From assembly GCA_027039485.1 (NCBI GenBank), contig JALWDZ010000026.1, positions 1,093 through 65,092 on the forward strand: a stretch of 64,000 nucleotides of DNA. The letters run 5' to 3'. Source of the stretch: Candidatus Shapirobacteria bacterium (GTDB lineage: Bacteria > Patescibacteriota > Microgenomatia > UBA12405 > UBA6130). Positions 1 to 64,000 of this stretch are shown here, one piece after another (within the stretch, counting starts at the first letter, position 1; each line of letters opens with the position of its first letter). The notes beneath the pieces were generated by a model that ran no database searches, was not told where the DNA came from, and saw only the letters and a program-made list of their open reading frames with translations. Made by a program: the position numbers and the translations under genes.

Positions 1-64
1 CGCCAAGAGACAAGTTGGGAATACTATCCCCGCGGAGGAGAGGTTTTTCTTTTGATTTAATCTT

Positions 65-1240
65 TTAAATTACCTCGTATTCCTTTGCTAGGTTGTCCAA
101 AGTGTTAGTTCGAATAGCCTGGCGAATGCGTCTCATAAGAGTAGTGTAAAAGAAAAGATTGTGATAAGTAGCTAAACGGTAAGCTAGCAGCTCGCGATTT
201 TTAAAAAGATGATGCAAATAAGCCCGACTGTAGTTTTGGCAGGTATAGCAAGAGCAGCTGGAATCTAAAGGGCGCTTATCAGCAGCAAATTTCTTTTTGG
301 TAATATCTAAGTACCAAGGGCGTTGTTTTATCATTATTTTGCCCATACGGGCAAATCTGGTGGGAAGAACACAATCAAAGGTGTCCACGCCCAGGCGAAC
401 AAAATCAAAAATATCGTCAATTTCGCCAACTCCCAAAAGATGGCGGGGTTTATTTTCTGGTAATTCCGGCATAATCCAATTAACAGCCTCTCTCATTTTC
501 TCCTTAGGTTCACCTACAGAAACTCCGCCAATGGCAAAACCATCAACCGAAAATTGCCGTAGGAAACGCGCAGATTGTTGTCGTAGACGGCGATAATAGC
601 TTCCTTGGACAATACCAAAGAACAGCGGGGGAGAAGCTGATGAACGAATTTGATCCTGGTAATATGTCCAAGATTTTCGGAACCAGATATTAGTCCGCCG
701 AAGGGAAGCTCGAGCCTCGCTAGGGGTTAATGGGTAGGGCGAACAATCATCAAGAGGCAAAACTATATCACTGCCAAGGTTTAATTGGATAGCTATTGAT
801 TTTTCCGGTGTTAAAAAATGAATACTGCCATCCAGATGAGAGCGAAATTTTGCCCCCTGGTCAGTTATTTGCAAAAGTTTGCCTGCTCCAACAAGATTGT
901 CATGAGGTGAAAAACTCGCCCGCCCAAGACTAAAAACCTGAAAGCCGCCAGAATCAGTGATAATGGGGCCATCCCAATGACTAAATTGGTTAAGCCCACC
1001 GAGGCTAGCAATAATTTCATCGCCCGGCGAAAGCCAAAGATGGTAAGTGTTAGCAAAATAAATTTGTACTCCCAATTTTTTTAGTTCTTCGGGAATTAAA
1101 CTTTTAACCGTTCCTTTAGTGCCCACAGGAATAAATGCCGGAGTTTCTATCGTCCCATGGGAGGTAAAAAGCTGTCCTAGGCGCGCCCCTGAAGGAAGCT
1201 GTTTTTTTAAATGCCAACGATTCCTAGTTTGCGTTCTCAT
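65..1240 (-). CDS. tgt: queuine tRNA-ribosyltransferase (tRNA-guanine transglycosylase)
   Basis: Zn-binding CxCxxC...H signature (CSCYTCQNYSRAYLHHL), conserved LGVGEIDD...DTFDCVLPTR region, length 391 aa. Confidence 0.85.
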   Translation of the reverse strand: MRTQTRNRWHLKKQLPSGARLGQLFTSHGTIETPAFIPVGTKGTVKSLIPEELKKLGVQIYFANTYHLWLSPGDEIIASLGGLNQFSHWDGPIITDSGGFQVFSLGRASFSPHDNLVGAGKLLQITDQGAKFRSHLDGSIHFLTPEKSIAIQLNLGSDIVLPLDDCSPYPLTPSEARASLRRTNIWFRKSWTYYQDQIRSSASPPLFFGIVQGSYYRRLRQQSARFLRQFSVDGFAIGGVSVGEPKEKMREAVNWIMPELPENKPRHLLGVGEIDDIFDFVRLGVDTFDCVLPTRFARMGKIMIKQRPWYLDITKKKFAADKRPLDSSCSCYTCQNYSRAYLHHLFKNRELLAYRLATYHNLFFYTTLMRRIRQAIRTNTLDNLAKEYEVI

Positions 1241-1284
1241 GGCCTCTTTAGTTATAATAGTCTTGGTTTTATTATAACGGAAGA

Positions 1285-1357
1285 GGGCGGTTAGCTCAGC
1301 TGGTAGAGCGCTCGCTTGACGTGCGAAAGGTCAGAGGTTCGAGTCCTCTACCGCCCA
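1285..1357 (+). tRNA. tRNA-Val (anticodon GAC)
   Basis: Hand-folded cloverleaf: acceptor GGGCGGT/ACCGCCC, D-arm GCTCAGCTGGTAGAGC, anticodon loop TTGACGT, T-loop GGTTCGAGTCC. Confidence 0.7.
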
Positions 1358-1361
1358 CTCG

Positions 1362-1437
1362 GCCAGGGTAGCCAAGGTGGTCACGGCACGGGTCTGAAAA
1401 ACCTGGGATCTCGGTTCGACTCCGAGCCCTGGCACCA
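1362..1437 (+). tRNA. tRNA-Phe (anticodon GAA), CCA encoded
   Basis: Acceptor GCCAGGG/CCCTGGC, anticodon stem CGGGT/ACCTG with loop CTGAAAA, T-loop TTCGACT, 3' ACCA. Confidence 0.75.
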
Positions 1438-1439
1438 AA

Positions 1440-1510
1440 GCGGGATTAGTTGAGTGGCTCAACACCACCCTTCCAAGGTGGAAACACGGGTTCGAATCCC
1501 GTATCCCGCT
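1440..1510 (+). tRNA. tRNA-Gly (anticodon TCC)
   Basis: Acceptor GCGGGAT/ATCCCGC, anticodon stem CCACC/GGTGG loop CTTCCAA, T-loop TTCGAAT. Confidence 0.75.
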
Positions 1511-1516
1511 CTTGAC

Positions 1517-1592
1517 GCGACGGTAGTTCAGCTGGTAGAACGTCTCGTTGCCAACGAGAAGGTCGGGGGTTCGAGTCCCCTCCGTCGCTCCA
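1517..1592 (+). tRNA. tRNA-Gly (anticodon GCC), CCA encoded
   Basis: Acceptor GCGACGG/CCGTCGC, anticodon stem TCTCG/CGAGA loop TTGCCAA, T-loop TTCGAGT. Confidence 0.75.
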
Positions 1593-1593
1593 A

Positions 1594-1664
1594 TCGGGGA
1601 TCGTCTAATGGTAGGACAGTGGCCTTTGGAGCCACGAATCGTGGTTCGAATCCACGTCCCCGAA
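1594..1664 (+). tRNA. tRNA-Gln (anticodon TTG)
   Basis: U1-A72 acceptor TCGGGGA/TCCCCGA typical of bacterial tRNA-Gln, anticodon stem GTGGC/GCCAC loop CTTTGGA, T-loop TTCGAAT. Confidence 0.7.
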
Positions 1665-1672
1665 CCCGATTG

Positions 1673-1745
1673 GCACCCGTAGCTCAATTGGCAGAGCACC
1701 CGCCTCTTAAGCGGATGGTTGGGGGTTCGATTCCCTCCGGGTGCA
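1673..1745 (+). tRNA. tRNA-Lys (anticodon CTT)
   Basis: Acceptor GCACCCG/CGGGTGC, D-arm GCTCAATTGGCAGAGC, anticodon loop CTCTTAA, T-loop GGGGGTTCGATTCCCTC. Confidence 0.7.
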
Positions 1746-1753
1746 CCCAAAAT

Positions 1754-2068
1754 CTAAAAGACAGTCGGGTGAGGGGTAACAAAAATTTCCCATTTAATCG
1801 CCGGGAAAGCAAAATTTTTTTGTTCTTCTAATAAATCTTCAGCTTTTTGCCGATAAGAAGGCGTGGGGGTGGATAACAAGATTGAAGATGGCGTGGCAAT
1901 CTTTTGGTAGTTTTTGCCTGTTTGCTGGGTTTTTTTGCCATAATCGATCAAAATTAATAATATAAGCAAGAAAACAAGTACTGCAAAACTTCCCAAAAGA
2001 ACCCTAGCAAATTTTTTTGTGCTAGTTTTTTTGTTCGTTTCTTGATTTTCTTCCCAATCTTGCCACAT
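1754..2068 (-). CDS. hypothetical small membrane protein (single TM)
   Basis: ORF with one hydrophobic helix (FAVLVFLLILLILI); no recognisable family. Confidence 0.3.
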   Translation of the reverse strand: MWQDWEENQETNKKTSTKKFARVLLGSFAVLVFLLILLILIDYGKKTQQTGKNYQKIATPSSILLSTPTPSYRQKAEDLLEEQKNFAFPAIKWEIFVTPHPTVF

Positions 2069-2070
2069 TT

Positions 2071-2847
2071 TTATAATTGCGTTAAATTAATAATCTCTTT
2101 TTCTAAGTCTTGATACCTTTCAATGTAGACATTATAGTCGTTAACCATTTTCTTAAGCATTCTTTCTTGATCGGTAAAATAATCAGAAAAGTTTTCTGCC
2201 TCACTTAACTGTTGGAGCAATTGTAAAACTAATTGCGTTTTCTTTTCCCGTTCGCCGTCCAGACGCTGCAATGCTAAACTATAAGCGCTTTTCTTTTTTG
2301 CTGGCAAAAGGGCAATTTCCTTTTTAAGAGTAAGAGACCATAGATTGAATAGTTTGTCGAGATTGCTTATAAAAACATAATCGCCGATTAAAACAGCACT
2401 CTTTTGCAAATTATTTTTTTGCTTGACCGTTTCTTGGCTAATCGTATTTAGCTGGTCAAAAGTGGTTGCCTGATGGAGTTGGCGTGCTTGCCGAATCAAA
2501 AAATCTTTACGGAGCGCTATTTGTTTCTTTAATTTCATTTCTAGAGCTACGTTCTTAGCATTATTAGCTGCCTCTAAATTTACTTTTAAATAATCAAAAT
2601 AAGCTAACAAGACTTCGTTGCGAGCCAGAAGCACTGTTTGCTCTGCCTTAATGGCTTGGGCTTGATTAGCCAAAGTGGGCAGTTGGTAGTAAAGCCCAGC
2701 CGCCTTTAAGAAATGCTCATACTCTCTTTGGTAGGCGTCGAGGCGGAGGAGATAGGCATTTCTGGCTGGAGAAGCAAAAGCGGCCAAACTAGAGCTGAAG
2801 AATAAAAGCAGAAGACCGACAGTGAAAAACTTTTTCATCTTCTTCAT
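2071..2847 (-). CDS. hypothetical secreted coiled-coil protein
   Basis: Signal peptide MKKMKKFFTVGLLLLFFSSSLAAFA, Lys/Leu/Gln-rich helical repeats. The start was trimmed to MKKMKK because the longer ORF (to 2916) runs into tRNA-Leu. Confidence 0.4.
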   Translation of the reverse strand: MKKMKKFFTVGLLLLFFSSSLAAFASPARNAYLLRLDAYQREYEHFLKAAGLYYQLPTLANQAQAIKAEQTVLLARNEVLLAYFDYLKVNLEAANNAKNVALEMKLKKQIALRKDFLIRQARQLHQATTFDQLNTISQETVKQKNNLQKSAVLIGDYVFISNLDKLFNLWSLTLKKEIALLPAKKKSAYSLALQRLDGEREKKTQLVLQLLQQLSEAENFSDYFTDQERMLKKMVNDYNVYIERYQDLEKEIINLTQL

Positions 2848-2873
2848 GATAACATTTTCGGAATAAGGGGAAT

Positions 2874-2959
2874 TGGTGCCGAGGGGGGGATTTGAACCCC
2901 CACGCCTTTTGGGCACAGCCTCCTCAAGACTGCGTGTCTACCAATTCCACCACCTCGGC
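2874..2959 (-). tRNA. tRNA-Leu (anticodon GAG), type II with long variable arm, CCA encoded
   Basis: Reverse complement folds: acceptor GCCGAGG/CCTCGGC, anticodon stem CAGTC/GGCTG loop TTGAGGA, long variable arm, T-loop GGTTCAAATCC. Confidence 0.7.
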
Positions 2960-2987
2960 TTTCCTTTTATTCTAACATTTTATTTAG

Positions 2988-3070
2988 TGCCAGAGGGGGG
3001 AGTCGAACCCCCACGGCCAATGGCCACACGGTCCTAAGCCGTGCCTGTCTGCCAATTCCAGCACTCTGGC
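2988..3070 (-). tRNA. tRNA-Leu (anticodon TAG), type II
   Basis: Reverse complement folds: acceptor GCCAGAG/CTCTGGC, anticodon stem CACGG/CCGTG loop CTTAGGA, variable arm TGGCCATTGGCCG, T-loop GGTTCGACTCC. Confidence 0.7.
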
Positions 3071-3112
3071 GCTTAATTAATTGTAGCATTTGGGAGAAGC
3101 CTTCCTTATGCT

Positions 3113-3637
3113 TTATTCTGTGGTTAACAAATTCATAAAACGCCGCACGGCATTACCCCAATAAGGACAAGGCGGGGCATAAATTCGGCCAATAGCTTCT
3201 GGTGTTGTTAGGCCGCGAGCATAATAAACGTCAGCCAAATATTTGCTCATAAAAAGAATTGACTTGTGCCAATTTGGAAATGCATAGTACCCGCCCAAAT
3301 AACCATAGGCATTATAGGTGTGGGGAATCATTAGATGACCAAAATTTGACTCTAAACCACTAATAGCCGGCAATAAGCGCCAATCAAGATGATAATAATC
3401 AGCAGCAGCCACGAGGTCGCCGGCAAACGGAGCCAAGGGAGACTGTCGGCTTTTTAGAAAACGATAGAGGAGCAAACTTCTTGGGTTTTCTTTTAAAAGG
3501 GTCGTTGTCTTCTTGAATCGTAATTGAGCCGATGCTTCTTGTTGGCTGACCATAAGAGGCTCTGCCCTAACCGGAGTTAGAGCAGCAAGAAATAGACCGA
3601 TGCCCAAAAGAGTGAAAAAGAAAAATTTTTTGGCCAT
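3113..3637 (-). CDS. secreted lysozyme-like / lytic transglycosylase-like protein
   Basis: Signal peptide, then LLPAISGLESNFG (the E-S motif of family-1 lytic transglycosylases). The C-terminus is conserved with the paralog at 4500..5141. Confidence 0.45.
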   Translation of the reverse strand: MAKKFFFFTLLGIGLFLAALTPVRAEPLMVSQQEASAQLRFKKTTTLLKENPRSLLLYRFLKSRQSPLAPFAGDLVAAADYYHLDWRLLPAISGLESNFGHLMIPHTYNAYGYLGGYYAFPNWHKSILFMSKYLADVYYARGLTTPEAIGRIYAPPCPYWGNAVRRFMNLLTTE

Positions 3638-3726
3638 AAAAAAATCCCAGAGTCCACCCTTTAATCAGGTCAACCCCAGGATCTGATTGTATTATAGTAC
3701 CATCTTATAATTTTGTCAAGAGGGAT

Positions 3727-4509
3727 TTACGACAAAGGTTTTTGAAAAAGAAAAAAGATACTAGGACCAAAATACATATGTCCTAATAAGGGCTGAGTGC
3801 TATTTTCTAGAGCGAAGAGTAATTGAGAAGGCAAATGATGCTTAAGCCATGGATGGCGCAAATTAGAAACGGAAAGGGTGGCTTGCAAATTCCACCCCGC
3901 TGCTCGCGCCTCTTTCTTTACCTTCCCTGGCGAATGGTTCCAAAAGGCAATCACTTTGTTGTTTTGCCGCGATGGCGATCGGCGGTCTACAGATGCATTA
4001 TTAAAATAGGTTAAATGCCCCCGGAATAGCTGGCGCACAACTTGACGAAAGTTAAATTTATTGGGCGCTTCCAAAATAAGAAAACCACCGGGTGTAGTTG
4101 CCTGCCAGAGAAGATGGAAAACATGAGCAAGATTTTCTAAATGATGCAAAACACGAATTAATAAAACAATATCGAAAGAGGGAGCAAATTGCGATAAGGT
4201 TTCTATGTCACCTTGTTGATAGCGAAAATTTTTAAAACCTGCTAAATAAACTTGGCCTTGCTTAATAAGTTTATCAGCCGGTTCTAGGAGTAAAGCTTCT
4301 TTTATACGCGGCAAATAAAACTTAGCCAGACGACCAAAGCCGGCCCCAACATCTAAAAGAGTTTTTTCTTTGAGAGGGCCAGAAGAATTCTGAATTTGGT
4401 TGAAAAAGCGTTCTAAGGCTCGCTGCTCGGCCCAGTTTTCATATTGGCGACTCTGCCAATAGTCTTGATAGTCAAAATCCGGATCGTTATAAAACGGGGT
4501 CAGCGCCAT
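3727..4509 (-). CDS. class I SAM-dependent methyltransferase
   Basis: Motif I LLDVGAGFGRLA, then acidic motif II (LLEPAD) and FDIVLLIRVLHHL. Confidence 0.7.
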   Translation of the reverse strand: MALTPFYNDPDFDYQDYWQSRQYENWAEQRALERFFNQIQNSSGPLKEKTLLDVGAGFGRLAKFYLPRIKEALLLEPADKLIKQGQVYLAGFKNFRYQQGDIETLSQFAPSFDIVLLIRVLHHLENLAHVFHLLWQATTPGGFLILEAPNKFNFRQVVRQLFRGHLTYFNNASVDRRSPSRQNNKVIAFWNHSPGKVKKEARAAGWNLQATLSVSNLRHPWLKHHLPSQLLFALENSTQPLLGHMYFGPSIFFLFQKPLS

Positions 4510-5141
4510 TGGCCAGTGGTTAGCTCTTCCATAAACTGTCGCACTCCAAACGCCCAGGACCCCTTAGATGGGGGAGTATAACGGGCCATAATTTCTTCCG
4601 GGGAGGTCAAGCCTTTGTCTAAATAATCTCTTTTTAATCCTCGGGCGACAGTCTGAATCGCCTCTGGGTAAGAATGAAAACGGGTTACCTTGTGCCCATA
4701 AATCCCCCAGCCCCAGCAATTATATGAATTTGGCGGAGCTTTTTTGCATAAATTAGACTCTTGCTGAGCAATGGCGACTAAAAGTCGATAGTCGAGGCCA
4801 AGCTTTTGCGAAACGTCAAAAATATAGCGAGCATAAGGCGCCAGGGGAGAATGGTAGTATTCTAAATATTTTTGCAGCAAAATAGGACGAGCATCTCCGG
4901 CCACAATGTAATGATCAGTCTGGGGAGGTTTTTCTGATTCTTGCCAAGAAGCTAGGGCTGGCAAGTTGCCAAAAGTAAAAAAAACCGCTTGAGCATTGTT
5001 TTGCCGAGACCGGGCGGTAAACAAAGTTAAAAAGAAGATTTCTCCGCCTAACAAAAAAGCCAGCAACGGGAAAAAAACTCCCACCGCCCAAATCTTTTTT
5101 CTCATTTTCTCCATCTTGGCATATTTCTCTTTTTCTGTCAA
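4500..5141 (-). CDS. secreted lytic transglycosylase-like protein (paralog of 3113..3637)
   Basis: N-terminal TM/signal, LLVAIAQQESNLCK (LT family-1 catalytic E-S motif), shared C-terminal ...TPP...FMEELTT block. Confidence 0.5.
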   Translation of the reverse strand: MTEKEKYAKMEKMRKKIWAVGVFFPLLAFLLGGEIFFLTLFTARSRQNNAQAVFFTFGNLPALASWQESEKPPQTDHYIVAGDARPILLQKYLEYYHSPLAPYARYIFDVSQKLGLDYRLLVAIAQQESNLCKKAPPNSYNCWGWGIYGHKVTRFHSYPEAIQTVARGLKRDYLDKGLTSPEEIMARYTPPSKGSWAFGVRQFMEELTTGQWR

Positions 5142-5166
5142 TCTGTTGTGATAGACTTAAGGAGAA

Positions 5167-6240
5167 ATGAGGTTTGTGCGTAGCGTTTTACTACTAGTGG
5201 GGACCACCTTAGGGGCTGGCATTTTTGCTTTGCCTTACTTTTTTGCCCAATCCGGTTGGTTACCTAGTTTGCTTGGCATCATTCTTTTAACTAGCCTCAC
5301 TGTCGCCATAAATATTTATTACGCCCAAGTGGTTTTGGCCACTTCAGATGGTCACCAACTCGGCTATTATGCCCAAAAATACTTAGGAAATAAGGCTCGC
5401 CTTTTGGCTCTGCTAGCCCTGGGAGGAACTTTAAGCGGAGCAATTCTTATCTACACCATCCTTGGGGGTTCATTTTTAACCATTATTTTTCCTTCGTTGT
5501 CTCCTTTTATGGGCCGCTTGCTGTTTCTAACTTTGGCTCTTTTTGCCTTTCAGGGCCATCTCCGTCGCCTGAGTATCATCGAGGCTATCTTGACCGCTTT
5601 TCTGATTATTTTGGCCCTTTCCTTTCCCATCTTGGGTTTCCGCCACTTTCAGCCAAAAAACCTCAGTCTCTTAGGCTCCCACCCCTTAGCATTTTATGGC
5701 CCTCTCCTTTTTGCCCTATCAGGGCTAACAATTATCCCCGAAATGAAGGAAATTCTTCAGAGTCGGCAACAAATTTTAATTAAAGCAATTACCAGCGGTA
5801 CTATTATTGTGGCTTTGATAAACCTTATTTTTAGTTTTTCTGTTTGGGCCCTTGTTAAGCCCACAAACGACATTCTGATTGCTCTCCAAGCAACATTCCC
5901 CACCTTGGGGATTTTAGCGGCCATTATGGGAGTGCTTTCTTGTTTTACCTCCTTTTTAGGTTTGAGCGAAGTGCTAAATAGTATTTTTCAAGAAATCGGG
6001 CTTTCGCTTAACCAGGCCCATGCCTTAAACATCCTAATTCCCTTAGCAGGGCTTTTTCTCCCTTTGGCGTTTTTGGGCGATATTTTGGACTTTAGCGGAG
6101 CCTTGGGGCTAGGAATTATCAACATCCTGGTGATTTTAATTTACTGGCGTCTTAAAAAGGGCCGGTTATCCTTCTGGCTTTTACTGACTTTACTTTTCTT
6201 TATTTTAGGTTTGGCCGAACCTTTTCGGCACCTTTTCTAA
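5167..6240 (+). CDS. amino-acid permease-like polytopic membrane transporter
   Basis: About 10-11 TM helices; N-terminal GTTLGAGIFALP motif typical of amino-acid transporter families. Confidence 0.5.
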   Translation: MRFVRSVLLLVGTTLGAGIFALPYFFAQSGWLPSLLGIILLTSLTVAINIYYAQVVLATSDGHQLGYYAQKYLGNKARLLALLALGGTLSGAILIYTILGGSFLTIIFPSLSPFMGRLLFLTLALFAFQGHLRRLSIIEAILTAFLIILALSFPILGFRHFQPKNLSLLGSHPLAFYGPLLFALSGLTIIPEMKEILQSRQQILIKAITSGTIIVALINLIFSFSVWALVKPTNDILIALQATFPTLGILAAIMGVLSCFTSFLGLSEVLNSIFQEIGLSLNQAHALNILIPLAGLFLPLAFLGDILDFSGALGLGIINILVILIYWRLKKGRLSFWLLLTLLFFILGLAEPFRHLF

Positions 6241-7480
6241 GCTGATGCTGGAAAAATTTCAATAAAGCATCTAGAGAATATTCCTTTTGTTCCCTTGCCT
6301 GAAGATCCTTTAAAAGGACAGTTTTTTTCTTTGCTTCTTCTGGGCCAAGAATTAGTAAATAGCGAATATTTCGGGCAACAGCATAATTAATTTGTGCCTT
6401 TAGTTTTCTTTGGCCACCTAAATAAATTTCTCCCGAAGTACCTTCTTGTCGCAATCTTTGGATCAAGCGCCATGTTTCCGAGATCGTTTCCGGGAAAAAA
6501 GCAGCTAAAACTAAAGGTTGGAGGGCAACATTTGGCCAAATATTCTTCTCTTGAATAAGCACTAAAAGCCGATCTAGGCCCAAGCTACCGCCCACTGCCG
6601 GAGTAGGACGCCCTCCCAATTGGCCAATTAGCTTATCGTAACGGCCTCCTCCGGCCACCGAACCCAAGCGAGTCTCGGGAATAACAATTTCGAAAATCAT
6701 TCCCGTGTAGTAATCGAGCCCCCGCACTAAATAAGGATCAAATTGTACCTTTATTTCGCTAGCCGCACCCTCTTCGACCAGGCGAATAATTTCCTTTAAA
6801 TTGTCATCGGGTTGTAAATCAACAAAAATTTTTTCTAGCTGTTGTTGCTTTTCTTTTCCTATTCCTATTTGAGCCAATTCTCGTTGTAGAGCAGCTGGGC
6901 TAATTTTTTCTTTTTTATCAATAATCCTTAAAAGAGCAAGCTGTTGCTCCGGCGTAACGATACCCGCATTTCCTAATGCCTGGGTTAAAATTGATCGCCC
7001 ATTAATTTTTAAAACCAGCCGGTCAAACCCTAACGCTTCCAAAGCCGCTACCAAAGCAAGCAAAATTTCTGCGTCAGCTAGTGGCGAAACGCTACCAAAG
7101 GTATCAATATCGCATTGGGTAAATTCACGATAACGACCGCGCTGGGGTTTTTCAGCTCGGAAAACATTTTGGATTTGATAGCGCTTGAAGGGCATTTTTA
7201 ACTGGGGATTGCCAGCCAAAAAACGGCTCACCGGCACTGTCAGGTCATAGGGGAGACCTACCCGCCGCCCGCCACGGTCCTGAAAAATATAAAAAAGCTT
7301 TTCTGCTTCGGTTCCATACTTGCCCAGAAGAACATCAGCATATTCCAGGCCTGGTGTTTCCAAAGGCAAAAAACCAAAAAGGGAGAAAACCCGCCGGATT
7401 CGGGTTATCATTTCCCATTTGATAGCCGCTTCTCGCGGCCCTAAATCGCGAAAACCCTTTAGAGTCTTAGTTTGTTTCAT
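6200..7480 (-). CDS. hisS: histidine--tRNA ligase
   Basis: Class II aaRS motifs: RDLGPRE, GLDYYTGMIFE, GGGRYDKLIGQLGG. C-terminal anticodon-binding domain. Confidence 0.85.
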   Translation of the reverse strand: MKQTKTLKGFRDLGPREAAIKWEMITRIRRVFSLFGFLPLETPGLEYADVLLGKYGTEAEKLFYIFQDRGGRRVGLPYDLTVPVSRFLAGNPQLKMPFKRYQIQNVFRAEKPQRGRYREFTQCDIDTFGSVSPLADAEILLALVAALEALGFDRLVLKINGRSILTQALGNAGIVTPEQQLALLRIIDKKEKISPAALQRELAQIGIGKEKQQQLEKIFVDLQPDDNLKEIIRLVEEGAASEIKVQFDPYLVRGLDYYTGMIFEIVIPETRLGSVAGGGRYDKLIGQLGGRPTPAVGGSLGLDRLLVLIQEKNIWPNVALQPLVLAAFFPETISETWRLIQRLRQEGTSGEIYLGGQRKLKAQINYAVARNIRYLLILGPEEAKKKTVLLKDLQAREQKEYSLDALLKFFQHQLRKGAEKVRPNLK

Positions 7481-7499
7481 TTGTTCAAGTATATAACAT

Positions 7500-8630
7500 T
7501 TATTTTGCGCTCTTTTCTTTCAGCTTTTCTTTTACAAATTTTATTATCTTTTTTTGAAAGAGTTCTCTCCTAAAATTACGGGCCCAGGCGTAGCAATCTT
7601 CACTGGACCATTTTTTGTTTTCAAAATCTTTCACTGCTCGAATCAATGCTTGCCGGGTTAATCTTGTAAAGAACAAGCCGGTTTTGCCAGGAACTATAGT
7701 TTCCTTTACTCCTCCAGAATAATAGCCAATCGTGGGTGTGCCGTAAGCTGCCGCTTCCAGGGGCACCAAGCCTAAATCCTCGCTCTCCGCTGGGAAAATG
7801 ACTGCTTTTGCTTTTTGGTACAGGGTGGTTAAAGTTTTATCGGAAACATAACCCCGATACTCCAGAAAAGGCGCATCAGCAACCTCGTTAACTACCTGGC
7901 GGCGCAAGGGCCCATTGCCAACAATAATTAAACGCTTTCTTATTTCCTTAAATGCCCGGATGGCTAAAAGCGGGTGCTTATAAGAAACCAAACGGCTCAC
8001 ATATAGGTAAAAATCGTCTTTGGGAGTGCTCTTTGGCTTGTCGGGAAGCACAATAGGGGGATAAATGACTTTAGCTGGCCGGCGCCAAAATTTTTCTATT
8101 CTCTTGGCCACTTCTCGGGAATTCGCGATAAAGTAATCCACTCTCTGGCTCGAAATATAATCATAACTACGCAATTTATGGTTTACAAGCGAAGCATAAA
8201 TTTTTACCAGCCTGTTTTTTTGCCACTGCCTTGCTTGCGGGTATCCATAGAGAAACCGTGGGGGAGTATGGCAATAGCAAATATGTAGTGTTTTAGGCAG
8301 AGTTAAGACCCCCTTGCTCATTGCCCAAGCAGATGAAGAAAAAACTATCCGGTAATTTTTTAAATCAAAGCTTTCCCAAATATAAGGGAGAAGAAATCTT
8401 AAAGGTGAAATGAGTTTTTTGTTGGCGGGTAGTTTTTGGAACCAAGATGGTCGAATATCCCAACCAGTAAAAATATCCTTATGTTTAGTCAAAAATTTAG
8501 AGTCTGCTAAAGAGACAAAAACTGGGGCCTGGGGCCAAATTTGGTGCAGGGCTTGCAATACTCTTTCTGCCCCACCAAAAGTCATAAGATAATCATGCAC
8601 CAAAGCAATGTTAAATTTTGTTTTGTTCAC
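7500..8630 (-). CDS. glycosyltransferase family 1 (GT4-like)
   Basis: GT-B C-terminal E-x7-E motif (LEAAAYGTPTIGYYSGGVKETI). Confidence 0.7.
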   Translation of the reverse strand: MNKTKFNIALVHDYLMTFGGAERVLQALHQIWPQAPVFVSLADSKFLTKHKDIFTGWDIRPSWFQKLPANKKLISPLRFLLPYIWESFDLKNYRIVFSSSAWAMSKGVLTLPKTLHICYCHTPPRFLYGYPQARQWQKNRLVKIYASLVNHKLRSYDYISSQRVDYFIANSREVAKRIEKFWRRPAKVIYPPIVLPDKPKSTPKDDFYLYVSRLVSYKHPLLAIRAFKEIRKRLIIVGNGPLRRQVVNEVADAPFLEYRGYVSDKTLTTLYQKAKAVIFPAESEDLGLVPLEAAAYGTPTIGYYSGGVKETIVPGKTGLFFTRLTRQALIRAVKDFENKKWSSEDCYAWARNFRRELFQKKIIKFVKEKLKEKSAK

Positions 8631-8693
8631 AATAAATTAGATTATAAAATTACTGTTGACTTATTTTTGCTCTCAATGTAGACTATCATTACT

Positions 8694-9542
8694 GTGAATA
8701 ATATTCAAACTACTCTCTCCTGGCCGGAGGAAAACACTTTTGAAATAAAAGTAATTGTTCCTAAAACTCGCGTCGAAGCTGAGTATCAAAAATTGCTGGC
8801 AGCCTTTGCTAAGCAGCTAGAAAGCCACGGATTTCGAAAAGGAAAAGTGCCCCTAAAAGTTGCTGAGGAAAAAATCGGCCGGGACAAGCTTTACCAGCAA
8901 CTTAGCCACCAGCTTATCCCCCTTGTTTACAACGAAGCTATTGCTAAAGAAAATATTCAAGCCATCGGCCAACCTAAAATTGACCTCATAAAGGCTAAAG
9001 ACGGCGAAGATTGGGAATTAAAAATCACCGGTTATCGTAAACCCAAAGTAGACCTTGATAATTATCAGGAAAAAATCAAAACGTTGAATAGCCAGAGTAA
9101 AATTTGGACTCCTGAGAAGGGCGGCCAACCGGAAAAAACTGCTGCCGAGCAACAGAAGGAGAAAGAAGAAAAATTCCAAAAAATTATTGCCACCCTTTTA
9201 AATACTGTAAAAGTGCAAATCCCAGAACCGGTTATTGAGACTGAAGTTAAGCGTAAAATGGCTAATCTGATCGCTGATTTACAAAAAGCCGGCATGAGCC
9301 TAGAAGACTATGCCCAAACACAGGGCAAAAGTGTCGACCAAATTCGGCAAGAATTTCGCCAACAAGTCGAAGGGCTTATTAAGTTAGAGTTAATCTTGGA
9401 AGCCATTGCTAATCAGGAAAAAATTACCGTTAGCCAAGAAGAAATTCAACAAATTGCCAAGGGAAATCCCCAAGTTAACACCTATGTTTTAGCTCAACTA
9501 CTACGCCAGCAAAAAGTTCTTGAATACCTCAGTAGCCTGTAG
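8694..9542 (+). CDS. tig: trigger factor (short form)
   Basis: N-terminal ribosome-binding signature GFRKGKVP. Only 282 aa, i.e. no full PPIase/C-terminal arm. Confidence 0.7.
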   Translation: MNNIQTTLSWPEENTFEIKVIVPKTRVEAEYQKLLAAFAKQLESHGFRKGKVPLKVAEEKIGRDKLYQQLSHQLIPLVYNEAIAKENIQAIGQPKIDLIKAKDGEDWELKITGYRKPKVDLDNYQEKIKTLNSQSKIWTPEKGGQPEKTAAEQQKEKEEKFQKIIATLLNTVKVQIPEPVIETEVKRKMANLIADLQKAGMSLEDYAQTQGKSVDQIRQEFRQQVEGLIKLELILEAIANQEKITVSQEEIQQIAKGNPQVNTYVLAQLLRQQKVLEYLSSL

Positions 9543-9554
9543 TAAAATCTATAT

Positions 9555-10070
9555 ATGGCCCAAAAGAATAACGCTGGTCACCAGCCGGGAGGACAAAAGC
9601 AAGCCTTCCTCGAGGCTTTGGCCAAGCAACAAATGTCGCAAGAGCAACAACGTCTGGAAATTCTCCGCCGGATGGCTTTTTTACGCCAAAAAGAAACTAT
9701 AGAAAAAAAATCATCACCCAACTTGCTTTACAATGCTAGCGAGCGGCAAACTAAAGAAGAAATTGCCGCCTTGCGCCAGGAAATCAAAAAACTAGCCAAA
9801 AAGGTAGTCCATGTCCAGGCCAATATTGACCGTGCTGTTAACCAAAGAGTTAGCCAGCCCAGCCGTTACGAACTAAGCTTCTGGCAGCATCTTCATCACT
9901 GGGTGCGTCAATTAGTAGAAAAAATAGACAGCGTAGACCTTTGGTTGCAAGAATGGAATCGGCGGCGGCGTAAGAAAGGTGACTTTTGGGGTATCGTTAG
10001 CAATAAGAAGCGCGGCGGGGCCCAATTCCTTCTTTCCGCCGAGCACTATATGACCCGCTCGGCCGGTTAA
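9555..10070 (+). CDS. hypothetical coiled-coil protein
   Basis: Gln/Lys/Arg-rich helical ORF, no family recognised. Confidence 0.3.
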   Translation: MAQKNNAGHQPGGQKQAFLEALAKQQMSQEQQRLEILRRMAFLRQKETIEKKSSPNLLYNASERQTKEEIAALRQEIKKLAKKVVHVQANIDRAVNQRVSQPSRYELSFWQHLHHWVRQLVEKIDSVDLWLQEWNRRRRKKGDFWGIVSNKKRGGAQFLLSAEHYMTRSAG

Positions 10071-10091
10071 TTTGACTTTCCTTTCTAGAGT

Positions 10092-11876
10092 ATGTTTAAT
10101 AAAGCAAACATGGAGAAAGAAAAAGCAAAGAAATTAGCAATTCTGCGTCATTCATGCGAGCACTTGCTGATGCAGGCTATGTTGCGTCTGTGGCCCGGCA
10201 AAATTATTATGGCCATGGGGCCAGCAACGCAAGATGGATTTTATGCTGATTTTGAAACTCGAGGAGGATTAAAAATTACCCCAGACGATTTTCCCAAAAT
10301 AGAGGCAGAAATGCAAAAAATCGTTCAAGAAAAGTTGCCGTTCAAAAAAAGTGTTATTAGCCCCCAAAAAGCTCGGCAACTGTTTGCCGATAATCCCTAT
10401 AAACAGGAATGGATTGACGAAATCGTTCAAAAAAAAGAACCAATTACAGTTTATTATACTGGCGATGATTTTGTTGATCTCTGTCGCGGTCCCCATGTAA
10501 AAAATACCGGAGAGCTAAAATACTTCAAGCTTTTGAGCGTTGCCGGAGCGTACTGGCGGGGAAGTGAAAAGAACAAAATGCTCACCCGAATTTATGGTAC
10601 CTGTTTCCCCACAAAAAAAGAGCTAGAAGCCTACCTTAAACAGCGCGAAGAAGCCCAAAAGCGCGACCATCGACGCTTAGGGGAAGAGCTTGACCTTTTT
10701 CTTATCGACGAAACAGTCGGTCCCGGATTGATTCTCTGGCAGCCCAGGGGAGCGATGCTGCGCAAAATTATTATGGATTTTGCCCTCGATACCTATTTGA
10801 AACATGGTTACCAACTCGTTTTTACCCCCCATATTGCCCGCATTAAACTCTGGCAACAATCTGGCCATTGGGATTTTTACCGTGACTCTATGTTTGCTCC
10901 TTTTAAGGCCGAGAATCAGCGTTATAGCTTAAAGCCGATGAATTGCCCTTTCCATGTCAAAATCTACAATCACAAAATAAGAAGTTATCGCGATTTGCCC
11001 CTGCGTTACACTGAAATGGGTACTGTTTATCGTTTTGAAAAAAGCGGCGTGCTCCACGGTTTAACTCGCGTCCGCGGCTTTACCCAGGATGATGCCCATA
11101 TTATCTGCCGCCGTGATCAGCTCGAAAACGAAATCCAGCAGGCTCTTAAACTAACTGTCTACATGCTTAAGACTTTTGGCTTTCGCCAGTTTAAGGTTAA
11201 GCTAAGCACTCGAGACCCTAAAAACAAAGGGAAATTTATTGGCAACGATAAAGACTGGGAACTAGCCGAAAAATTTCTCCGCCAGGCACTGCAAAAAGAA
11301 AAAATAGTCTCTTTGGAAGAGGACCGCGGTGGGGCTGCCTTCTATGGCCCTAAAATCGATGTGGTTGTTAATGATGCCATCGGCCGCGAATGGCAGCTTT
11401 CCACTATCCAGCTTGATTTTAACCTCCCAGCCCGTTTCCAAATGCGTTACACCGACCAGCACGGCCAGGCCCAACAACCGTTTATGATTCACCGAGCCCT
11501 TCTTGGCTCTTTGGAACGATTCATCGGTATTTTAATCGAGCATTATGGAGGAGCTTTTCCGCCTTGGTTAGCCCCCGTTCAGGTTAGCATTTTACCAATT
11601 ACCAAAAACGAGATCGCTTTAGCCGAGAAAATAGCTCTCCGGCTAAAGCAAGCAGGGTTGCGCTACGAAATTGCTGCTAGTAACCAAACATTGAGCTATC
11701 GGTTGCGTCAGGCAGAATTACAAAAAATCCCTTACTTGCTCATCTTGGGGGCCAAAGAGGCCAAAGCAAACAAAGTGGTTTTCCGTCGTCGGGGGAGCAA
11801 AGAGCAAAAAACTCTTTCCCTAGAAAACTTTTTGGCTACTGTTAATGAAGAAATTGCCAAAAAAAAGCTTCTGTGA
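10092..11876 (+). CDS. thrS: threonine--tRNA ligase
   Basis: Editing/TGS-less N-terminus with CRGPH, class II core MNCPFH, FYGPKID, anticodon-binding C-terminus. Confidence 0.9.
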   Translation: MFNKANMEKEKAKKLAILRHSCEHLLMQAMLRLWPGKIIMAMGPATQDGFYADFETRGGLKITPDDFPKIEAEMQKIVQEKLPFKKSVISPQKARQLFADNPYKQEWIDEIVQKKEPITVYYTGDDFVDLCRGPHVKNTGELKYFKLLSVAGAYWRGSEKNKMLTRIYGTCFPTKKELEAYLKQREEAQKRDHRRLGEELDLFLIDETVGPGLILWQPRGAMLRKIIMDFALDTYLKHGYQLVFTPHIARIKLWQQSGHWDFYRDSMFAPFKAENQRYSLKPMNCPFHVKIYNHKIRSYRDLPLRYTEMGTVYRFEKSGVLHGLTRVRGFTQDDAHIICRRDQLENEIQQALKLTVYMLKTFGFRQFKVKLSTRDPKNKGKFIGNDKDWELAEKFLRQALQKEKIVSLEEDRGGAAFYGPKIDVVVNDAIGREWQLSTIQLDFNLPARFQMRYTDQHGQAQQPFMIHRALLGSLERFIGILIEHYGGAFPPWLAPVQVSILPITKNEIALAEKIALRLKQAGLRYEIAASNQTLSYRLRQAELQKIPYLLILGAKEAKANKVVFRRRGSKEQKTLSLENFLATVNEEIAKKKLL

Positions 11877-11897
11877 TATAGTAAGGAGCAGCTGTCC

Positions 11898-12446
11898 GTG
11901 AGAAAACAAACAAAGACTATTTTTTATCGAGTAAATTGGCAAATTAGAGCGTCACCAATTCGCGTTATTGACAGTCAGGGAAAACAATTGGGAGTTTTGC
12001 CCCTCGGTGAGGCTCGGGCTTTAGCCCAGAAAGAGGGATTAGATTTGGTAGAAATAGCCCCCCGAGCCAAACCGCCGGTAGTAAAACTCATCGATTATGC
12101 TAAATTCAAGTATCAAGAACAGAAAAAGAGGCGCCAAGAGCATAAAAAACAAAAACGGGGAGAAGTAAAAGAGTTTCGCTTTTCCCCATTTGTCGAAGAA
12201 ACGGATGCCATTAGAAGGTTACAGCGAGCTAAAAAATTTAGCCGCGAGGGAAAAAGATTAAAAATTACCATCCGTTTCCGAGGCCGGCAATTTACCCGGC
12301 AGCAATTTGGTTATGATTTAATCGATAAAATTGCTAAAATTTTAGAAGAAGATTATCAAATAGAAGATAAGCCAAAAATTATAGGAAAACGATTAGTAGC
12401 TTTTTTCAAACCTAAAAAACATGAAGAAGAAAAAGCAGAAAACTAA
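11898..12446 (+). CDS. infC: translation initiation factor IF-3 (GTG start)
   Basis: INWQIRASPIRVIDSQGKQLGV and C-terminal IF3 domain. AAGGAG SD sits 9 nt upstream of the GTG. Confidence 0.85.
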   Translation: MRKQTKTIFYRVNWQIRASPIRVIDSQGKQLGVLPLGEARALAQKEGLDLVEIAPRAKPPVVKLIDYAKFKYQEQKKRRQEHKKQKRGEVKEFRFSPFVEETDAIRRLQRAKKFSREGKRLKITIRFRGRQFTRQQFGYDLIDKIAKILEEDYQIEDKPKIIGKRLVAFFKPKKHEEEKAEN

Positions 12447-12630
12447 AAAAGCGCTTTTGAAACGTTTTCGGATTACTCCGAGCGGTAAAGTTCTGCGCCT
12501 TCATAGCGGAAGCCGCCATCTGCGGCGTAAGAAAAGCCGCCAACAGAAAAGGCGTTTGAAAAAACCAGTTGAAGTAAAGGGTCGCCTGGCCATAAAAATT
12601 AAGAAATTATTAGGGAAAACTAAAAAATGA
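12421..12630 (+). CDS. rpmI: 50S ribosomal protein L35
   Basis: MKKKKQKTKKALLKRFRITPSGKVLR... typical L35. Position between infC and rplT. Confidence 0.85.
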   Translation: MKKKKQKTKKALLKRFRITPSGKVLRLHSGSRHLRRKKSRQQKRRLKKPVEVKGRLAIKIKKLLGKTKK

Positions 12631-13007
12631 GAACTAAAACTGGCTACACGCGCCACCGGCGCCACCAAAAAGTTTTAAAACAAACTAAAGGCTATCGCAT
12701 GACCCGTCACCGGCTTTTTAAGGTAGCCCACGAGGCTCTACTCCACGCCGGGCAATATGCATTTGCCGGCCGCAAAAAAAGAAAGCGCGATTTACGCCGC
12801 CTGTGGATTATGCGTTTAAATGCCGCCTTGCGCCAGGAAAAACTGACCTACTCCCATTTTATCCATCTCCTTAAAGAAAAAGGCATTCTTTTGAACAGAA
12901 AAATATTAGCCGAGCTGGCTACCCGCGAGCCTGAGAAATTTAAAACACTAATCCAGAAGATCGTCGCCTTGCCAACTTCTAGGGCTGAGGAGAAGCGGCC
13001 GCACTAG
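12627..13007 (+). CDS. rplT: 50S ribosomal protein L20
   Basis: MRTKTGYTRHRRHQKVLKQTKGY... typical L20. Confidence 0.9.
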   Translation: MRTKTGYTRHRRHQKVLKQTKGYRMTRHRLFKVAHEALLHAGQYAFAGRKKRKRDLRRLWIMRLNAALRQEKLTYSHFIHLLKEKGILLNRKILAELATREPEKFKTLIQKIVALPTSRAEEKRPH

Positions 13008-15579
13008 CCGTAGGCACCGGTGAAGGTGTTGGCGAAGGGATAAAATTCCAAGGTTCATTCACGCCGATATGAATTGTAGTCTGAACCCTCTGCCCTTTAT
13101 TATCCTCAGCCTCGGCCTTGAGGAGATAGGTGCCATCTTCTAGGCTAATTGTTTTTTCATAAGGCAAGCTCAAAAAACGGGCAACTTCTAAATCATTAGC
13201 CCAAACTTTAATTTCTTTAATGCCAGCTAAGCTTTGGGCTCTTAGCTTAAGGAGAAAACTGTTGCCCAATGTTGTTTTGTCAGCCGGATTTACAAATTGA
13301 ACCGCTAGCGGATTGCCCTGGCAATAATCATGGGGGGGATGATAACGCGGGTCTTTTTGAGTAGCTAGCCAGTTCAAAATGCCTTCCTGCCAACGATTTT
13401 TACCGTCCTTAGACACCGGGTCTTCTTCTTTGAAAATAAAAAATTCCTTTTCAACATAATCGCCGGCAGCAATTTGTCCCGGGGTAGCTAGCTTGTTCTC
13501 TTCGCGGCAAATTTTAAGCTTAACATGAATTGGATCTTTGCCTGTCGGTTCCGTTCCTTTAACAAAATATTCTTGGCGGGAAGGAAAACCGTCATGAGCA
13601 GGATAACCAGAAACAATGTCTACTCCCATTTGGTGTACACTCTCAGGCTTTTGAATAGGTTGATAGCCATATTTTTTCAAGGCTGCTAGCATAATCCGCC
13701 GCCAAATTGGCGTTGCCCCGGAAATACCTGAAGCAACCCGCTTCATGGGGCTATTATCGTTATTACCAACCCAAACCGCAACCAAAATATTACCTGTCCA
13801 GCCAATAGCCCAATTATCACGCTTATCATTAGTGGTACCTGTTTTAACAGCCACCCGCCGGCCAGGAATATAAAGGCCACTATGAGGTCCGAAACTGATT
13901 AGTCGTGCCTTATCGTCGGCCAAAATATCACTAATAATAAAGGCTACTCCTGGAGAAAACACTTGCTGACCGGCAGCAGGGCGGAAACGGAAGAGGGTTT
14001 TGCCATTGCGATCCTTCACCTGCAGAATGCTAACTGGCTTTTCTACCTTACCCTGATTAGCAAAAGCAGTATAAGCGCTAGCTAGATCGATCATTCGCAC
14101 TTCACCACCACCTAAAGTTACCGAAAGCCCAAAGCGGCGAAGGTTCTCCGGTGTTGGCGCTAGAGTGTGCAAGCCCATTTGATCCGCTTTGGCCAACATA
14201 TTTTTTATGCCCACCAAGGCAAGCATCTTGACAGCTGGCACATTGATCGAGTTGCCTAAGGCATAGCGCAATTGCAATGGCCCATGATACTTGCCGTCGT
14301 AATTAACAGGGATATAGTCGGGCTGCCCCGGCGATGAAGACGGGAAAACGGTTTTAACATCCATTATCAGTGTCGCCGCCGTGTAACCTTTCTCTAAAGC
14401 CAGGCCGTAAGTCACCGGTTTTATCGCCGACCCTGGCTGGCGCAAAGCTTGGGTAACTACATTAAATTTACCGTCAATATCCTTAGCAAAATAATCTTTA
14501 GAGCCCACCATTGCCAAAACATCGCCCCGGCGCGGGTCAACTACTACCGCACCCGCATTGGTAATATGGAGATTTTTTACTTTAGCAAGCTCTTCTTTGA
14601 CAATTTTTTCCGCCTCTTGCTGCAAATCTTCATCCAAGCTTGTTTCTACCTCTAGGCCTCCTTGCTCTACCACCGAAGTGCCGTAAAGTTTCTCTAGCTG
14701 CTGCTTAACCCAAAAAACGAAATGGGGCGCCTCAATGGCTGCTGTTTGGGGAGCAAAATACATTTTAGCTAACTCCGCCTGGGCAGCCTTTTCAGTTTCA
14801 GCATCAATATAGCCGTCTTCCCGCATCCGTCGCAAAACTGCTTTTGTCCGAGCAATATAAGCTCGCGGATGGGCACCATAAGGCGAATAATAAGAAGGGC
14901 GCTGAGGCAAACCGGCCAAAAAAGCCGCCTCTACTAAATTTAAGTCGCCAACCTTCTTGCGGAAATATTCTTCCGCCGCGGCACCCACTCCCCAGGCATT
15001 CCCCCCATATGGCGCCTCGTTTAAATACATCAAGAGAATTTGGTCTTTAGAATATTTTTTCTCAGTTTGCAAAGCCAAAATAAATTCTTTAATTTTTCTG
15101 GTTAAAGTCCGTCGTGGACTTAAAAGAACTACTTTTACCAACTGTTGTGTTAAAGTGGAACCCCCTTCTAAGCGGTGGTGGAAAATAATATTATACATAG
15201 CTCGCAAAATACCCCGCCAACTGAAGCCAGGGTGAGAATAAAAATTTTTGTCCTCAATTGATATTGTGGCCCATTTTAAATAATCAGGAACTTCTTCCCA
15301 TTTAACCGGTGTTCGCTTGGCCTGGTGATAAACATCATAAAGCAAATGGTGATTGCGGTCATAGATGCGGGTGGCAAACCCCTCACGGCGCACTAAGCGG
15401 GTTGGCGAGGGCAAGTCGCGGGCTGTCCAAGCAAAAACTGCCAATCCACCAATTATGCCTATTATCATGAAAATAAAAGCAGCTAGGGAAAGGTAAAACG
15501 CTAAGCGAGCCTTATTTACTTTGGTTTGTGAGCGGCGCCAAGAAGAACGCCCTCCGGCACTAAGATGAAATGACAACAT
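12979..15579 (-). CDS. mrcA: penicillin-binding protein 1A (bifunctional transglycosylase/transpeptidase) with C-terminal extension
   Basis: N-terminal TM, GT51 motifs (EDKNFYSHPG, RQGGSTLTQQLVK), transpeptidase SxxK (GSAIKP) and KTGTT. About 200 aa extra C-terminal domain plus a Pro/Ser tail. Confidence 0.85.
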   Translation of the reverse strand: MLSFHLSAGGRSSWRRSQTKVNKARLAFYLSLAAFIFMIIGIIGGLAVFAWTARDLPSPTRLVRREGFATRIYDRNHHLLYDVYHQAKRTPVKWEEVPDYLKWATISIEDKNFYSHPGFSWRGILRAMYNIIFHHRLEGGSTLTQQLVKVVLLSPRRTLTRKIKEFILALQTEKKYSKDQILLMYLNEAPYGGNAWGVGAAAEEYFRKKVGDLNLVEAAFLAGLPQRPSYYSPYGAHPRAYIARTKAVLRRMREDGYIDAETEKAAQAELAKMYFAPQTAAIEAPHFVFWVKQQLEKLYGTSVVEQGGLEVETSLDEDLQQEAEKIVKEELAKVKNLHITNAGAVVVDPRRGDVLAMVGSKDYFAKDIDGKFNVVTQALRQPGSAIKPVTYGLALEKGYTAATLIMDVKTVFPSSSPGQPDYIPVNYDGKYHGPLQLRYALGNSINVPAVKMLALVGIKNMLAKADQMGLHTLAPTPENLRRFGLSVTLGGGEVRMIDLASAYTAFANQGKVEKPVSILQVKDRNGKTLFRFRPAAGQQVFSPGVAFIISDILADDKARLISFGPHSGLYIPGRRVAVKTGTTNDKRDNWAIGWTGNILVAVWVGNNDNSPMKRVASGISGATPIWRRIMLAALKKYGYQPIQKPESVHQMGVDIVSGYPAHDGFPSRQEYFVKGTEPTGKDPIHVKLKICREENKLATPGQIAAGDYVEKEFFIFKEEDPVSKDGKNRWQEGILNWLATQKDPRYHPPHDYCQGNPLAVQFVNPADKTTLGNSFLLKLRAQSLAGIKEIKVWANDLEVARFLSLPYEKTISLEDGTYLLKAEAEDNKGQRVQTTIHIGVNEPWNFIPSPTPSPVPTASAAASPQP

Positions 15580-15597
15580 AAGACATTATAACAAGAA

Positions 15598-15800
15598 AGG
15601 GGAGACAAACAAATCATAATTACCAAAATCCTAAATTCTAAACTCTAAACAATGTTCAAATGACCAAAATTCAAATGTTCAAAACATCTTTGTCATCTTT
15701 CTTTTGTTTTGGTCATTTAATCATTGGGTAATTGTTTAGGATTTGGGTCATTAGGATTTAGGATTTGTTATTCCTAGTTTCATTTTTCATTTTTCGCTTT
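15598..15800. repeat. nested-palindrome MITE/REPIN-like element, short copy without core
   Basis: Left arm caaatcataattaccaaaatcctaaa...ttcaaatgttcaaaaca is the inverted complement of right arm tgttttggtcattt...ggatttaggatttg. Same family as the copies at 19.6, 33.5, 56.9 and 58.2 kb. Confidence 0.8.
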
Positions 15801-15820
15801 TTTGTGTATAATTGAGACGC

Positions 15821-15904
15821 CCAGGGGTGGCAGAGTGGTCAATTGCAACGGTCTGTAAAACCGTCGGGTTTATCCCTGCGGAGGTTCGAATCCTCCCCCC
15901 TGGA
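15821..15904 (+). tRNA. tRNA-Tyr (anticodon GTA), type II
   Basis: Acceptor CCAGGGG/CCCCTGG, anticodon stem ACGGT/ACCGT loop CTGTAAA, long variable arm, T-loop GGTTCGAATCC. Confidence 0.75.
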
Positions 15905-15930
15905 CCGAGGTTAATTTTTTTAAAAAAATT

Positions 15931-16104
15931 ATGGCAAGAAAAAGCAATCGTATTGTAGTTGGCCTAGTTTGCACTGTCTGTGGGTCTTTTAATTACATCA
16001 GCGAACGCAATAAGGTCAATACCAATGAAAAATTGACCATCAAAAAATATTGCCCCCATTGCCGTCGCCACACTCTCCATAAAGAAACGCAAAAATTTAA
16101 ATAA
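15931..16104 (+). CDS. rpmG: 50S ribosomal protein L33 (57 aa; below the ORF-track cutoff)
   Basis: Manual translation MARKSNRIVVGLVCTVCGSFNYISERNKVNTNEKLTIKKYCPHCRRHTLHKETQKFK, with the CxxC...CxxC L33 zinc ribbon. Confidence 0.8.
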   Translation: MARKSNRIVVGLVCTVCGSFNYISERNKVNTNEKLTIKKYCPHCRRHTLHKETQKFK

Positions 16105-16109
16105 GGCCC

Positions 16110-16754
16110 ATGGCTAACATTCTCGCTATCCTTGTCCACTTAATTACCGGGGCAATCAACCGCTTTGGCTACGGGGGCATTATCCTGGCAATGGCCATTG
16201 AGTCTGCCTCGATCCCTTTGCCGTCAGAGGTCATCATGCCCTTCGCCGGCTTTCTAGTTAGTCAACAGCAGTTAGCATTTTGGCCGACCGTTATCGCCGG
16301 AGCTTTAGGCTGCCTCATCGGTTCACTCGCCAGTTGGTTAATCGGCTGGCAATTAGGAGAAGAGCTTTTGCGCCAGCTTATCCGCCGTTATGGCCGTTTC
16401 CTGTTGATTTTTGAATACGAATTAGACGACGCCATCCGAATTTTCCGCCGTTATGGCAATCCCGTCATCTTTTTCTCACGCCTTTTGCCAGTAATCCGAA
16501 CTTTTATCTCCCTTCCCGCCGGGATCGCCCAAATGCCCCTAGGAACATTTAGCCTCTATACATTTTTGGGTTCTTTTTTCTGGACTCTTCTTCTCACCTG
16601 GTTAGGAGTGCGCCTAGGGCAAAATTGGCCCCAATTGGGTGTTTGGTTTCACCGTTTTGACATATTTATTGGACTTGGTCTTCTATTCTTGATTATTTGG
16701 TATCCTTGGCACAAAATTCGCCGCCAGAAACATTATCAAGCCCGAAAAAGCTAA
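16110..16754 (+). CDS. DedA/VTT-family membrane protein
   Basis: Multi-TM protein with the FFSRLLPVIRTFISLPAG DedA signature. Confidence 0.65.
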   Translation: MANILAILVHLITGAINRFGYGGIILAMAIESASIPLPSEVIMPFAGFLVSQQQLAFWPTVIAGALGCLIGSLASWLIGWQLGEELLRQLIRRYGRFLLIFEYELDDAIRIFRRYGNPVIFFSRLLPVIRTFISLPAGIAQMPLGTFSLYTFLGSFFWTLLLTWLGVRLGQNWPQLGVWFHRFDIFIGLGLLFLIIWYPWHKIRRQKHYQARKS

Positions 16755-18805
16755 TTTAAAGCCACCCTTCTTTGCCAATCGGCCAAAAACTGCTGCCAAC
16801 GCTGCCAATATTCGCCTTTTTTTATCGCCAAAGCTTGTTCGGCTGCTCGATGAGTTTGGGTTACCAAATCTAAATCTAGCCAGGAAGCTAATTTTAAGCG
16901 CGGAAAGCCATGCTGCTGGGTCCCTAAAAGTTCTCCTGGTCCGCGTAATTTCAAATCAGCCTCGGCTAATTCTAAACCTCGCCGCAATTTAGTTAAAAGC
17001 CGTAAGCGTTGTTGGCTCTGCCGGCTTTTGGCTTCGGAAAACAGAAGGCAATAGGCTTTTTCCCGATTTCTGCCTACCCGCCCCCGCAGCTGATGCAATT
17101 GGGCTAGGCCAAACCTCTCTGCGTTTTCAATAATGATAATTTTTGCCCGGGGTAAATCAACACCCACTTCAACTACCGGCGTAGTTACCAGAATGTCAAT
17201 TTTGCCCGCTTGCATTTTCTTTAAAATAGCCGCTTTCTCCTGGCTTTTTAATCGTCCGTGCAAAAGGGCAAGGCGGAAGCCGGCAAATATCTTTTCCAAG
17301 CGAACAAATTCTTCCGTGGCCGCCCGGACAGATTGTAATGTTTCCGAGCTTTCAATAAAGGGACAAACAATAAAAACCTGGGCCTGGTGCTGGCGGATTT
17401 CCTTAGCAACCCACCGATAGGCAGCCATCCTTTTAGCTGGTGGCACCACGAAAGTCGTTACCGGTTGCCGGCCGGGCAAAAGGTCGGTCAATCGGGAAAC
17501 GGCCAGGTTGCCCCGCAAAACTAAACTCACCGTCCGGGGAATTGGGGTCGCCGTCATAGTTAAAACATGGGGGAAAGAGCCATCTTGGTTCGCTGCCACT
17601 AACTGGGCCCGCTGGCTAACACCGAAACGGTGCTGTTCATCAATAATAACTAAACCAAGCCGGCCCAATTCCTGACGGTGGTGAAAAAGAGCGTGGGTGC
17701 CGATTAAAAAAATGGCCTCTGTATTTTCTTGAAATTGCGAAGTCCAGATTCCCACTTCTAAATCCCAGCGCCGAAACAAATCCTGTAGGTTCTGGTAGTG
17801 TTGCCAAGCCAAAATTTCCGTTGGCGCCATCAAAACCGCCCGCCAGCCCGCTTTTGCCACCTGAGCCGCGACCAAAGCAGCGACAATCGTTTTGCCAGTC
17901 CCTACATCACCCTCCAAAAGGCGATTCATAGGAAACGGCTGCTGTAAATCATGGGCGATCTCTTCTAAAGCCTGCCGCTGGCTGGGAGTTAATTGAAAAG
18001 GCAAATCAGCCGCTAAAGCTGTTGCTAATTTAGCGTCCCATTTTATCGCCGGTGCCAATTTAGCCCGTTCTTTTTGCTGCCGGTACAGCAACGGTAGTTG
18101 CAAAAGGAAAAGTTCCTCAAAAGCCAAAGTGCACCGGGCTTGTTGGGCTGCAGCCAGCGACGAGGGGGCATGAATTTGCCGCAACGCCTGCCAGCGGGGT
18201 AGCAATTGGTAACGCTGGCGCCAGGCCGGAGGAAAATAATCGGGGAAAAGATGTTCAGAAAGGTGAGGGAGAAGTGTGGCAATAATTTTGCGCAAATAAC
18301 TTGAAGTGACCCCTTCGGTCTCCGGATAAACAGCCAAAAGCCGCCCTGTTTGCCAGTTGCTCCCCCCTTTTTCTATTAAAGGATTGACAATCTGCCAACG
18401 GCCCAGAGGAGATTTTTTTACCTGGCCGGCAGCAAGAAGTTTTGCCCCTTCTTTTATACCCTGAAGGCGAAACGGCTGGTTAAACCAGACCAATTCTAAA
18501 AACTCTCCTTGATCTTCGAGGACTATCTGCTGGACTGTTTTTCCCCGCCGAGTAAGCCGATTTTCTAATTTAACCACCTTGCCTTTTACCGAAACCGTTT
18601 CTCCCAGTTGTAACTGTTTAATAGTTTTAAATTGGCGAAAGTCTTGATAATAAATAGGGAAATGGTAAATTAAATCTTTGATAGTTTTAATGCCCAAACG
18701 AGCTAGCCGCGCTGCCGATTTAGGCCCCACCCCTTTGAGGTAACGAACCGATGTCTCCGGGGACAATTGGGCCATTTTTAGTGCAAGAGGTAAATTAGGG
18801 GCCAA
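16751..18805 (-). CDS. recG: ATP-dependent DNA helicase RecG
   Basis: Wedge domain, helicase motif I DVGTGKT, DEQHRFG, TATPIPRT. Length 684 aa. Confidence 0.85.
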   Translation of the reverse strand: MAPNLPLALKMAQLSPETSVRYLKGVGPKSAARLARLGIKTIKDLIYHFPIYYQDFRQFKTIKQLQLGETVSVKGKVVKLENRLTRRGKTVQQIVLEDQGEFLELVWFNQPFRLQGIKEGAKLLAAGQVKKSPLGRWQIVNPLIEKGGSNWQTGRLLAVYPETEGVTSSYLRKIIATLLPHLSEHLFPDYFPPAWRQRYQLLPRWQALRQIHAPSSLAAAQQARCTLAFEELFLLQLPLLYRQQKERAKLAPAIKWDAKLATALAADLPFQLTPSQRQALEEIAHDLQQPFPMNRLLEGDVGTGKTIVAALVAAQVAKAGWRAVLMAPTEILAWQHYQNLQDLFRRWDLEVGIWTSQFQENTEAIFLIGTHALFHHRQELGRLGLVIIDEQHRFGVSQRAQLVAANQDGSFPHVLTMTATPIPRTVSLVLRGNLAVSRLTDLLPGRQPVTTFVVPPAKRMAAYRWVAKEIRQHQAQVFIVCPFIESSETLQSVRAATEEFVRLEKIFAGFRLALLHGRLKSQEKAAILKKMQAGKIDILVTTPVVEVGVDLPRAKIIIIENAERFGLAQLHQLRGRVGRNREKAYCLLFSEAKSRQSQQRLRLLTKLRRGLELAEADLKLRGPGELLGTQQHGFPRLKLASWLDLDLVTQTHRAAEQALAIKKGEYWQRWQQFLADWQRRVALN

Positions 18806-18876
18806 AAGCTACCCAAAACCAAAGCCAAGGAGGCGATGATAATGACAATTTTCATAATTTTCTTTTGCTTCATATC

Positions 18877-19632
18877 TTATCTTACCACAAAAGGGCGCAG
18901 GCGGCGGATTCCCATTTGTTTCAGTGGTTTTTTTACTTTATCTAGCAACGACTGGCCCGTTTTTAGTTTTTCAGGCCATCTTTGTTGCCAAAGTGGTTGG
19001 CCCGGCTTAACAATTTCGATAAAACCTAAATGGGGACCGGTGATCTTGGTTGTGCTGCTGGAATGAGCATAAGCTATTTTCTGGGCTTGTTGGCCGACTA
19101 CTACTAAAACATGGTCGATTCTCTTTTCGCTTTCAATTTGGGCCGGGATAATGTCGCCTTCGCGAATATTTTCTGGTAAAGGCTCTACAAAAATGGAATT
19201 TTTTTCATTAGTTAGGGCCCAGGTGTTAAAACGCCGCCGGGGATTTCGGCTAAAGCCCGGAGCCCATTGGAGCCCCTGCCAAAAACCCGGATGTAAAAAG
19301 TCCAGAATTTGGAACGCAAAACCAGAGCAATCGAGACCAATTCGCTTTTGTTGCATAAAACGGCGAATTTCCAAAGCTGGCATTTTTTGCCAATCCAACC
19401 CTTGCTGGCGCAGTTTAGCCAGAGTCACCCGGCGAATTTCGGCAGGAGTGCCCTTCCCTCCAAACGGCCCCTGAATGCGCCGCCCGAATTTCAGAAAACG
19501 GTTGCGCCAATAGGGAATTCTCACCGTCTTCTCGCCAAAAGGGAGAGCAAAAAAAGAGTTTAAAAATTGCTGCAAATCTTCTCTCATTTCTTTTAGAATA
19601 ACATACCCATAATAAAAATAACCAAATTCCAA
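18877..19632 (-). CDS. NlpC/P60-family peptidase-like protein (no obvious signal peptide)
   Basis: Catalytic Cys motif GLDCSGF, followed about 75 aa later by DHVLVVVG (the His region). Confidence 0.5.
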   Translation of the reverse strand: MEFGYFYYGYVILKEMREDLQQFLNSFFALPFGEKTVRIPYWRNRFLKFGRRIQGPFGGKGTPAEIRRVTLAKLRQQGLDWQKMPALEIRRFMQQKRIGLDCSGFAFQILDFLHPGFWQGLQWAPGFSRNPRRRFNTWALTNEKNSIFVEPLPENIREGDIIPAQIESEKRIDHVLVVVGQQAQKIAYAHSSSTTKITGPHLGFIEIVKPGQPLWQQRWPEKLKTGQSLLDKVKKPLKQMGIRRLRPFVVR

Positions 19633-20020
19633 ATCTCAAATTCCAACCCCCCCTTCGGTAGGGGCAGGCAAATCCTAATTACCAAAATCCTAAACCCTAA
19701 ACAATGTTCAAATGATCAAAATTCAAATGTTCAAAACATTTCTTTCCTGTCATCCCGCCCTTTCTTATGAAAGAGCGGGATCTAGCCGAAGGTGCATGGA
19801 ATACTATATATTGCGCTCGCTCTGCTCGCTAGATTTTTACCCCGACGTTACGTCTTGGGGCTTCGCTAACGCTCAGAATGACATAGTTTAAGTGTTTTGG
19901 TCATTTGGTCATTTGGATTTTGAGCATTATTTAGGATTTAGGTCATTAGGATTTTGGATTTGTTATTCCTAGCTCCTAGTTCTTAGTTCCTAGTTCCATT
20001 TTCTAACTCCTAGACTCTTA
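19630..20020. repeat. nested-palindrome MITE/REPIN-like element with GC-rich core (core in reverse orientation)
   Basis: Arms caaatcctaattaccaaaatcctaaaccctaaac.../...ggatttaggtcattaggattttggatttg. Core gtcatcccgcc...cggggtaaaaatctagcgag...ctcagaatgac. 3' cctag-rich tract. Confidence 0.8.
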
Positions 20021-20079
20021 ATCGGCAATAAAAGATAAAATTTGCAATCTGTCAGGAAAATAAGTAGAATACAAACACT

Positions 20080-20280
20080 ATGGCAGCATTGCCCAAACGA
20101 AAACCATCAACCCATCGGCAGGGTCGGCGGCGGAGCACCCACTCAGTTGCCCTTCCCAAATTAGTTACTTGCCCAAATTGCGGTCACAAAAAATTACCCC
20201 ATTTACCTTGTCCTCACTGTGGTTGGTATGAAGAAAAAACAAACCGATCCACGTCACCAGCGGCGGCGGCGAATCATTAA
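20080..20280 (+). CDS. rpmF: 50S ribosomal protein L32
   Basis: MAALPKRKPSTHRQGRRRSTH...CPNCGHKKLPHLPCPHCG, with the L32 zinc-ribbon. Confidence 0.8.
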   Translation: MAALPKRKPSTHRQGRRRSTHSVALPKLVTCPNCGHKKLPHLPCPHCGWYEEKTNRSTSPAAAANH

Positions 20281-20602
20281 AATTCTTTTTGCCCATTCTT
20301 TTGACCAACTGGCCAAAAGAAAAACTTCTCCTTCCAATCAAGAAGCTAAAGAAATTATGAAACAAAAACCAGCTATCGACCAATATATTCTCAAGGCTGC
20401 CCCCCGCTGGCCGTTGGAGCGCATTAATAAAATTGACCTCGCTATTCTCCGCCTGGCTATCTGGGAACTTTGCTTTCAAAAAAAGGAGCCACCCAAAGTT
20501 ATTATTGACGAAGCGGTAGAATTAGCTAAAGAGTTTGGCGGGGAAAATTCACCAAGTTTCGTTAACGGAGTTTTGGGCACCATCTATGAACGCTGCCAAT
20601 AA
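20228..20602 (+). CDS. nusB: transcription antitermination factor NusB
   Basis: PRHQRRRRIIKILFAHSF N-terminus and AILRLAIWEL motif. Start taken at the internal Met, overlapping the rpmF end. Confidence 0.65.
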   Translation: MKKKQTDPRHQRRRRIIKILFAHSFDQLAKRKTSPSNQEAKEIMKQKPAIDQYILKAAPRWPLERINKIDLAILRLAIWELCFQKKEPPKVIIDEAVELAKEFGGENSPSFVNGVLGTIYERCQ

Positions 20603-21317
20603 CGACTATCACCAACTGGAAAAGCGCCTACGTGTCCACTTCCGCCAGCCAGAATTGCTAGAAAAGGCCCTTACTCACCGGTCCTGGCTAAACGAGCACC
20701 GCCAGAAAACAACCACTTCTAACGAACGACTAGAATTTCTAGGCGATGCAGTTTTAGAACTTTGGAGCAGCAGCCGCCTTTATGCTCTTTTTCCCCAATA
20801 TCCGGAAGGCCAGTTAACTAATATCCGCTCCGCCCTGGTTCGGACCCAGACTTTAGCCCTGGCGGCCAAAAAGCTTCATTTAGGCAAATATTTGCGCTTG
20901 AGCCGCGGCGAGGAAAAAACTGGCGGCCGGCAAAACCCTTCCCTTTTAGAAAATACTTTTGAAGCTTTAATCGGAGCTATTTACGCCGATCAGGGAATAG
21001 AAGCAGCTTTTAAATTTCTAGACCGCCAGCTATTGGCAAAATTAAAACTATTTGGCAAAAAGGGTAATATTAAAGACGCCAAAACCATTTTCCAGGAAAT
21101 TGCCCAAGAAAGAATGAAAATTACCCCCCATTACCAAATTCTTGCCAGCCAAGGCCCAGAGCACCAAAAAATTTTTACCGCCGGGGCTTTCCTAGAGACT
21201 AAACTAATAGCTAAAGGACAGGGACATTCTAAACGCGAAGCCGAAGAGGCTGCCGCCAAAAAAGCATTGACTATCTTTAAGAAACAAAGTAGAATTAGCA
21301 ACAAGAAAAATGCTTAA
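20586..21317 (+). CDS. rnc: ribonuclease III
   Basis: RNase III signature ERLEFLGDAVLEL plus C-terminal dsRBD. Start set at MNAANN. Confidence 0.85.
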   Translation: MNAANNDYHQLEKRLRVHFRQPELLEKALTHRSWLNEHRQKTTTSNERLEFLGDAVLELWSSSRLYALFPQYPEGQLTNIRSALVRTQTLALAAKKLHLGKYLRLSRGEEKTGGRQNPSLLENTFEALIGAIYADQGIEAAFKFLDRQLLAKLKLFGKKGNIKDAKTIFQEIAQERMKITPHYQILASQGPEHQKIFTAGAFLETKLIAKGQGHSKREAEEAAAKKALTIFKKQSRISNKKNA

Positions 21318-21528
21318 AATAAAACTTTTCCAGCGCGGCAAAAAACACCAGCGAACTTACCGCATCGTTGTTGCCGAAGCCCGCTCAAAGCGAGACGGCA
21401 AATTTGTTGCCGACCTTGGTTTTTATAACCCGCAAACAAAGGAATTGCATTTTAACAAAAAGGAATTAGCTAAATGGCAAGAGCAGGGAGCTCAATTAAC
21501 CGCGGGAGTACGCCGCCTTTTATCATGA
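21310..21528 (+). CDS. rpsP: 30S ribosomal protein S16
   Basis: MLKIKLFQRGKKHQRTYRIVVAEARSKRDGKF... typical S16. Confidence 0.9.
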   Translation: MLKIKLFQRGKKHQRTYRIVVAEARSKRDGKFVADLGFYNPQTKELHFNKKELAKWQEQGAQLTAGVRRLLS

Positions 21529-21758
21529 AAGAGTTGATTAGTTTCTTACTCCAGCTTATTTTTGGCCCCAAAAGCAAAGAAATTGACATCCTCATCACAC
21601 CAGAGGAAAACGGCCAACTTATTACCTTGGCAGCTCCAGAGGAACTCTTGGGCCAACTCATTGGCCGCGCTGGCCAAACTGCCCGGGCCCTAAAAATCCT
21701 TCTCGCCCTCCAAAGCAAAGGCCAACAAAGCTTCCGCCTTGATATTAAGAAAAAATAA
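21474..21758 (+). CDS. KH-domain RNA-binding protein (UPF0109/YlqC-like)
   Basis: LIGRAGQTARALKILL KH GxxG-like motif. Conserved position downstream of rpsP. Confidence 0.65.
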   Translation: MARAGSSINRGSTPPFIMKELISFLLQLIFGPKSKEIDILITPEENGQLITLAAPEELLGQLIGRAGQTARALKILLALQSKGQQSFRLDIKKK

Positions 21759-21760
21759 TT

Positions 21761-22528
21761 TTAATAGAAAATATTACTTTTGCCCGCCGGGTTAGCGCTG
21801 GGGCTAGAAGACAAGGAAGGTTGTGGAGAAGAATAATGGAAAGTTTCTAGTTTTTTTAATACTTCCTTCTCTCCCTTAGTCAAAACAAAATCAGCAGGCT
21901 TTATCGAGATTGCCTTAAAGCGCGCGACATGACCGGCAAAATATAAACGCACCGAAAGCCTCAGCCGTAATAATTTAGCATCCTTGCCTTGGCTGTCAAA
22001 GCTAAATTCAATTGGCTGCAAAAGCGGTAAATTTGTTTCCAAATCCTTTAAAAAAGGTAAAAGATTTTTTCTTTCGCCAACAATTTCTAAATCAAGACGG
22101 GCTGTCGCCGGCGCTGATTTTTTGCGTGCCGAAGGTGTCGCTGTTTCTATCTGGCCCAAATCAAAACGCAAACTCTCAATCAAAAAACCATTGCGTTGGC
22201 AAGGAGCATCTAAAGCGAAGAGGACGCTAGCAATATCAGTTTGGCGTGGAAATGCTCTTTGCACCCAAAGAAGAGAATTTTTTAAGCTTTGCCAATCCCA
22301 ATTTTGCAAAACAGCCAGCTCTTCGGTTTTCTGGCGCAATATTTTTTGCTTTAGGCGCCACTGTTGCCATTCCTGCCTAGTTTGTTTTACAGCCGGCACC
22401 CAAAAAAGGAGCCCCGCCAAAAAAACTAAGCCCACTAAACCCCAATACAGCAAGAGGCGGCGAACAATTTTATTTTTAGATGCCAACGAAAACAGGCGCA
22501 GTTGCATCTCCAACCTATTCCCCATCAT
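21761..22528 (-). CDS. pilO: type IV pilus assembly protein PilO-like
   Basis: Single N-terminal TM plus coiled coil, downstream of pilM-pilN in the same operon. Confidence 0.4.
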   Translation of the reverse strand: MMGNRLEMQLRLFSLASKNKIVRRLLLYWGLVGLVFLAGLLFWVPAVKQTRQEWQQWRLKQKILRQKTEELAVLQNWDWQSLKNSLLWVQRAFPRQTDIASVLFALDAPCQRNGFLIESLRFDLGQIETATPSARKKSAPATARLDLEIVGERKNLLPFLKDLETNLPLLQPIEFSFDSQGKDAKLLRLRLSVRLYFAGHVARFKAISIKPADFVLTKGEKEVLKKLETFHYSSPQPSLSSSPSANPAGKSNIFY

Positions 22529-23076
22529 GAGTGATGCTTTTGAATAGATAAGACAAAAAAAGTTTTTGCCGGCGTTACCGTTAAAGTTTGTAAAGTAATT
22601 ATTCTGAATTGAGCAGTCGGGAAAAACGCCCGAAACGTATCCAACTTTTTCTCAAAGGCAGCTAAATCCAGCAAATCAGGCCAATAACCCTGGAGAATCA
22701 TTGTCTGCCCCTGCATTTTGAAATTGCTAATTACTGCCTTCTGACCCACAAATTTTTGAATAACAGCCAAATAAAAACTATATTTATCTCTCTTTTGCAA
22801 AACGGTACCCGCCTTACGCAATTCTACTTTTAAATATTTTTGTTGGGCTAATTGGGGAGCAAAAGTAGCCTTAGCTTGCTCTCTGGCTTGAATCTGACTT
22901 TGTAGTCGAACAAGCTGCTTTTTCAGCCAAAAATTACCTCCAATTGTTAATAAAACTAGAATAAGAAAGCTAAGAGCCAAAATAAGTGCCCTGGGGCGCC
23001 AGAAATTCAACCAGCGCCAGTATTGCAAATCTTCCCGTGTCCGCCCACCCAAAAGATTTACTCTATTCACCGCCAC
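22525..23076 (-). CDS. pilN: type IV pilus assembly protein PilN-like
   Basis: VNLLGGR start, single TM, coiled coil. Translationally coupled to pilM. Confidence 0.5.
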   Translation of the reverse strand: MAVNRVNLLGGRTREDLQYWRWLNFWRPRALILALSFLILVLLTIGGNFWLKKQLVRLQSQIQAREQAKATFAPQLAQQKYLKVELRKAGTVLQKRDKYSFYLAVIQKFVGQKAVISNFKMQGQTMILQGYWPDLLDLAAFEKKLDTFRAFFPTAQFRIITLQTLTVTPAKTFFVLSIQKHHS

Positions 23077-24074
23077 TGCCTTTCCGCCAAACCAATAGCC
23101 GCAGAAAAATCTAATTTTCTTTTCAAAAAGTTTTTATCTATTGTCTCTGCTAGCTGCATATTTGCCATCGGGGCGCCCATCTGCACTTCAATACCAATAG
23201 TCCTGATCAATTCGTCAGATAGCTTGGGCAGAGCGCTTTCTTGCCCAGAAAGAATAATCAAATCTACCGTTTCATGCCACTCCTCGTTAAAGGCAACCAT
23301 CGTTTGTCGGGCATCTTCGATCAAGCGTGTTAACAAAGGCAAAAGCGCTTTGCGCACTTTATTCTGCCATTTACCTTTTTCAAAACCATAAACATTTTTA
23401 TATTCTTGGGCCTTTAAATTATCCATTCCTAGGGCAACGCTTACGGCCCGGGTAAAGGCTTGGCTACCCACCGGAACAATACGGCTAAGATATGGCACGG
23501 CATCTTTAACTACTAAAAACAATGTTTCCTGCTGCTTGATGTCAAAAATAAGCGTCGGTTTGGCCCGAGCAGGCACCAAGGCGCGCGTTAAGGCAATGCC
23601 TTCATTTTCAACCGCCAGAGGCACCAAATCAGCCAAAGTTAATAATTGTTGAAGCCCATCCAAAAAGCTTTTTCGGGTGGCCACCACCCAAACATATTGT
23701 TGGCCATTATCCATCTTCTTAACTACCTGATAATCCATTTGAGCCTCAGTCACTGGATAGGGAATAAAAGTATCAGCCTCATAACGCAGGGCTGAAGCAA
23801 TCTCTTCCTCTTTCATCGGCGGCAAAACAACCAAACGACTAATAACCATTTTCTCAGGAATACCAACTACCACCTGTTTTGTTTTTATATTGCCAAGGGC
23901 CAAAAGTTTGTTAAGCTCGGGGAGAAGATTTTTTCTATTCCGCTCGTTAGCAAAATCGAGGCCAAAGTTGTTAACAACTTCTTCGAGAACAGTTAGGGTA
24001 AAATTAACGCCGCTTTTTTTTACCTGGGCAATCTGCAAAGCATTGTTGGTCAAATTGAGGCCAAAGTAATCCAT
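23067..24074 (-). CDS. pilM: type IV pilus assembly protein PilM (actin-like ATPase fold)
   Basis: 335 aa, N-terminal LGLDIG-like start (FGLNLTNNALQIAQV), actin/FtsA-like fold. Confidence 0.7.
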   Translation of the reverse strand: MDYFGLNLTNNALQIAQVKKSGVNFTLTVLEEVVNNFGLDFANERNRKNLLPELNKLLALGNIKTKQVVVGIPEKMVISRLVVLPPMKEEEIASALRYEADTFIPYPVTEAQMDYQVVKKMDNGQQYVWVVATRKSFLDGLQQLLTLADLVPLAVENEGIALTRALVPARAKPTLIFDIKQQETLFLVVKDAVPYLSRIVPVGSQAFTRAVSVALGMDNLKAQEYKNVYGFEKGKWQNKVRKALLPLLTRLIEDARQTMVAFNEEWHETVDLIILSGQESALPKLSDELIRTIGIEVQMGAPMANMQLAETIDKNFLKRKLDFSAAIGLAERQWR

Positions 24075-24111
24075 TTACTTCAGTATAAACAATTGGTAAA
24101 GCGAAAATCAA

Positions 24112-24609
24112 TTAAATTTTTTTTCCCAAAATCTTGTGAAGATAAAAATGATCAGACTTTTTGCCCACCGTGCCCATAAGCGATTTTTCCTGCACCTCGA
24201 GATCAAAATTGATAGTAATTTCTGGATATGATGAGCTTAACGGTTGACAGCGAGCTTGGAAATTTTTACATTTCACCGTTTTCGGAGTGAGGGCACTACT
24301 ATTAGAAGCAACGGCCCCGTTTTGGCAGCTAAAAACAGTGATCTCCCCATCTCGCCCCCAAAATGTGATTCTGTCTCGGTTAGCGCCATCGCAAAGGTCG
24401 GGGTGGTCGGCAAAACGTTGCAAGTAATCCTCTATAGCTAAAATTGCTGTACTCCCGCTTTGCCGCAACAATTTGCTGCTCAGCGCCTTATTTTGCCCTC
24501 GCAAGCTCATTACAAAAATAGCCGCTCCTACAGTTGCTAAAATAGCAAAAGTGCTAACAACAACTAAATTCTCAATCAGAGAAAAGCCCAGATGCCTTTT
24601 CATTGCCAA
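24112..24609 (-). CDS. prepilin-type minor pilin/pseudopilin
   Basis: Class III signal with cleavage motif G|FSLIE followed by a hydrophobic helix. Confidence 0.55.
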   Translation of the reverse strand: MAMKRHLGFSLIENLVVVSTFAILATVGAAIFVMSLRGQNKALSSKLLRQSGSTAILAIEDYLQRFADHPDLCDGANRDRITFWGRDGEITVFSCQNGAVASNSSALTPKTVKCKNFQARCQPLSSSYPEITINFDLEVQEKSLMGTVGKKSDHFYLHKILGKKI

Positions 24610-25010
24610 TTACTATAAACAGTAGCCATTTCTACCATGCCTCTTTTGCTCCACCAAACTTTCACCTTGACGGTCACATCTTTTTGCGTACCGCTAATAT
24701 GACAGTTTTGATAACAGGTTTGACAGGTGAAATATTTATAGCCCTGGCAATTTGTTTCTTGTTGGCATTTATTACAAAGAGTGCTCAAATTACCCCACCA
24801 AGATTGGTCTAGTTTTGCCACCCTAATATCCTCTAGCTGCTTTTTAGCTAATTGGGTGGCTAAAGTTTTTTGTCGGTTAAACCGAGCAGTGGCAATAATA
24901 AAAGTAGTTGCCGCTGCTAATCCCGAAAGCAAAAGGGCAGAAATAGAAATTACAAAAACTACTTCCAGCAAGGATTGACCTTTTTCTTTCTGGCCTATTT
25001 TTATTGACAT
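24600..25010 (-). CDS. prepilin-type pilin-like protein
   Basis: KGQSLLEVVFVISISALLL N-terminal prepilin helix, Cys-containing C-terminus. Confidence 0.5.
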   Translation of the reverse strand: MSIKIGQKEKGQSLLEVVFVISISALLLSGLAAATTFIIATARFNRQKTLATQLAKKQLEDIRVAKLDQSWWGNLSTLCNKCQQETNCQGYKYFTCQTCYQNCHISGTQKDVTVKVKVWWSKRGMVEMATVYSNWQ

Positions 25011-25570
25011 GCCTGCTCCTCGATAGTTCCCACCTTATATAAATTCACTTGGCGGCAACGGCCCTGGTAATAAAGACGAAAATAGCTTGGGTCGGTGGTG
25101 ACAGCACTTAACCGTCCTTCTAAAGCCAAAAAACGAAGCTTTTGGTTGTCGTCGCCATCACGATAAAGCCAATTACTCAAAGACTGCCATTCTTTTTCGC
25201 TAATAGTTTGCCAGGGCTGCTGGTAGTTATCGCAAACTTGGCGGTATTTCAAACTTTTATTAACGCTCCAAATTTCATAATAAGCCAATTCGTTGCATTG
25301 GCGGCTTTTTACACCGGCTCGCGCTTGACTGCGAAGCATGGCCAGATCTGTCGCCAAAACCTGAGCAGCCATATCCACCTGTTTTTTGGCCAAATAAAAG
25401 CGATAACCAGCAAAACTAAAACCTATTAGAAGACTAGCAATAGCTAAAGATACTAAAAGCTCTAAAAGGGTAAGGCCTTTCATTCTACGGCGGCGAAAGA
25501 TGATAATTGCAAATTGTGTGCCAATTATTACCACACCGAGGATTACGAGGACAACCATTGCGATTCCCAC
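25001..25570 (-). CDS. prepilin-type pilin-like protein
   Basis: MKGLTLLELLVSLAIASLLIG prepilin N-terminus. Confidence 0.55.
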   Translation of the reverse strand: MGIAMVVLVILGVVIIGTQFAIIIFRRRRMKGLTLLELLVSLAIASLLIGFSFAGYRFYLAKKQVDMAAQVLATDLAMLRSQARAGVKSRQCNELAYYEIWSVNKSLKYRQVCDNYQQPWQTISEKEWQSLSNWLYRDGDDNQKLRFLALEGRLSAVTTDPSYFRLYYQGRCRQVNLYKVGTIEEQACQ

Positions 25571-25946
25571 TAGATTCTAACGCAGCGCAAAGTACATAAT
25601 CAGCACCATTAGCAGAATAATAATAATAGTGTTGCCCCCCCTTAGGATCCTGAGGGAATTCGTGCATATAGGTAACACCATTACAAGTCCAAGCTCCTGA
25701 TGCAGGGGGTAAGCAGGCTCGACAAGTACCTCCATCGTTATAAGGATAACAGCCAATATCGCTGCGAATCATTTCCAAAACTGACCGGATTTGCTCTAAA
25801 TCCGCTTTTCTCTTATCATCCCGAGCCTTCCGGCCAGCCGATTGATAAGACACCAAGGCCACCGAAGACAGAAGAATAATAATCGTGGTTACTACCAATA
25901 ACTCGATAAAAGTAAAGCCTTTCTTCATTGAAGATTGCTCAAACAA
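25485..25946 (-). CDS. type IV pilin (tandem paralog 1)
   Basis: KKGFTFIELLVVTTIIILL, then RKARDDKRKADLEQIRSVLEMIRSD and a Cys-rich C-terminal domain. Confidence 0.7.
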   Translation of the reverse strand: MFEQSSMKKGFTFIELLVVTTIIILLSSVALVSYQSAGRKARDDKRKADLEQIRSVLEMIRSDIGCYPYNDGGTCRACLPPASGAWTCNGVTYMHEFPQDPKGGQHYYYYSANGADYVLCAALESSGNRNGCPRNPRCGNNWHTICNYHLSPP

Positions 25947-26329
25947 AAATACTTTCCTCTGCCATAATTACAACCATTATTAGTGCCAGTACTTCGGGCA
26001 TTACCATTACTGGCCTCTAGTTGCGCACAAATACAATAAGAGTCGCTTGTACACTTCCAAGAATAATTTCGGGAAGGTTTAGGATCCCTAGGCAAACCAC
26101 CAGGCAAATAAGTATTTCCCGGATTACAACCAACCGGATATCGGTCATGTACCGCCCGGTATTGCTCTAAGGCTTTTTGGACCGCTTTAATATCCTGGCG
26201 GCGGCGGGCATCTCGGGCCCGTTTTTGGGCTGCCGAGTAAGAAGTAGAAATAACAGCCATTAAAACAGCGATAATAGAGATAACTACCAACAATTCAAAG
26301 AGAGTAAAACCGGCATTCTTTTTCATCAT
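25925..26329 (-). CDS. type IV pilin (tandem paralog 2)
   Basis: NAGFTLFELLVVISIIAVLMAV, then KRARDARRRQDIKAVQKALEQYRAVHDRYP. Confidence 0.7.
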   Translation of the reverse strand: MMKKNAGFTLFELLVVISIIAVLMAVISTSYSAAQKRARDARRRQDIKAVQKALEQYRAVHDRYPVGCNPGNTYLPGGLPRDPKPSRNYSWKCTSDSYCICAQLEASNGNARSTGTNNGCNYGRGKYFCLSNLQ

Positions 26330-26811
26330 TGACTACATACATAATAACAGTTTTCGGAACAGTTTGCTTGGCAAATCGTTTCCGGACAACGCTGGCTTGA
26401 ATCGCTAATATCTACATCACCGCCATTTTCTAATTCAGCCCAGAGGCGAAAGCCATCGCCATCATTACTCACACAATAGCCGTAATGGTGGTTGCCTCCA
26501 AGAGGGTCATCAGGCACTTTGGTCATGTAGGTAGTATTGCCTTCTTGCCACTGGCTGCCAAAAAGTAGTGGGGGAGTGGGATAAGCCTGATGGTCGTTGT
26601 AATAAAGGCGAAGGCTATTTTTAATTTCCCAAAGATCTTGCTTCCGCTGGCTATCCCGGGCCCGCTGCCGAGCCGACATTAAATTAGGCAAAAGTATCCC
26701 GGCTAAAATAGCAATAATCGAGAGGACCACTAAAAGCTCAATGAGGGTAAACCCTTTTCGTCTCAGAAGGGTAAACCCTTTTTGCTTCGGAAGGGTAAAT
26801 CCTTTTTTCAT
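26326..26811 (-). CDS. type IV pilin (tandem paralog 3)
   Basis: KGFTLIELLVVLSIIAILAG, then RQRARDSQRKQDLWEIKNSLRLYYNDHQAYP. Confidence 0.7.
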   Translation of the reverse strand: MKKGFTLPKQKGFTLLRRKGFTLIELLVVLSIIAILAGILLPNLMSARQRARDSQRKQDLWEIKNSLRLYYNDHQAYPTPPLLFGSQWQEGNTTYMTKVPDDPLGGNHHYGYCVSNDGDGFRLWAELENGGDVDISDSSQRCPETICQANCSENCYYVCSQ

Positions 26812-27362
26812 GGAAGGCGAACGTTAGAACTAGTAACGCCAAAATTATATGTCTCACCGGCGCATTGGTAGCCATTATTATTATACTTATTATAATCAGG
26901 GTCATGGCTATTTTCCAAAACAGAAAAAAGTTTAAAATAGGTTCCGTCCGATTGGTAGCAATAGTGAAAACTACGCCGCGGATCCTGCGGTAACCGCTTC
27001 ATATAAACAACAGTGGCGTTATTAATATTTTCCTCGAAAGCATCTCCCCAATCTAGAACTGTATTTTGGGGACAATGGCGGTTAACAACAATTTTACCTG
27101 TCTCTTGGCCAGAACAATCAGTGCTTAAGGGGTAAGAGCGGTGATCGTTATAATACATTTCTAAGGCTCGGGCAATATTACTTAAGTCTGCCTTCCGTTG
27201 GGCATCGCGTGCTTTCTGCTGGCTAGTATGGTACTGACCAAAGCCAATGCTTGCCAAAATACCCAAAATAGCCATCACCACCAACAGTTCTATTAAAGTA
27301 AACCCTCTCCTCATTTTTTTATTGACCACAAGTGGCATCATAACAACAAGCGGTGCCCTCAC
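26808..27362 (-). CDS. type IV pilin (tandem paralog 4)
   Basis: RRGFTLIELLVVMAILGILASIG, then QKARDAQRKADLSNIARALEMYYNDHRSYP. Confidence 0.7.
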   Translation of the reverse strand: MRAPLVVMMPLVVNKKMRRGFTLIELLVVMAILGILASIGFGQYHTSQQKARDAQRKADLSNIARALEMYYNDHRSYPLSTDCSGQETGKIVVNRHCPQNTVLDWGDAFEENINNATVVYMKRLPQDPRRSFHYCYQSDGTYFKLFSVLENSHDPDYNKYNNNGYQCAGETYNFGVTSSNVRLP

Positions 27363-28026
27363 TATTACATCTATACTCTACACCAGGACAACAAGTCGAG
27401 CAAGTATCTGGCAAGCAGTAATGGTTATTTTCTCCCCCGCAAGTTGGCAAATAACATCCTGAGGGGAGGGTTGGGACAGGCGTGGGGGTAAGCATTTTTG
27501 TCGGTACAGGCGTGTTTGTTGGTTTATTGTTGACTTGCCCTGGGGGAGTAATATTGGGACTTGCTAAACCATAGGTATACTCTTGACCGTCTACTTGGCA
27601 ACCATCAGCGCAATATTCTTTTGGCCTAGGATAAGCCAAATTGGCATAAATAGCGAACCAGGTAGGACAATCGTTATCCTCAACGACAATTTTATAAGGT
27701 TGATGGCTTTGGGGATCACAGGGAACGATGTCTAACCAGGGGCGAAAATCATGGCTGTCGCAATGTTGCAACTTAACTAAATCCTCGCCATGAGGATAAC
27801 AACCATTGTCATTATAATAATCCTCCATGGCTCGTTGTAATTCGTGCAAATCGCGGCGCCGGCGGCCGTCATCAGCTTTACGAATTTGGGCTAAATAATT
27901 CATCAAAAAGATAATGGCCAAAATAACAATAATGGCCATTGCTATTAAAATTTCTACCAGAGTTACTCCTTGTTGGTTGCCTTTTGCTACCATGGCAGCA
28001 ATTTTAAAATATAATCGCCCCACCAC
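27319..28026 (-). CDS. type IV pilin-like protein with Thr/Pro linker and Cys-rich C-terminal module
   Basis: GVTLVEILIAMAIIVIL, then RKADDGRRRRDLHELQRAMEDYYNDNGCYP. Next a TPVPTKMLTPTPVPTLP linker, and an about 45 aa tail with 11 Cys. Confidence 0.6.
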   Translation of the reverse strand: MVGRLYFKIAAMVAKGNQQGVTLVEILIAMAIIVILAIIFLMNYLAQIRKADDGRRRRDLHELQRAMEDYYNDNGCYPHGEDLVKLQHCDSHDFRPWLDIVPCDPQSHQPYKIVVEDNDCPTWFAIYANLAYPRPKEYCADGCQVDGQEYTYGLASPNITPPGQVNNKPTNTPVPTKMLTPTPVPTLPSGCYLPTCGGENNHYCLPDTCSTCCPGVEYRCNSEGTACCYDATCGQ

Positions 28027-28742
28027 CAGCTAATTAGAGCGGCGGCAACTAGAAACGGCCCAAAAGCAACTGCCGTTTTCCAATGGGCTCGGCGTCGCCA
28101 GAGAAGGAACCCGGCCCACAGCCCTCCGGCCAAAAAAGCTAGATAAAACAAAAATAGGAGGCGCTGCCAACCCAACCAAAGGCCAAGGACAAAAACTAAC
28201 TTAGCATCACCCAACCCCATTCCTTTTCGACCAGTAATCAGATAAAGGAAAAGAAAGAAGAAAAGCCCGCCAAAAGCAGCTAAAAAGTCCAACCGGGGGA
28301 GGAAAAGCACCAAAACCAGCAGGGAAAGGAGAAAAACATCGGGAATAATTTGGTAATGAGCGTCAAAAAAGAAAATGGCTAAGAGAAACCAAACCAAAAG
28401 CAAATACATTCCCAGCCACGGCCAGGCTAAATTTTGCTGCCGCCACCAAACAAAAGTAGCCAAAAACAATAGACCGCCTAAAAGTTCTAGAATAAACCAC
28501 TCGGGATTTACTTTAGCCCCGCAGGTCCGGCACCGGCCGCGCAACAAAAGGAAAGATAAAAGAGGGATATTTTCCCACCAAGCTAACTGGCGATTACAAT
28601 TGTCGCAGTGGGAACGGCCCCACAAATCCAACCCTCCCTTTTGGGGATAACGACTAATTAAAACACCCAAAAAGCTCCCCCCGCTCGCCCCAAGAGCAAA
28701 CAGGAGGAGCTCCCAAAATATCATCTTTACTGGGGCACACAT
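27987..28742 (-). CDS. pilD: prepilin peptidase (A24 family)
   Basis: N-terminal Zn-binding CDNC...CRTCGA, catalytic GMGLGDAKL motif, about 7 TM. Confidence 0.8.
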   Translation of the reverse strand: MCAPVKMIFWELLLFALGASGGSFLGVLISRYPQKGGLDLWGRSHCDNCNRQLAWWENIPLLSFLLLRGRCRTCGAKVNPEWFILELLGGLLFLATFVWWRQQNLAWPWLGMYLLLVWFLLAIFFFDAHYQIIPDVFLLSLLVLVLFLPRLDFLAAFGGLFFFLFLYLITGRKGMGLGDAKLVFVLGLWLGWQRLLFLFYLAFLAGGLWAGFLLWRRRAHWKTAVAFGPFLVAAALISWWWGDYILKLLPW

Positions 28743-29383
28743 TTAAACAATGAATTTGTTCTGTCTGTCCAAGTAGCACTATCTATTTGGCTCTGACTGG
28801 TAACTGCGGTAATCTGGGTTGGCACCCCATCGGCGGTAGTGATGCCCAAATCCTTAAGCTTTGAACTTAGTTTTCTGTTTGCCTTTGCTTTAGGAATAAA
28901 GCAAACATAAACGGCTCCGCCATTGCCTGCTTCTTTAAAAAGATAGAGTCTATTCAAATCACTCCTGATATTATCGGCAAAAGGATCCTTTTGGGCAAAA
29001 GAGGCCTTTAATTCATCCGTCTTTATCAACTCTCCATAATTGCCATTAGCATCCTTGCAGCTGGAAACTTCAGCATTATAAGAACTGCCCGCACAAACAC
29101 CAAAGCCCGGCATTTTGCTCGTTAAACCCAAAACCTGGGACTCGTCAGCTCCATTGCCTTCGCCCCAAACTTCATCATCCCACGGATAATATTCTTGGGA
29201 AGCATAGTACCGCTCCAAGGCGCTCAAAACTTCGGCGGCATCATTTTGAAATTTCGCATCCCGAGCCTTATTGGTTTGTTCTACTGGATTTAAAGTAGAA
29301 AGAACCGCCACCGACAAAATAGCAATTAAGGAAATAACAATCAATAACTCAACTAGAGTAAAACCTTGTTTCAGTTGTTTCAT
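28727..29383 (-). CDS. pilA: type IV pilin, candidate major pilin (immediately downstream of pilC)
   Basis: KQGFTLVELLIVISLIAILSVAVL, then NKARDAKFQNDAAEVLSALERYYAS, 218 aa. Confidence 0.65.
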   Translation of the reverse strand: MKQLKQGFTLVELLIVISLIAILSVAVLSTLNPVEQTNKARDAKFQNDAAEVLSALERYYASQEYYPWDDEVWGEGNGADESQVLGLTSKMPGFGVCAGSSYNAEVSSCKDANGNYGELIKTDELKASFAQKDPFADNIRSDLNRLYLFKEAGNGGAVYVCFIPKAKANRKLSSKLKDLGITTADGVPTQITAVTSQSQIDSATWTDRTNSLFKCVPQ

Positions 29384-29399
29384 CTTTTCACCCCCTTTC

Positions 29400-30602
29400 C
29401 TAAAATTGGCTGGTTAAGTTATAAATTGGCATAATCACGGCAAAAACTAAAAAGCCAACTCCAATACCTAACACTATCATGATAAGTGGCTCAATAGCAC
29501 TTGTCAAGGTTTTAACCCGTTGATCAGCTTCTATTTCAAAAAAATGAGCCAGGCGGAAAAGAATGGTATCCAATTTGCCTGTCTGTTCGCCGGTGGCAAC
29601 CATTTCTACCAGAATATCGGGGAAAATCATTTGTTCCCGCAACGACTCAGAAAGAGGAAAGCCCTTCTCGATCCGTTGGTCGACCCGTTCAAGAGCTTTC
29701 TGGTAAACCATATTACCGGCGGCTCGACTAATAGTTGCCACCCCATCTACCAAAGGCACCCCGGTATTAACCATCATCCCTAAAGTCCGGGTAAGATTGG
29801 TAAGAAGAGTGGCTTGCAAGAGAGGGCCTAAAATGGGTATCCGCAATTTTATTTCATCATACCGATAGCGCATCTCTGGTTGGCGCATTAAAACCTTCCC
29901 GGCCACCACTCCCGCCACTGCCAAGAAAGGTAAAAGCCAAACCAAAACGCCGCTTAAGCTGGCAATATCCATCAAGACGCGCGTTTCCCAAGGCAGTTGG
30001 GTATTAAATTCATTGTAAAGATTGGCCATCTTAGGAATGACAAAAGTTACCACAATAAAAATAACCCCTCCCATACCCACCAAAATAATCGCTGGATAAA
30101 TCATTGCCCCTTTTACCTTAGCCAAAAATTCTTGCCGTTTTTCCAAAGTATCCGCCAATTGCGTGAGCACCTTTTCTAAAACCCCAGCTTCCTCGCCGGC
30201 ACTGACTGAAGCAATGTAAATATCGCCAAATACCTCGCGATGCTTTTTTAGGGCCGCCGTAAAAGAGGAACCACCCTCGATATCGCGGAGAAGATCGCCA
30301 ATAACCAACTGCAACTTGCCGCTTTCCTGTTTTTCCAGTAAGGACAACGCTTCAGTCAATGGCAACCCGGCCTCAATCATCGTTGCCAGTCGGCGAGTAA
30401 AGGAGGCTACCTGCCCTCCCGAGACCCGGCTAAAGTGAAGGCGCAGCTTTTGCCAAAACGAAAGCTGATAAGGTTTAATGTCAACTAAAACCAAGCGGCG
30501 CTTTTTTACCAAAGAAATTGCTTCCCGCAAGTTGCGCGCCTCTACCAAGCCTTTATTGACTTTGCCTTGCCAATCTCGGGCTCGAAAAACGTATTTTTTC
30601 AT
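29400..30602 (-). CDS. pilC: type IV pilus inner-membrane platform protein PilC (GspF family)
   Basis: Two GspF repeats, 3 TM blocks, 400 aa. Confidence 0.85.
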   Translation of the reverse strand: MKKYVFRARDWQGKVNKGLVEARNLREAISLVKKRRLVLVDIKPYQLSFWQKLRLHFSRVSGGQVASFTRRLATMIEAGLPLTEALSLLEKQESGKLQLVIGDLLRDIEGGSSFTAALKKHREVFGDIYIASVSAGEEAGVLEKVLTQLADTLEKRQEFLAKVKGAMIYPAIILVGMGGVIFIVVTFVIPKMANLYNEFNTQLPWETRVLMDIASLSGVLVWLLPFLAVAGVVAGKVLMRQPEMRYRYDEIKLRIPILGPLLQATLLTNLTRTLGMMVNTGVPLVDGVATISRAAGNMVYQKALERVDQRIEKGFPLSESLREQMIFPDILVEMVATGEQTGKLDTILFRLAHFFEIEADQRVKTLTSAIEPLIMIVLGIGVGFLVFAVIMPIYNLTSQF

Positions 30603-30604
30603 TT

Positions 30605-31693
30605 TTACTCCGGTTTTATTATCGGCTGGCGGCGCTGCTGCTGTAAACTGCGCATTAATTCCTTAGGCCGGATAGCATATTCTTTGGCCACTTCAAGGCT
30701 AACGACCCCCTTATTAACCCAACTCGCCAAAGAAGTTTCCAAGAGGCGCATCCCCACTTCAGCTGAAGTTTGGATAATATTGTCAATCATATGGGTTTTA
30801 TCCTCACGGATAGCCGTCTGGACAGCGTGGTTATTTAGAAGAAGTTCAATGGCCGGCACCCGCCCCGGCTTGATGGTTGGAATTAGGCGCTGGGAAATAA
30901 CCGCCAAAAGGCTGTTGGCCAATTGCATTCGCACTTGGGCCTTAGCTCCGGTCGGAAAAACATCAACAATCCGGTCAATTGTCTCCGCTGCCGAATTAGT
31001 GTGCAAGGTAGAAAAAACCAGATGGCCAGTTTCGGCTACTGTCAAAGCAGCTTTAATCGTTTCCAAATCGCGCATTTCGCCAATCAAAACTACATTAGGG
31101 TCTTCGCGCAAAGCTGAGCGGAGGGCATTGGTCCAGCTGAGAGTATCGGAGCCAATTTCTCGCTGGGAGAAAACCGACTTTATGTCTTTGAAAAAATACT
31201 CAATGGGGTCTTCAATCGTCACAATATGCTCGGCCCGCGTTTCGTTAATCTCCCCCAACATAGCGGCTAGAGTGGTCGACTTACCATGGCCGGTGGGCCC
31301 GGTTACCAAGACAAAGCCCTGTCGTTCCTGAGTCAGTTTCCTTAGAATTGGCGGCAAATTTAAATCGTCAAGGCGGGGAATATTGGGAGGAATCAAACGC
31401 ATCGCTATTGCCAGGGAATCGCGTTGAAAATAGAAATTGACTCGAAAGCGCGCCTGGTCTTGAAAGACATAAGAAGAATCCATTTCCCGCTTGTCAAGAA
31501 GTTCCTGATATCTCTTCTCGCCCAACATCACCTTGGCCATGGCCATAATCTCCTCCTTGGCCATCGGCGTACCCTCGGGCAAACTAAAAAGCTGGCCATT
31601 AACCCGCAACAGGGGCCGCGCTCCTGCCAAAAGGTGGACATCTGAAGCCTTGTCCTTCACCGCCAGCGAGAGAATAGCTGCTAACTTATCCAT
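30605..31693 (-). CDS. pilT: twitching-motility retraction ATPase PilT
   Basis: Walker A GPTGHGKSTT, Asp box, His box, 362 aa, no N-terminal GSPII domains. Confidence 0.85.
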   Translation of the reverse strand: MDKLAAILSLAVKDKASDVHLLAGARPLLRVNGQLFSLPEGTPMAKEEIMAMAKVMLGEKRYQELLDKREMDSSYVFQDQARFRVNFYFQRDSLAIAMRLIPPNIPRLDDLNLPPILRKLTQERQGFVLVTGPTGHGKSTTLAAMLGEINETRAEHIVTIEDPIEYFFKDIKSVFSQREIGSDTLSWTNALRSALREDPNVVLIGEMRDLETIKAALTVAETGHLVFSTLHTNSAAETIDRIVDVFPTGAKAQVRMQLANSLLAVISQRLIPTIKPGRVPAIELLLNNHAVQTAIREDKTHMIDNIIQTSAEVGMRLLETSLASWVNKGVVSLEVAKEYAIRPKELMRSLQQQRRQPIIKPE

Positions 31694-31694
31694 G

Positions 31695-33479
31695 CTAATA
31701 TTTAGCCACCCGGAGAACTTCCTCCACGGTGGTAATACCCTCTAACGCCTTCAAATAGCCATCCTGCATCATCGTTACCATGCCCTCCTTTACAGCCGCT
31801 TTTTTAATTTCCTCGGCCGGCGCTTGTTTAAGGATAAGCTGCATAATTGCATTAGTCACCGGCAAAGTCTCAAAAATCCCAATTCGACCGTAATAGCCGG
31901 TAAAGTTGCACCCCTGGCAGCCTTTGCCGCGGTAAAGCTTTGGTTGGTCACCGGCTTTGGGGGGCCAAAGCGGGCCAAGCACTTTTTTCATTCCTTCAAC
32001 CACTTTTTCTGGCGGCTGGTAACTTTCCTTACAGTCATTATGGATCCGGCGGACAATCCGTTGGGCAACCACTGCGTTCAAAGCAGAAACTAGCAAAAAG
32101 GGCTCAACCCCCATATCAATTAACCGTGGCGCAGCTCCGGCAGCATCGTTAGTATGTAGTGTCGAAAAAACCAAGTGGCCAGTAAGGGCTGCCTCAACCG
32201 CCAGTTCAGCCGTCTCTTTATCGCGAATCTCGCCAACCATAATAATATCCGGATCCTGGCGCAAAAACGAACGCAGGGCCGACGCAAAAGTAAGCCCCGC
32301 CTGGGGATTTACCTGGACCTGGTTAACCCCTTTGATGTGGTATTCAACCGGATCTTCGATAGTCATCACGTTAACTTTGGTAGTGTTAATCTTAGAAAGA
32401 ACTGAATAAAGAGTAGTCGTTTTCCCGGCTCCAGTTGGACCGCAGACCACAATCATTCCGTGGGGGCGGCTAATGGCCTCTTGCAAATCGCGGAGTGTTT
32501 TCCCCCGCAAACCTAATTCTGGCAAGTCGGGAATTTTTTGCGTTTTCTTCAAAAGCCGCATAACTACCTTTTCGCCATAGACAGTCGGTGCTGTCGAAAC
32601 CCGGACGTCGATTTCCTGCCCATCACTGCGAAAAGTAAAGCGCCCATCCTGGGGCACCCGCTTTTCATCGATTTTCATATCGGCCAAAATTTTAATTCGG
32701 GAAACAACGGCATCATGGATCCGCCGCGGCAAAATAAGTTTCTCTTGCAAAATGCCGTCAATGCGGTAACGGACCCGGGTATCGCCCTCTTGGGGTTCAA
32801 TATGAATATCCGAAGCCCGGGCCTTGACCGCAAATTGCAAAATTGTCGAAACAACCTTGGCAATTGGCGCCTCGTGGATAATATTCTCCAGATGGTTAAC
32901 ATCCAAGACATTCTTTTGATAAGTTTTAGCCGTTTCCCCTAGGGCCTTAGTCACCTCGGCGGTAATTTCCTGGTTATAATGTTCGTCGATTGTCTCCTGG
33001 ATAAGCTTTTTATCAGCCAGGTAAGGCTCTATTTTTAAGCCTGTTTTCTTTTCCAAAAACTCCACCGTCTCCAAATCTAAAGGATTGGCCATAGCCACCG
33101 CCAGCTTTTTCTCTTTAGGGTCATAACGAAAGGGCACCACCAGATAATACTCGGCCACGCTTCGGGGAATAAAAGTAATGCTTTGGGGATCGAAAGCAAT
33201 TTCTTCTAAATCAGCATAGGGAACGCCCAAAAACTTCGCCTTAGCAGCTAGCAATTTCTTGGTGGGGATTAGATTTTCTTCATGAATAATATCTTCCACA
33301 TTCTTGCCGGTTTGAATTGCCTTTAGTTGAATATTTTTTACCTGGGCTGGCGAGAGCAGCTTCTCCTGGGCCAGAACGTCCAAAAGCGAGTGGGGCAGTT
33401 TTGTTTCTTCCATCACTTCCATTATAAACAAAATAAATCCCAAATCACAAGCACCCTGCCCCGACGGACGTCGGGGCAA
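31695..33479 (-). CDS. pilB: type IV pilus assembly ATPase PilB (GspE family)
   Basis: N-terminal GSPII domain, Walker A GPTGAGKTTT, tetracysteine CQGC..., 594 aa. Confidence 0.9.
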   Translation of the reverse strand: MPRRPSGQGACDLGFILFIMEVMEETKLPHSLLDVLAQEKLLSPAQVKNIQLKAIQTGKNVEDIIHEENLIPTKKLLAAKAKFLGVPYADLEEIAFDPQSITFIPRSVAEYYLVVPFRYDPKEKKLAVAMANPLDLETVEFLEKKTGLKIEPYLADKKLIQETIDEHYNQEITAEVTKALGETAKTYQKNVLDVNHLENIIHEAPIAKVVSTILQFAVKARASDIHIEPQEGDTRVRYRIDGILQEKLILPRRIHDAVVSRIKILADMKIDEKRVPQDGRFTFRSDGQEIDVRVSTAPTVYGEKVVMRLLKKTQKIPDLPELGLRGKTLRDLQEAISRPHGMIVVCGPTGAGKTTTLYSVLSKINTTKVNVMTIEDPVEYHIKGVNQVQVNPQAGLTFASALRSFLRQDPDIIMVGEIRDKETAELAVEAALTGHLVFSTLHTNDAAGAAPRLIDMGVEPFLLVSALNAVVAQRIVRRIHNDCKESYQPPEKVVEGMKKVLGPLWPPKAGDQPKLYRGKGCQGCNFTGYYGRIGIFETLPVTNAIMQLILKQAPAEEIKKAAVKEGMVTMMQDGYLKALEGITTVEEVLRVAKY

Positions 33480-33930
33480 ATTCTAATTACCAAAATCCTA
33501 ATCCGCCAGCTGGCGGACTAAACAAATTCAAATGACCAAAATTCAAATGCTCAAAAACATTGAAACTGTGTCATTCTGAGCGTTAGCGAAGCCCCAGGAC
33601 GTTCCGCCAGCTGGCAGAGTCGGGGTAAAAATCTAGCGAAGCGCATTAATCCCACACCTGACTAACTCTCATGCGCTCGCTCCGCTCGCTAGATCTTTAC
33701 CCCTACCGAAGGTGGATTTATTCCACCGAAGGGGGGCTTCGTCGCTTCGCTCCTCAGGATGACAAGGGGAGATGTCTTTTGTTTTGGTCATTTGATCATT
33801 AGGTAATTTGGTTATTGTTTAGGATTTGGGTCATTAGGATTTAGGATTTTGCTCAACCTAGTTCCTAGCTCCATTTGAACTTTTCACTTTCCCCTTCTTT
33901 CTCACTTTTCACTTTTCACTTAAACTTTTC
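33478..33930. repeat. nested-palindrome MITE/REPIN-like element, longest copy, core present as an inverted duplication
   Basis: Arms aaattctaattaccaaaatcctaatc.../...ggatttgggtcattaggatttaggatttt. Internal 230-nt imperfect hairpin built from two inverted copies of gtcatYctgag...gaagcccc...ggggtaaaRatctagcga. 3' cctag/cactttt tract. Confidence 0.8.
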
Positions 33931-35037
33931 ATATAGCTCTTCCACTTTTTCTTTGAATTCCCGGCGGAAGCGGGCCTCGTCAAACTGTTCTGCTTGTCGG
34001 CGGCAGGCTGCCGGTTGGTAATGCCACTTTCGGAAACGCCGCAAAGTTTTTACCAAAACCTCAACCGTCGCCGGCCCAAAAAACAGGCCTGTTTTCCCGG
34101 CAACCACCGTTTCCCGCGCCCCTCCCCCATCATAGGCAATAACCGGCCGGCCGCTGGCCTGGGCTTCTAAACTCACCAAGCCAAAGTCTTCCTCCTGGGG
34201 CATGATGAGTGCCTGTGCCTGCCGATAAAGCTGCTTTAATTGGCTTTCGCTTACCTTGCCCCAGAATTTAATATTTTTCTTGGCCTTCTTCATTAATTTT
34301 TTTTGCGCCCGCCCTTCGCCGACAATCCACAACGGCCAACCCAGGCGGTTAAAAGCTTCAACTGCCAGTTCAACTCGCTTGTACTCCACTAAACGGCTCA
34401 CTACCAAAAAGGGGGCATCCTTGTCAGCTGGTTTTGGGGCCATCTTGAAACGGCGATAATTAATGCCCGGATAAACAACTTCACTCGGCCGCTGATAATA
34501 ATGCCAAACCCGTTCGGCTACTGTTTTCGAAATTGCCAAAATAGCGTCCGGCCGCTGGCCATAAAGCCAGTCATCCTGCCTCAAGCCTGCCAGCCAGGGA
34601 AAAAGCCGCCGCCAAGGAGTTAAATCAGGGCGCCAAAGATAGCGCGGCGGTGTCAAACAGTAATGGAGATGGAAAGTATCTGGCGGGGTGATGATTGCTT
34701 TAGCGGGCCCTGAGCTTAGGGAAATGACCAAATCAAAACTTCGAAAGGAAAAACTTTCAAAGGCATAACCCAAAAGGGGATAATACCAATAAACATGCCT
34801 TTTTGCCGCCGGGAATTTTTGCAAAAAACTAGTTTCCACCAGCCGGTGGCCCAAGAAATTTGCCTTTTCCCGATCATAAACTGCAGTAAAAATCCTTGCC
34901 TCTGGCCAAATTTTTAATAAGCTCAAAATCACCCGCTCGGCACCCCCCCAACGGTTAAGCCAGTCGTAAACCAAAGCGACCCTCACCGGAGCACCTCCCG
35001 ATAAAGACCTGCTATTCCCCGGGCCATTTTTTGCCAA
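33916..35037 (-). CDS. glycosyltransferase family 1
   Basis: LEAQASGRPVIAYDGGGARETV E-x7-E motif. Confidence 0.7.
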   Translation of the reverse strand: MAKNGPGNSRSLSGGAPVRVALVYDWLNRWGGAERVILSLLKIWPEARIFTAVYDREKANFLGHRLVETSFLQKFPAAKRHVYWYYPLLGYAFESFSFRSFDLVISLSSGPAKAIITPPDTFHLHYCLTPPRYLWRPDLTPWRRLFPWLAGLRQDDWLYGQRPDAILAISKTVAERVWHYYQRPSEVVYPGINYRRFKMAPKPADKDAPFLVVSRLVEYKRVELAVEAFNRLGWPLWIVGEGRAQKKLMKKAKKNIKFWGKVSESQLKQLYRQAQALIMPQEEDFGLVSLEAQASGRPVIAYDGGGARETVVAGKTGLFFGPATVEVLVKTLRRFRKWHYQPAACRRQAEQFDEARFRREFKEKVEELYEKFK

Positions 35038-36140
35038 CTGTAGCGTTTAGCCCACCGAAGGCCCAGCCGACGGTACTTTTGTCGTTGCTGTTCATTCAAA
35101 ATTACTTCCACTTGATGCCGCAATTCTGATGGGGAGTTGGGGTCAAAATAAAGGGCAGCCGGTCCCAAAGTTTCCGGAAGGGCCCCAGCTCGAGCGGCAA
35201 TCACCGGACAGCCACGGGCCATTGCCTCTAGCCCCGGCAAGCCAAACCCTTCTAAGCGACTAGGGAATACCAAGGCTAAAGCCTGGCGGTACAATTCTGC
35301 CAAAACGTTGTCTTCTACAAAGCCTACCAGGAGCACCTTTTTGGCCACGCCCATTCTTTGGGCTTCTTGCCAAAAACGGTCCCGAAAGACGCTTCGCGCC
35401 GCCACTACCACCAATTGGGGAGCCGCCGGCCATTCTTGCAACATTTTTAAAAGCAAAGTCGCATTCTTGTGAGGATAAAGGCTGCCAACATAGAGTAAAA
35501 ACGGCTTTTGGATGCCGTCTGGCAATTTTCCAGCTTTTCCTTTCGAAAGAATGTCAGGATCCACTCCTTCGGGGATTACCTCAATCCTGCGAACACATTG
35601 ATAATGGCGCCGCAAATCTTGGGCTGTCCACCGGCTAGGGGTAATTATTGCCTTGGCGCGGCAGACTGCCTGGCGAAAAACAAGCCGGTAACCCCAACGC
35701 TTTAGGCGATAACCCAAAAAATTGCGGGTCGTAGCCGCCTTGCCAGAAGAGTGATGCTTAATAAGGTCATGAACCGTAACTACAAAGGGCGCTGGCAAAA
35801 ATAAGGGAACATTAAAATGAAGAAAATGAACCAAGCTGGGCCGGAGGCGCCGAAGAAAAAGGGGCACTTGCCACTGTTCTCGCCAAGAGTAATGGCTGGC
35901 TGGCAAGGGATAAAAAGAATAGAAATTTTTGGTTATTTTTTTTAGATGAGGAATATCGTCTGGCTGGGCCAAAACTCCGTAACGAAACTGCCGGCTAGCC
36001 ACCTCGGGCAAAAAACGCAAAAAATTCAAGCTATAGCGCCCCAAACCAGCATGTTTAAGGTTGGCCAGCCGGCCGTCGACAATAATCAATGGCTTCATCG
36101 TTGTTTCACCCGCCAAACTCGGTATTTTTCCAATAACCAC
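34983..36140 (-). CDS. glycosyltransferase family 1
   Basis: LEAMARGCPVIAARAGALPETLG E-x7-E motif. Confidence 0.7.
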   Translation of the reverse strand: MVIGKIPSLAGETTMKPLIIVDGRLANLKHAGLGRYSLNFLRFLPEVASRQFRYGVLAQPDDIPHLKKITKNFYSFYPLPASHYSWREQWQVPLFLRRLRPSLVHFLHFNVPLFLPAPFVVTVHDLIKHHSSGKAATTRNFLGYRLKRWGYRLVFRQAVCRAKAIITPSRWTAQDLRRHYQCVRRIEVIPEGVDPDILSKGKAGKLPDGIQKPFLLYVGSLYPHKNATLLLKMLQEWPAAPQLVVVAARSVFRDRFWQEAQRMGVAKKVLLVGFVEDNVLAELYRQALALVFPSRLEGFGLPGLEAMARGCPVIAARAGALPETLGPAALYFDPNSPSELRHQVEVILNEQQRQKYRRLGLRWAKRYSWQKMARGIAGLYREVLR

Positions 36141-37096
36141 CAGGCAACAACCATCAGCCAGCTAACCCAGCGCGGATAACGGCTTTGGTAATGCTTGCGG
36201 TAGAAAATGCGCATAGCTGCTACCGAGGCCCGGGCTACTTTTACTCGACCCGCTGACGATGTCTTCGCCAAGCGGCGGCTATGTTTTTTGAGCCCTGAGG
36301 CTACCCCCCGATAATGGATAATTTTGACTTGGGGCAAAAAGACTACCGGCCAATGGTGGTGATAAAGCTGGTAACAAAATTCAATATCCTCACCGTAAAA
36401 GAAATAATCTTCATCCCACCAACCAATTGCTTCACCAGCTTGACGGCGGACGAGAAGGAAAGCTCCGCTCGCCGCTTCTATTTGGTGGGGCCGACGGCTT
36501 TTTAGAAGCCAACCTAGATGGTAACCGGCAAACCAGTGGCTATAAGGAAATAGCCGCTCTAGACCACTAAAATGGCAAAACGCTCGCCAGGGAGTGGGGA
36601 AACCCCGGTGGCAGGCGTCGTCAAGACGGCCATTGGCTAATTCCAACCGCGGTGTTACCGCTCCCACTCGGGGATGGGTTATTAAATAATGCCAAGCAGT
36701 CCACAAAGTTCTCACTGGCACCACCGTATCAGGATTCAAGAAGAGAACGGTTTTCCCTCGGGCTAGCTGCACGCCAACATTATTGCCCGCTGCAAAGCCC
36801 CGGTTTTCTTCTAACGGCAAATACTTTATATCTAGCCTAGGCCCTGCTATTCGCCAGCCTTTTTTACCCTGCCAAGCAAAGCGCCGGGCACCCCGTTCCC
36901 GAAAATATTTTACTAACCGCTTCTTAACCGGCAGCGGCGAGTTGTTGTCAACAATAATAATTTCCGCCGGACGGATATCGGCTTTTAATCTTGGTGATTT
37001 TCCCGAAAAATCCACTAAACTAGCTAAAGAAGTGAACAAAAATTGATCAGCATTATAGTGAAGAATGACAATGGATAACCTTTTTTGTTCGTTCAT
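36095..37096 (-). CDS. glycosyltransferase family 2
   Basis: LSIVILHYN...IIVDNNSP, DxD/ED motif (YGEDIEFCYQL). Confidence 0.7.
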   Translation of the reverse strand: MNEQKRLSIVILHYNADQFLFTSLASLVDFSGKSPRLKADIRPAEIIIVDNNSPLPVKKRLVKYFRERGARRFAWQGKKGWRIAGPRLDIKYLPLEENRGFAAGNNVGVQLARGKTVLFLNPDTVVPVRTLWTAWHYLITHPRVGAVTPRLELANGRLDDACHRGFPTPWRAFCHFSGLERLFPYSHWFAGYHLGWLLKSRRPHQIEAASGAFLLVRRQAGEAIGWWDEDYFFYGEDIEFCYQLYHHHWPVVFLPQVKIIHYRGVASGLKKHSRRLAKTSSAGRVKVARASVAAMRIFYRKHYQSRYPRWVSWLMVVAWWLLEKYRVWRVKQR

Positions 37097-38307
37097 TGGG
37101 ATAAATCCCGATAGATCCGGTAAAGTGCTCGGGCACTTTTAGACCAGGTGTAATATTTTAGTATCAACCGCCGCCCGGCCTGGCCAATCCTCCTTTGCTG
37201 TTCCTTATTGCGCAAAAGTTTTACTGCCAGATCAATAATTTCCTGGTCATTTTTGCCCACCAAAACATCGCGTCCCCATTTGGCCCGGATGCCTTCAATA
37301 CCCTCAGGAGTAGTCACTATCGGCAACCCTAAAGACATGGCTTCGAAGAACTTGGTCCGGCTTCCCCCGCCGCTAGCCATCGGCGCCAAAAGCAACCAAC
37401 TGCGACGGTACGTTTGGCTTACATCTTCCACCTCTCCGGCCCAAACATCTTTCTGCCCCGGTAAGAAACCTTTTCGGTAAAGAAAATCGCGAGCATACTT
37501 ACCGGCTACTAAGAGGCGAGCCTCGGGCACCGCTTGTTTCACCCGCGGCCAAATATCCAGCAGCAATTTCCTGGCCCCTTCTTTGTTTTGCAGCCACTTA
37601 AAATTAGCTACTCCAAAAAGCACCGTTGGCTGGCGATACTTAGGCAATGGCTTTAACTTGAGAAAGCGCTCATTTACCCCGTTAGGCACAATATCCACCG
37701 CCCGCCGGCTTAGTTTCTCCATAATCTTCTGGTCTTCTTCAGAAACGGCAGCCAAACGGTTAGCCCGCCGCCAATAATGTACCTCCCAAAACTTCAATTT
37801 GGCAACATCAAAATAAAACGGTAATTTTAATGGCCAGCGCCACCACGGTAAAGAAGCAACATAATGTTGGTAAACAGCAAACTCAATTGTTTGATCCACC
37901 AGCAAAACCGGCGTCTTAGTTTTGGGAATATTAGGCATCAGGTAAAAGCATTCCACGTGGATCAAATCATATTTTTCCCTTTGCAATTCCTGGCGCAAAG
38001 CCTGCTTTAAAGCCGGGGAAAAATAATTGGCCACCAAAAAAGGATAGGGGCTAAAGCCGGTAAAAAGAATTTTGCGCCACTGCCAGGTTTTTCCCCGCGA
38101 AAACGTCCGCACCCGGCGGCATAATTTGTTTAATTCTTGGATATTTTGCCCCGTTTGGTCAGGCAAAAGAAAACTAAAAAGGGTGATGTCCACATCCTTG
38201 GCCAAATGTTTTAAGAGATAGAAAGACCGGGTTTGCCCTCCCGAAAACGGCGGGTAAGGCAAATACGGGGTTATCATTAAAACCTTCAACTTTTTCCTTT
38301 TTGGCAT
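37093..38307 (-). CDS. glycosyltransferase family 1
   Basis: FEAMSLGLPIVTTPEGIEGI motif, GT-B architecture. Confidence 0.65.
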   Translation of the reverse strand: MPKRKKLKVLMITPYLPYPPFSGGQTRSFYLLKHLAKDVDITLFSFLLPDQTGQNIQELNKLCRRVRTFSRGKTWQWRKILFTGFSPYPFLVANYFSPALKQALRQELQREKYDLIHVECFYLMPNIPKTKTPVLLVDQTIEFAVYQHYVASLPWWRWPLKLPFYFDVAKLKFWEVHYWRRANRLAAVSEEDQKIMEKLSRRAVDIVPNGVNERFLKLKPLPKYRQPTVLFGVANFKWLQNKEGARKLLLDIWPRVKQAVPEARLLVAGKYARDFLYRKGFLPGQKDVWAGEVEDVSQTYRRSWLLLAPMASGGGSRTKFFEAMSLGLPIVTTPEGIEGIRAKWGRDVLVGKNDQEIIDLAVKLLRNKEQQRRIGQAGRRLILKYYTWSKSARALYRIYRDLSQ

Positions 38308-39746
38308 TGGCGGAGATCAATAATAACCCAACTTTTGGTTTGCTTTACTACCCGGCAACGTTTCATTAACTGTCGCGTTAAGCTGTCAAAACTGACCGAG
38401 ACATAATGGGTTGCCCCTCGCTTAATCAGTTTGTCTACCGGCTCAGGCACCGCCGGCCAGCCGGGACGGTTTACTTGGTAGAGGAAAGCAGAATCGTTGT
38501 TATAAGGGGCAATAACTTTGGCATCTTTTGGCAAAAGTTTGTCAGCTGCCTGCCCCGCCTTGACAATAGCCCAATTGTTAATATGCCAATAACCTTGGGT
38601 CTCATACCAGCCAATCGCCAGCATCATCACTAATAAGCTAATTACGATACCGCCATTCCAAAGGAAGCGCCATTTAGTTTTTGCCTGGCGCCACCAGTAC
38701 CAGGCCCCCTGGCTGGTAAAAATAACTACCAAAGGCACAAAAGGCAATTGGTAATAATCATGGGTCACATTGCCGGTAGCAAAGTAGAAAAGAAAAACCA
38801 AAAGGCCAAAGAGCCAGCTAAAATAAAAAAGCCATTCTTCTCTTTTCTTAGGCGCCAAGAGACCGGTAATAAAAAGGGCTAAGCCGCCCCCACCAAGCAT
38901 AATTTTCGTCAGCCGTTCGTAAAATAGCCAGCGGAAAAATGCCGGCCGGAAACGAATGTGGGTCGAGTTCACCAGCCAATCAGTGCCAAACTGCCCCTCG
39001 GGATAATGGTTAATATGCCAGCGCCAGAGAAGATAGGGCCCCAATGAAACAAGCGCCAAAACTATAATCTGCCAGCGGCGGCGCCAAATTTCTTTCACCG
39101 GCAACAAAAGAAGGAGGCCAACTACAGCTGCTCCAAGAACAATCCCGTAAGGCTTAGTTAAAATCGTCAAAGCCAAAAAGATAGCGCCGGCGAGAAGTTG
39201 CCCCCAAGAGCCGCGCCGCCGCCAATAGCTTAAAAATGCCAGCGCCGTCACCCCGCAAAAGACATGCAAGGGGTCGGGCATAATAACCCGGCCATAATAC
39301 ACATTGTAAGGCATTGTTGCCCAAAGAAAAGCCGCTAAAAGAGCTACTCCCCGCCCCGAATAAAAACTTACCAGCCAATAAAGGCTAAAAACCGTCAGTG
39401 AAGAAAAGAAAATCGAAACCAGCCGGGCCGCGGCCAAATTAACGCCCCAATGACGATAAAGCGGATAAACCAAAATATTATAGAGGGGGAATTCGGCAAA
39501 AAAGTAGCGGTGAACATTTTTTGGGCCATAACTATTAAGGGCCCAGAAAGAGCCAAATTGGGGATAAAAGGGATGAAATCCTTCCTTAATAAAATTACGC
39601 GTTACCGCGGCGGTGTCAGCCTGGCGCCAAGAATGCCAGTCAGCCAACGGCCAGTGAAGATGATAAGTGCGCAAAAGGAAGGCCAAGCTAAAAATGGCAA
39701 TTAGCAGGAGAATATGGCCCCATTTAGCGCTTAGTTTTCTTTTCAT
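38286..39746 (-). CDS. GT39/ArnT-like polytopic membrane glycosyltransferase (PMT_2-like)
   Basis: About 12 TM helices, N-terminal loop with DxxxW/R (ADWHSWRQADT)-like motif, C-terminal soluble domain. Confidence 0.55.
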   Translation of the reverse strand: MKRKLSAKWGHILLLIAIFSLAFLLRTYHLHWPLADWHSWRQADTAAVTRNFIKEGFHPFYPQFGSFWALNSYGPKNVHRYFFAEFPLYNILVYPLYRHWGVNLAAARLVSIFFSSLTVFSLYWLVSFYSGRGVALLAAFLWATMPYNVYYGRVIMPDPLHVFCGVTALAFLSYWRRRGSWGQLLAGAIFLALTILTKPYGIVLGAAVVGLLLLLPVKEIWRRRWQIIVLALVSLGPYLLWRWHINHYPEGQFGTDWLVNSTHIRFRPAFFRWLFYERLTKIMLGGGGLALFITGLLAPKKREEWLFYFSWLFGLLVFLFYFATGNVTHDYYQLPFVPLVVIFTSQGAWYWWRQAKTKWRFLWNGGIVISLLVMMLAIGWYETQGYWHINNWAIVKAGQAADKLLPKDAKVIAPYNNDSAFLYQVNRPGWPAVPEPVDKLIKRGATHYVSVSFDSLTRQLMKRCRVVKQTKSWVIIDLRQCQKGKS

Positions 39747-41163
39747 AGCCCTGACTTAGTTTATACCCTAAGCCCATTAACAGCCAAAAAGAGAAAGCGT
39801 CCTTTGAAGCCTCGAAAACATCAATAAAAAAGGCATTCGCTAAAAACCCCAATAAGCTGCCAATAAAACCGGCCAGAAAAATTTTCGTTCGGCGGTCGCT
39901 TTCCCGCCAAGCCTGCCAAAAACTATTTAAAAGATGTCCCGGAATGAGGAGAAAAGCTAGAAAACCCACTAAACCAGTCTCGCCCAAGAGGCGGAGATAA
40001 TCACAGTCAGTCGCTAGCCCCAATGATGAATAGCCTAGTCCCCAGAGAGGATTTTTTGCCCAAGCCCGCCAAGCCCGGGGCCATTCGACCCGAAAACGAA
40101 TTAATGACGACCGAGCAGTCGCCGCTTTTAGTTCTTCCGGCTTAGGCCAGGTACGCACCTCCCGGATAATTGTCCGTCTCTGCTGGGCTGACTGGCCCGC
40201 CTCAGAAACTACATTGCCGGTCGCGGGCACTTGGGTTGGCGAAACAACTACCTTTTTAGCAGCTACCGGCGGTTTTTTTGGAGCCCGATGATAGCGGGCC
40301 GACGCCCTTTGCCAAAAAGCCACCACCGGCGAAACTGTAGAAACCAGGCGGGTGTTTAGCTCCCGCGAGTGCAACCCAAAGCCCAAACTAAAAGCCAGTA
40401 AAAGAAGCCAAAGAAGCCAACGACGCTGGATAACTAGGGTAATCGTCATCGCCAATAGATAAGCAACAAAAGAAATGCGCGAAGCAGTCCAAACCAAAAG
40501 CTGAAAACCGGCCAAAAAGATAAAAATTGCCACCAATCGCCAAAACCATTTTTCCGTCAATGCCAGAGCTAAAACCAAAGGCAAAACCAAAACTAGCCAG
40601 GCGGCTAAATCATAATGGCCGGCAAAAGTTGAACTGATGCGGACCCATTTATCAAGATGCAAAATAAGGCCACTGGAAAATTCAGCATTCATAGTCGAAA
40701 CCACCGGCAAACCAAAATATTTCTGGCCAATGCCATAAGCAAAAACCAAAAAAACTACCAATAAAAGAACTCGCAAAAAGCGCTCGATGCTCCTCTTATC
40801 TTCTCCGGCATCCAAAGCCAAAAAGAAAACTGCCATGTATTCTATCCGCCGCAGCCAATGCAAAAAAGCCAGATGGATGTTAATAAAATCGGTAATCCAA
40901 AAAGCGCTAAGATTAGCCAGAAAACCGGCTAACCAGAAAAGAAAAAAATATTTCCGCAGCGGCTGTCCCAATTTCCACCGGCGCCGGGCAATAATTTCCA
41001 ATAACCAAAATCCCAAAACGCCGGCAACCAACAAGTCCATCACCCGAATGGCAACATAAGTGTGCTTTACCCCCAGCAAAGGAAACTTAGGATAAAGAGG
41101 GACAGCAAAAAGCAAAACTAAAAAACCAATGCGCGCCCAGCGTGACCCTTTTAAAATTTTCAT
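39724..41163 (-). CDS. O-antigen ligase / Wzy_C-domain membrane protein (candidate O-oligosaccharyltransferase or polymerase)
   Basis: About 10-12 TM helices with a large extracytoplasmic loop, topology typical of WaaL/PglL/Wzy_C. Confidence 0.5.
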   Translation of the reverse strand: MKILKGSRWARIGFLVLLFAVPLYPKFPLLGVKHTYVAIRVMDLLVAGVLGFWLLEIIARRRWKLGQPLRKYFFLFWLAGFLANLSAFWITDFINIHLAFLHWLRRIEYMAVFFLALDAGEDKRSIERFLRVLLLVVFLVFAYGIGQKYFGLPVVSTMNAEFSSGLILHLDKWVRISSTFAGHYDLAAWLVLVLPLVLALALTEKWFWRLVAIFIFLAGFQLLVWTASRISFVAYLLAMTITLVIQRRWLLWLLLLAFSLGFGLHSRELNTRLVSTVSPVVAFWQRASARYHRAPKKPPVAAKKVVVSPTQVPATGNVVSEAGQSAQQRRTIIREVRTWPKPEELKAATARSSLIRFRVEWPRAWRAWAKNPLWGLGYSSLGLATDCDYLRLLGETGLVGFLAFLLIPGHLLNSFWQAWRESDRRTKIFLAGFIGSLLGFLANAFFIDVFEASKDAFSFWLLMGLGYKLSQGYEKKTKR

Positions 41164-42134
41164 TCTTTTAAAGCTATTCGCAAAGCCTCTCCATAAGTTT
41201 CCTTTAAATAATTATTGCCGGTTATTTTCCCTATTATCCACGCCAACAAAGCCTTAGTAAATAAAAAGAGGCGGAGCAACCATTGTTGCCAAAAGCTAAA
41301 ATGGCGGCGGTAAAAATAAAGAAGCCCTCGATAAATATGCAAAATCCTCGTTTTTCTGCCCTCGGGAGAGCTAGCGCCGCCCAGATGCACTACCTTAGCA
41401 TCCCGATAAAAACCAATCCGAAACCCTAAGCGGCGGAGCCGGTAGCACCACTCGACTTCGTCCATATACATAAAAATACCCTCGTCAAAACCTCCGGAAC
41501 GGCGGAAGACTTCCCCACGCAAAAGCATAAAAGCTCCCATCACCCAGTCCGCCGGCCCAGTTTCTGACGGCGCTTTCATCGCCGCCGCCCCCCAACGGTC
41601 CAAGAAAAGCATCTGAAAAACACGGGGCAAGGTGGGGAAGACACCCACCGACGGCTGAGGGCTTAAATCCTTATTTAAAAGGCGGCAACCGATAAGATCG
41701 TATTCCGGATGGCTAGCCAGCCAAAGCAGGCTCTGGCTAATTGCCCCTTCAACCATAACAGTATCGGAATTAAGAAGGAGCAAGTATTCACCGCGGGCCA
41801 TGCGCATGCCCTGATTATTCCCCGCCCCAAAGCCAACATTTTTCTTATTTAAAACCACCCGCAGTCGCAACCGTTGTAACAATCCTTTTTTCTTTCGCCG
41901 GTTAAAATGCTGCAAATATTCTGCCGATCCATCCTGGGAATTATTATCAATAACGATTATCTCGGCAGGGATTATTTCTTCTTCTTGCTGCCGCCGGGCT
42001 AATTCGGCTGGAGAGAAAACTAGACGGCGGTCGTAACGGGCGATCGAAACCAACAACTGCTCTAAAAGTTTCTGGGTATTAAAATTAAGAATAATAATAG
42101 ATAAAACTGGCAGAAATTGGTTATTTTTAGGCAT
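41160..42134 (-). CDS. glycosyltransferase family 2
   Basis: IIVIDNNSQDGS, FGAGNNQG, MYMDEVEWCYR motifs. Confidence 0.7.
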   Translation of the reverse strand: MPKNNQFLPVLSIIILNFNTQKLLEQLLVSIARYDRRLVFSPAELARRQQEEEIIPAEIIVIDNNSQDGSAEYLQHFNRRKKKGLLQRLRLRVVLNKKNVGFGAGNNQGMRMARGEYLLLLNSDTVMVEGAISQSLLWLASHPEYDLIGCRLLNKDLSPQPSVGVFPTLPRVFQMLFLDRWGAAAMKAPSETGPADWVMGAFMLLRGEVFRRSGGFDEGIFMYMDEVEWCYRLRRLGFRIGFYRDAKVVHLGGASSPEGRKTRILHIYRGLLYFYRRHFSFWQQWLLRLFLFTKALLAWIIGKITGNNYLKETYGEALRIALKE

Positions 42135-42723
42135 CCACCTGTCCTTTGGTTAAACGATAACTCCAAAGCATTTCTTGCCAAGCTAATTTAACCAAAAAAT
42201 AGGCCATTATCCAGCCAGCCCAAAAGAGTACCAAGCGGGCCCAAACCGGAGCCACCCACCAACGAAAACTAACTTTAGCACGCCAAACTTTACCGCCAGC
42301 AATAATTTTATTTTTCACCCGTTTACTCGGCGGGGTAAAAACATCCCGTTGCCAATCAAAACCGTTAACGAAAAGAGATTCCCTAAATGGATGAACAAAT
42401 TCTTCTAAATAATAACTTCTTTTAGTATCCTGCCAAATTTTTCTAGCGTCTTCTGGCGGATGATTCAGCATGTATTGGGGAAAAGGCAAACAAATGTTCA
42501 AAAAATGTGAACAGCGAAAAGCATGCTTACTAAAATTATGAACATCTTGGCGGTTTTTGTCGGTAAAATAGGCACTTACGCGCTGCAACTGCACCGTGTC
42601 GCCAGGCTCATTAGATTTTAAGCTTTGCGGTAGGGCCGGCGGCGGCAGAGTTGGCCCTGGCAAAAGGAGATAAATAGTTATAAATAATCCCACTAGCCAA
42701 TATAATTTGCCAAGCCATTTCAT
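42127..42723 (-). CDS. hypothetical membrane protein
   Basis: N- and C-terminal TM helices, no family recognised. Confidence 0.3.
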
Positions 42724-43364
42724 TGAAAAAGACGGCTGCGCCCTAAAGAATAATGCAACTTTTTTACTTTTCGCTGGCCGATGACTTTGGCCGGCACTCC
42801 GCCTACAATTGCCAGTGGAGGCACATCTTTAGTCACTACTGCCCCAGCGGCCACGACTGCGCCGCGGCCAATCTTAACCCCGGGGAGAATAATTGCCCGC
42901 GGCCCAATAAAAACATAATCGCCAATCTCCACTTTCTCTTCAATTGCTCGCATGTCCTCGCTGTGAACATCGTGCTCCGAGTTATAAATCATCACCTCAG
43001 AAGCAATATCCACATGATCACCAATAAGCAACGGCGCCCGGCCATCCAAAAAAGCCCGGTAGCCAACGATGGTATCCTGGCCTATTCTTACCCCTCCGGG
43101 ATAAAAAAAGCGGCAGCCACAATGAATTTTGCTTTTTGGGCCAATTTTTACCCCGGAAATTACAAAGAAAAACCGGCGCACTGCCCAAAGCGGACAATTA
43201 GTTACCCAGTTCAAAATCATCAGCCAAAAATCCAAAAGCCAGCTCTGCACCCTTTTAATCGCCTTTTCCTCAGCTTGCCGGAAATCTAATTGTCTTCCCA
43301 TCCGGTCGAGAAGAATAATCTTTGGAGGAAAAAAGGAAATATCAATATTGCTGCCAATTTTCAT
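42720..43364 (-). CDS. hexapeptide-repeat (LbH) acetyltransferase
   Basis: Left-handed beta-helix repeats ([31 protein letters not shown]). Confidence 0.7.
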
Positions 43365-44509
43365 GATCTGCCGCGGGCAATTTCTAATAACTGGTCAAGA
43401 ATAATTTTACTACACCGCTGCCAGGTAAACAATTTTTGCCGCTGATAACCGGCTTGTATTAACTGGCGGCGCAATTTCGCATCCGTCAATAGCTTTTCCA
43501 ATCCCCAGCTAATCGCCTCAATATCATTGGGGTTCACTAAAAGGCCAGCGTTGCCCACCACTTCCGGCAAAGATCCCCTATCCGACGCCAAAACTGGCAC
43601 CTTAGCCGCCATCGCTTCCAATACTGGAATGCCAAATCCTTCCCAAAAGGAAGGCAGGGCAAATACTTTGGCACCCTTCATCAGCCATCGGGCTTCTTCG
43701 TCGGCAACAAAACCGGTAAAAATTACTTGCTTTTTTAAGCCTAAAGCTTTTACTTTTTGGAAAATATCTTGGTAAAGCCACCCCTTTTTGCCGGCAATAA
43801 CTAGCTGGATATCTTTTCTTGCCAAGCGGCGAAAAGCTTCCAAAAGGCCGCTAATGTTTTTGCTCGGCTTAAGGGTGCCTAAGTAAAGAATATAATCTTC
43901 TTTTATACCGTATTTCTTTTTTACTTTTGCCAAGCCAGAACGCTGCCGCTGCAGCGGCTCGGTCTTCTGCCAGCCAGGATAGGCAACTACTATTTTCTCC
44001 GGCTTAAGATGATAAATCTTCATAATATCTTTTTTGGTAAATTGGGAAATGGCGATGATCTTCCGGGCTCTCTTAACTGACCACCAAGTCCAATATTTTA
44101 ATTGCCAAAAATCTTTTTTGGTAAACTGCTCCGGCCAGCGCAAAAATCCCAGATCCATTATCGAAATGACAAACGGAATTGGCGAAAAACCAGGCCCATA
44201 ATGGGATGGCGAAAAGAGCACCTGGGGGCGAGGCGCGCCAAAATATAAACGCTTAACCAAACCTGTCCAGGTCCAAAAAAAGCGCGGGCCGAAAACTTCA
44301 TAATGCCACCAGCTTGTTGTTCGGGGAAGATCTTTTCGGGGCCGGCCGGCTAAAAAAACGCGCACTCCAATTTTTTCTCCATGCTTTCGGTTATGCTTTT
44401 GAATCTCCCGCCAAATCCCCCACAAAACTTCAAAAGCAAAGCGGTTGCTCCCCACCCGTTTAGCTACATTTGCCTCATTGCCATCAATAGCAATAACCAA
44501 ATCAGCCAT
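43361..44509 (-). CDS. glycosyltransferase family 1
   Basis: [23 protein letters not shown] motif. Confidence 0.7.
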
Positions 44510-45611
44510 TGACTGCTTCCTGGTAAACAGCTAAAGTTTCCCGGGCAGTTTTAGCCCAACTGAATTGCTTCACCCGCTGCCGACCGGCCGCTACCAGCCG
44601 CTTCCTTAACTTTGCGTCCTCCAGAATTTGTTCCATTGCCTTACTAATCTGCTCGGCAGAATAGGGATCAACTAGCAACGCGGCTCGGCCAGCTATTTCC
44701 GCCATGCTGGAAAGGCTGCTAGTAATAACTGGCACCCCAAGGGCAAAAGCCTCTAAAATTGGCAGTCCGAAGCCTTCATAAAGCGAGGGGTAAATTAGTG
44801 CCCGGGCAGCAGAAAAAAGAGTGAGCATTGCCTGCCGCGGCAAGAACCCGGTTAGAACAACTCCCGGCGGCAATTTTTGCTCTGGAGCATAGTTACCCAC
44901 GATAACTAACTGTGCCTTTTCCCTTAAATTATGATTTCCGGCAAATGCCTCCATCAGCCGCGCAATGTTTTTTCGTGGCGCCATTGAGCCATAGGCTAAA
45001 AAATAAGGCCTACTAAGGCGATATTTTTTTTGCCACTGCTTTTGTTCCCCCTCTTTCACTTTGAATGTTGCCGCATCCCGGGGCACCCCTTCATAAACAA
45101 CCCTTAGGCGCTCCTCTTCTATTCTTAATAATTTTTTTATTTCTTCCTTGGTAGCTCGAGAAACGGCAATGACCATCGCTGCCTCCTGTTTTACCCAACG
45201 AAGGCGCCTTTTTTGGACAGCCAAAATTTTTGCCGGCACCGTTTCCGGCCAACGGAGAAAAGAAAGGTCGTGAATTGTGGTCACCACTCTGGCTTTTTTA
45301 CTCGGCGGCTGGGTCCAGTCCGAAGCGTGAAAAATATCGACCCGGCCCGCTAGCCACTCTAACGGCACAATATGAGCTCGGTTCCACAAAAATTCCAAAG
45401 CGCTGGTTGGCAACAGCCATTTCCGCAAGCCGGCTCCAGAAGTTCGAATATCAGTTTCTAATTGGCGGTCGAGATGTTGGCGCAGGGACGCAAAGAAAAA
45501 AACATACTGATTTTCCCTATCTATCCGTAAAAGTTCCTGCACTAAATTTCTGGTGTAAATGCTTACCCCACCGGGGTAAACTGTTTGGGAAATATCAATC
45601 CCGATTCTCAC
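44502..45611 (-). CDS. glycosyltransferase family 1
   Basis: LEAFALGVPVITSSLSSMAEIAG motif. Confidence 0.7.
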   Translation of the reverse strand: MRIGIDISQTVYPGGVSIYTRNLVQELLRIDRENQYVFFFASLRQHLDRQLETDIRTSGAGLRKWLLPTSALEFLWNRAHIVPLEWLAGRVDIFHASDWTQPPSKKARVVTTIHDLSFLRWPETVPAKILAVQKRRLRWVKQEAAMVIAVSRATKEEIKKLLRIEEERLRVVYEGVPRDAATFKVKEGEQKQWQKKYRLSRPYFLAYGSMAPRKNIARLMEAFAGNHNLREKAQLVIVGNYAPEQKLPPGVVLTGFLPRQAMLTLFSAARALIYPSLYEGFGLPILEAFALGVPVITSSLSSMAEIAGRAALLVDPYSAEQISKAMEQILEDAKLRKRLVAAGRQRVKQFSWAKTARETLAVYQEAVNG

Positions 45612-45835
45612 TTTCTTTTCTTACTTTTTTCCGCCGTTGGTAACCATGGAAGCAAAACTCCATTCTCATCTCTAGCGTTTTCTTCCCACCACCGTCGGGC
45701 CTTTTGCATGGCTTCTGGAGAAATAGAGGGCCACCTTATAGAGTTGCCCCTCGCAGGTCCGTGCCATGTCACCTTTGCTCTTTTACTATCATAATTAGGG
45801 TCCCACCTTTCTTGTTCTACTCCTCTTTTTCCCAT
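45608..45835 (-). CDS. hypothetical small basic protein
   Basis: 75 aa ORF translationally coupled between two GT genes. No family. Confidence 0.25.
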   Translation of the reverse strand: MGKRGVEQERWDPNYDSKRAKVTWHGPARGNSIRWPSISPEAMQKARRWWEENARDENGVLLPWLPTAEKSKKRK

Positions 45836-47247
45836 TTTTCTCCTCCTACCCGGCGAAAACTAACACCTTGCCTTATTTTATACCCTCGCCGCCTTAATTG
45901 CCAGCGAATTTTGTCCCCGGGGTCAAAGATAGGCAAGCCGTAACTCACCAAAAATACTGTTTTCTTAAGCGGGCATTTGTCCAAATCGTTGGCGGTCGTT
46001 AGATAACAAACCGGCCGCTGGCCTCGAAGATAATAATCCAATGGCTTGCTTATTTGGCTTAAAACTAAAATTGGGGCTTGGTTTTGGCTTTCTTGGATTA
46101 ACCAACTGGCTAAATGGCGCCAATTTTCGCGGTGAAAACGGGAGTTGAATAAGTAAACTCCACTAAAAGCTGCCTCCAAAAAAAGAAAAATTGCCAAAAA
46201 GAGATTGCCCCATTTTGCCATCGTTTTCCCCTCCATGATTAAGAACACATACCAAAACGGCAAAACATAGAGAAAACGGAAGTAACTAAAAACAGCAATC
46301 CAATGGCTTAAAAGAAAACCTAACATCGGCGGAAAAAAGACCAAGAAAGCGATAAATTTTTCTTCAAGACTTACCCTTTTCGCTTGCCAGCGGCGCAAAA
46401 AAATTAAACTGGGCAAAAGCCAACCCAAAAGAAGCAGCACCAGGCTTGTCAGGCCGTAAAACCAGCGTGGTCGAAGACTAATCCGCCCCAAAGCAAATTT
46501 CACCGGCAAGAGCAGAGCAGCCTTGAAGCTAAAAGAACCCACCGTTTGCCGCCAAACCGGAAACTGTTGCTGCCAACCTAAGCCGGTCACCAACTGCCGC
46601 CAAAGCAAAGGGCTATACAAGAAATAAGCGATTAGCAAAACTGCCGCCAGGAATATTTGCTGATGCCAAGGAATGCGCCGCCGCCAGCAAAACCAGGCCA
46701 GCACTGGCAATAAAAAAAGGGTTAAAAAATGACTAAAGGCCATCGCTAATAAAGCCAACGCTAACCCAAGCACATTTTTCCCGGTTCTTTTTCTATCTAA
46801 AACCAACAGCCGCCAGATAACCAATTCGCCAGCCAAGAGAGCCAACATGTACATGCGGTTCTCTTGGGAATAATAAACATGCAATGGGGCCAAAACTAAA
46901 AACAGCATTAGCAGCCGCCGCCATGACCGCGGCCACTTCAAGGCGGCGGCAATTTTTCCCAAAACCCAAATCGAGATCAGGCCAAAAATCAGTGATGGCA
47001 GGCGCACCACCCACTCTTTAGAACCAAAAAGGCGGACCCAGCCCCAACTAATAAGATGGTAGAGAGGCGGATTAAAATCGCCCGGCATATAGTGCCAAAG
47101 CAAGCCCCAAAGGCTAAAATGCTGGCTAGCCCAGACTTGCACCGCCTCGTCAAGCCAAAGCGATTGGTTGATGGCAATCAGGCGAACTAGCAAAGCCAAT
47201 AAAAGAATTATTCCTTCTATCATTGCCCTAAAAGTTTTAACCACCAA
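45817..47247 (-). CDS. GT39/ArnT-like polytopic membrane glycosyltransferase
   Basis: About 12 TM, N-terminal SLWLDEAVQ (DE motif in first periplasmic loop) typical of GT-C enzymes. Confidence 0.55.
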   Translation of the reverse strand: MVVKTFRAMIEGIILLLALLVRLIAINQSLWLDEAVQVWASQHFSLWGLLWHYMPGDFNPPLYHLISWGWVRLFGSKEWVVRLPSLIFGLISIWVLGKIAAALKWPRSWRRLLMLFLVLAPLHVYYSQENRMYMLALLAGELVIWRLLVLDRKRTGKNVLGLALALLAMAFSHFLTLFLLPVLAWFCWRRRIPWHQQIFLAAVLLIAYFLYSPLLWRQLVTGLGWQQQFPVWRQTVGSFSFKAALLLPVKFALGRISLRPRWFYGLTSLVLLLLGWLLPSLIFLRRWQAKRVSLEEKFIAFLVFFPPMLGFLLSHWIAVFSYFRFLYVLPFWYVFLIMEGKTMAKWGNLFLAIFLFLEAAFSGVYLFNSRFHRENWRHLASWLIQESQNQAPILVLSQISKPLDYYLRGQRPVCYLTTANDLDKCPLKKTVFLVSYGLPIFDPGDKIRWQLRRRGYKIRQGVSFRRVGGEKWEKEE

Positions 47248-48479
47248 TTTGCTGGCGGTTGCCTTTGGCTAAGAAACCGATAACTCTTTTCGCCTTCTTC
47301 TCGAAGCCAGCGTGGCTGGTTTAGTCGCTTCATCAATGTTGCCACCAAACCGTTCAAAGAATGAACTCGCTCGCCCCCGCCCAGCTCCATCACTTCCCGC
47401 AGAACCGGCAAATCGTTAACAATAATCGGTTTCTTACGAGCCCAAGCTTCCATCACTACCAAACTCAATGATTCTGCCCGCGACGGATTGACCAAAACCC
47501 AAGCCCGGTCTAGAAGCTCTACTTTCTTTTTAGCTGACACCGGCCCTAAAATTTGCACATCCCGGCGAATTTTTACCGGTAAATGGCGATAAATTTCATC
47601 TATGACCGGCGAGTAGAGTGTCCGCGGCCCGGCAATCACCAACTTAGCTTCTCTGGCATTTTGAGACTGGCCTTTTTCTTTTAGCTGGCGAAAGGCTTCT
47701 AGTAACCAGTCTATTTGCTTGTGGGCTGCCTGACTTCCCAAAAACAAAATTAGCGGTGGCGAGGTAAACTTGGCCTTTTGTTTTTTGGTAAGCATAATTT
47801 CCCGGGCCAAATTGGCCGTCAAGACCATGATTTTCGCTTTACCAACACCAAGCCTCTGATACTGCTTCTTCTCATAATTGCTAAGGGCAACAATTTTATC
47901 TGCCTTCTGTAAGAGCCAACGGAAGCGTTTCTTCTGAAACCCGGCCTCTTGGCTGTGCCAACAGGGCACCAAGACAAAGCGGCTGCCCCATAAACGGGCC
48001 AAAAACCAGCCATAAAACGGGGCTAAAGTGGGGAAGGGTCCGCTAATCACTACCGCAAAATGCTGGCGCGGCCACCACTTAAGCCAAAGAAAAACCGGCC
48101 CCACCAACCGCCGCAAAATTGGCCGCCCCCAGCGCCAAGTCCAAAACCGGCGCACTTTTATTCCCCGAAAATAAGTATCGCGATAGCGCGGTTTCCACGG
48201 CTGCAAAAATTCATCGCTAGAACGGGCATCACTGGCCCAAATTTCCACCTGATGGCCTTGTTGTTTCAACTGCTGCGCCAGCCAAGACAAAAGGAACGAA
48301 CCGCCATCGCCTTGGGGGCGAAAAACATGGCTGAAGACCAAAATTTTCATTGCAAATGGCGCAATTGGGTCTGAAAAAATTGCTTGATTAAGCCATAATC
48401 GCCCCGGCGGGGCTGTAAAATCCAACTGCCATAATAAGGGTCTATTCCCGTCTCTAAAATCGCAGCATCGCCTTGCCAA
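47220..48479 (-). CDS. glycosyltransferase family 1
   Basis: MEAWARKKPIIVNDLPVLREVM motif. Confidence 0.65.
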   Translation of the reverse strand: MARRCCDFRDGNRPLLWQLDFTAPPGRLWLNQAIFSDPIAPFAMKILVFSHVFRPQGDGGSFLLSWLAQQLKQQGHQVEIWASDARSSDEFLQPWKPRYRDTYFRGIKVRRFWTWRWGRPILRRLVGPVFLWLKWWPRQHFAVVISGPFPTLAPFYGWFLARLWGSRFVLVPCWHSQEAGFQKKRFRWLLQKADKIVALSNYEKKQYQRLGVGKAKIMVLTANLAREIMLTKKQKAKFTSPPLILFLGSQAAHKQIDWLLEAFRQLKEKGQSQNAREAKLVIAGPRTLYSPVIDEIYRHLPVKIRRDVQILGPVSAKKKVELLDRAWVLVNPSRAESLSLVVMEAWARKKPIIVNDLPVLREVMELGGGERVHSLNGLVATLMKRLNQPRWLREEGEKSYRFLSQRQPPANWWLKLLGQ

Positions 48480-49411
48480 AGCAGCTCTTGGCGCAATGGC
48501 TGTTGTTTAATTGCCCGTCGCAGCCAGCGCCATTGGGCAATAGTTGCTAAAGTAACCCGCGGGCGAATGAGGATATTTTTTTGCACGAAATTATACATTT
48601 GTCCCAAGAAATAGGGTATTTGCCACCAAGGGCGGGCTTTAATAATTGTTTTCTCCAACGCCAAAAGAACTTCCTGCTGCCGCCTTTCCCGCGCCAAATC
48701 ATTGCCTTCTTGGGGATTACTGCTTTTACGGGAACGCATATATTCCAAAGCTCGCTGGCCGCTAAAATGGTGCCAACCCTTTTGGAAACTTACCGTCCGG
48801 ACACCATGGCTGCCATCATCGCGGGGAAAATGGCTATCCCGAAAGCTCCTTTCCACATAAATATCTATTCCCCCCAAAAAATCAATCAAATCGCGCACAT
48901 TAGCCATCGTTAACAGGGCAACTTGGTCGATCTTCTGACCGGTTAGCCGCTCCACTGTCGTTTTCAACAAGCCAAAGGGATGTTGGGGATCGCGCCGGCG
49001 GCCATAATAATAAAGGGCGTTTATTTTTGTCCGCTGGTCCTCCAGCCATAAATCGCGGGGAAGAGAAAAAAGCAAGCTTTTACCCGTCTTGGTATTAACG
49101 GTGACCAAAAGAATGGTATCGGTCAAAAGGGTCGGGTTATCGGGCCGCTGGTCAAGGCCTAGCAACAAAAACGAATGGTATTGGTTTCTGTCAGGATGCT
49201 GCCAGCCCCATTTTAAATCATGATAGAGCGCCGCCGGCTTTAGATGTGCTCCCCGGGCAAACTGCCAACCGGCCCAAAAGGAAAGGAAAACAGCAAAAAA
49301 AATAACTACCCCAACAACCAATAAACTAAAAATGGCCAACTTTTTAGCAATTTGAACCAGAAAAGGGATTACTTTTTGGCCAACCATGATAAGGGTTTTC
49401 TTGTTCGCCAT
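48347..49411 (-). CDS. LytR-CpsA-Psr (LCP) family protein
   Basis: N-terminal TM then LGLDQRPDNPTLLTDTILLVTVN...SLPRDLW, typical LCP core. Confidence 0.65.
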   Translation of the reverse strand: MANKKTLIMVGQKVIPFLVQIAKKLAIFSLLVVGVVIFFAVFLSFWAGWQFARGAHLKPAALYHDLKWGWQHPDRNQYHSFLLLGLDQRPDNPTLLTDTILLVTVNTKTGKSLLFSLPRDLWLEDQRTKINALYYYGRRRDPQHPFGLLKTTVERLTGQKIDQVALLTMANVRDLIDFLGGIDIYVERSFRDSHFPRDDGSHGVRTVSFQKGWHHFSGQRALEYMRSRKSSNPQEGNDLARERRQQEVLLALEKTIIKARPWWQIPYFLGQMYNFVQKNILIRPRVTLATIAQWRWLRRAIKQQPLRQELLWQGDAAILETGIDPYYGSWILQPRRGDYGLIKQFFQTQLRHLQ

Positions 49412-50538
49412 ATCGTGGGTAATTCTAACAAATTCTTAGCTAACCACCAAAACGTTGCCGGCCATAATTTCAGCGGCGTAGTTTTCAAAAGATAACTAAA
49501 ATTGCGCCCCCGCTCTAAGAGGATCGGCCACCAATAACGGCGCCAGGTTCGAGAAGGATAGTTCTTGATTAGCAGCCACCACCAATTGCGCACCGTCATC
49601 CGCTGGCGCAAATTTCCCATCTTCCGGCTCGTGGCTCCACCCTGGTGATAAGCTACCAACTGGGGCAAAAAAAGCATCTGCCAGCCCCTTTCCCGCAACC
49701 GCAGAGCCAGATCGACATCTTCTAAATAAGCAAAAAAGCGTTCATCAAAACCGCCAGCAGCCAAAAAAGCGTCCCGGCGATAAACTACCGCCGCCCCATT
49801 AAGGCCATCCGCCAAATGCGGTTTTTTTAGCCAGGCTTTAAATTTTTTTCGTGCCTCCGACCATTTCCAACCATTGGCAATATTTTCCGCCCGACCCGGC
49901 AAAAAATACCGTAACCCTAAACTTTCAACCCGGCGGCCAGTTCGATCTAGCACTATTCCGCCAAAGGCGGCCACCCGCTGTTGCCGGTATTGCCATAGGA
50001 TTAGCTCTAAATTCGCCAGCCAATTATCAGCCAGGCGCACATCATCATTCAAGACCAAAAGATAATCGCCCCGGGCCGCCTTTGCCCCCTGATTCACCGC
50101 TCTCGCAAAACCAAGGTTTGTTTTATTAAAAATAGTTTTGATTACTATGCCAGGGGGTATGGAGAAGACGCTATCATCATGTTGGTTGTTCTCACCTTCA
50201 TTGTTGTTCCATGATTTTCTTCTCTCTTTTTTGTTTGGAATTTGAGGTTTGTAATTTTGATATTGTTTGTAATTTGCCTGCCTGCGCAGGCAGGGTGCTT
50301 GGTGCTTGGAATTTAATTCCTTGAGGAATTCTTTACTGCCATCATGAGAATTGTTATCAATGATGATTATTTCTAGGTTTTGTATTTGGTCATTTAAATT
50401 TTGATATTGTTTGTAATTTGCCTGCCTGCGCAGGCAGGGGATTTGGGATTTGGAATTTACAGCCCTAAAAAGGCTGTTGAGGCATTCTTGGAGAAGGTCT
50501 CGTCCCTGGAAATGGGGAATAATAACCGAAAGTTTCAT
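49369..50538 (-). CDS. glycosyltransferase family 2 carrying two in-frame repeat-derived insertions
   Basis: GT2 N-terminus (LSVIIPHF...CLNSL) and core (EIIIIDNNSHDGS, NLGFARAVNQG, ED motif). Two low-complexity inserts encode SKSQIPCLRRQANYKQYQN... Confidence 0.7.
   Translation of the reverse strand: MKLSVIIPHFQGRDLLQECLNSLFRAVNSKSQIPCLRRQANYKQYQNLNDQIQNLEIIIIDNNSHDGSKEFLKELNSKHQAPCLRRQANYKQYQNYKPQIPNKKERRKSWNNNEGENNQHDDSVFSIPPGIVIKTIFNKTNLGFARAVNQGAKAARGDYLLVLNDDVRLADNWLANLELILWQYRQQRVAAFGGIVLDRTGRRVESLGLRYFLPGRAENIANGWKWSEARKKFKAWLKKPHLADGLNGAAVVYRRDAFLAAGGFDERFFAYLEDVDLALRLRERGWQMLFLPQLVAYHQGGATSRKMGNLRQRMTVRNWWWLLIKNYPSRTWRRYWWPILLERGRNFSYLLKTTPLKLWPATFWWLAKNLLELPTIWRTRKPLSWLAKK
50140..50460. 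repeat. repeat-element-derived segment inside the GT2 gene (two copies of the palindrome CCTGCCTGCGCAGGCAGG plus ggatttgg k-mers)
   Basis: tttgatattgtttgtaatttgcctgcctgcgcaggcagg occurs twice (about 50268 and 50414). Near-identical to 53624..53900. Confidence 0.75.
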
Positions 50539-51596
50539 TGGCCGACCTTAAACTCAACGACATCGCCGTCTTTCATCAGATATTCCCTGCCTTCGCTGCG
50601 GACTTTCCCAGCCGCCCGAGCTTTTTCCCAACCCCCTAATTCCACAAAGGTTGGATAATCAACGACATCGGCCCGGATAAATTTTTTGGCAAAATCAGAA
50701 TGAATTGTCCCGGCCGCCGTTACTGCTGTTGCCCCCTGTCTAATCGTCCAGGCCCGGACCTCTTTCCGGCCGGCTGTCAAAAAAGAAATCAAGTTAAGCT
50801 TTTGATAAGCCAAGGCGACCAGCCGATCCAAGCCGGATGTTGCAAAACCTAGCTCTTGCAAATATGCCCGCCGTTCCGCCTCCGAAAAAGCTCCCAATTC
50901 TGCTTCAACCCGCGCCGAAAGGGGTAGAACTGGCTGCCAGCGAAAACCGGCTAAAATTTGCTCCCGATCTTTTAACTGCTCCTCACTCAAGTTGGCAACA
51001 TAAATCACCGGTTTGGCGGTCAGAAGAAACAGGCGCTGGCTCGCCTGGCGCTCCTCGGGCGTTAAGCCAACCTCACGCGCCGGTTGGCCTTGGTCCAAAC
51101 CCTGGCGCAATTTTTCCACCGCCCGCCAAAAAATTTTCTCCTCGTCGCTAGCTCCCGGCCGCGGCGGTTTTTGCTTTTCCAAAGTCTGCAAATCAGCCAA
51201 AAGCAACTCGTTTTCAATCACGGCAATATCATCAGCCGGGTTCTTTCCCGTCCGCGGTATCTGCTTATCATCAAAAAAGCGCACCACCTCAACAATCAAC
51301 GAAACCTCCCGAATATGGGCCAAAAATTGGTTTCCCAATCCCTCACCATGGGCCGCCCCCTTCACTAGGCCGGCAATGTCGACAAACTCCACCACCGCTG
51401 GCACTATTTTTTCCGTTTTGACAATTGCCGCCAGTTTTTCCAGGCGCGGATCGGGCACCGGCACAACTCCTGTATTAGGCTCAATCGTGCAAAAAGGATA
51501 GGGGGCCACACCAGCTACCTGCTTTTTTAAAAGGGCATTAAAAAGAGTAGATTTGCCAACATTGGGCAACCCGACAATCCCCACGCTTAATTTCAT
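50535..51596 (-). CDS. ychF: ribosome-binding ATPase YchF (Obg-family GTPase)
   Basis: MKLSVGIVGLPNVGKSTLFNAL G1 motif, C-terminal TGS domain. Confidence 0.9.
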   Translation of the reverse strand: MKLSVGIVGLPNVGKSTLFNALLKKQVAGVAPYPFCTIEPNTGVVPVPDPRLEKLAAIVKTEKIVPAVVEFVDIAGLVKGAAHGEGLGNQFLAHIREVSLIVEVVRFFDDKQIPRTGKNPADDIAVIENELLLADLQTLEKQKPPRPGASDEEKIFWRAVEKLRQGLDQGQPAREVGLTPEERQASQRLFLLTAKPVIYVANLSEEQLKDREQILAGFRWQPVLPLSARVEAELGAFSEAERRAYLQELGFATSGLDRLVALAYQKLNLISFLTAGRKEVRAWTIRQGATAVTAAGTIHSDFAKKFIRADVVDYPTFVELGGWEKARAAGKVRSEGREYLMKDGDVVEFKVGQ

Positions 51597-51632
51597 TTTC
51601 CAATTTTACCACCCCCGTTTACCCTGTTATAA

Positions 51633-52949
51633 TTGCCTATGCTTGCCAATATTTTCATCAATTTCTTGGCCCAAGGTTATCTTTTCCTCATTTCGTTTTT
51701 TACCCTGCCAGCCATCCTCCACTATCTCGGCAAGGAACAATTCGGCTTTTTAGCCTTAGCCGCCGCTCTCCTCAATTACGCCACTACTTTCGACTTTGGC
51801 TTTGGGGCCGCCCTTACCCAACGGGTAGCTTACCTCCACTCCCAAAACCGCCGCCAGCAACTAAAAACCACCATCCAAACTGGCTTTTTAACCTACACTC
51901 TCCTAGCCGCCGCCATTATCATTTCCCTTGATCTTTTCGCCCAGCCTATCCTTCACCTCTTTAACCTTTCACCCCAACTTTTTGGCCAGGCCCAGAAAAT
52001 CATGCCCCTCATCGCCCTTAACATCGGCCTTTACTTCCCCACCATTTTTGCCGCCAGCATTTTCCAGGCCGAAAACCATTTCTGGCGCTATAATTTGCGC
52101 ACTTTTATCGTTGGCACTGCCAATACCCTCGGCGTTTTTTTCCTCGCTAGCCGCCACTTTCCCCTCATTGCCATTTTCCAACTCCAAACCGCCGCCTTAC
52201 TTCTTACTTTAGCCCTCGATTTCTGGCTCCTCCGCTCCTACCTGGCTTATCCCCACTTTTCCCGCCGCCATTTTCTTCAACTCGGCCGCTTCGCCCTTTT
52301 TAAATTTCTGAGCAACACCGCCGGCCAAATCAGCACCCAATTCCCCAAATTTTTCCTTGCTTCCCTGGTCAATGTCGCCAGCGTCAGTTATTTCACCGTC
52401 CCTTTTTCTCTCATCCAAAAACTAGGGGTCATCCTTTCCCAAATCTACATCGTTTTCTTCCCCAAGATAGCCCACCTCAACGGCCGCCAGCAATCGGCAA
52501 AAATCCGCCGCCTTTTCCAACGGGGCCAACTTCTGGTCGCCATCATTACCATCCCTGCTATTGCCTTGGGCTTCTGGCTTGGGCCACTTTTCCTCAACTG
52601 GTGGCTGAAAGATCCCCAATTTGTCCGGCAAATCTTGCCCGTCTTTAATATTCTTCTCGTTTACTTTCTGGTCCACGCTTTCACGGCCATTCCGGTGGCT
52701 ATTCTTGAAGGCATTAACCAACCCCAACTGCCGGCTCTTTTAGCTTGGATTAATGCCGCTATCACCATCGGCGGCGGTTATTTCCTTATCAAACGCCTAG
52801 CCGCTCCCGGCGCTGCTCTCACTCTTCTCGGTTACACCCTTGTCACCGGACCTTCGGTTATCCTTCTCGCCTGGCGCAGCTTAAAAATCCCAAAGCCAGC
52901 GCCAAAGCCGCCACTGGACCTTAGCTCTAGTCAACCGCTCCCGCAATAA
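51633..52949 (+). CDS. oligosaccharide flippase (Wzx/MOP superfamily) polysaccharide biosynthesis protein
   Basis: 438 aa, about 12-14 TM, typical Wzx organisation. Confidence 0.6.
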   Translation: MPMLANIFINFLAQGYLFLISFFTLPAILHYLGKEQFGFLALAAALLNYATTFDFGFGAALTQRVAYLHSQNRRQQLKTTIQTGFLTYTLLAAAIIISLDLFAQPILHLFNLSPQLFGQAQKIMPLIALNIGLYFPTIFAASIFQAENHFWRYNLRTFIVGTANTLGVFFLASRHFPLIAIFQLQTAALLLTLALDFWLLRSYLAYPHFSRRHFLQLGRFALFKFLSNTAGQISTQFPKFFLASLVNVASVSYFTVPFSLIQKLGVILSQIYIVFFPKIAHLNGRQQSAKIRRLFQRGQLLVAIITIPAIALGFWLGPLFLNWWLKDPQFVRQILPVFNILLVYFLVHAFTAIPVAILEGINQPQLPALLAWINAAITIGGGYFLIKRLAAPGAALTLLGYTLVTGPSVILLAWRSLKIPKPAPKPPLDLSSSQPLPQ

Positions 52950-53987
52950 TTGGGCAAAAGCATTGCCCAAAAAAGTAAAACTTAAAACAAGACGATAAAG
53001 CCAAAGCGGGTAATGGTGCTTTCGTAAAAATAGGAAAAGCGAGGCAAAATAGCGCCGGTAAAATTGCCACCGCTCTTTCATTTTCCAATTTTTCCAACTC
53101 CCACCGCCAAAGTGAATTATTTCCGCCGCTGGCACCACCACCAACTTACCCAATCCTAATTTTTTAACTCGGTACGACCAGTCAACATCTTCAAAAAAGA
53201 AAAAATAATCCTCGTCAAGGCCTTTTGTTTTTTGCCAAACTGTCCGCCGAGCCAGCAAAGCTGCCCCCGGCAATTGTTCAACTGGCGTTGGCATTTTGCT
53301 CACCTGGCTAAAGACCAGCCACTTTAGCGGCGTGGCTGTCACCAGCCAGCGGCCGGCCAGGCTATGGTAAAACGCCATTTGCCAAAGGTTAGGAAAACGC
53401 ATATAGTAGCGCTGCTGAAAACTGCCGTCGGGGTTTAATAACCTAGGAGACACGGCGGCCACATCGCCATGTTTTTCTAAATAGCCCACCATCTTCTCTA
53501 AGGCTCCCTTCTTAACAATAGTATCTGAATTAAGAAGAAGGATATATTTGCCTCTGGCAATTCTTATTCCTTGGTTGTTAGCCTTTGCAAAACCAAGGTT
53601 TGTTTTATTAAAGATAGTTTTAATGGCTATGCCCTGGGGTATAGAAAAAATACCACTGTGTCGGTTATTTTCACTTTCACTGTCATTCTGAGATTTTCTT
53701 CTTTTCTTTTTGTTTAGAATTTGAGATTTGGGATTTGGAATTTGGGATTTGGAATTTAATTCCTTGAGGAATTCTTTACTGCCATCATGAGAATTATTAT
53801 CAATGATGATTATTTCCATGTTTTGAATTTGGTCATTTAAATTTTGATATTGTTTGTAATTTCCCTGCCTGCGCAGGCAGGGAATTTGGGATTTGGAATT
53901 TACAGCCTCAAAAAGGCTGTTGAGGCATTGTTGGAGGAGATCCTTAGTGTTGTAATTGACAATGATAATGGAGAGGAGAGGACTCAT
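52881..53987 (-). CDS. glycosyltransferase family 2 carrying in-frame repeat-derived insertions (paralog of 49369..50538)
   Basis: LSIIIVNYNTKDLLQQCLNSL, EIIIIDNNSHDGS, NLGFAKANNQG, DEDYFFFFEDVDW. Inserts encode SKSQIPCLRRQGNYKQYQN... and SQIPNPKSQILNKKKRRKS... Confidence 0.7.
   Translation of the reverse strand: MSPLLSIIIVNYNTKDLLQQCLNSLFEAVNSKSQIPCLRRQGNYKQYQNLNDQIQNMEIIIIDNNSHDGSKEFLKELNSKSQIPNPKSQILNKKKRRKSQNDSESENNRHSGIFSIPQGIAIKTIFNKTNLGFAKANNQGIRIARGKYILLLNSDTIVKKGALEKMVGYLEKHGDVAAVSPRLLNPDGSFQQRYYMRFPNLWQMAFYHSLAGRWLVTATPLKWLVFSQVSKMPTPVEQLPGAALLARRTVWQKTKGLDEDYFFFFEDVDWSYRVKKLGLGKLVVVPAAEIIHFGGGSWKNWKMKERWQFYRRYFASLFLFLRKHHYPLWLYRLVLSFTFLGNAFAQLLRERLTRAKVQWRLWRWLWDF
53624..53900. 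repeat. repeat-element-derived segment inside the GT2 gene (palindrome CCTGCCTGCGCAGGCAGG, tandem gggatttggaattt)
   Basis: Near-identical at nucleotide level to the 50140..50460 segment (e.g. gaatttaattccttgaggaattctttactgccatcatgagaatt). Confidence 0.75.
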
Positions 53988-55231
53988 TTTTGCCGCAAAA
54001 TTCGGTAGACAAACAAATTATTAATCACTAGCCCATACGCCTCGCCAACGACCATCGCCCAGGCGGCTCCGACAACCCCCCAATGGGCAATCAAATACCA
54101 ACCACCAACAAGCATCACCAAAAAATTGGAAAAAGCCCAAGGCAAAAACTGCTTTACCCGGTCTGAATTATGAATTATATTGCCCGGCAAAGCGTTGACG
54201 AAAAAGAGAATAAGCGCCCCACCTAAAATGCGGAAAAGGGGCACCGCCGGGAGATAGCGGGGACCATAAAGAATCAAAACCAGCAGGCGGCCAGCAAAAA
54301 TAAAAACCGCGCTTAAAGGAAGAGCCAAAAGCAAAAGGCCCAACCAAAGGCGCAAATATAATCTTGGCAAATCACGGTGGCGCTGACGCAAAAGGCGCGC
54401 CGAGAGTGGGAAAAAAGCCACCGCTACCCCTTGGGGAATAACAATGCCCGCCTCGACAAATTTCCCCGCTGCCCCATAAATGCCCGCCCAATAATTTCCC
54501 AAAAGGCGGCCAACCAAAATAATTGGCAGGCGCAAATAAAAAACAGCCAGCACTAAAAGAACGGCAAAAACCCAAGCTTGGCTTAATGCTCGGCGGGCAA
54601 ATTGCCAATCTAAACGCCAAGACCAATGGGGCAAACGGTAAAACAACAGTAAAAAGCCAAAAAGAAAAAGGTAGGCCAACAAATAACCGGCCAAAACTAC
54701 CGCCAGAGGTTGGTGCCACCAAGCTGCCAGGACGGAAAACAAGCCCGAGCCAAAAGACATAGCCAAGGTTGCCCCAGCGGCGAACCAGGGGCGTTCCCGG
54801 CCATTTTCTACCGCTCCGATAATATTGAGCAAATTGGCCGGGGCCAGGGCCGCTTCGAAAACAAACAGCAGCCAAAGCCCCCGCCCGCGTACACCGATAA
54901 GCCAGGCAGCTAGCAAAGTTATAACCACGGTGGCCACGGCCAGCCACAAACGCAACGGCAACAGCTTGGCCAAAAAATCCGGCGCCTCCCGAGGATGGCG
55001 GGCAACCCAGCGCAACGCCAGGCGCTCCAAGCCAAAGTCAGCTAAGGGGTAAAAATTGTAGCCAAAGCTAATCGTCCACAACAAAAGGCCAAAATCCGGC
55101 ACCGCCAGTAATCTTGCCAGCAATAGGAAAAAAAGAAAACCTAAAGCTCGAGCAGCGATTTGCGCCCCAGAAAGGACGGCGCTGTTTAACAAGAGCTTTT
55201 TCATTCCTGCGAAAATAATTGGTCTTGCCAC
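53984..55231 (-). CDS. polysaccharide-biosynthesis polytopic membrane protein (Wzx/MATE-like flippase)
   Basis: 415 aa, about 12 TM, N-terminal [16 protein letters not shown] typical of MOP flippases. Confidence 0.5.
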
Positions 55232-56256
55232 CCTGGCGGCAGGGGTAATTTTAAGAGTTGGAACGCCCGCCGGGTGAGCATCCGCCCCCGCGGTGTCCGT
55301 TTCAAAAAGCCGGCCTGCAAGAGAAACGGCTCGTAAACTTCCCGAACTGTCCCCACATCTTCATTAAGCATCGCCGCTAAAGTTTCCAGCCCGACCGGCC
55401 CGCCCTGATGCTCTCGGGCCAATGTTTGCAAGAGATGACGATCAGTCTTGGTCAACCCCTGTTCGTCAATAGCCATCATTGCCAATGCCTCGCGGACCAC
55501 ATTTACTGTTACCTGGCCATTAGCCTCAATTTCGGCAAAATCGCGCACCCGCCGCAAAAGGCGATTGGCAATGCGGGGCGTGCCCCGGGAGCGGCGGGCA
55601 ATCTCTAAAGCGGCCGCCTCACCAATAGCCAAGCCCAAAACTCGCGCCGAACGGATGACGATTTTTTGCAAATCCTCGTTCGAATAAAAAGCTAACCGCT
55701 GGACCAATCCAAAACGGTCGCGCATCGGCGACGAAAGCAGGCCAATTCGAGTGGTTGCTCCAATCACCGTAAAATGGTTCAAATCAAGCCGTAAACTCCG
55801 CGCCGCCGGGCCTTTACCCAAAACCAAATCCAGCTTAAAGTCTTCCATCGCCGGATAAAGCGTTTCTTCAACTGATTTATGGAGGCGATGAATTTCGTCG
55901 ATAAAAAAAATGTCGCCTTCTTCTAGCGAAGTTAGAATTGAGGCTAAATCGCCGGCCCTTTCCAGAGCTGGCCCCGAAGTGACCCGAATATCCACCCCCA
56001 TTTCCTTTGCCAAAAGGGTAGCCAAGGTAGTTTTTCCCAACCCCGGCGGCCCATAAAAAAGGAGATGGTCCAAGGGCTCGTGGCGCTTCCGGGCTGCATT
56101 GATGATAATCCGCAGCTGGCGCTTTAAATTCGGCTGGCCAATAAAATCCCGCAAACTCTGCGGCCGCAAGGAAAGCTCGGCCCCCTTTTCTTCTTCGTCG
56201 ACTAATTTTTTCAAGACATCAGCGCCCATAACTTTTCCCCAATTTTTGTAACGCAA
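55201..56256 (-). CDS. ruvB: Holliday junction branch-migration helicase RuvB
   Basis: AAA+ Walker [12 protein letters not shown], sensor and winged-helix C-terminus. Confidence 0.9.
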
Positions 56257-56803
56257 ATTTTACTATTTCCTCAGTTGCCGTCACTTCTTGGGGCAAATCC
56301 CGCAAAGCTTGGTCGATTTCCGCCCGTTGGAAGCCCAAATTGCGCAAAGCTTGATAAACCTCTTCATTGCCGCCCTGGCCGGTACGCAAATCGAGGCTTT
56401 TCACCTCGCCCACTTTAGTTTTCAAATCGACAATAATCCGCTGGGCGCCCTTGCGACCAATTCCTTTCACCTGCTGAAAAAAAGCCACATCGGCTTCGGC
56501 AATTGCCCGCAAAATTCGCTCGCCATTGCCAACGGCAAAAATTTCTAAAGCTGTCCGGGGACCAACGCCGCTTACCGAAAGCAAAAGCTGAAATACTTCC
56601 CGGTCGCGGGCTTGCAGAAAGCCATAAAGATCGCTACTGTTTTCGGCTACATAATGGGCAATAAAAAGCTTGGCTTCCTTCCCTACTGCCAGTTTGCCTA
56701 AATCACGCCGGGAAAGAAAAACAAACCAGCCAATTCCCATTGTTTCAATTTCCACCCAGCCATCCCCTTTATTAGTCACCGGCCCCCGCAGACTGCCAAT
56801 CAT
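56219..56803 (-). CDS. ruvA: Holliday junction DNA-binding protein RuvA
   Basis: MIGSLRG start, OB domain, two HhH motifs ([12 protein letters not shown]...[13 protein letters not shown]), C-terminal domain III. Confidence 0.8.
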
Positions 56804-56889
56804 ATTTCTATTATAGCAGGCTGACGCCAACTACCAACAAACAACTGACCAACAACAGAAAGTAATTCCATTTACCTCGTCATGCTGAA

Positions 56890-57250
56890 ACCTACCTGTG
56901 CAGGCAGGCAATACTAAAATCCTAAATTCAAAATCCTAAACTATAAACAAATTCAAATGACCAAAATCCAAATGTTCTAAACATTTCTTTTTCTTTGCCT
57001 TTTTCTTTTGTTTTGGTCATTTGGTTATTTAATCATTTGGTAATTGTTTAGGATTTGGGTCATTAGGATTTAGGATTTGTTTGTGATTTGGTGTTTGGGA
57101 TTTGGAATTTGGTGCTTTTTTGACCTAGTTCCTCCAACCTAGCTCTTAGTTCCACTTTAACTTCTTTTCCACTTTACACTTGAATTTTTCACTTCCTTAG
57201 CCCTTCGCCCTTAGCTCTTAGCCCCTTCTTACCTAGTTCCTAGTTCCAAT
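56890..57250. repeat. nested-palindrome MITE/REPIN-like element (no GC core; degenerate CCTG...CAGG palindrome at left end)
   Basis: Arms ...aaaatcctaaattcaaaatcctaaactataaac.../...ggatttgggtcattaggatttaggatttg. Contains gtgtttgggatttggaatttgg, the same k-mers as the GT inserts. Long cctagttcctag tract. Confidence 0.8.
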
Positions 57251-58246
57251 CACCTTCTTCAGCACTCTGCCCAATTTAACCGGACTATGGCGGAGGCGCA
57301 TATTTTGCTTTTCAATAATGGCCACATCGGCAACCAAAGGTTTAGGTTGTAATTTTCTATCCACTTTAATTGGCTGGGAGTGCTCATAGCGATAAAGCCG
57401 CCATACTTTAGCCAACTGTTTCTTTGGTAAAGCCTGCCAATCAGGCATAATAACAACATCAAAAGGCCGATTCACCCGCAAATAACGGCGGAAAATTGCT
57501 AGATAATCTCGCTGGGTGCCCCACCGGCTTTCGTTAGCTACTGTCATCAAATTAGCAATCAAAATTTTCTTGGCTCGGCTTTGGCGGTAAGCAGCCGCCA
57601 TGCCCCGTGGCAAAAAATTAGCCAGCAATGACCCGTACAAACTGCCCGGGCCGATAATGATAACCTGGCTTTCTTTAATCGCCTGAATAGCCTCCGGATT
57701 TGCTCGTACCCGTGGCTCCAGCCAAATCTTCTTTACCCGGTCGGTTGACATCCGCTGCAAATCCAAATAATGTTCGCCGCGGTACTCTTGGCCGCTTAAA
57801 GTCCGAAAAGCCAAATCTGCCGGCTCGGTGGCTACCGGCACTACCCGCCCGGCTAACTTGACACCCATTAGCTCCTGAAAAAATTTGTCGGCCTGATTAA
57901 TATCCCCCAATTTCTCCACCAAAAAGCGAAAGAAACTGTTGCCAAAATTTCTTCCCCGCCCATCTCGATAGCGCAACATTTCTTGCCACAGCTTTTTCCT
58001 TTTTCCATCCCGCCAAAGAGAAATCAATGCCCGCCAATAATCAGAAAACGCTAAAAGCTGCCCTCTCTCATCGGTGCGCATCCGCCCAGTATCACCGCCG
58101 CTATCAAAAGTAGTTACCACCGAAACAATATTCTGGAACCCAGCCCGAAGGAGGGCCCTGTTAGTAACCGGCATGCCCGACCCGCCGCCGACAGTACAAA
58201 TCCTCATTACTCCATTATAACGCCCCAATGCTAAATAAAATCTCAA
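57233..58246 (-). CDS. yvcK: YvcK/CofD-like gluconeogenesis-factor family protein (UPF0052)
   Basis: MRICTVGGGSGMP...VTTFDSGGDTGRMR signature. The true start is probably the internal MRICTVGGG. Confidence 0.75.
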   Translation of the reverse strand: MRFYLALGRYNGVMRICTVGGGSGMPVTNRALLRAGFQNIVSVVTTFDSGGDTGRMRTDERGQLLAFSDYWRALISLWRDGKRKKLWQEMLRYRDGRGRNFGNSFFRFLVEKLGDINQADKFFQELMGVKLAGRVVPVATEPADLAFRTLSGQEYRGEHYLDLQRMSTDRVKKIWLEPRVRANPEAIQAIKESQVIIIGPGSLYGSLLANFLPRGMAAAYRQSRAKKILIANLMTVANESRWGTQRDYLAIFRRYLRVNRPFDVVIMPDWQALPKKQLAKVWRLYRYEHSQPIKVDRKLQPKPLVADVAIIEKQNMRLRHSPVKLGRVLKKVIGTRN

Positions 58247-58665
58247 ACAAATCCTAAATCCTAATGACCCAAATCCTAAACCTGCCTGCGCAGGCAGGTA
58301 AATCTAAAATTCAAATGACCAAATGACCGAAACCTTGTCACCCTGAACGAAGCTGAAGGCGGAGTGAAGCCCCAGCACGTTCCGCCAGCCGGCGGAGTCG
58401 GGGTAAAGATCTAGCCGAAGGCGCATGGAAAAGGATATTAGGGTATCAGGTTAATTTTCTTTTTTCTTTTTCTTTCTTTCTCTGTTCTTCTGATCTCTGA
58501 TTCTCTTTCCCTGATTACCTAATTCTTCCTGATATTCTACATTATTTAATCCCCTTTTCTTTACTGAGTTCTAAGTTCTGAATATCTAAATGTTTAGAAC
58601 ATTTGGATTTTGGTCATTTGATATTGTTTAGAATTTAGGATTTAGGATTTTGAATTTATCTTCTT
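58245..58665. repeat. nested-palindrome MITE/REPIN-like element with perfect palindrome and GC-rich core
   Basis: caaatcctaaatcctaatgacccaaatcctaaacctgcctgcgcaggcaggtaaatc... Core gtcaccctgaacgaagctgaaggcggagtgaagcccc...cggggtaaagatctagccgaaggcgcatgg. Right arm ...ggattttggtcatttgatattgtttagaatttaggatttaggatttt. Confidence 0.8.
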
Positions 58666-58686
58666 CAGATGCTGTAAAATTAGAGG

Positions 58687-59163
58687 ATGAAAATTTTGGG
58701 CATTGATCCCGGCTTAGCGGCAACTGGTTGGGCAATTGTTGAAAAAGCCAAAACGCCCCTCCTTGGCGACTATGGCTGCATCACTACCGCTAAAACTGCT
58801 TCTTTTGCCAGCCGCCTTGATGCTATTTTCCGCAAGAGCCAGGCAATTATCCGTCAATACCGGCCTGATATTTTAGCTATCGAAGAGCTATTTTTTGCCA
58901 AAAACAGCAAAACTGCCATTAATGTGGCCCAGGCCATGGGGGTGGTGAAGCTTGCTGGCCAACAGGCCAATATTCCCGTTATCGGCTACACCCCCCTCCA
59001 CATTAAAATTGCCATCGTTGGTTACGGCCGGGCCGACAAGCACCAGGTAGAATTTATGGTCAAGAAAATTCTCCACCGCCGGGAAAGCATCAAGCCTAAC
59101 CATGCCGCCGACGCCGTTGCTGTCGCCCTGACCCACTTATTTCAAAACCCCCAGCTAAAATGA
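58687..59163 (+). CDS. ruvC: crossover junction endodeoxyribonuclease RuvC
   Basis: MKILGIDPGLAATGWAIVE (catalytic Asp7), RNase H-like fold, 158 aa. Confidence 0.85.
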   Translation: MKILGIDPGLAATGWAIVEKAKTPLLGDYGCITTAKTASFASRLDAIFRKSQAIIRQYRPDILAIEELFFAKNSKTAINVAQAMGVVKLAGQQANIPVIGYTPLHIKIAIVGYGRADKHQVEFMVKKILHRRESIKPNHAADAVAVALTHLFQNPQLK

Positions 59164-60623
59164 AAAAGAAAATAACTTATGCTTTATTGACCATTTTTAC
59201 TCTCCTCGGTTTCTATTGGCGCCTGGCTGGCCTCCGGCAAGGCTATTCCTTTTGGACCGACGAGAATCATGTAGCCATTTTCGCCCGGGCAATTCTCCGC
59301 CGCCAAACCCCTGTTCTCGACAACGGCTACAACACCGGCCTTTACCAATATCTTTGGTATTGGCTCACCGCCCTGCCCATGGCCCTAATTTCACCCCCCG
59401 AATTTGCCGCTCGCTTACCGGCAGTTTTCTTTGGCCTAGCCACTATTCTCATGGTTTATCTCCTTGGCCGGGAATTTTTTGACCCCCTCAGCGGCTTATT
59501 GGCCAGTTTTTTGGCAGCATTTTTGCGCATTGAAATCCTCTGGTCCCGCCAGGCCCGCCCCTACCAGGCTTTGCAATTTTTCCTTCTCCTGGCCGCCTTC
59601 CTGCTTCTTCGCTATTCCAAAAGTCCCAACCGCCGCCAGAAAATAGCCTATTTTGCGGGATTTTTGCTAACCGCCGTTCTGGCCAGCCTCTGCCACGGTC
59701 TCGGCCTCCTCATTTTCCTCGACGGCTTTCTCTTTCTCCTTTTGACCTCTCCCTCCCTCTCGCTCATCGCCGCCACCGGCGTTGCCACCATCCTTCTCAG
59801 CCTGCCATTCCACAAACTTTTATTAGCCATCCTCGCCAAACTGGGCCAGACCAACAATCTTTTCTACTACCGCGTTCTCCTTACTCATCATTATTTGCCT
59901 CTAACCATTCTGGCCGGCCTTGGTTTTTTCTGGCTCGGCTACCAAAGCTTCCGCCAGCCAAAATTGCGCGCCCCCTTCCTTCTTCTCACCATCCCCTTAG
60001 TCATCCAGACTCTGGTAGTTAGCCTTGCCCTTGGCCAACCCTTCGTCCGCTATTTTTACATTACCTTTCCCTTCCTCATTCTTCTGGCTGTTAGCCCATT
60101 TTTTCTCGCCCAGCATTTAGTTCCCCCAAAACGCTTTCTGGCCCTTAGCCTCGTCAGCCTTCTTCTTCTCGCTACCCTGCCCCAACTCGCCCTCCGACCC
60201 CAGAAATATTATTCCCTTAACCGCGATATGCAAGAAATTCCCGAAGTCGATTGGCAAAAAATTTATGCCCTGGTAAAAGCCTGGCGCCAAAGTCACCCCC
60301 AGGCACCGCTGGTAGTCAATTGGAATGATCTGCCAGTTTGGTATCTTGGGGAAAATCTTAGCCACCTTTACCTGCTCCGCTCTGCCCCCGCTTCCTATGA
60401 CCCACTTTCTGGAGCCAAAATTCTCCACTCAACCAATGAGCTAAAAAAACTTATCCACCAATACCCCGCCGGCTTAATCGTCCTTGATAGCTGGGATGAC
60501 CGGGTTCCCGCCGGCGTCCGCCAATATTGCCGGCAAAATCTCCACCATGAAGCCGAGGTTCGCCAACTTTTTCCCCGCCAGCCCCGCCCCTGGCCAGTTA
60601 ATATTTATTCCTGGCCTCTTTAA
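59160..60623 (+). CDS. GT39/ArnT-like polytopic membrane glycosyltransferase
   Basis: About 11-12 TM, N-terminal FWTDENHVA (DE motif in the first extracytoplasmic loop), C-terminal soluble domain. Confidence 0.5.
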   Translation: MKKKITYALLTIFTLLGFYWRLAGLRQGYSFWTDENHVAIFARAILRRQTPVLDNGYNTGLYQYLWYWLTALPMALISPPEFAARLPAVFFGLATILMVYLLGREFFDPLSGLLASFLAAFLRIEILWSRQARPYQALQFFLLLAAFLLLRYSKSPNRRQKIAYFAGFLLTAVLASLCHGLGLLIFLDGFLFLLLTSPSLSLIAATGVATILLSLPFHKLLLAILAKLGQTNNLFYYRVLLTHHYLPLTILAGLGFFWLGYQSFRQPKLRAPFLLLTIPLVIQTLVVSLALGQPFVRYFYITFPFLILLAVSPFFLAQHLVPPKRFLALSLVSLLLLATLPQLALRPQKYYSLNRDMQEIPEVDWQKIYALVKAWRQSHPQAPLVVNWNDLPVWYLGENLSHLYLLRSAPASYDPLSGAKILHSTNELKKLIHQYPAGLIVLDSWDDRVPAGVRQYCRQNLHHEAEVRQLFPRQPRPWPVNIYSWPL

Positions 60624-61989
60624 GGGCCTGTTTTTCCAACATTTGCCAAAAGCGCTGCCTTTCTTGAGGGGTTGCCTTCTGGGAATCATAATAGGTAAAC
60701 CAAACCCGATTGCTCGCCTTCTTTCTGCCAGCGCCATCTTTCACTTGGACCCAAATCCAGCCGGTTTTCGAAAGTAAGGGGTCAATTTCTACTACAATCA
60801 GCTTATCGCTCCACGCTTTTATTCTCTGGGGCCGGCCAGCTAAGAAAACCTCCGAGGTAAAAGGCAAATTGCGAAAATTGCGCCCATAGATTTTCACCGC
60901 CATATAACGGCTGGCAATATCGGGATCTATCCGTAGAATGTAGGGTTGGAATTCAAATTTAGCCCGCGCATAACGAAAAATCCTCTGGTTGCCCCGCCAA
61001 AACAACAAAAGCAAGCCAACCAAAATTATTTTCCGCCATCGCCAAGTCGCTCTTTTTTTTAGCCAGAAAATTATTGCCAGAAAAATTAAAATGAGCCAGA
61101 ATCCTAGCAAATAAGGCAAAAGCCGGCCACCGAATTCCAGCCAAAATTTATTTTCAAAAAACCGCCGGTAAAATTGGATTTCCCGACTTATGCCCAATAT
61201 TCCTAAAATCCCCAATATTCCCCCGGTAATTTCCCAAAAATATTTAGCCGCCACTAATGCTAAAGTCAAGATTACCTTTCCTATTGCTGCCATGCCCCGC
61301 CACCACCAACTCCTTCGTTCCCTCATTGTTACCAAATCTCGCGCCCACTGTTCCCGTTTCACTATCAACACCACCACCGCCTTTTGCGTTAGCAGACTAA
61401 TGCCCACTAGCATATACCTCACCAGCCCCTTTATCACCCACCCCGTCAGCGTTATCAGCCTTCTATCCGCGCCATCCGCATGTATACTATCCGCGTCATC
61501 CGCGTTCTCCGCTCCCATCAGCATTATCCGCGCTCTTATACCATCCGCGCTATCTGCGAGTTTTTTAATAAACTCGTCAAAATCCCGCCAACCTCCTTCT
61601 ATATCGCCCACAGGGCGTATATCGTCCCGCTTGCGGGGCATATTTCTATTTGTATCGCTCGCGCCAGCGAGCATGTTTCTATGTATTTCTATTAATTGTT
61701 GGATAACGCCAACCACCAGAAACATATAAGTCCAGATAGCCGCTTTTTCAGCAATTGCTTCTTGTTTGGCCATTAACAAAAAGGGGCACATCATCAAGAA
61801 AATAAGGGCCCCAAAAATAGAAAACCGCCCCTCCAGCCGCCAGCCGATCACCGCCCCAATCCAAATCGCCGTCAATCCCATAATCACCACATCCGATGTA
61901 AACCGGAAAACAAAAATATCCATCAAAATGCCGACAATTGCCGCGATTAAAAAGAAATTACGGTGATGAATAAAATATTTTTTAATCAT
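60598..61989 (-). CDS. hypothetical polytopic membrane protein with C-terminal Ig/IPT-like domain, interrupted by REP-derived in-frame segments
   Basis: N-terminal TM helices, central region encoded by atccgcg-rich and GC-hairpin repeats (...NMLAGASDTNRNMPRKRDDIRPVGD...), C-terminal beta-rich domain. Confidence 0.4.
   Translation of the reverse strand: MIKKYFIHHRNFFLIAAIVGILMDIFVFRFTSDVVIMGLTAIWIGAVIGWRLEGRFSIFGALIFLMMCPFLLMAKQEAIAEKAAIWTYMFLVVGVIQQLIEIHRNMLAGASDTNRNMPRKRDDIRPVGDIEGGWRDFDEFIKKLADSADGIRARIMLMGAENADDADSIHADGADRRLITLTGWVIKGLVRYMLVGISLLTQKAVVVLIVKREQWARDLVTMRERRSWWWRGMAAIGKVILTLALVAAKYFWEITGGILGILGILGISREIQFYRRFFENKFWLEFGGRLLPYLLGFWLILIFLAIIFWLKKRATWRWRKIILVGLLLLFWRGNQRIFRYARAKFEFQPYILRIDPDIASRYMAVKIYGRNFRNLPFTSEVFLAGRPQRIKAWSDKLIVVEIDPLLSKTGWIWVQVKDGAGRKKASNRVWFTYYDSQKATPQERQRFWQMLEKQALKEARNKY
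61430..61700. repeat. REP-like GC-rich hairpin cluster (tandem tatccgcg motifs plus gtcccgcttgcggggc and cgctcgcgccagcgagc hairpins)
   Basis: Hairpins with 7-bp GC stems in AT-rich background, matching units in 62985..63880. Confidence 0.7.
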
Positions 61990-62594
61990 TCCTTATAATA
62001 CGCATCTTCTGCCCAATTACGAGGATTATTAACAATATATTGGCGAATGTTTTCCAATGATTTCTGATTTCTAATAATTCGTTCGTAATAATTGCGTTGC
62101 CAAATTTTGCCGGCAAACGGCGGCCAATTATGTTGTTTTACATTGCGGATATATTCGTTGGTGGTCATCCGTTTAAACCATGAAATATACCGCCCCAACC
62201 CTTCATATGTATTCGGGATATTTCGTTTCGTCTGTAGGGGCGATTCCGTGTAATCGCCCTGTTGATCCGGCGATTCCGTTAACGGGCGAAAACATGGTTT
62301 CGCCAAATCATCCGGGCGAAAACATGGTTTCGCCCCTACAATTTGAATAATGCCGTGGATGTGGTTGGGCATAATAATAAATTCATCCAATTGTATCCGA
62401 CGATATTTCGCCGGTAATTTTTGCCACCAACGGTACACCATTCTGCCAATTTTGTTCATTACCATTTCGCCATTTTCTATTCGACCAAATAAATTCACCC
62501 GATTATGCACACAAATGGTAATAAAATAATATCCGGGTTGGCGATAATCGTAATTTGGCAACCTAATTGTCCTCCTATGAAAAATTTTTGCCAT
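61986..62594 (-). mobile_element. REP-associated tyrosine transposase (RAYT; IS200-like Y1 transposase) with an in-frame palindromic insertion
   Basis: HuH motif IMPNHIHGII, C-terminal WQRNYYERIIRNQ...YIVNNP block typical of 'transposase IS200-like' (PF01797) REP-associated enzymes. Duplicated 24-nt palindrome gggcgaaaacatggtttcgcc at 62270..62340 encodes AKPCFRPDDLAKPCFRP. Confidence 0.75.
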
Positions 62595-62602
62595 CTAATT
62601 CG

Positions 62603-64000
62603 TTAATGTATTAATTTTTTAAGAATTAATGTGTATCCTAGATATCCTACTGATCCCATTAAGGTCATCAGACTTATAAACAACCCAATGTAGAAAAACC
62701 GCTGGGGCCAGAATTCGACAATCAATTCATAATTTTCCCGCCCGCCAACATCGCTGGGTTTGATATACCAACTATTGGCATAGCCATTCACCAAATAATG
62801 CCGGTCTTCGGCAATTGGTTGTTTGCCCCAGGTTTCAAAAGTGGCCGGTTCCAAAAAGGTCATCCGGTGCGTGCCTTCTTTTATCTCGCCATTAAAATAA
62901 CTAGCCACCTCCGGCCCGTATCCCTTATTCTTCAAAAACCACCCCGTCACCCTCGCCGCCACTTTCCCCACAATTCCCATTAAATTATTTCTATTTGTAT
63001 CGCTCGCGCTAGCGAGCATGTTTCTATTTGTTTCGCCCCGTAAGGGCATATTTCGCGCCGAAGGCGCATATAACTTCCACCCTTTATGAAAACTTTCTGA
63101 AAACACCAGCGTATACGGCCCCTTCGCCCCGGTTACTTTTACCCGATATTTTGTCGGATTGATTTTGACAAACTCTATTTTAGGAAACCCTTTTTCAGTT
63201 TCATGAGCCGAAGACAGATTTATATCGTCCGAAGGGCTTGTATCGTCCCGCTTGCGGGACATATTTCTATTTGTATCGCGAGCGTCAGCGAGCTTATTTC
63301 TATCTATATCTTGTTTGTAATTTAGAATCTGTTTATTAATTTTCGAATTCGTTAATAAATTAATTGACTTTAATATAATCTCCGGTACTATAACCCGCCT
63401 CACTTCCAATTTCGCCAACGCCCCCACCTCAACCCCTTTTAATACCAATCGCCCTTCATCGGCAAAATTGCCAGCTTTAAAATAAGCAACAAAACTATTT
63501 CCGTTTGTATCGCCCGCAGGGCGTATTTCGCGAGCTCCGCTGTGGCGGGGCGAGCTTGTTTCGCGAGCGCCAGCGAGCATGTTTCCATCTATTTCTTTAA
63601 TTATTTTCCATTCCTCACCTTCTTTCCTTTCCTCTATTAAAATCTCCCCCGCCGGCTTTACCCCCTTCTTTAGCCGCCCTTCCACCCGATACCACTCTCT
63701 TCCCCTATATTCACCTATCCTTAGGGCAAAATTATTTTCTTCCTTTTTATCGCGAGCGTTAGCGAGCGTGTTTCTGTCTGTATCGCCCGCAGGGCTTGTA
63801 TCGTCCCGCTTGCGGGGCATGTTTCTATTTGTATCGCTCGCGTTAGCGAGCATATTTCCATTTATATCTATCAAATTTTTACTTAATCCCCTTATCGGTA
63901 AAACTATTTCCTGTTTTCCCGCCTTAAAATACCTCTCCCCCCACTCTTGCCACCCACTTATATCGCCCGAAGGGCTTGTATCGTCCCGCTTGCGGGACAT
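62603..64000 (-). CDS. hypothetical tail-anchored protein heavily invaded by in-frame REP-like units (5' partial; ORF continues past the window end)
   Basis: C-terminal TM (FFYIGLFISLMTLMGSVGYLGY). Peptide NMLA.ASDTNRNMPRKRDDTSPAGD recurs at least 5 times, each encoded by the same ~85-nt triple-hairpin DNA unit. Confidence 0.35.
   Translation of the reverse strand: MSRKRDDTSPSGDISGWQEWGERYFKAGKQEIVLPIRGLSKNLIDINGNMLANASDTNRNMPRKRDDTSPAGDTDRNTLANARDKKEENNFALRIGEYRGREWYRVEGRLKKGVKPAGEILIEERKEGEEWKIIKEIDGNMLAGARETSSPRHSGAREIRPAGDTNGNSFVAYFKAGNFADEGRLVLKGVEVGALAKLEVRRVIVPEIILKSINLLTNSKINKQILNYKQDIDRNKLADARDTNRNMSRKRDDTSPSDDINLSSAHETEKGFPKIEFVKINPTKYRVKVTGAKGPYTLVFSESFHKGWKLYAPSARNMPLRGETNRNMLASASDTNRNNLMGIVGKVAARVTGWFLKNKGYGPEVASYFNGEIKEGTHRMTFLEPATFETWGKQPIAEDRHYLVNGYANSWYIKPSDVGGRENYELIVEFWPQRFFYIGLFISLMTLMGSVGYLGYTLILKKLIH
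62985..63880. repeat. array of dispersed ~85-nt REP-like triple-hairpin units (copies near 62990, 63230, 63490, 63750, 63960)
   Basis: The unit is catgtttctatttgtatcgctcgcgNtagcgagcat, then gtcccgcttgcgggacat, then gcccgaagggc; each block has a 4-7 bp GC stem. Confidence 0.75.

Follow-up and report, generated by a model that had tools for sequence, protein, structure and literature searches.

What does it mean for a transposase gene to carry, within its own reading frame, repeats of the kind that its product is presumed to mobilize? This question is raised by a minus-strand gene in the 64-kb stretch of DNA analysed here (the window), for which a sequence-only reading had proposed that a REP-like palindrome had invaded its presumed mobilizer, either disrupting the Y1 fold and leaving a domesticated or dead RAYT or being tolerated as a loop. 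The evidence collected below makes it very probable that the locus is a subclass 2.4 RAYT gene carrying its own REP type in frame, as a GTAG...CTAC cluster of inverted hairpins in the beta3-alphaC linker of the enzyme (Table 1). The core observation is already published, since in-frame REPs inside tnpA_REP were described as the hallmark of subclass 2.4 by Quentin, Siguier, Chandler and Fichant (2018, BMC Genomics 19:475; PMC6006769), and the present analysis adds detail and extends it to a new host lineage.

Table 1. Coordinates in the window of the RAYT gene, its motifs and the REP units that it contains.
Feature	Position	Strand	Description	Basis
RAYT / TnpA_REP gene	61986..62594	minus	202 aa	ORF listing, profile, PDB and fold matches
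HuH motif	62355..62363	minus	H78-I79-H80, codons CAC ATC CAC, within MPNHIHGII	sequence reading
WQ motif	62097..62102	minus	W165, Q166, within IWQRNYYERIIRN	alignment to 4ER8
Y motif	62022..62039	minus	YIVNNP, residues 186-191; Y186 is the presumed catalytic tyrosine	homologue alignment A1 and alignment to 4ER8
Double-foot REP block	62234..62339	minus	106 nt, GTAG...CTAC, in frame; residues 86-121, VGAKPCFRPDDLAKPCFRPLTESPDQQGDYTESPLQ	
REP unit 1	62314..62339	minus	coding strand GTAG + GGGCGAAA CCATGT TTTCGCCC; encodes VGAKPCFRP ('K-F' type)	
REP unit 2	62284..62304	minus	exact tandem copy of unit 1 without GTAG foot; 7-bp stem; encodes AKPCFRP	
Half unit	62269..62279	minus	GGCGATTCCGT; left arm and loop of an 'I-N' hairpin	
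REP unit 4	62234..62259	plus	opposite orientation, plus strand GTAG + GGGCGATT CCGTGT AATCGCCC ('I-N' type)	

This gene encodes a REP-associated tyrosine (HuH/Y1) transposase that belongs to TnpA_REP subclass 2.4, equated in PMC6006769 with Group 4 of the RAYT classification by Bertels et al. 2017 (PMC5581495). Members of this subclass are described as carrying the motifs NH[IFV]H, WQ, and YIxNNP, having a median length of 194 aa, and containing a variable beta3-alphaC insertion made of short DNA repeats that was modelled as a peripheral extension (PMC6006769). The protein encoded in the window resembles them in its motifs (NHIH, WQ, and YIVNNP), in its length of 202 aa against about 194, and in its variable, repeat-built insertion at the same place. 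It has 3215 homologues, and 4ER8 (E. coli TnpA_REP) is its sole PDB relative by sequence. Residues N77, H78, and H80, as well as Y186, I187, and N190, are invariant in the homologue alignment, and W165-Q166 and the tyrosine of YIVNNP are invariant across the family. The Y motif aligns with DYIYINP of 4ER8, while the WQ segment, read as IWQRNYY, aligns with the segment of E. coli TnpA_REP that contacts the GTAG guide. In this alignment, W165, Q166, E171, R172, and R175 fall on the reported guide contact positions, the corresponding roles of W94, Q95, E100, H101, and R104 of the E. coli enzyme being given in PMC6006769. General profiles recognize the protein less readily: the Pfam family PF01797 (Y1_Tnp) matches with 24.4 bits, narrowly above the cutoff of 23, and covers only the C-terminal half, and the NCBIfam model NF047646 (REP_Tyr_transpos) reaches 57.4 bits against a curated cutoff of 80, in two stretches because the insert splits the match. 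No other RAYT gene was found in the window by tblastn. A weak match at 539-955 that might have been a second RAYT lies inside a 391-aa ORF (65-1240) judged from its sequence to encode a tRNA-guanine transglycosylase.

The AlphaFold2 model, built with 38 homologues, comprises a confident Y1 core with the HuH motif on a beta-strand (residues 78-85) and a helix at 133-155, between which residues 88-129 are modelled as coil with pLDDT below 50. Foldseek matches this model to IS608, ISDra2, and IS200 TnpA and to 4ER8, the latter having the lowest rmsd among the top matches. The 36 residues encoded by the REP block, which lie in the segment linking beta3 (the HuH strand) to alphaC, are thus expected from the model to be a disordered loop on the protein surface. 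Because of this REP-encoded loop, 106 residues separate the HuH motif from the catalytic tyrosine, compared with medians of 58-67 in most TnpA_REP subclasses (PMC6006769), and linker lengths vary widely among the homologues. The core of the protein, compared with its nearest relative (L001), has a dN/dS of 0.127 at a synonymous divergence (dS) of 0.30, a ratio indicating that the gene is under purifying selection. With its catalytic and GTAG-contact residues intact, its frame open, and its core dN/dS at 0.13, the gene looks alive, and the catalytic core would probably keep working despite the 36-residue loop. If it acts as E. coli TnpA_REP does, the enzyme would bind single-stranded hairpins with a GTAG foot, of the type found in its own gene, and cut them.

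The sequence-only reading had noticed a repeat, described as a 24-nt perfect palindrome, occurring twice inside the transposase ORF between the HuH motif and the C-terminal block and encoding AKPCFRPDDLAKPCFRP. The number of copies, their location, and the encoded peptide all hold, and the repeat is the 22-mer CGGGCGAAAACATGGTTTCGCC, present in exactly two copies, 62283-62304 and 62313-62334, that are offset by 30 nt, where shuffled sequences lead to an expectation of 0. Its description has to be amended, since the string quoted was 21 nt long and the palindrome is imperfect, consisting of a 7-8 bp stem (GGGCGAAA/TTTCGCCC) closed by the 6-nt loop ACATGG. Moreover, the two copies are only a part of a 106-nt block that had been overlooked as a whole, composed of three full hairpins, including the inverted REP unit 4, and one half unit, which together add 36 residues between the two catalytic motifs. 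As judged by comparison with the relative L002 (protein P0003), in which it is complete, the half unit is a remnant of a fourth REP. The hairpin of REP unit 4 proper occupies 62238-62259, and on the coding strand this unit reads GDYTESPLQ and ends in CTAC. Units 1 and 4 both fit the REP rule given in the Methods of PMC6006769, which asks for a hairpin with a GC-rich base and 7 or more stem base pairs, preceded on its 5' side, at a distance of 0-2 nt, by a GT[AG]G tetranucleotide. The outer arms of the block (62233-62273 and 62300-62340) are 78% complementary, and folding of the block as a single strand of DNA gives one long hairpin of -32.3 kcal/mol (z = -6.3), which none of 200 shuffles equalled. 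Two REPs inverted relative to each other and able to fold as a single long hairpin constitute a REPIN-like arrangement.

The same kind of insert is found throughout the subfamily. Most of the 120 best homologues, out of 3215, have the pattern VGAx(PC/LC/LR/PR)x(R/C)P after the HuH strand and, mostly, GExxxSPL(Q/R/H/P) or GQPHRVAPT before alphaC, with an intervening segment of highly variable length. At the DNA level, the first motif corresponds to a GTAG foot and, after it, a hairpin whose loop separates the two arms of an 8-bp stem, and GTAG-footed hairpins occupy the identical post-HuH site in nearly all homologues, where they are read as VGAxPCxRP...GExxxSPLQ. Among the 84 family genes whose DNA was recovered, the linker contains one or more perfect hairpins with a GT[AG]G foot and a stem of 7 bp or longer in 71 cases, and the 84 linkers together hold 124 such hairpins with 54 distinct stems, compared with 0.2 expected from shuffled linkers. 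Some family members have one hairpin or none in the register searched. The sequence-only reading had left it to alignment whether the repeat-encoded residues are ancestral RAYT sequence or an insertion, and each description proves true at a different level: by alignment, these residues are ancestral within the subfamily, whereas against other RAYTs, such as E. coli TnpA_REP, they stand out as inserted.

The variable positions of these peptides occur in pairs, namely K-F, I-N, N-I, T-S, D-V, A-G, H-V/M, and G-T, that correspond to reverse-complement codons and, therefore, reveal a constraint on the DNA. Likewise, reverse-complementing the K-F and I-N hairpins yields the DNA of the second peptides, GENxVSPLQ and GDYTESPLQ, with CTAC at its end, and the 3' foot CCCCTAC is read in one frame as SPLQ and in another as APT, its sequence being conserved in both. 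Covariation was analysed in 36 sequences chosen for their 8-6-8 register, about half of the family using other loop lengths. In this set, 98.6% of the cells pair, with only 4 wobbles, and double-sided changes affect 5 of the 8 stem pairs in a total of 57 cells. The covariation score was reached by none of 500 shuffles, and pairing fell to 33-49% in slid controls. The compensatory stem changes and the retention of feet in different frames show the hairpins to be maintained at the DNA level. Selection acting at the site itself could account for such conservation, and so could extragenic REP copies that repeatedly overwrite the in-gene ones.

Copies of this hairpin outside RAYT genes exist in other genomes. 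The 23-mer of REP unit 1, with its GTAG foot, was found outside RAYT genes in many MAGs, and a scan of GTDB species genomes for GGGGCGAWWCCRTGTWWTCGCCC returned 116 copies in 94 stretches belonging to many phyla. About 105 of the 116 copies are preceded by GTA, completing a GTAG foot, and 84 lie outside RAYT genes, mostly in intergenic positions or at gene ends. The MAGs concerned include Patescibacteria, Omnitrophota, Planctomycetota, Deltaproteobacteria, Aminicenantes, FCPU426, and Gammaproteobacteria, in addition to one Pacearchaeota MAG, and in several MAGs the copies are numerous (e.g., at least 17 in FCPU426 CSMAG_1987 and 6 in a Paceibacterota MAG). Moreover, identical 23-nt hairpins are found alongside RAYT genes in very distant phyla. 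Since GTAG-footed copies are multi-copy and mostly extragenic in other MAGs, the in-gene hairpins can be assigned to a genuine dispersed REP family. The description of the repeat as REP-like is thus borne out by its GTAG foot, its GC-rich stem, its inverted partner, and its dispersal in other genomes. The search for further copies, also suggested by the sequence-only reading, had different outcomes near and far: the same 23-mer is multi-copy in other MAGs, while within the window no match to CGGGCGAAAACATGGTTTCGCC with up to 3 mismatches exists beyond the two in-gene sites, and neither GTAGGGGCG nor any GTAG-footed GC-rich hairpin was found outside the RAYT gene.

Comparison with the closest relatives provides a history for the block. 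The relative L001, whose protein (P0002) is 83% identical, has the same two-copy tandem arrangement as the window, whereas in L002 (protein P0003, 62% identical) the other hairpin type is duplicated instead; in all three cases the block measures 106 nt. Aligned with L001, the window's block is identical at 98 of 106 positions when reverse-complemented and at only 77 of 107 when compared directly, and with L002 the corresponding figures are 95 of 107 and 75 of 106. The plus-strand frame of the window's block reads VGAIPCNRP...GENMVSPLQ, which is the coding-strand peptide of P0002 and P0003. All 8 differences between the blocks of the window and L001 fall in spacers or loops, leaving the full stems unchanged. 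By this comparison, the whole block is shown to have been inverted in place in the window's lineage, with the frame preserved, after the tandem duplication. A neighbour-joining tree of the core protein places the inverted state in the window's lineage and again in that of P0004, where the inversion is less well supported at the DNA level (59/70 vs 54/72). With 2 of 28 close lineages inverted, flips look rare on the evolutionary scale. The block is not an assembly artefact, as it is identical in two further assemblies, and its orientation is the same in three assemblies of this organism, namely the window itself, L179, whose sequence is identical to it, and L003, which comes from a different sample; no orientation polymorphism was found among them, nor any indication of rapid switching. 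One hairpin was first duplicated in tandem at a 30-nt period, a state common to the window and its nearest relative, and the whole block was later inverted in place; both changes are probably of the kind that palindromic repeats commonly undergo. Candidate routes are slippage or template switching, a recombination event involving the two inverted feet, and cleavage and rejoining by the RAYT itself.

Double-footed blocks would often stay open if turned around, since 41 of 58 in the family are stop-free when inverted in place, compared with 32 of 116 other antisense frames. These figures were considered as a sign of selection for invertibility and discarded as such, given that the enrichment is largely expected from the quasi-palindromic design.

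The RAYT gene is tightly embedded between its neighbours: it starts 8 nt after the upstream stop codon, and its own stop overlaps the downstream start in the sequence ATGA. The downstream gene is common to the window and L001, and no invertase gene is adjacent. Both neighbouring genes contain in-frame arrays of a different hairpin family lacking the GTAG foot, whose unit comprises a conserved 18-nt spacer (ATRTTTCTATTTGTATC), a variable GC stem of 5-6 bp, and the foot RTATC. The spacer has 8 matches, against 0.1 expected, all of them on the plus strand and within 61640-63869, and the arrays are insertions relative to the homologues of both neighbour proteins. This second family was absent from the 176 other loci fetched. 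Its membership in the same REP family as the in-gene hairpins was rejected on account of its RTATC foot, its 5-6 bp stems, its 18-nt spacer, and its absence from those 176 loci.

Several known systems share parts of this design. The REPs tabulated for subclass 2.4 in PMC6006769, e.g., GTAGGGGCGAAAAATTTTTCGCCCCTAC, follow a shared design GTAGGGGCG...CGCCC(CTAC), and 'double-foot' GT[AG]G...C[TC]AC REPs are described there as well. The window's block agrees with them in the GT[AG]G foot, the three G-C pairs at the base of the stem, and the double-foot GTAG...CTAC form. However, genes of subclass 2.4 usually have GT[AG]G REPs nearby, at up to about 1 kb upstream or downstream (PMC6006769), whereas no GTAG REP flanks the gene in the 64-kb window, an arrangement that departs from the usual REPtron layout. 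The host is also different, being probably a Patescibacteria MAG, while PMC6006769 stresses Cyanobacteria, Bacteroidetes, and 'various phyla'. E. coli TnpA_REP (RayT/YafM; 4ER8; Messing et al. 2012, PMC3479197), a member of subclass 2.2, has in common the HuH/Y1 fold, the GTAG guide 5' of a GC-rich hairpin and, by alignment, the conserved W/Q/E/R contact positions, but its post-HuH linker is short and its REPs are extragenic and flank the gene. REPINs likewise consist of two inverted REPs of about 100 nt overall forming one long imperfect hairpin and are associated with a single-copy RAYT; yet they are extragenic and exist in tens to hundreds of copies, whereas the arrangement described here is translated inside the RAYT and is the sole copy in 64 kb. 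Rickettsia palindromic elements and intragenic GTAG/CGTC REPs (Di Nocera et al. 2013, PMC3733652) also exemplify short palindromes tolerated in frame, and in-frame palindromic repeats are often dimers encoding 20-30 residues (PMC3733652). These elements reside in assorted host genes at variable sites, while here the gene is that of the presumed mobilizer and the site is fixed throughout the subfamily. Finally, the TnpA enzymes of IS200/IS605 elements (IS608, ISDra2) share the fold and the logic of a hairpin with a 4-nt guide, but they belong to multicopy elements with subterminal hairpins outside the gene, unlike the gene studied here, which is single-copy in the window and lies between host genes where stop and start codons overlap.

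Different explanations of the insert have to be weighed against this background. A recent REP invasion that inactivated the RAYT, so that the transposase is now dead or decaying, is extremely improbable. The 36 residues added between the two catalytic motifs and the weak or two-piece matches to the Pfam and curated RAYT models might point to such an event, but nearly all homologues have the same insert type at the same site and the tandem copy is common to the 83%-identical relative, so the recent invasion envisaged by the sequence-only reading is not sustained. Its suggestion of a disrupted or dead enzyme fares no better, given the open frame, the intact HuH, WQ, and YIVNNP motifs and GTAG-contact positions, and the core dN/dS of 0.13, while its other option, an insert tolerated as a loop, agrees with the AlphaFold2 prediction, where the insert is a loop outside the confident core. 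It is also scarcely credible that VGAxPCxRP...GExxxSPLQ represents a protein motif selected for protein function, with the palindromes being incidental. The peptide pattern is indeed conserved in the family and always read in frame; however, its variable residues co-vary exactly as reverse-complement codons, for which no protein-level rationale is apparent, the DNA of the 3' foot is kept in two reading frames, and the block inverts in close relatives to give an unrelated peptide. Moreover, the same DNA is intergenic in many genomes, and the region is predicted to be disordered.

The inversion itself could be viewed as a programmed invertible switch, in which frequent flips within the population, caused by the RAYT or by recombination between the feet, would toggle two loop isoforms or expression states. 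The opposite orientation of the block in the window and its two closest relatives, the second and less well supported inversion in the P0004 lineage, and the excess of stop-free inverted blocks (41/58 vs 32/116) are consistent with a switch of this kind. Nevertheless, three assemblies of the organism have one and the same orientation, only 2 of 28 close lineages are inverted, the two-way openness largely follows from the quasi-palindromic design, and no invertase is adjacent, all of which make it very unlikely. A functional cis element is rather improbable: instead of being tolerated passengers, the in-gene REPs would act as an autoregulatory site that the RAYT binds on its own gene or mRNA, or as a resident 'seed' that links enzyme and substrate during vertical and horizontal transfer. 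Family-wide, the stems are kept by compensatory change, and between close relatives they are invariant despite a dS of 0.30; in addition, identical 23-nt hairpins accompany RAYT genes in very distant phyla, and the only GTAG REPs of the 64-kb window are those inside the gene. On the other hand, repeated conversion or re-insertion from extragenic copies would conserve the stems equally, and some family members have one hairpin or none in the register searched. A broader and more speculative proposal, which we regard as unlikely, is that the RAYT system of this compact genome is entirely intragenic, a 'REPtron' without extragenic space, in which a maintained, occasionally flipping resident REPIN would link enzyme and REP in both vertical and horizontal transfer and might autoregulate the gene, while the enzyme or the dynamics of the repeats would have seeded the second hairpin family, of which only the in-frame arrays in the two neighbouring genes would survive.

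The preferred reading thus remains that of a subclass 2.4 RAYT which, as is the case for most members of the subclass, has its own REP type in frame, and the additions to the published description are modest. The in-frame inversion, the codon-level covariation, and the lack of a GTAG REP outside the gene in 64 kb are apparently new, as is the further detail that a second hairpin family lies in frame in both neighbouring genes. The main text and supplement legends of PMC6006769 make no mention of block inversion or codon-level covariation, and no later literature on REPs inside RAYT genes was found beyond PMC6006769 and PMC3733652. In this family, a conserved coding 'motif' is dictated by the secondary structure of the DNA and not by the function of the protein, and the segment can flip without breaking the gene. 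Therefore, the loop 'motifs' of subclass 2.4 RAYTs are not to be read as protein features. Moreover, such genes score below curated RAYT cutoffs, so that annotation pipelines can miss them. The presence of the same 23-nt REP with RAYT genes in very distant phyla bears on the spread of RAYT-REP pairs. If the unlikely proposal of an intragenic REPtron were true, REP activity would have a way of adding new disordered loops to proteins.

The RAYT gene is placed like a member of an operon, since it starts 8 nt past the stop of the upstream gene and overlaps the start of the downstream gene in an ATGA. The 83%-identical relative in L001 shares both this downstream gene and the overlap, whereas the 62%-identical relative in L002 is flanked instead by ORFs that weakly match phage-integrase SAM-like sequences. 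In the window, both genes flanking RAYT carry in-frame arrays of a second family of small hairpins, which are insertions when compared with homologues of the host genes and encode peptides such as DTNRNMLAGASDTNRNMPRKRDD. In each unit, read on the + strand, the spacer ATRTTTCTATTTGTATC is conserved and the GC stem of 5–6 bp varies (GCTCGC..GCGAGC, GTCCCG..CGGGAC, CGCCC..GGGCG, and GCGCC..GGCGC). The copies in the window have a single orientation and all lie within about 1.5 kb of RAYT; none were seen in 176 other loci, and these hairpins lack the GTAG foot.

Positions of the repeats, gene junctions, and gene cluster
Feature	Sequence	Position
RAYT start to upstream stop, 8 nt	window	62595-62602
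RAYT/downstream ATGA overlap	window	61986-61989
Same overlap, 83%-identical relative	L001	715-718
Second-family array	window	61598-61700
Second-family array	window	62986-63060
Second-family array	window	63219-63321
Second-family array	window	63496-63606
Second-family array	window	63736-63879
Second-family array	window	63958-64000
GTAG REP copy	L074	7730-7752
GTAG REP copy	L024	4428-4450
GTAG REP copy	L091	7673-7695
AT-rich repeat + GC hairpin	window	~15600-15770
AT-rich repeat + GC hairpin	window	~19600-19960
AT-rich repeat + GC hairpin	window	~33450-33850
AT-rich repeat + GC hairpin	window	~50210-50500
AT-rich repeat + GC hairpin	window	~53690-53950
AT-rich repeat + GC hairpin	window	~56890-57110
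AT-rich repeat + GC hairpin	window	~58250-58660
Duplicated segment, copy 1	window	50299-50499
Duplicated segment, copy 2	window	53742-53942
Pilin-like cluster	window	24112-30602

Other repeats are also found in the window. At no fewer than seven sites, GC hairpins, e.g., CCTGCCTGCGCAGGCAGG and TGCCCCGACGGACGTCGGGGCA, are joined with short-period repeats that are rich in AT, such as GGATTTA and GGTCATT, and a 201-nt segment is duplicated with 93% identity. Repeat family D6 arises because the genes of a pilin-like cluster share an N-terminal GFTLIELLVV-type segment. This cluster is ordinary. Of two adjoining ORFs, one appears by sequence to encode a membrane protein akin to prepilin peptidase, and the other a PilC-like protein.

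The 23-nt GTAG REP hairpin found in RAYT, GGGGCGAWWCCRTGTWWTCGCCC, recurs in MAGs of very distant phyla among the GTDB genomes (L004–L097), including one Pacearchaeota archaeon, and these MAGs often hold several copies. A few copies appear to be in frame deep within long non-RAYT ORFs, whose lengths are 553, 575, and 2666 aa.

Across the family-wide loci (L001–L183), the length of the in-gene REP block, counted with the first GT[AG]G as its start and the last C[TC]AC as its end, is a multiple of 3 in only one of 58 cases, leaving a remainder of 1 in 29 and of 2 in 28. Multiples of 3 are almost absent because the 3' foot has two preferred reading frames, SPLQ and APT, and this skew may reflect phylogenetic inertia.
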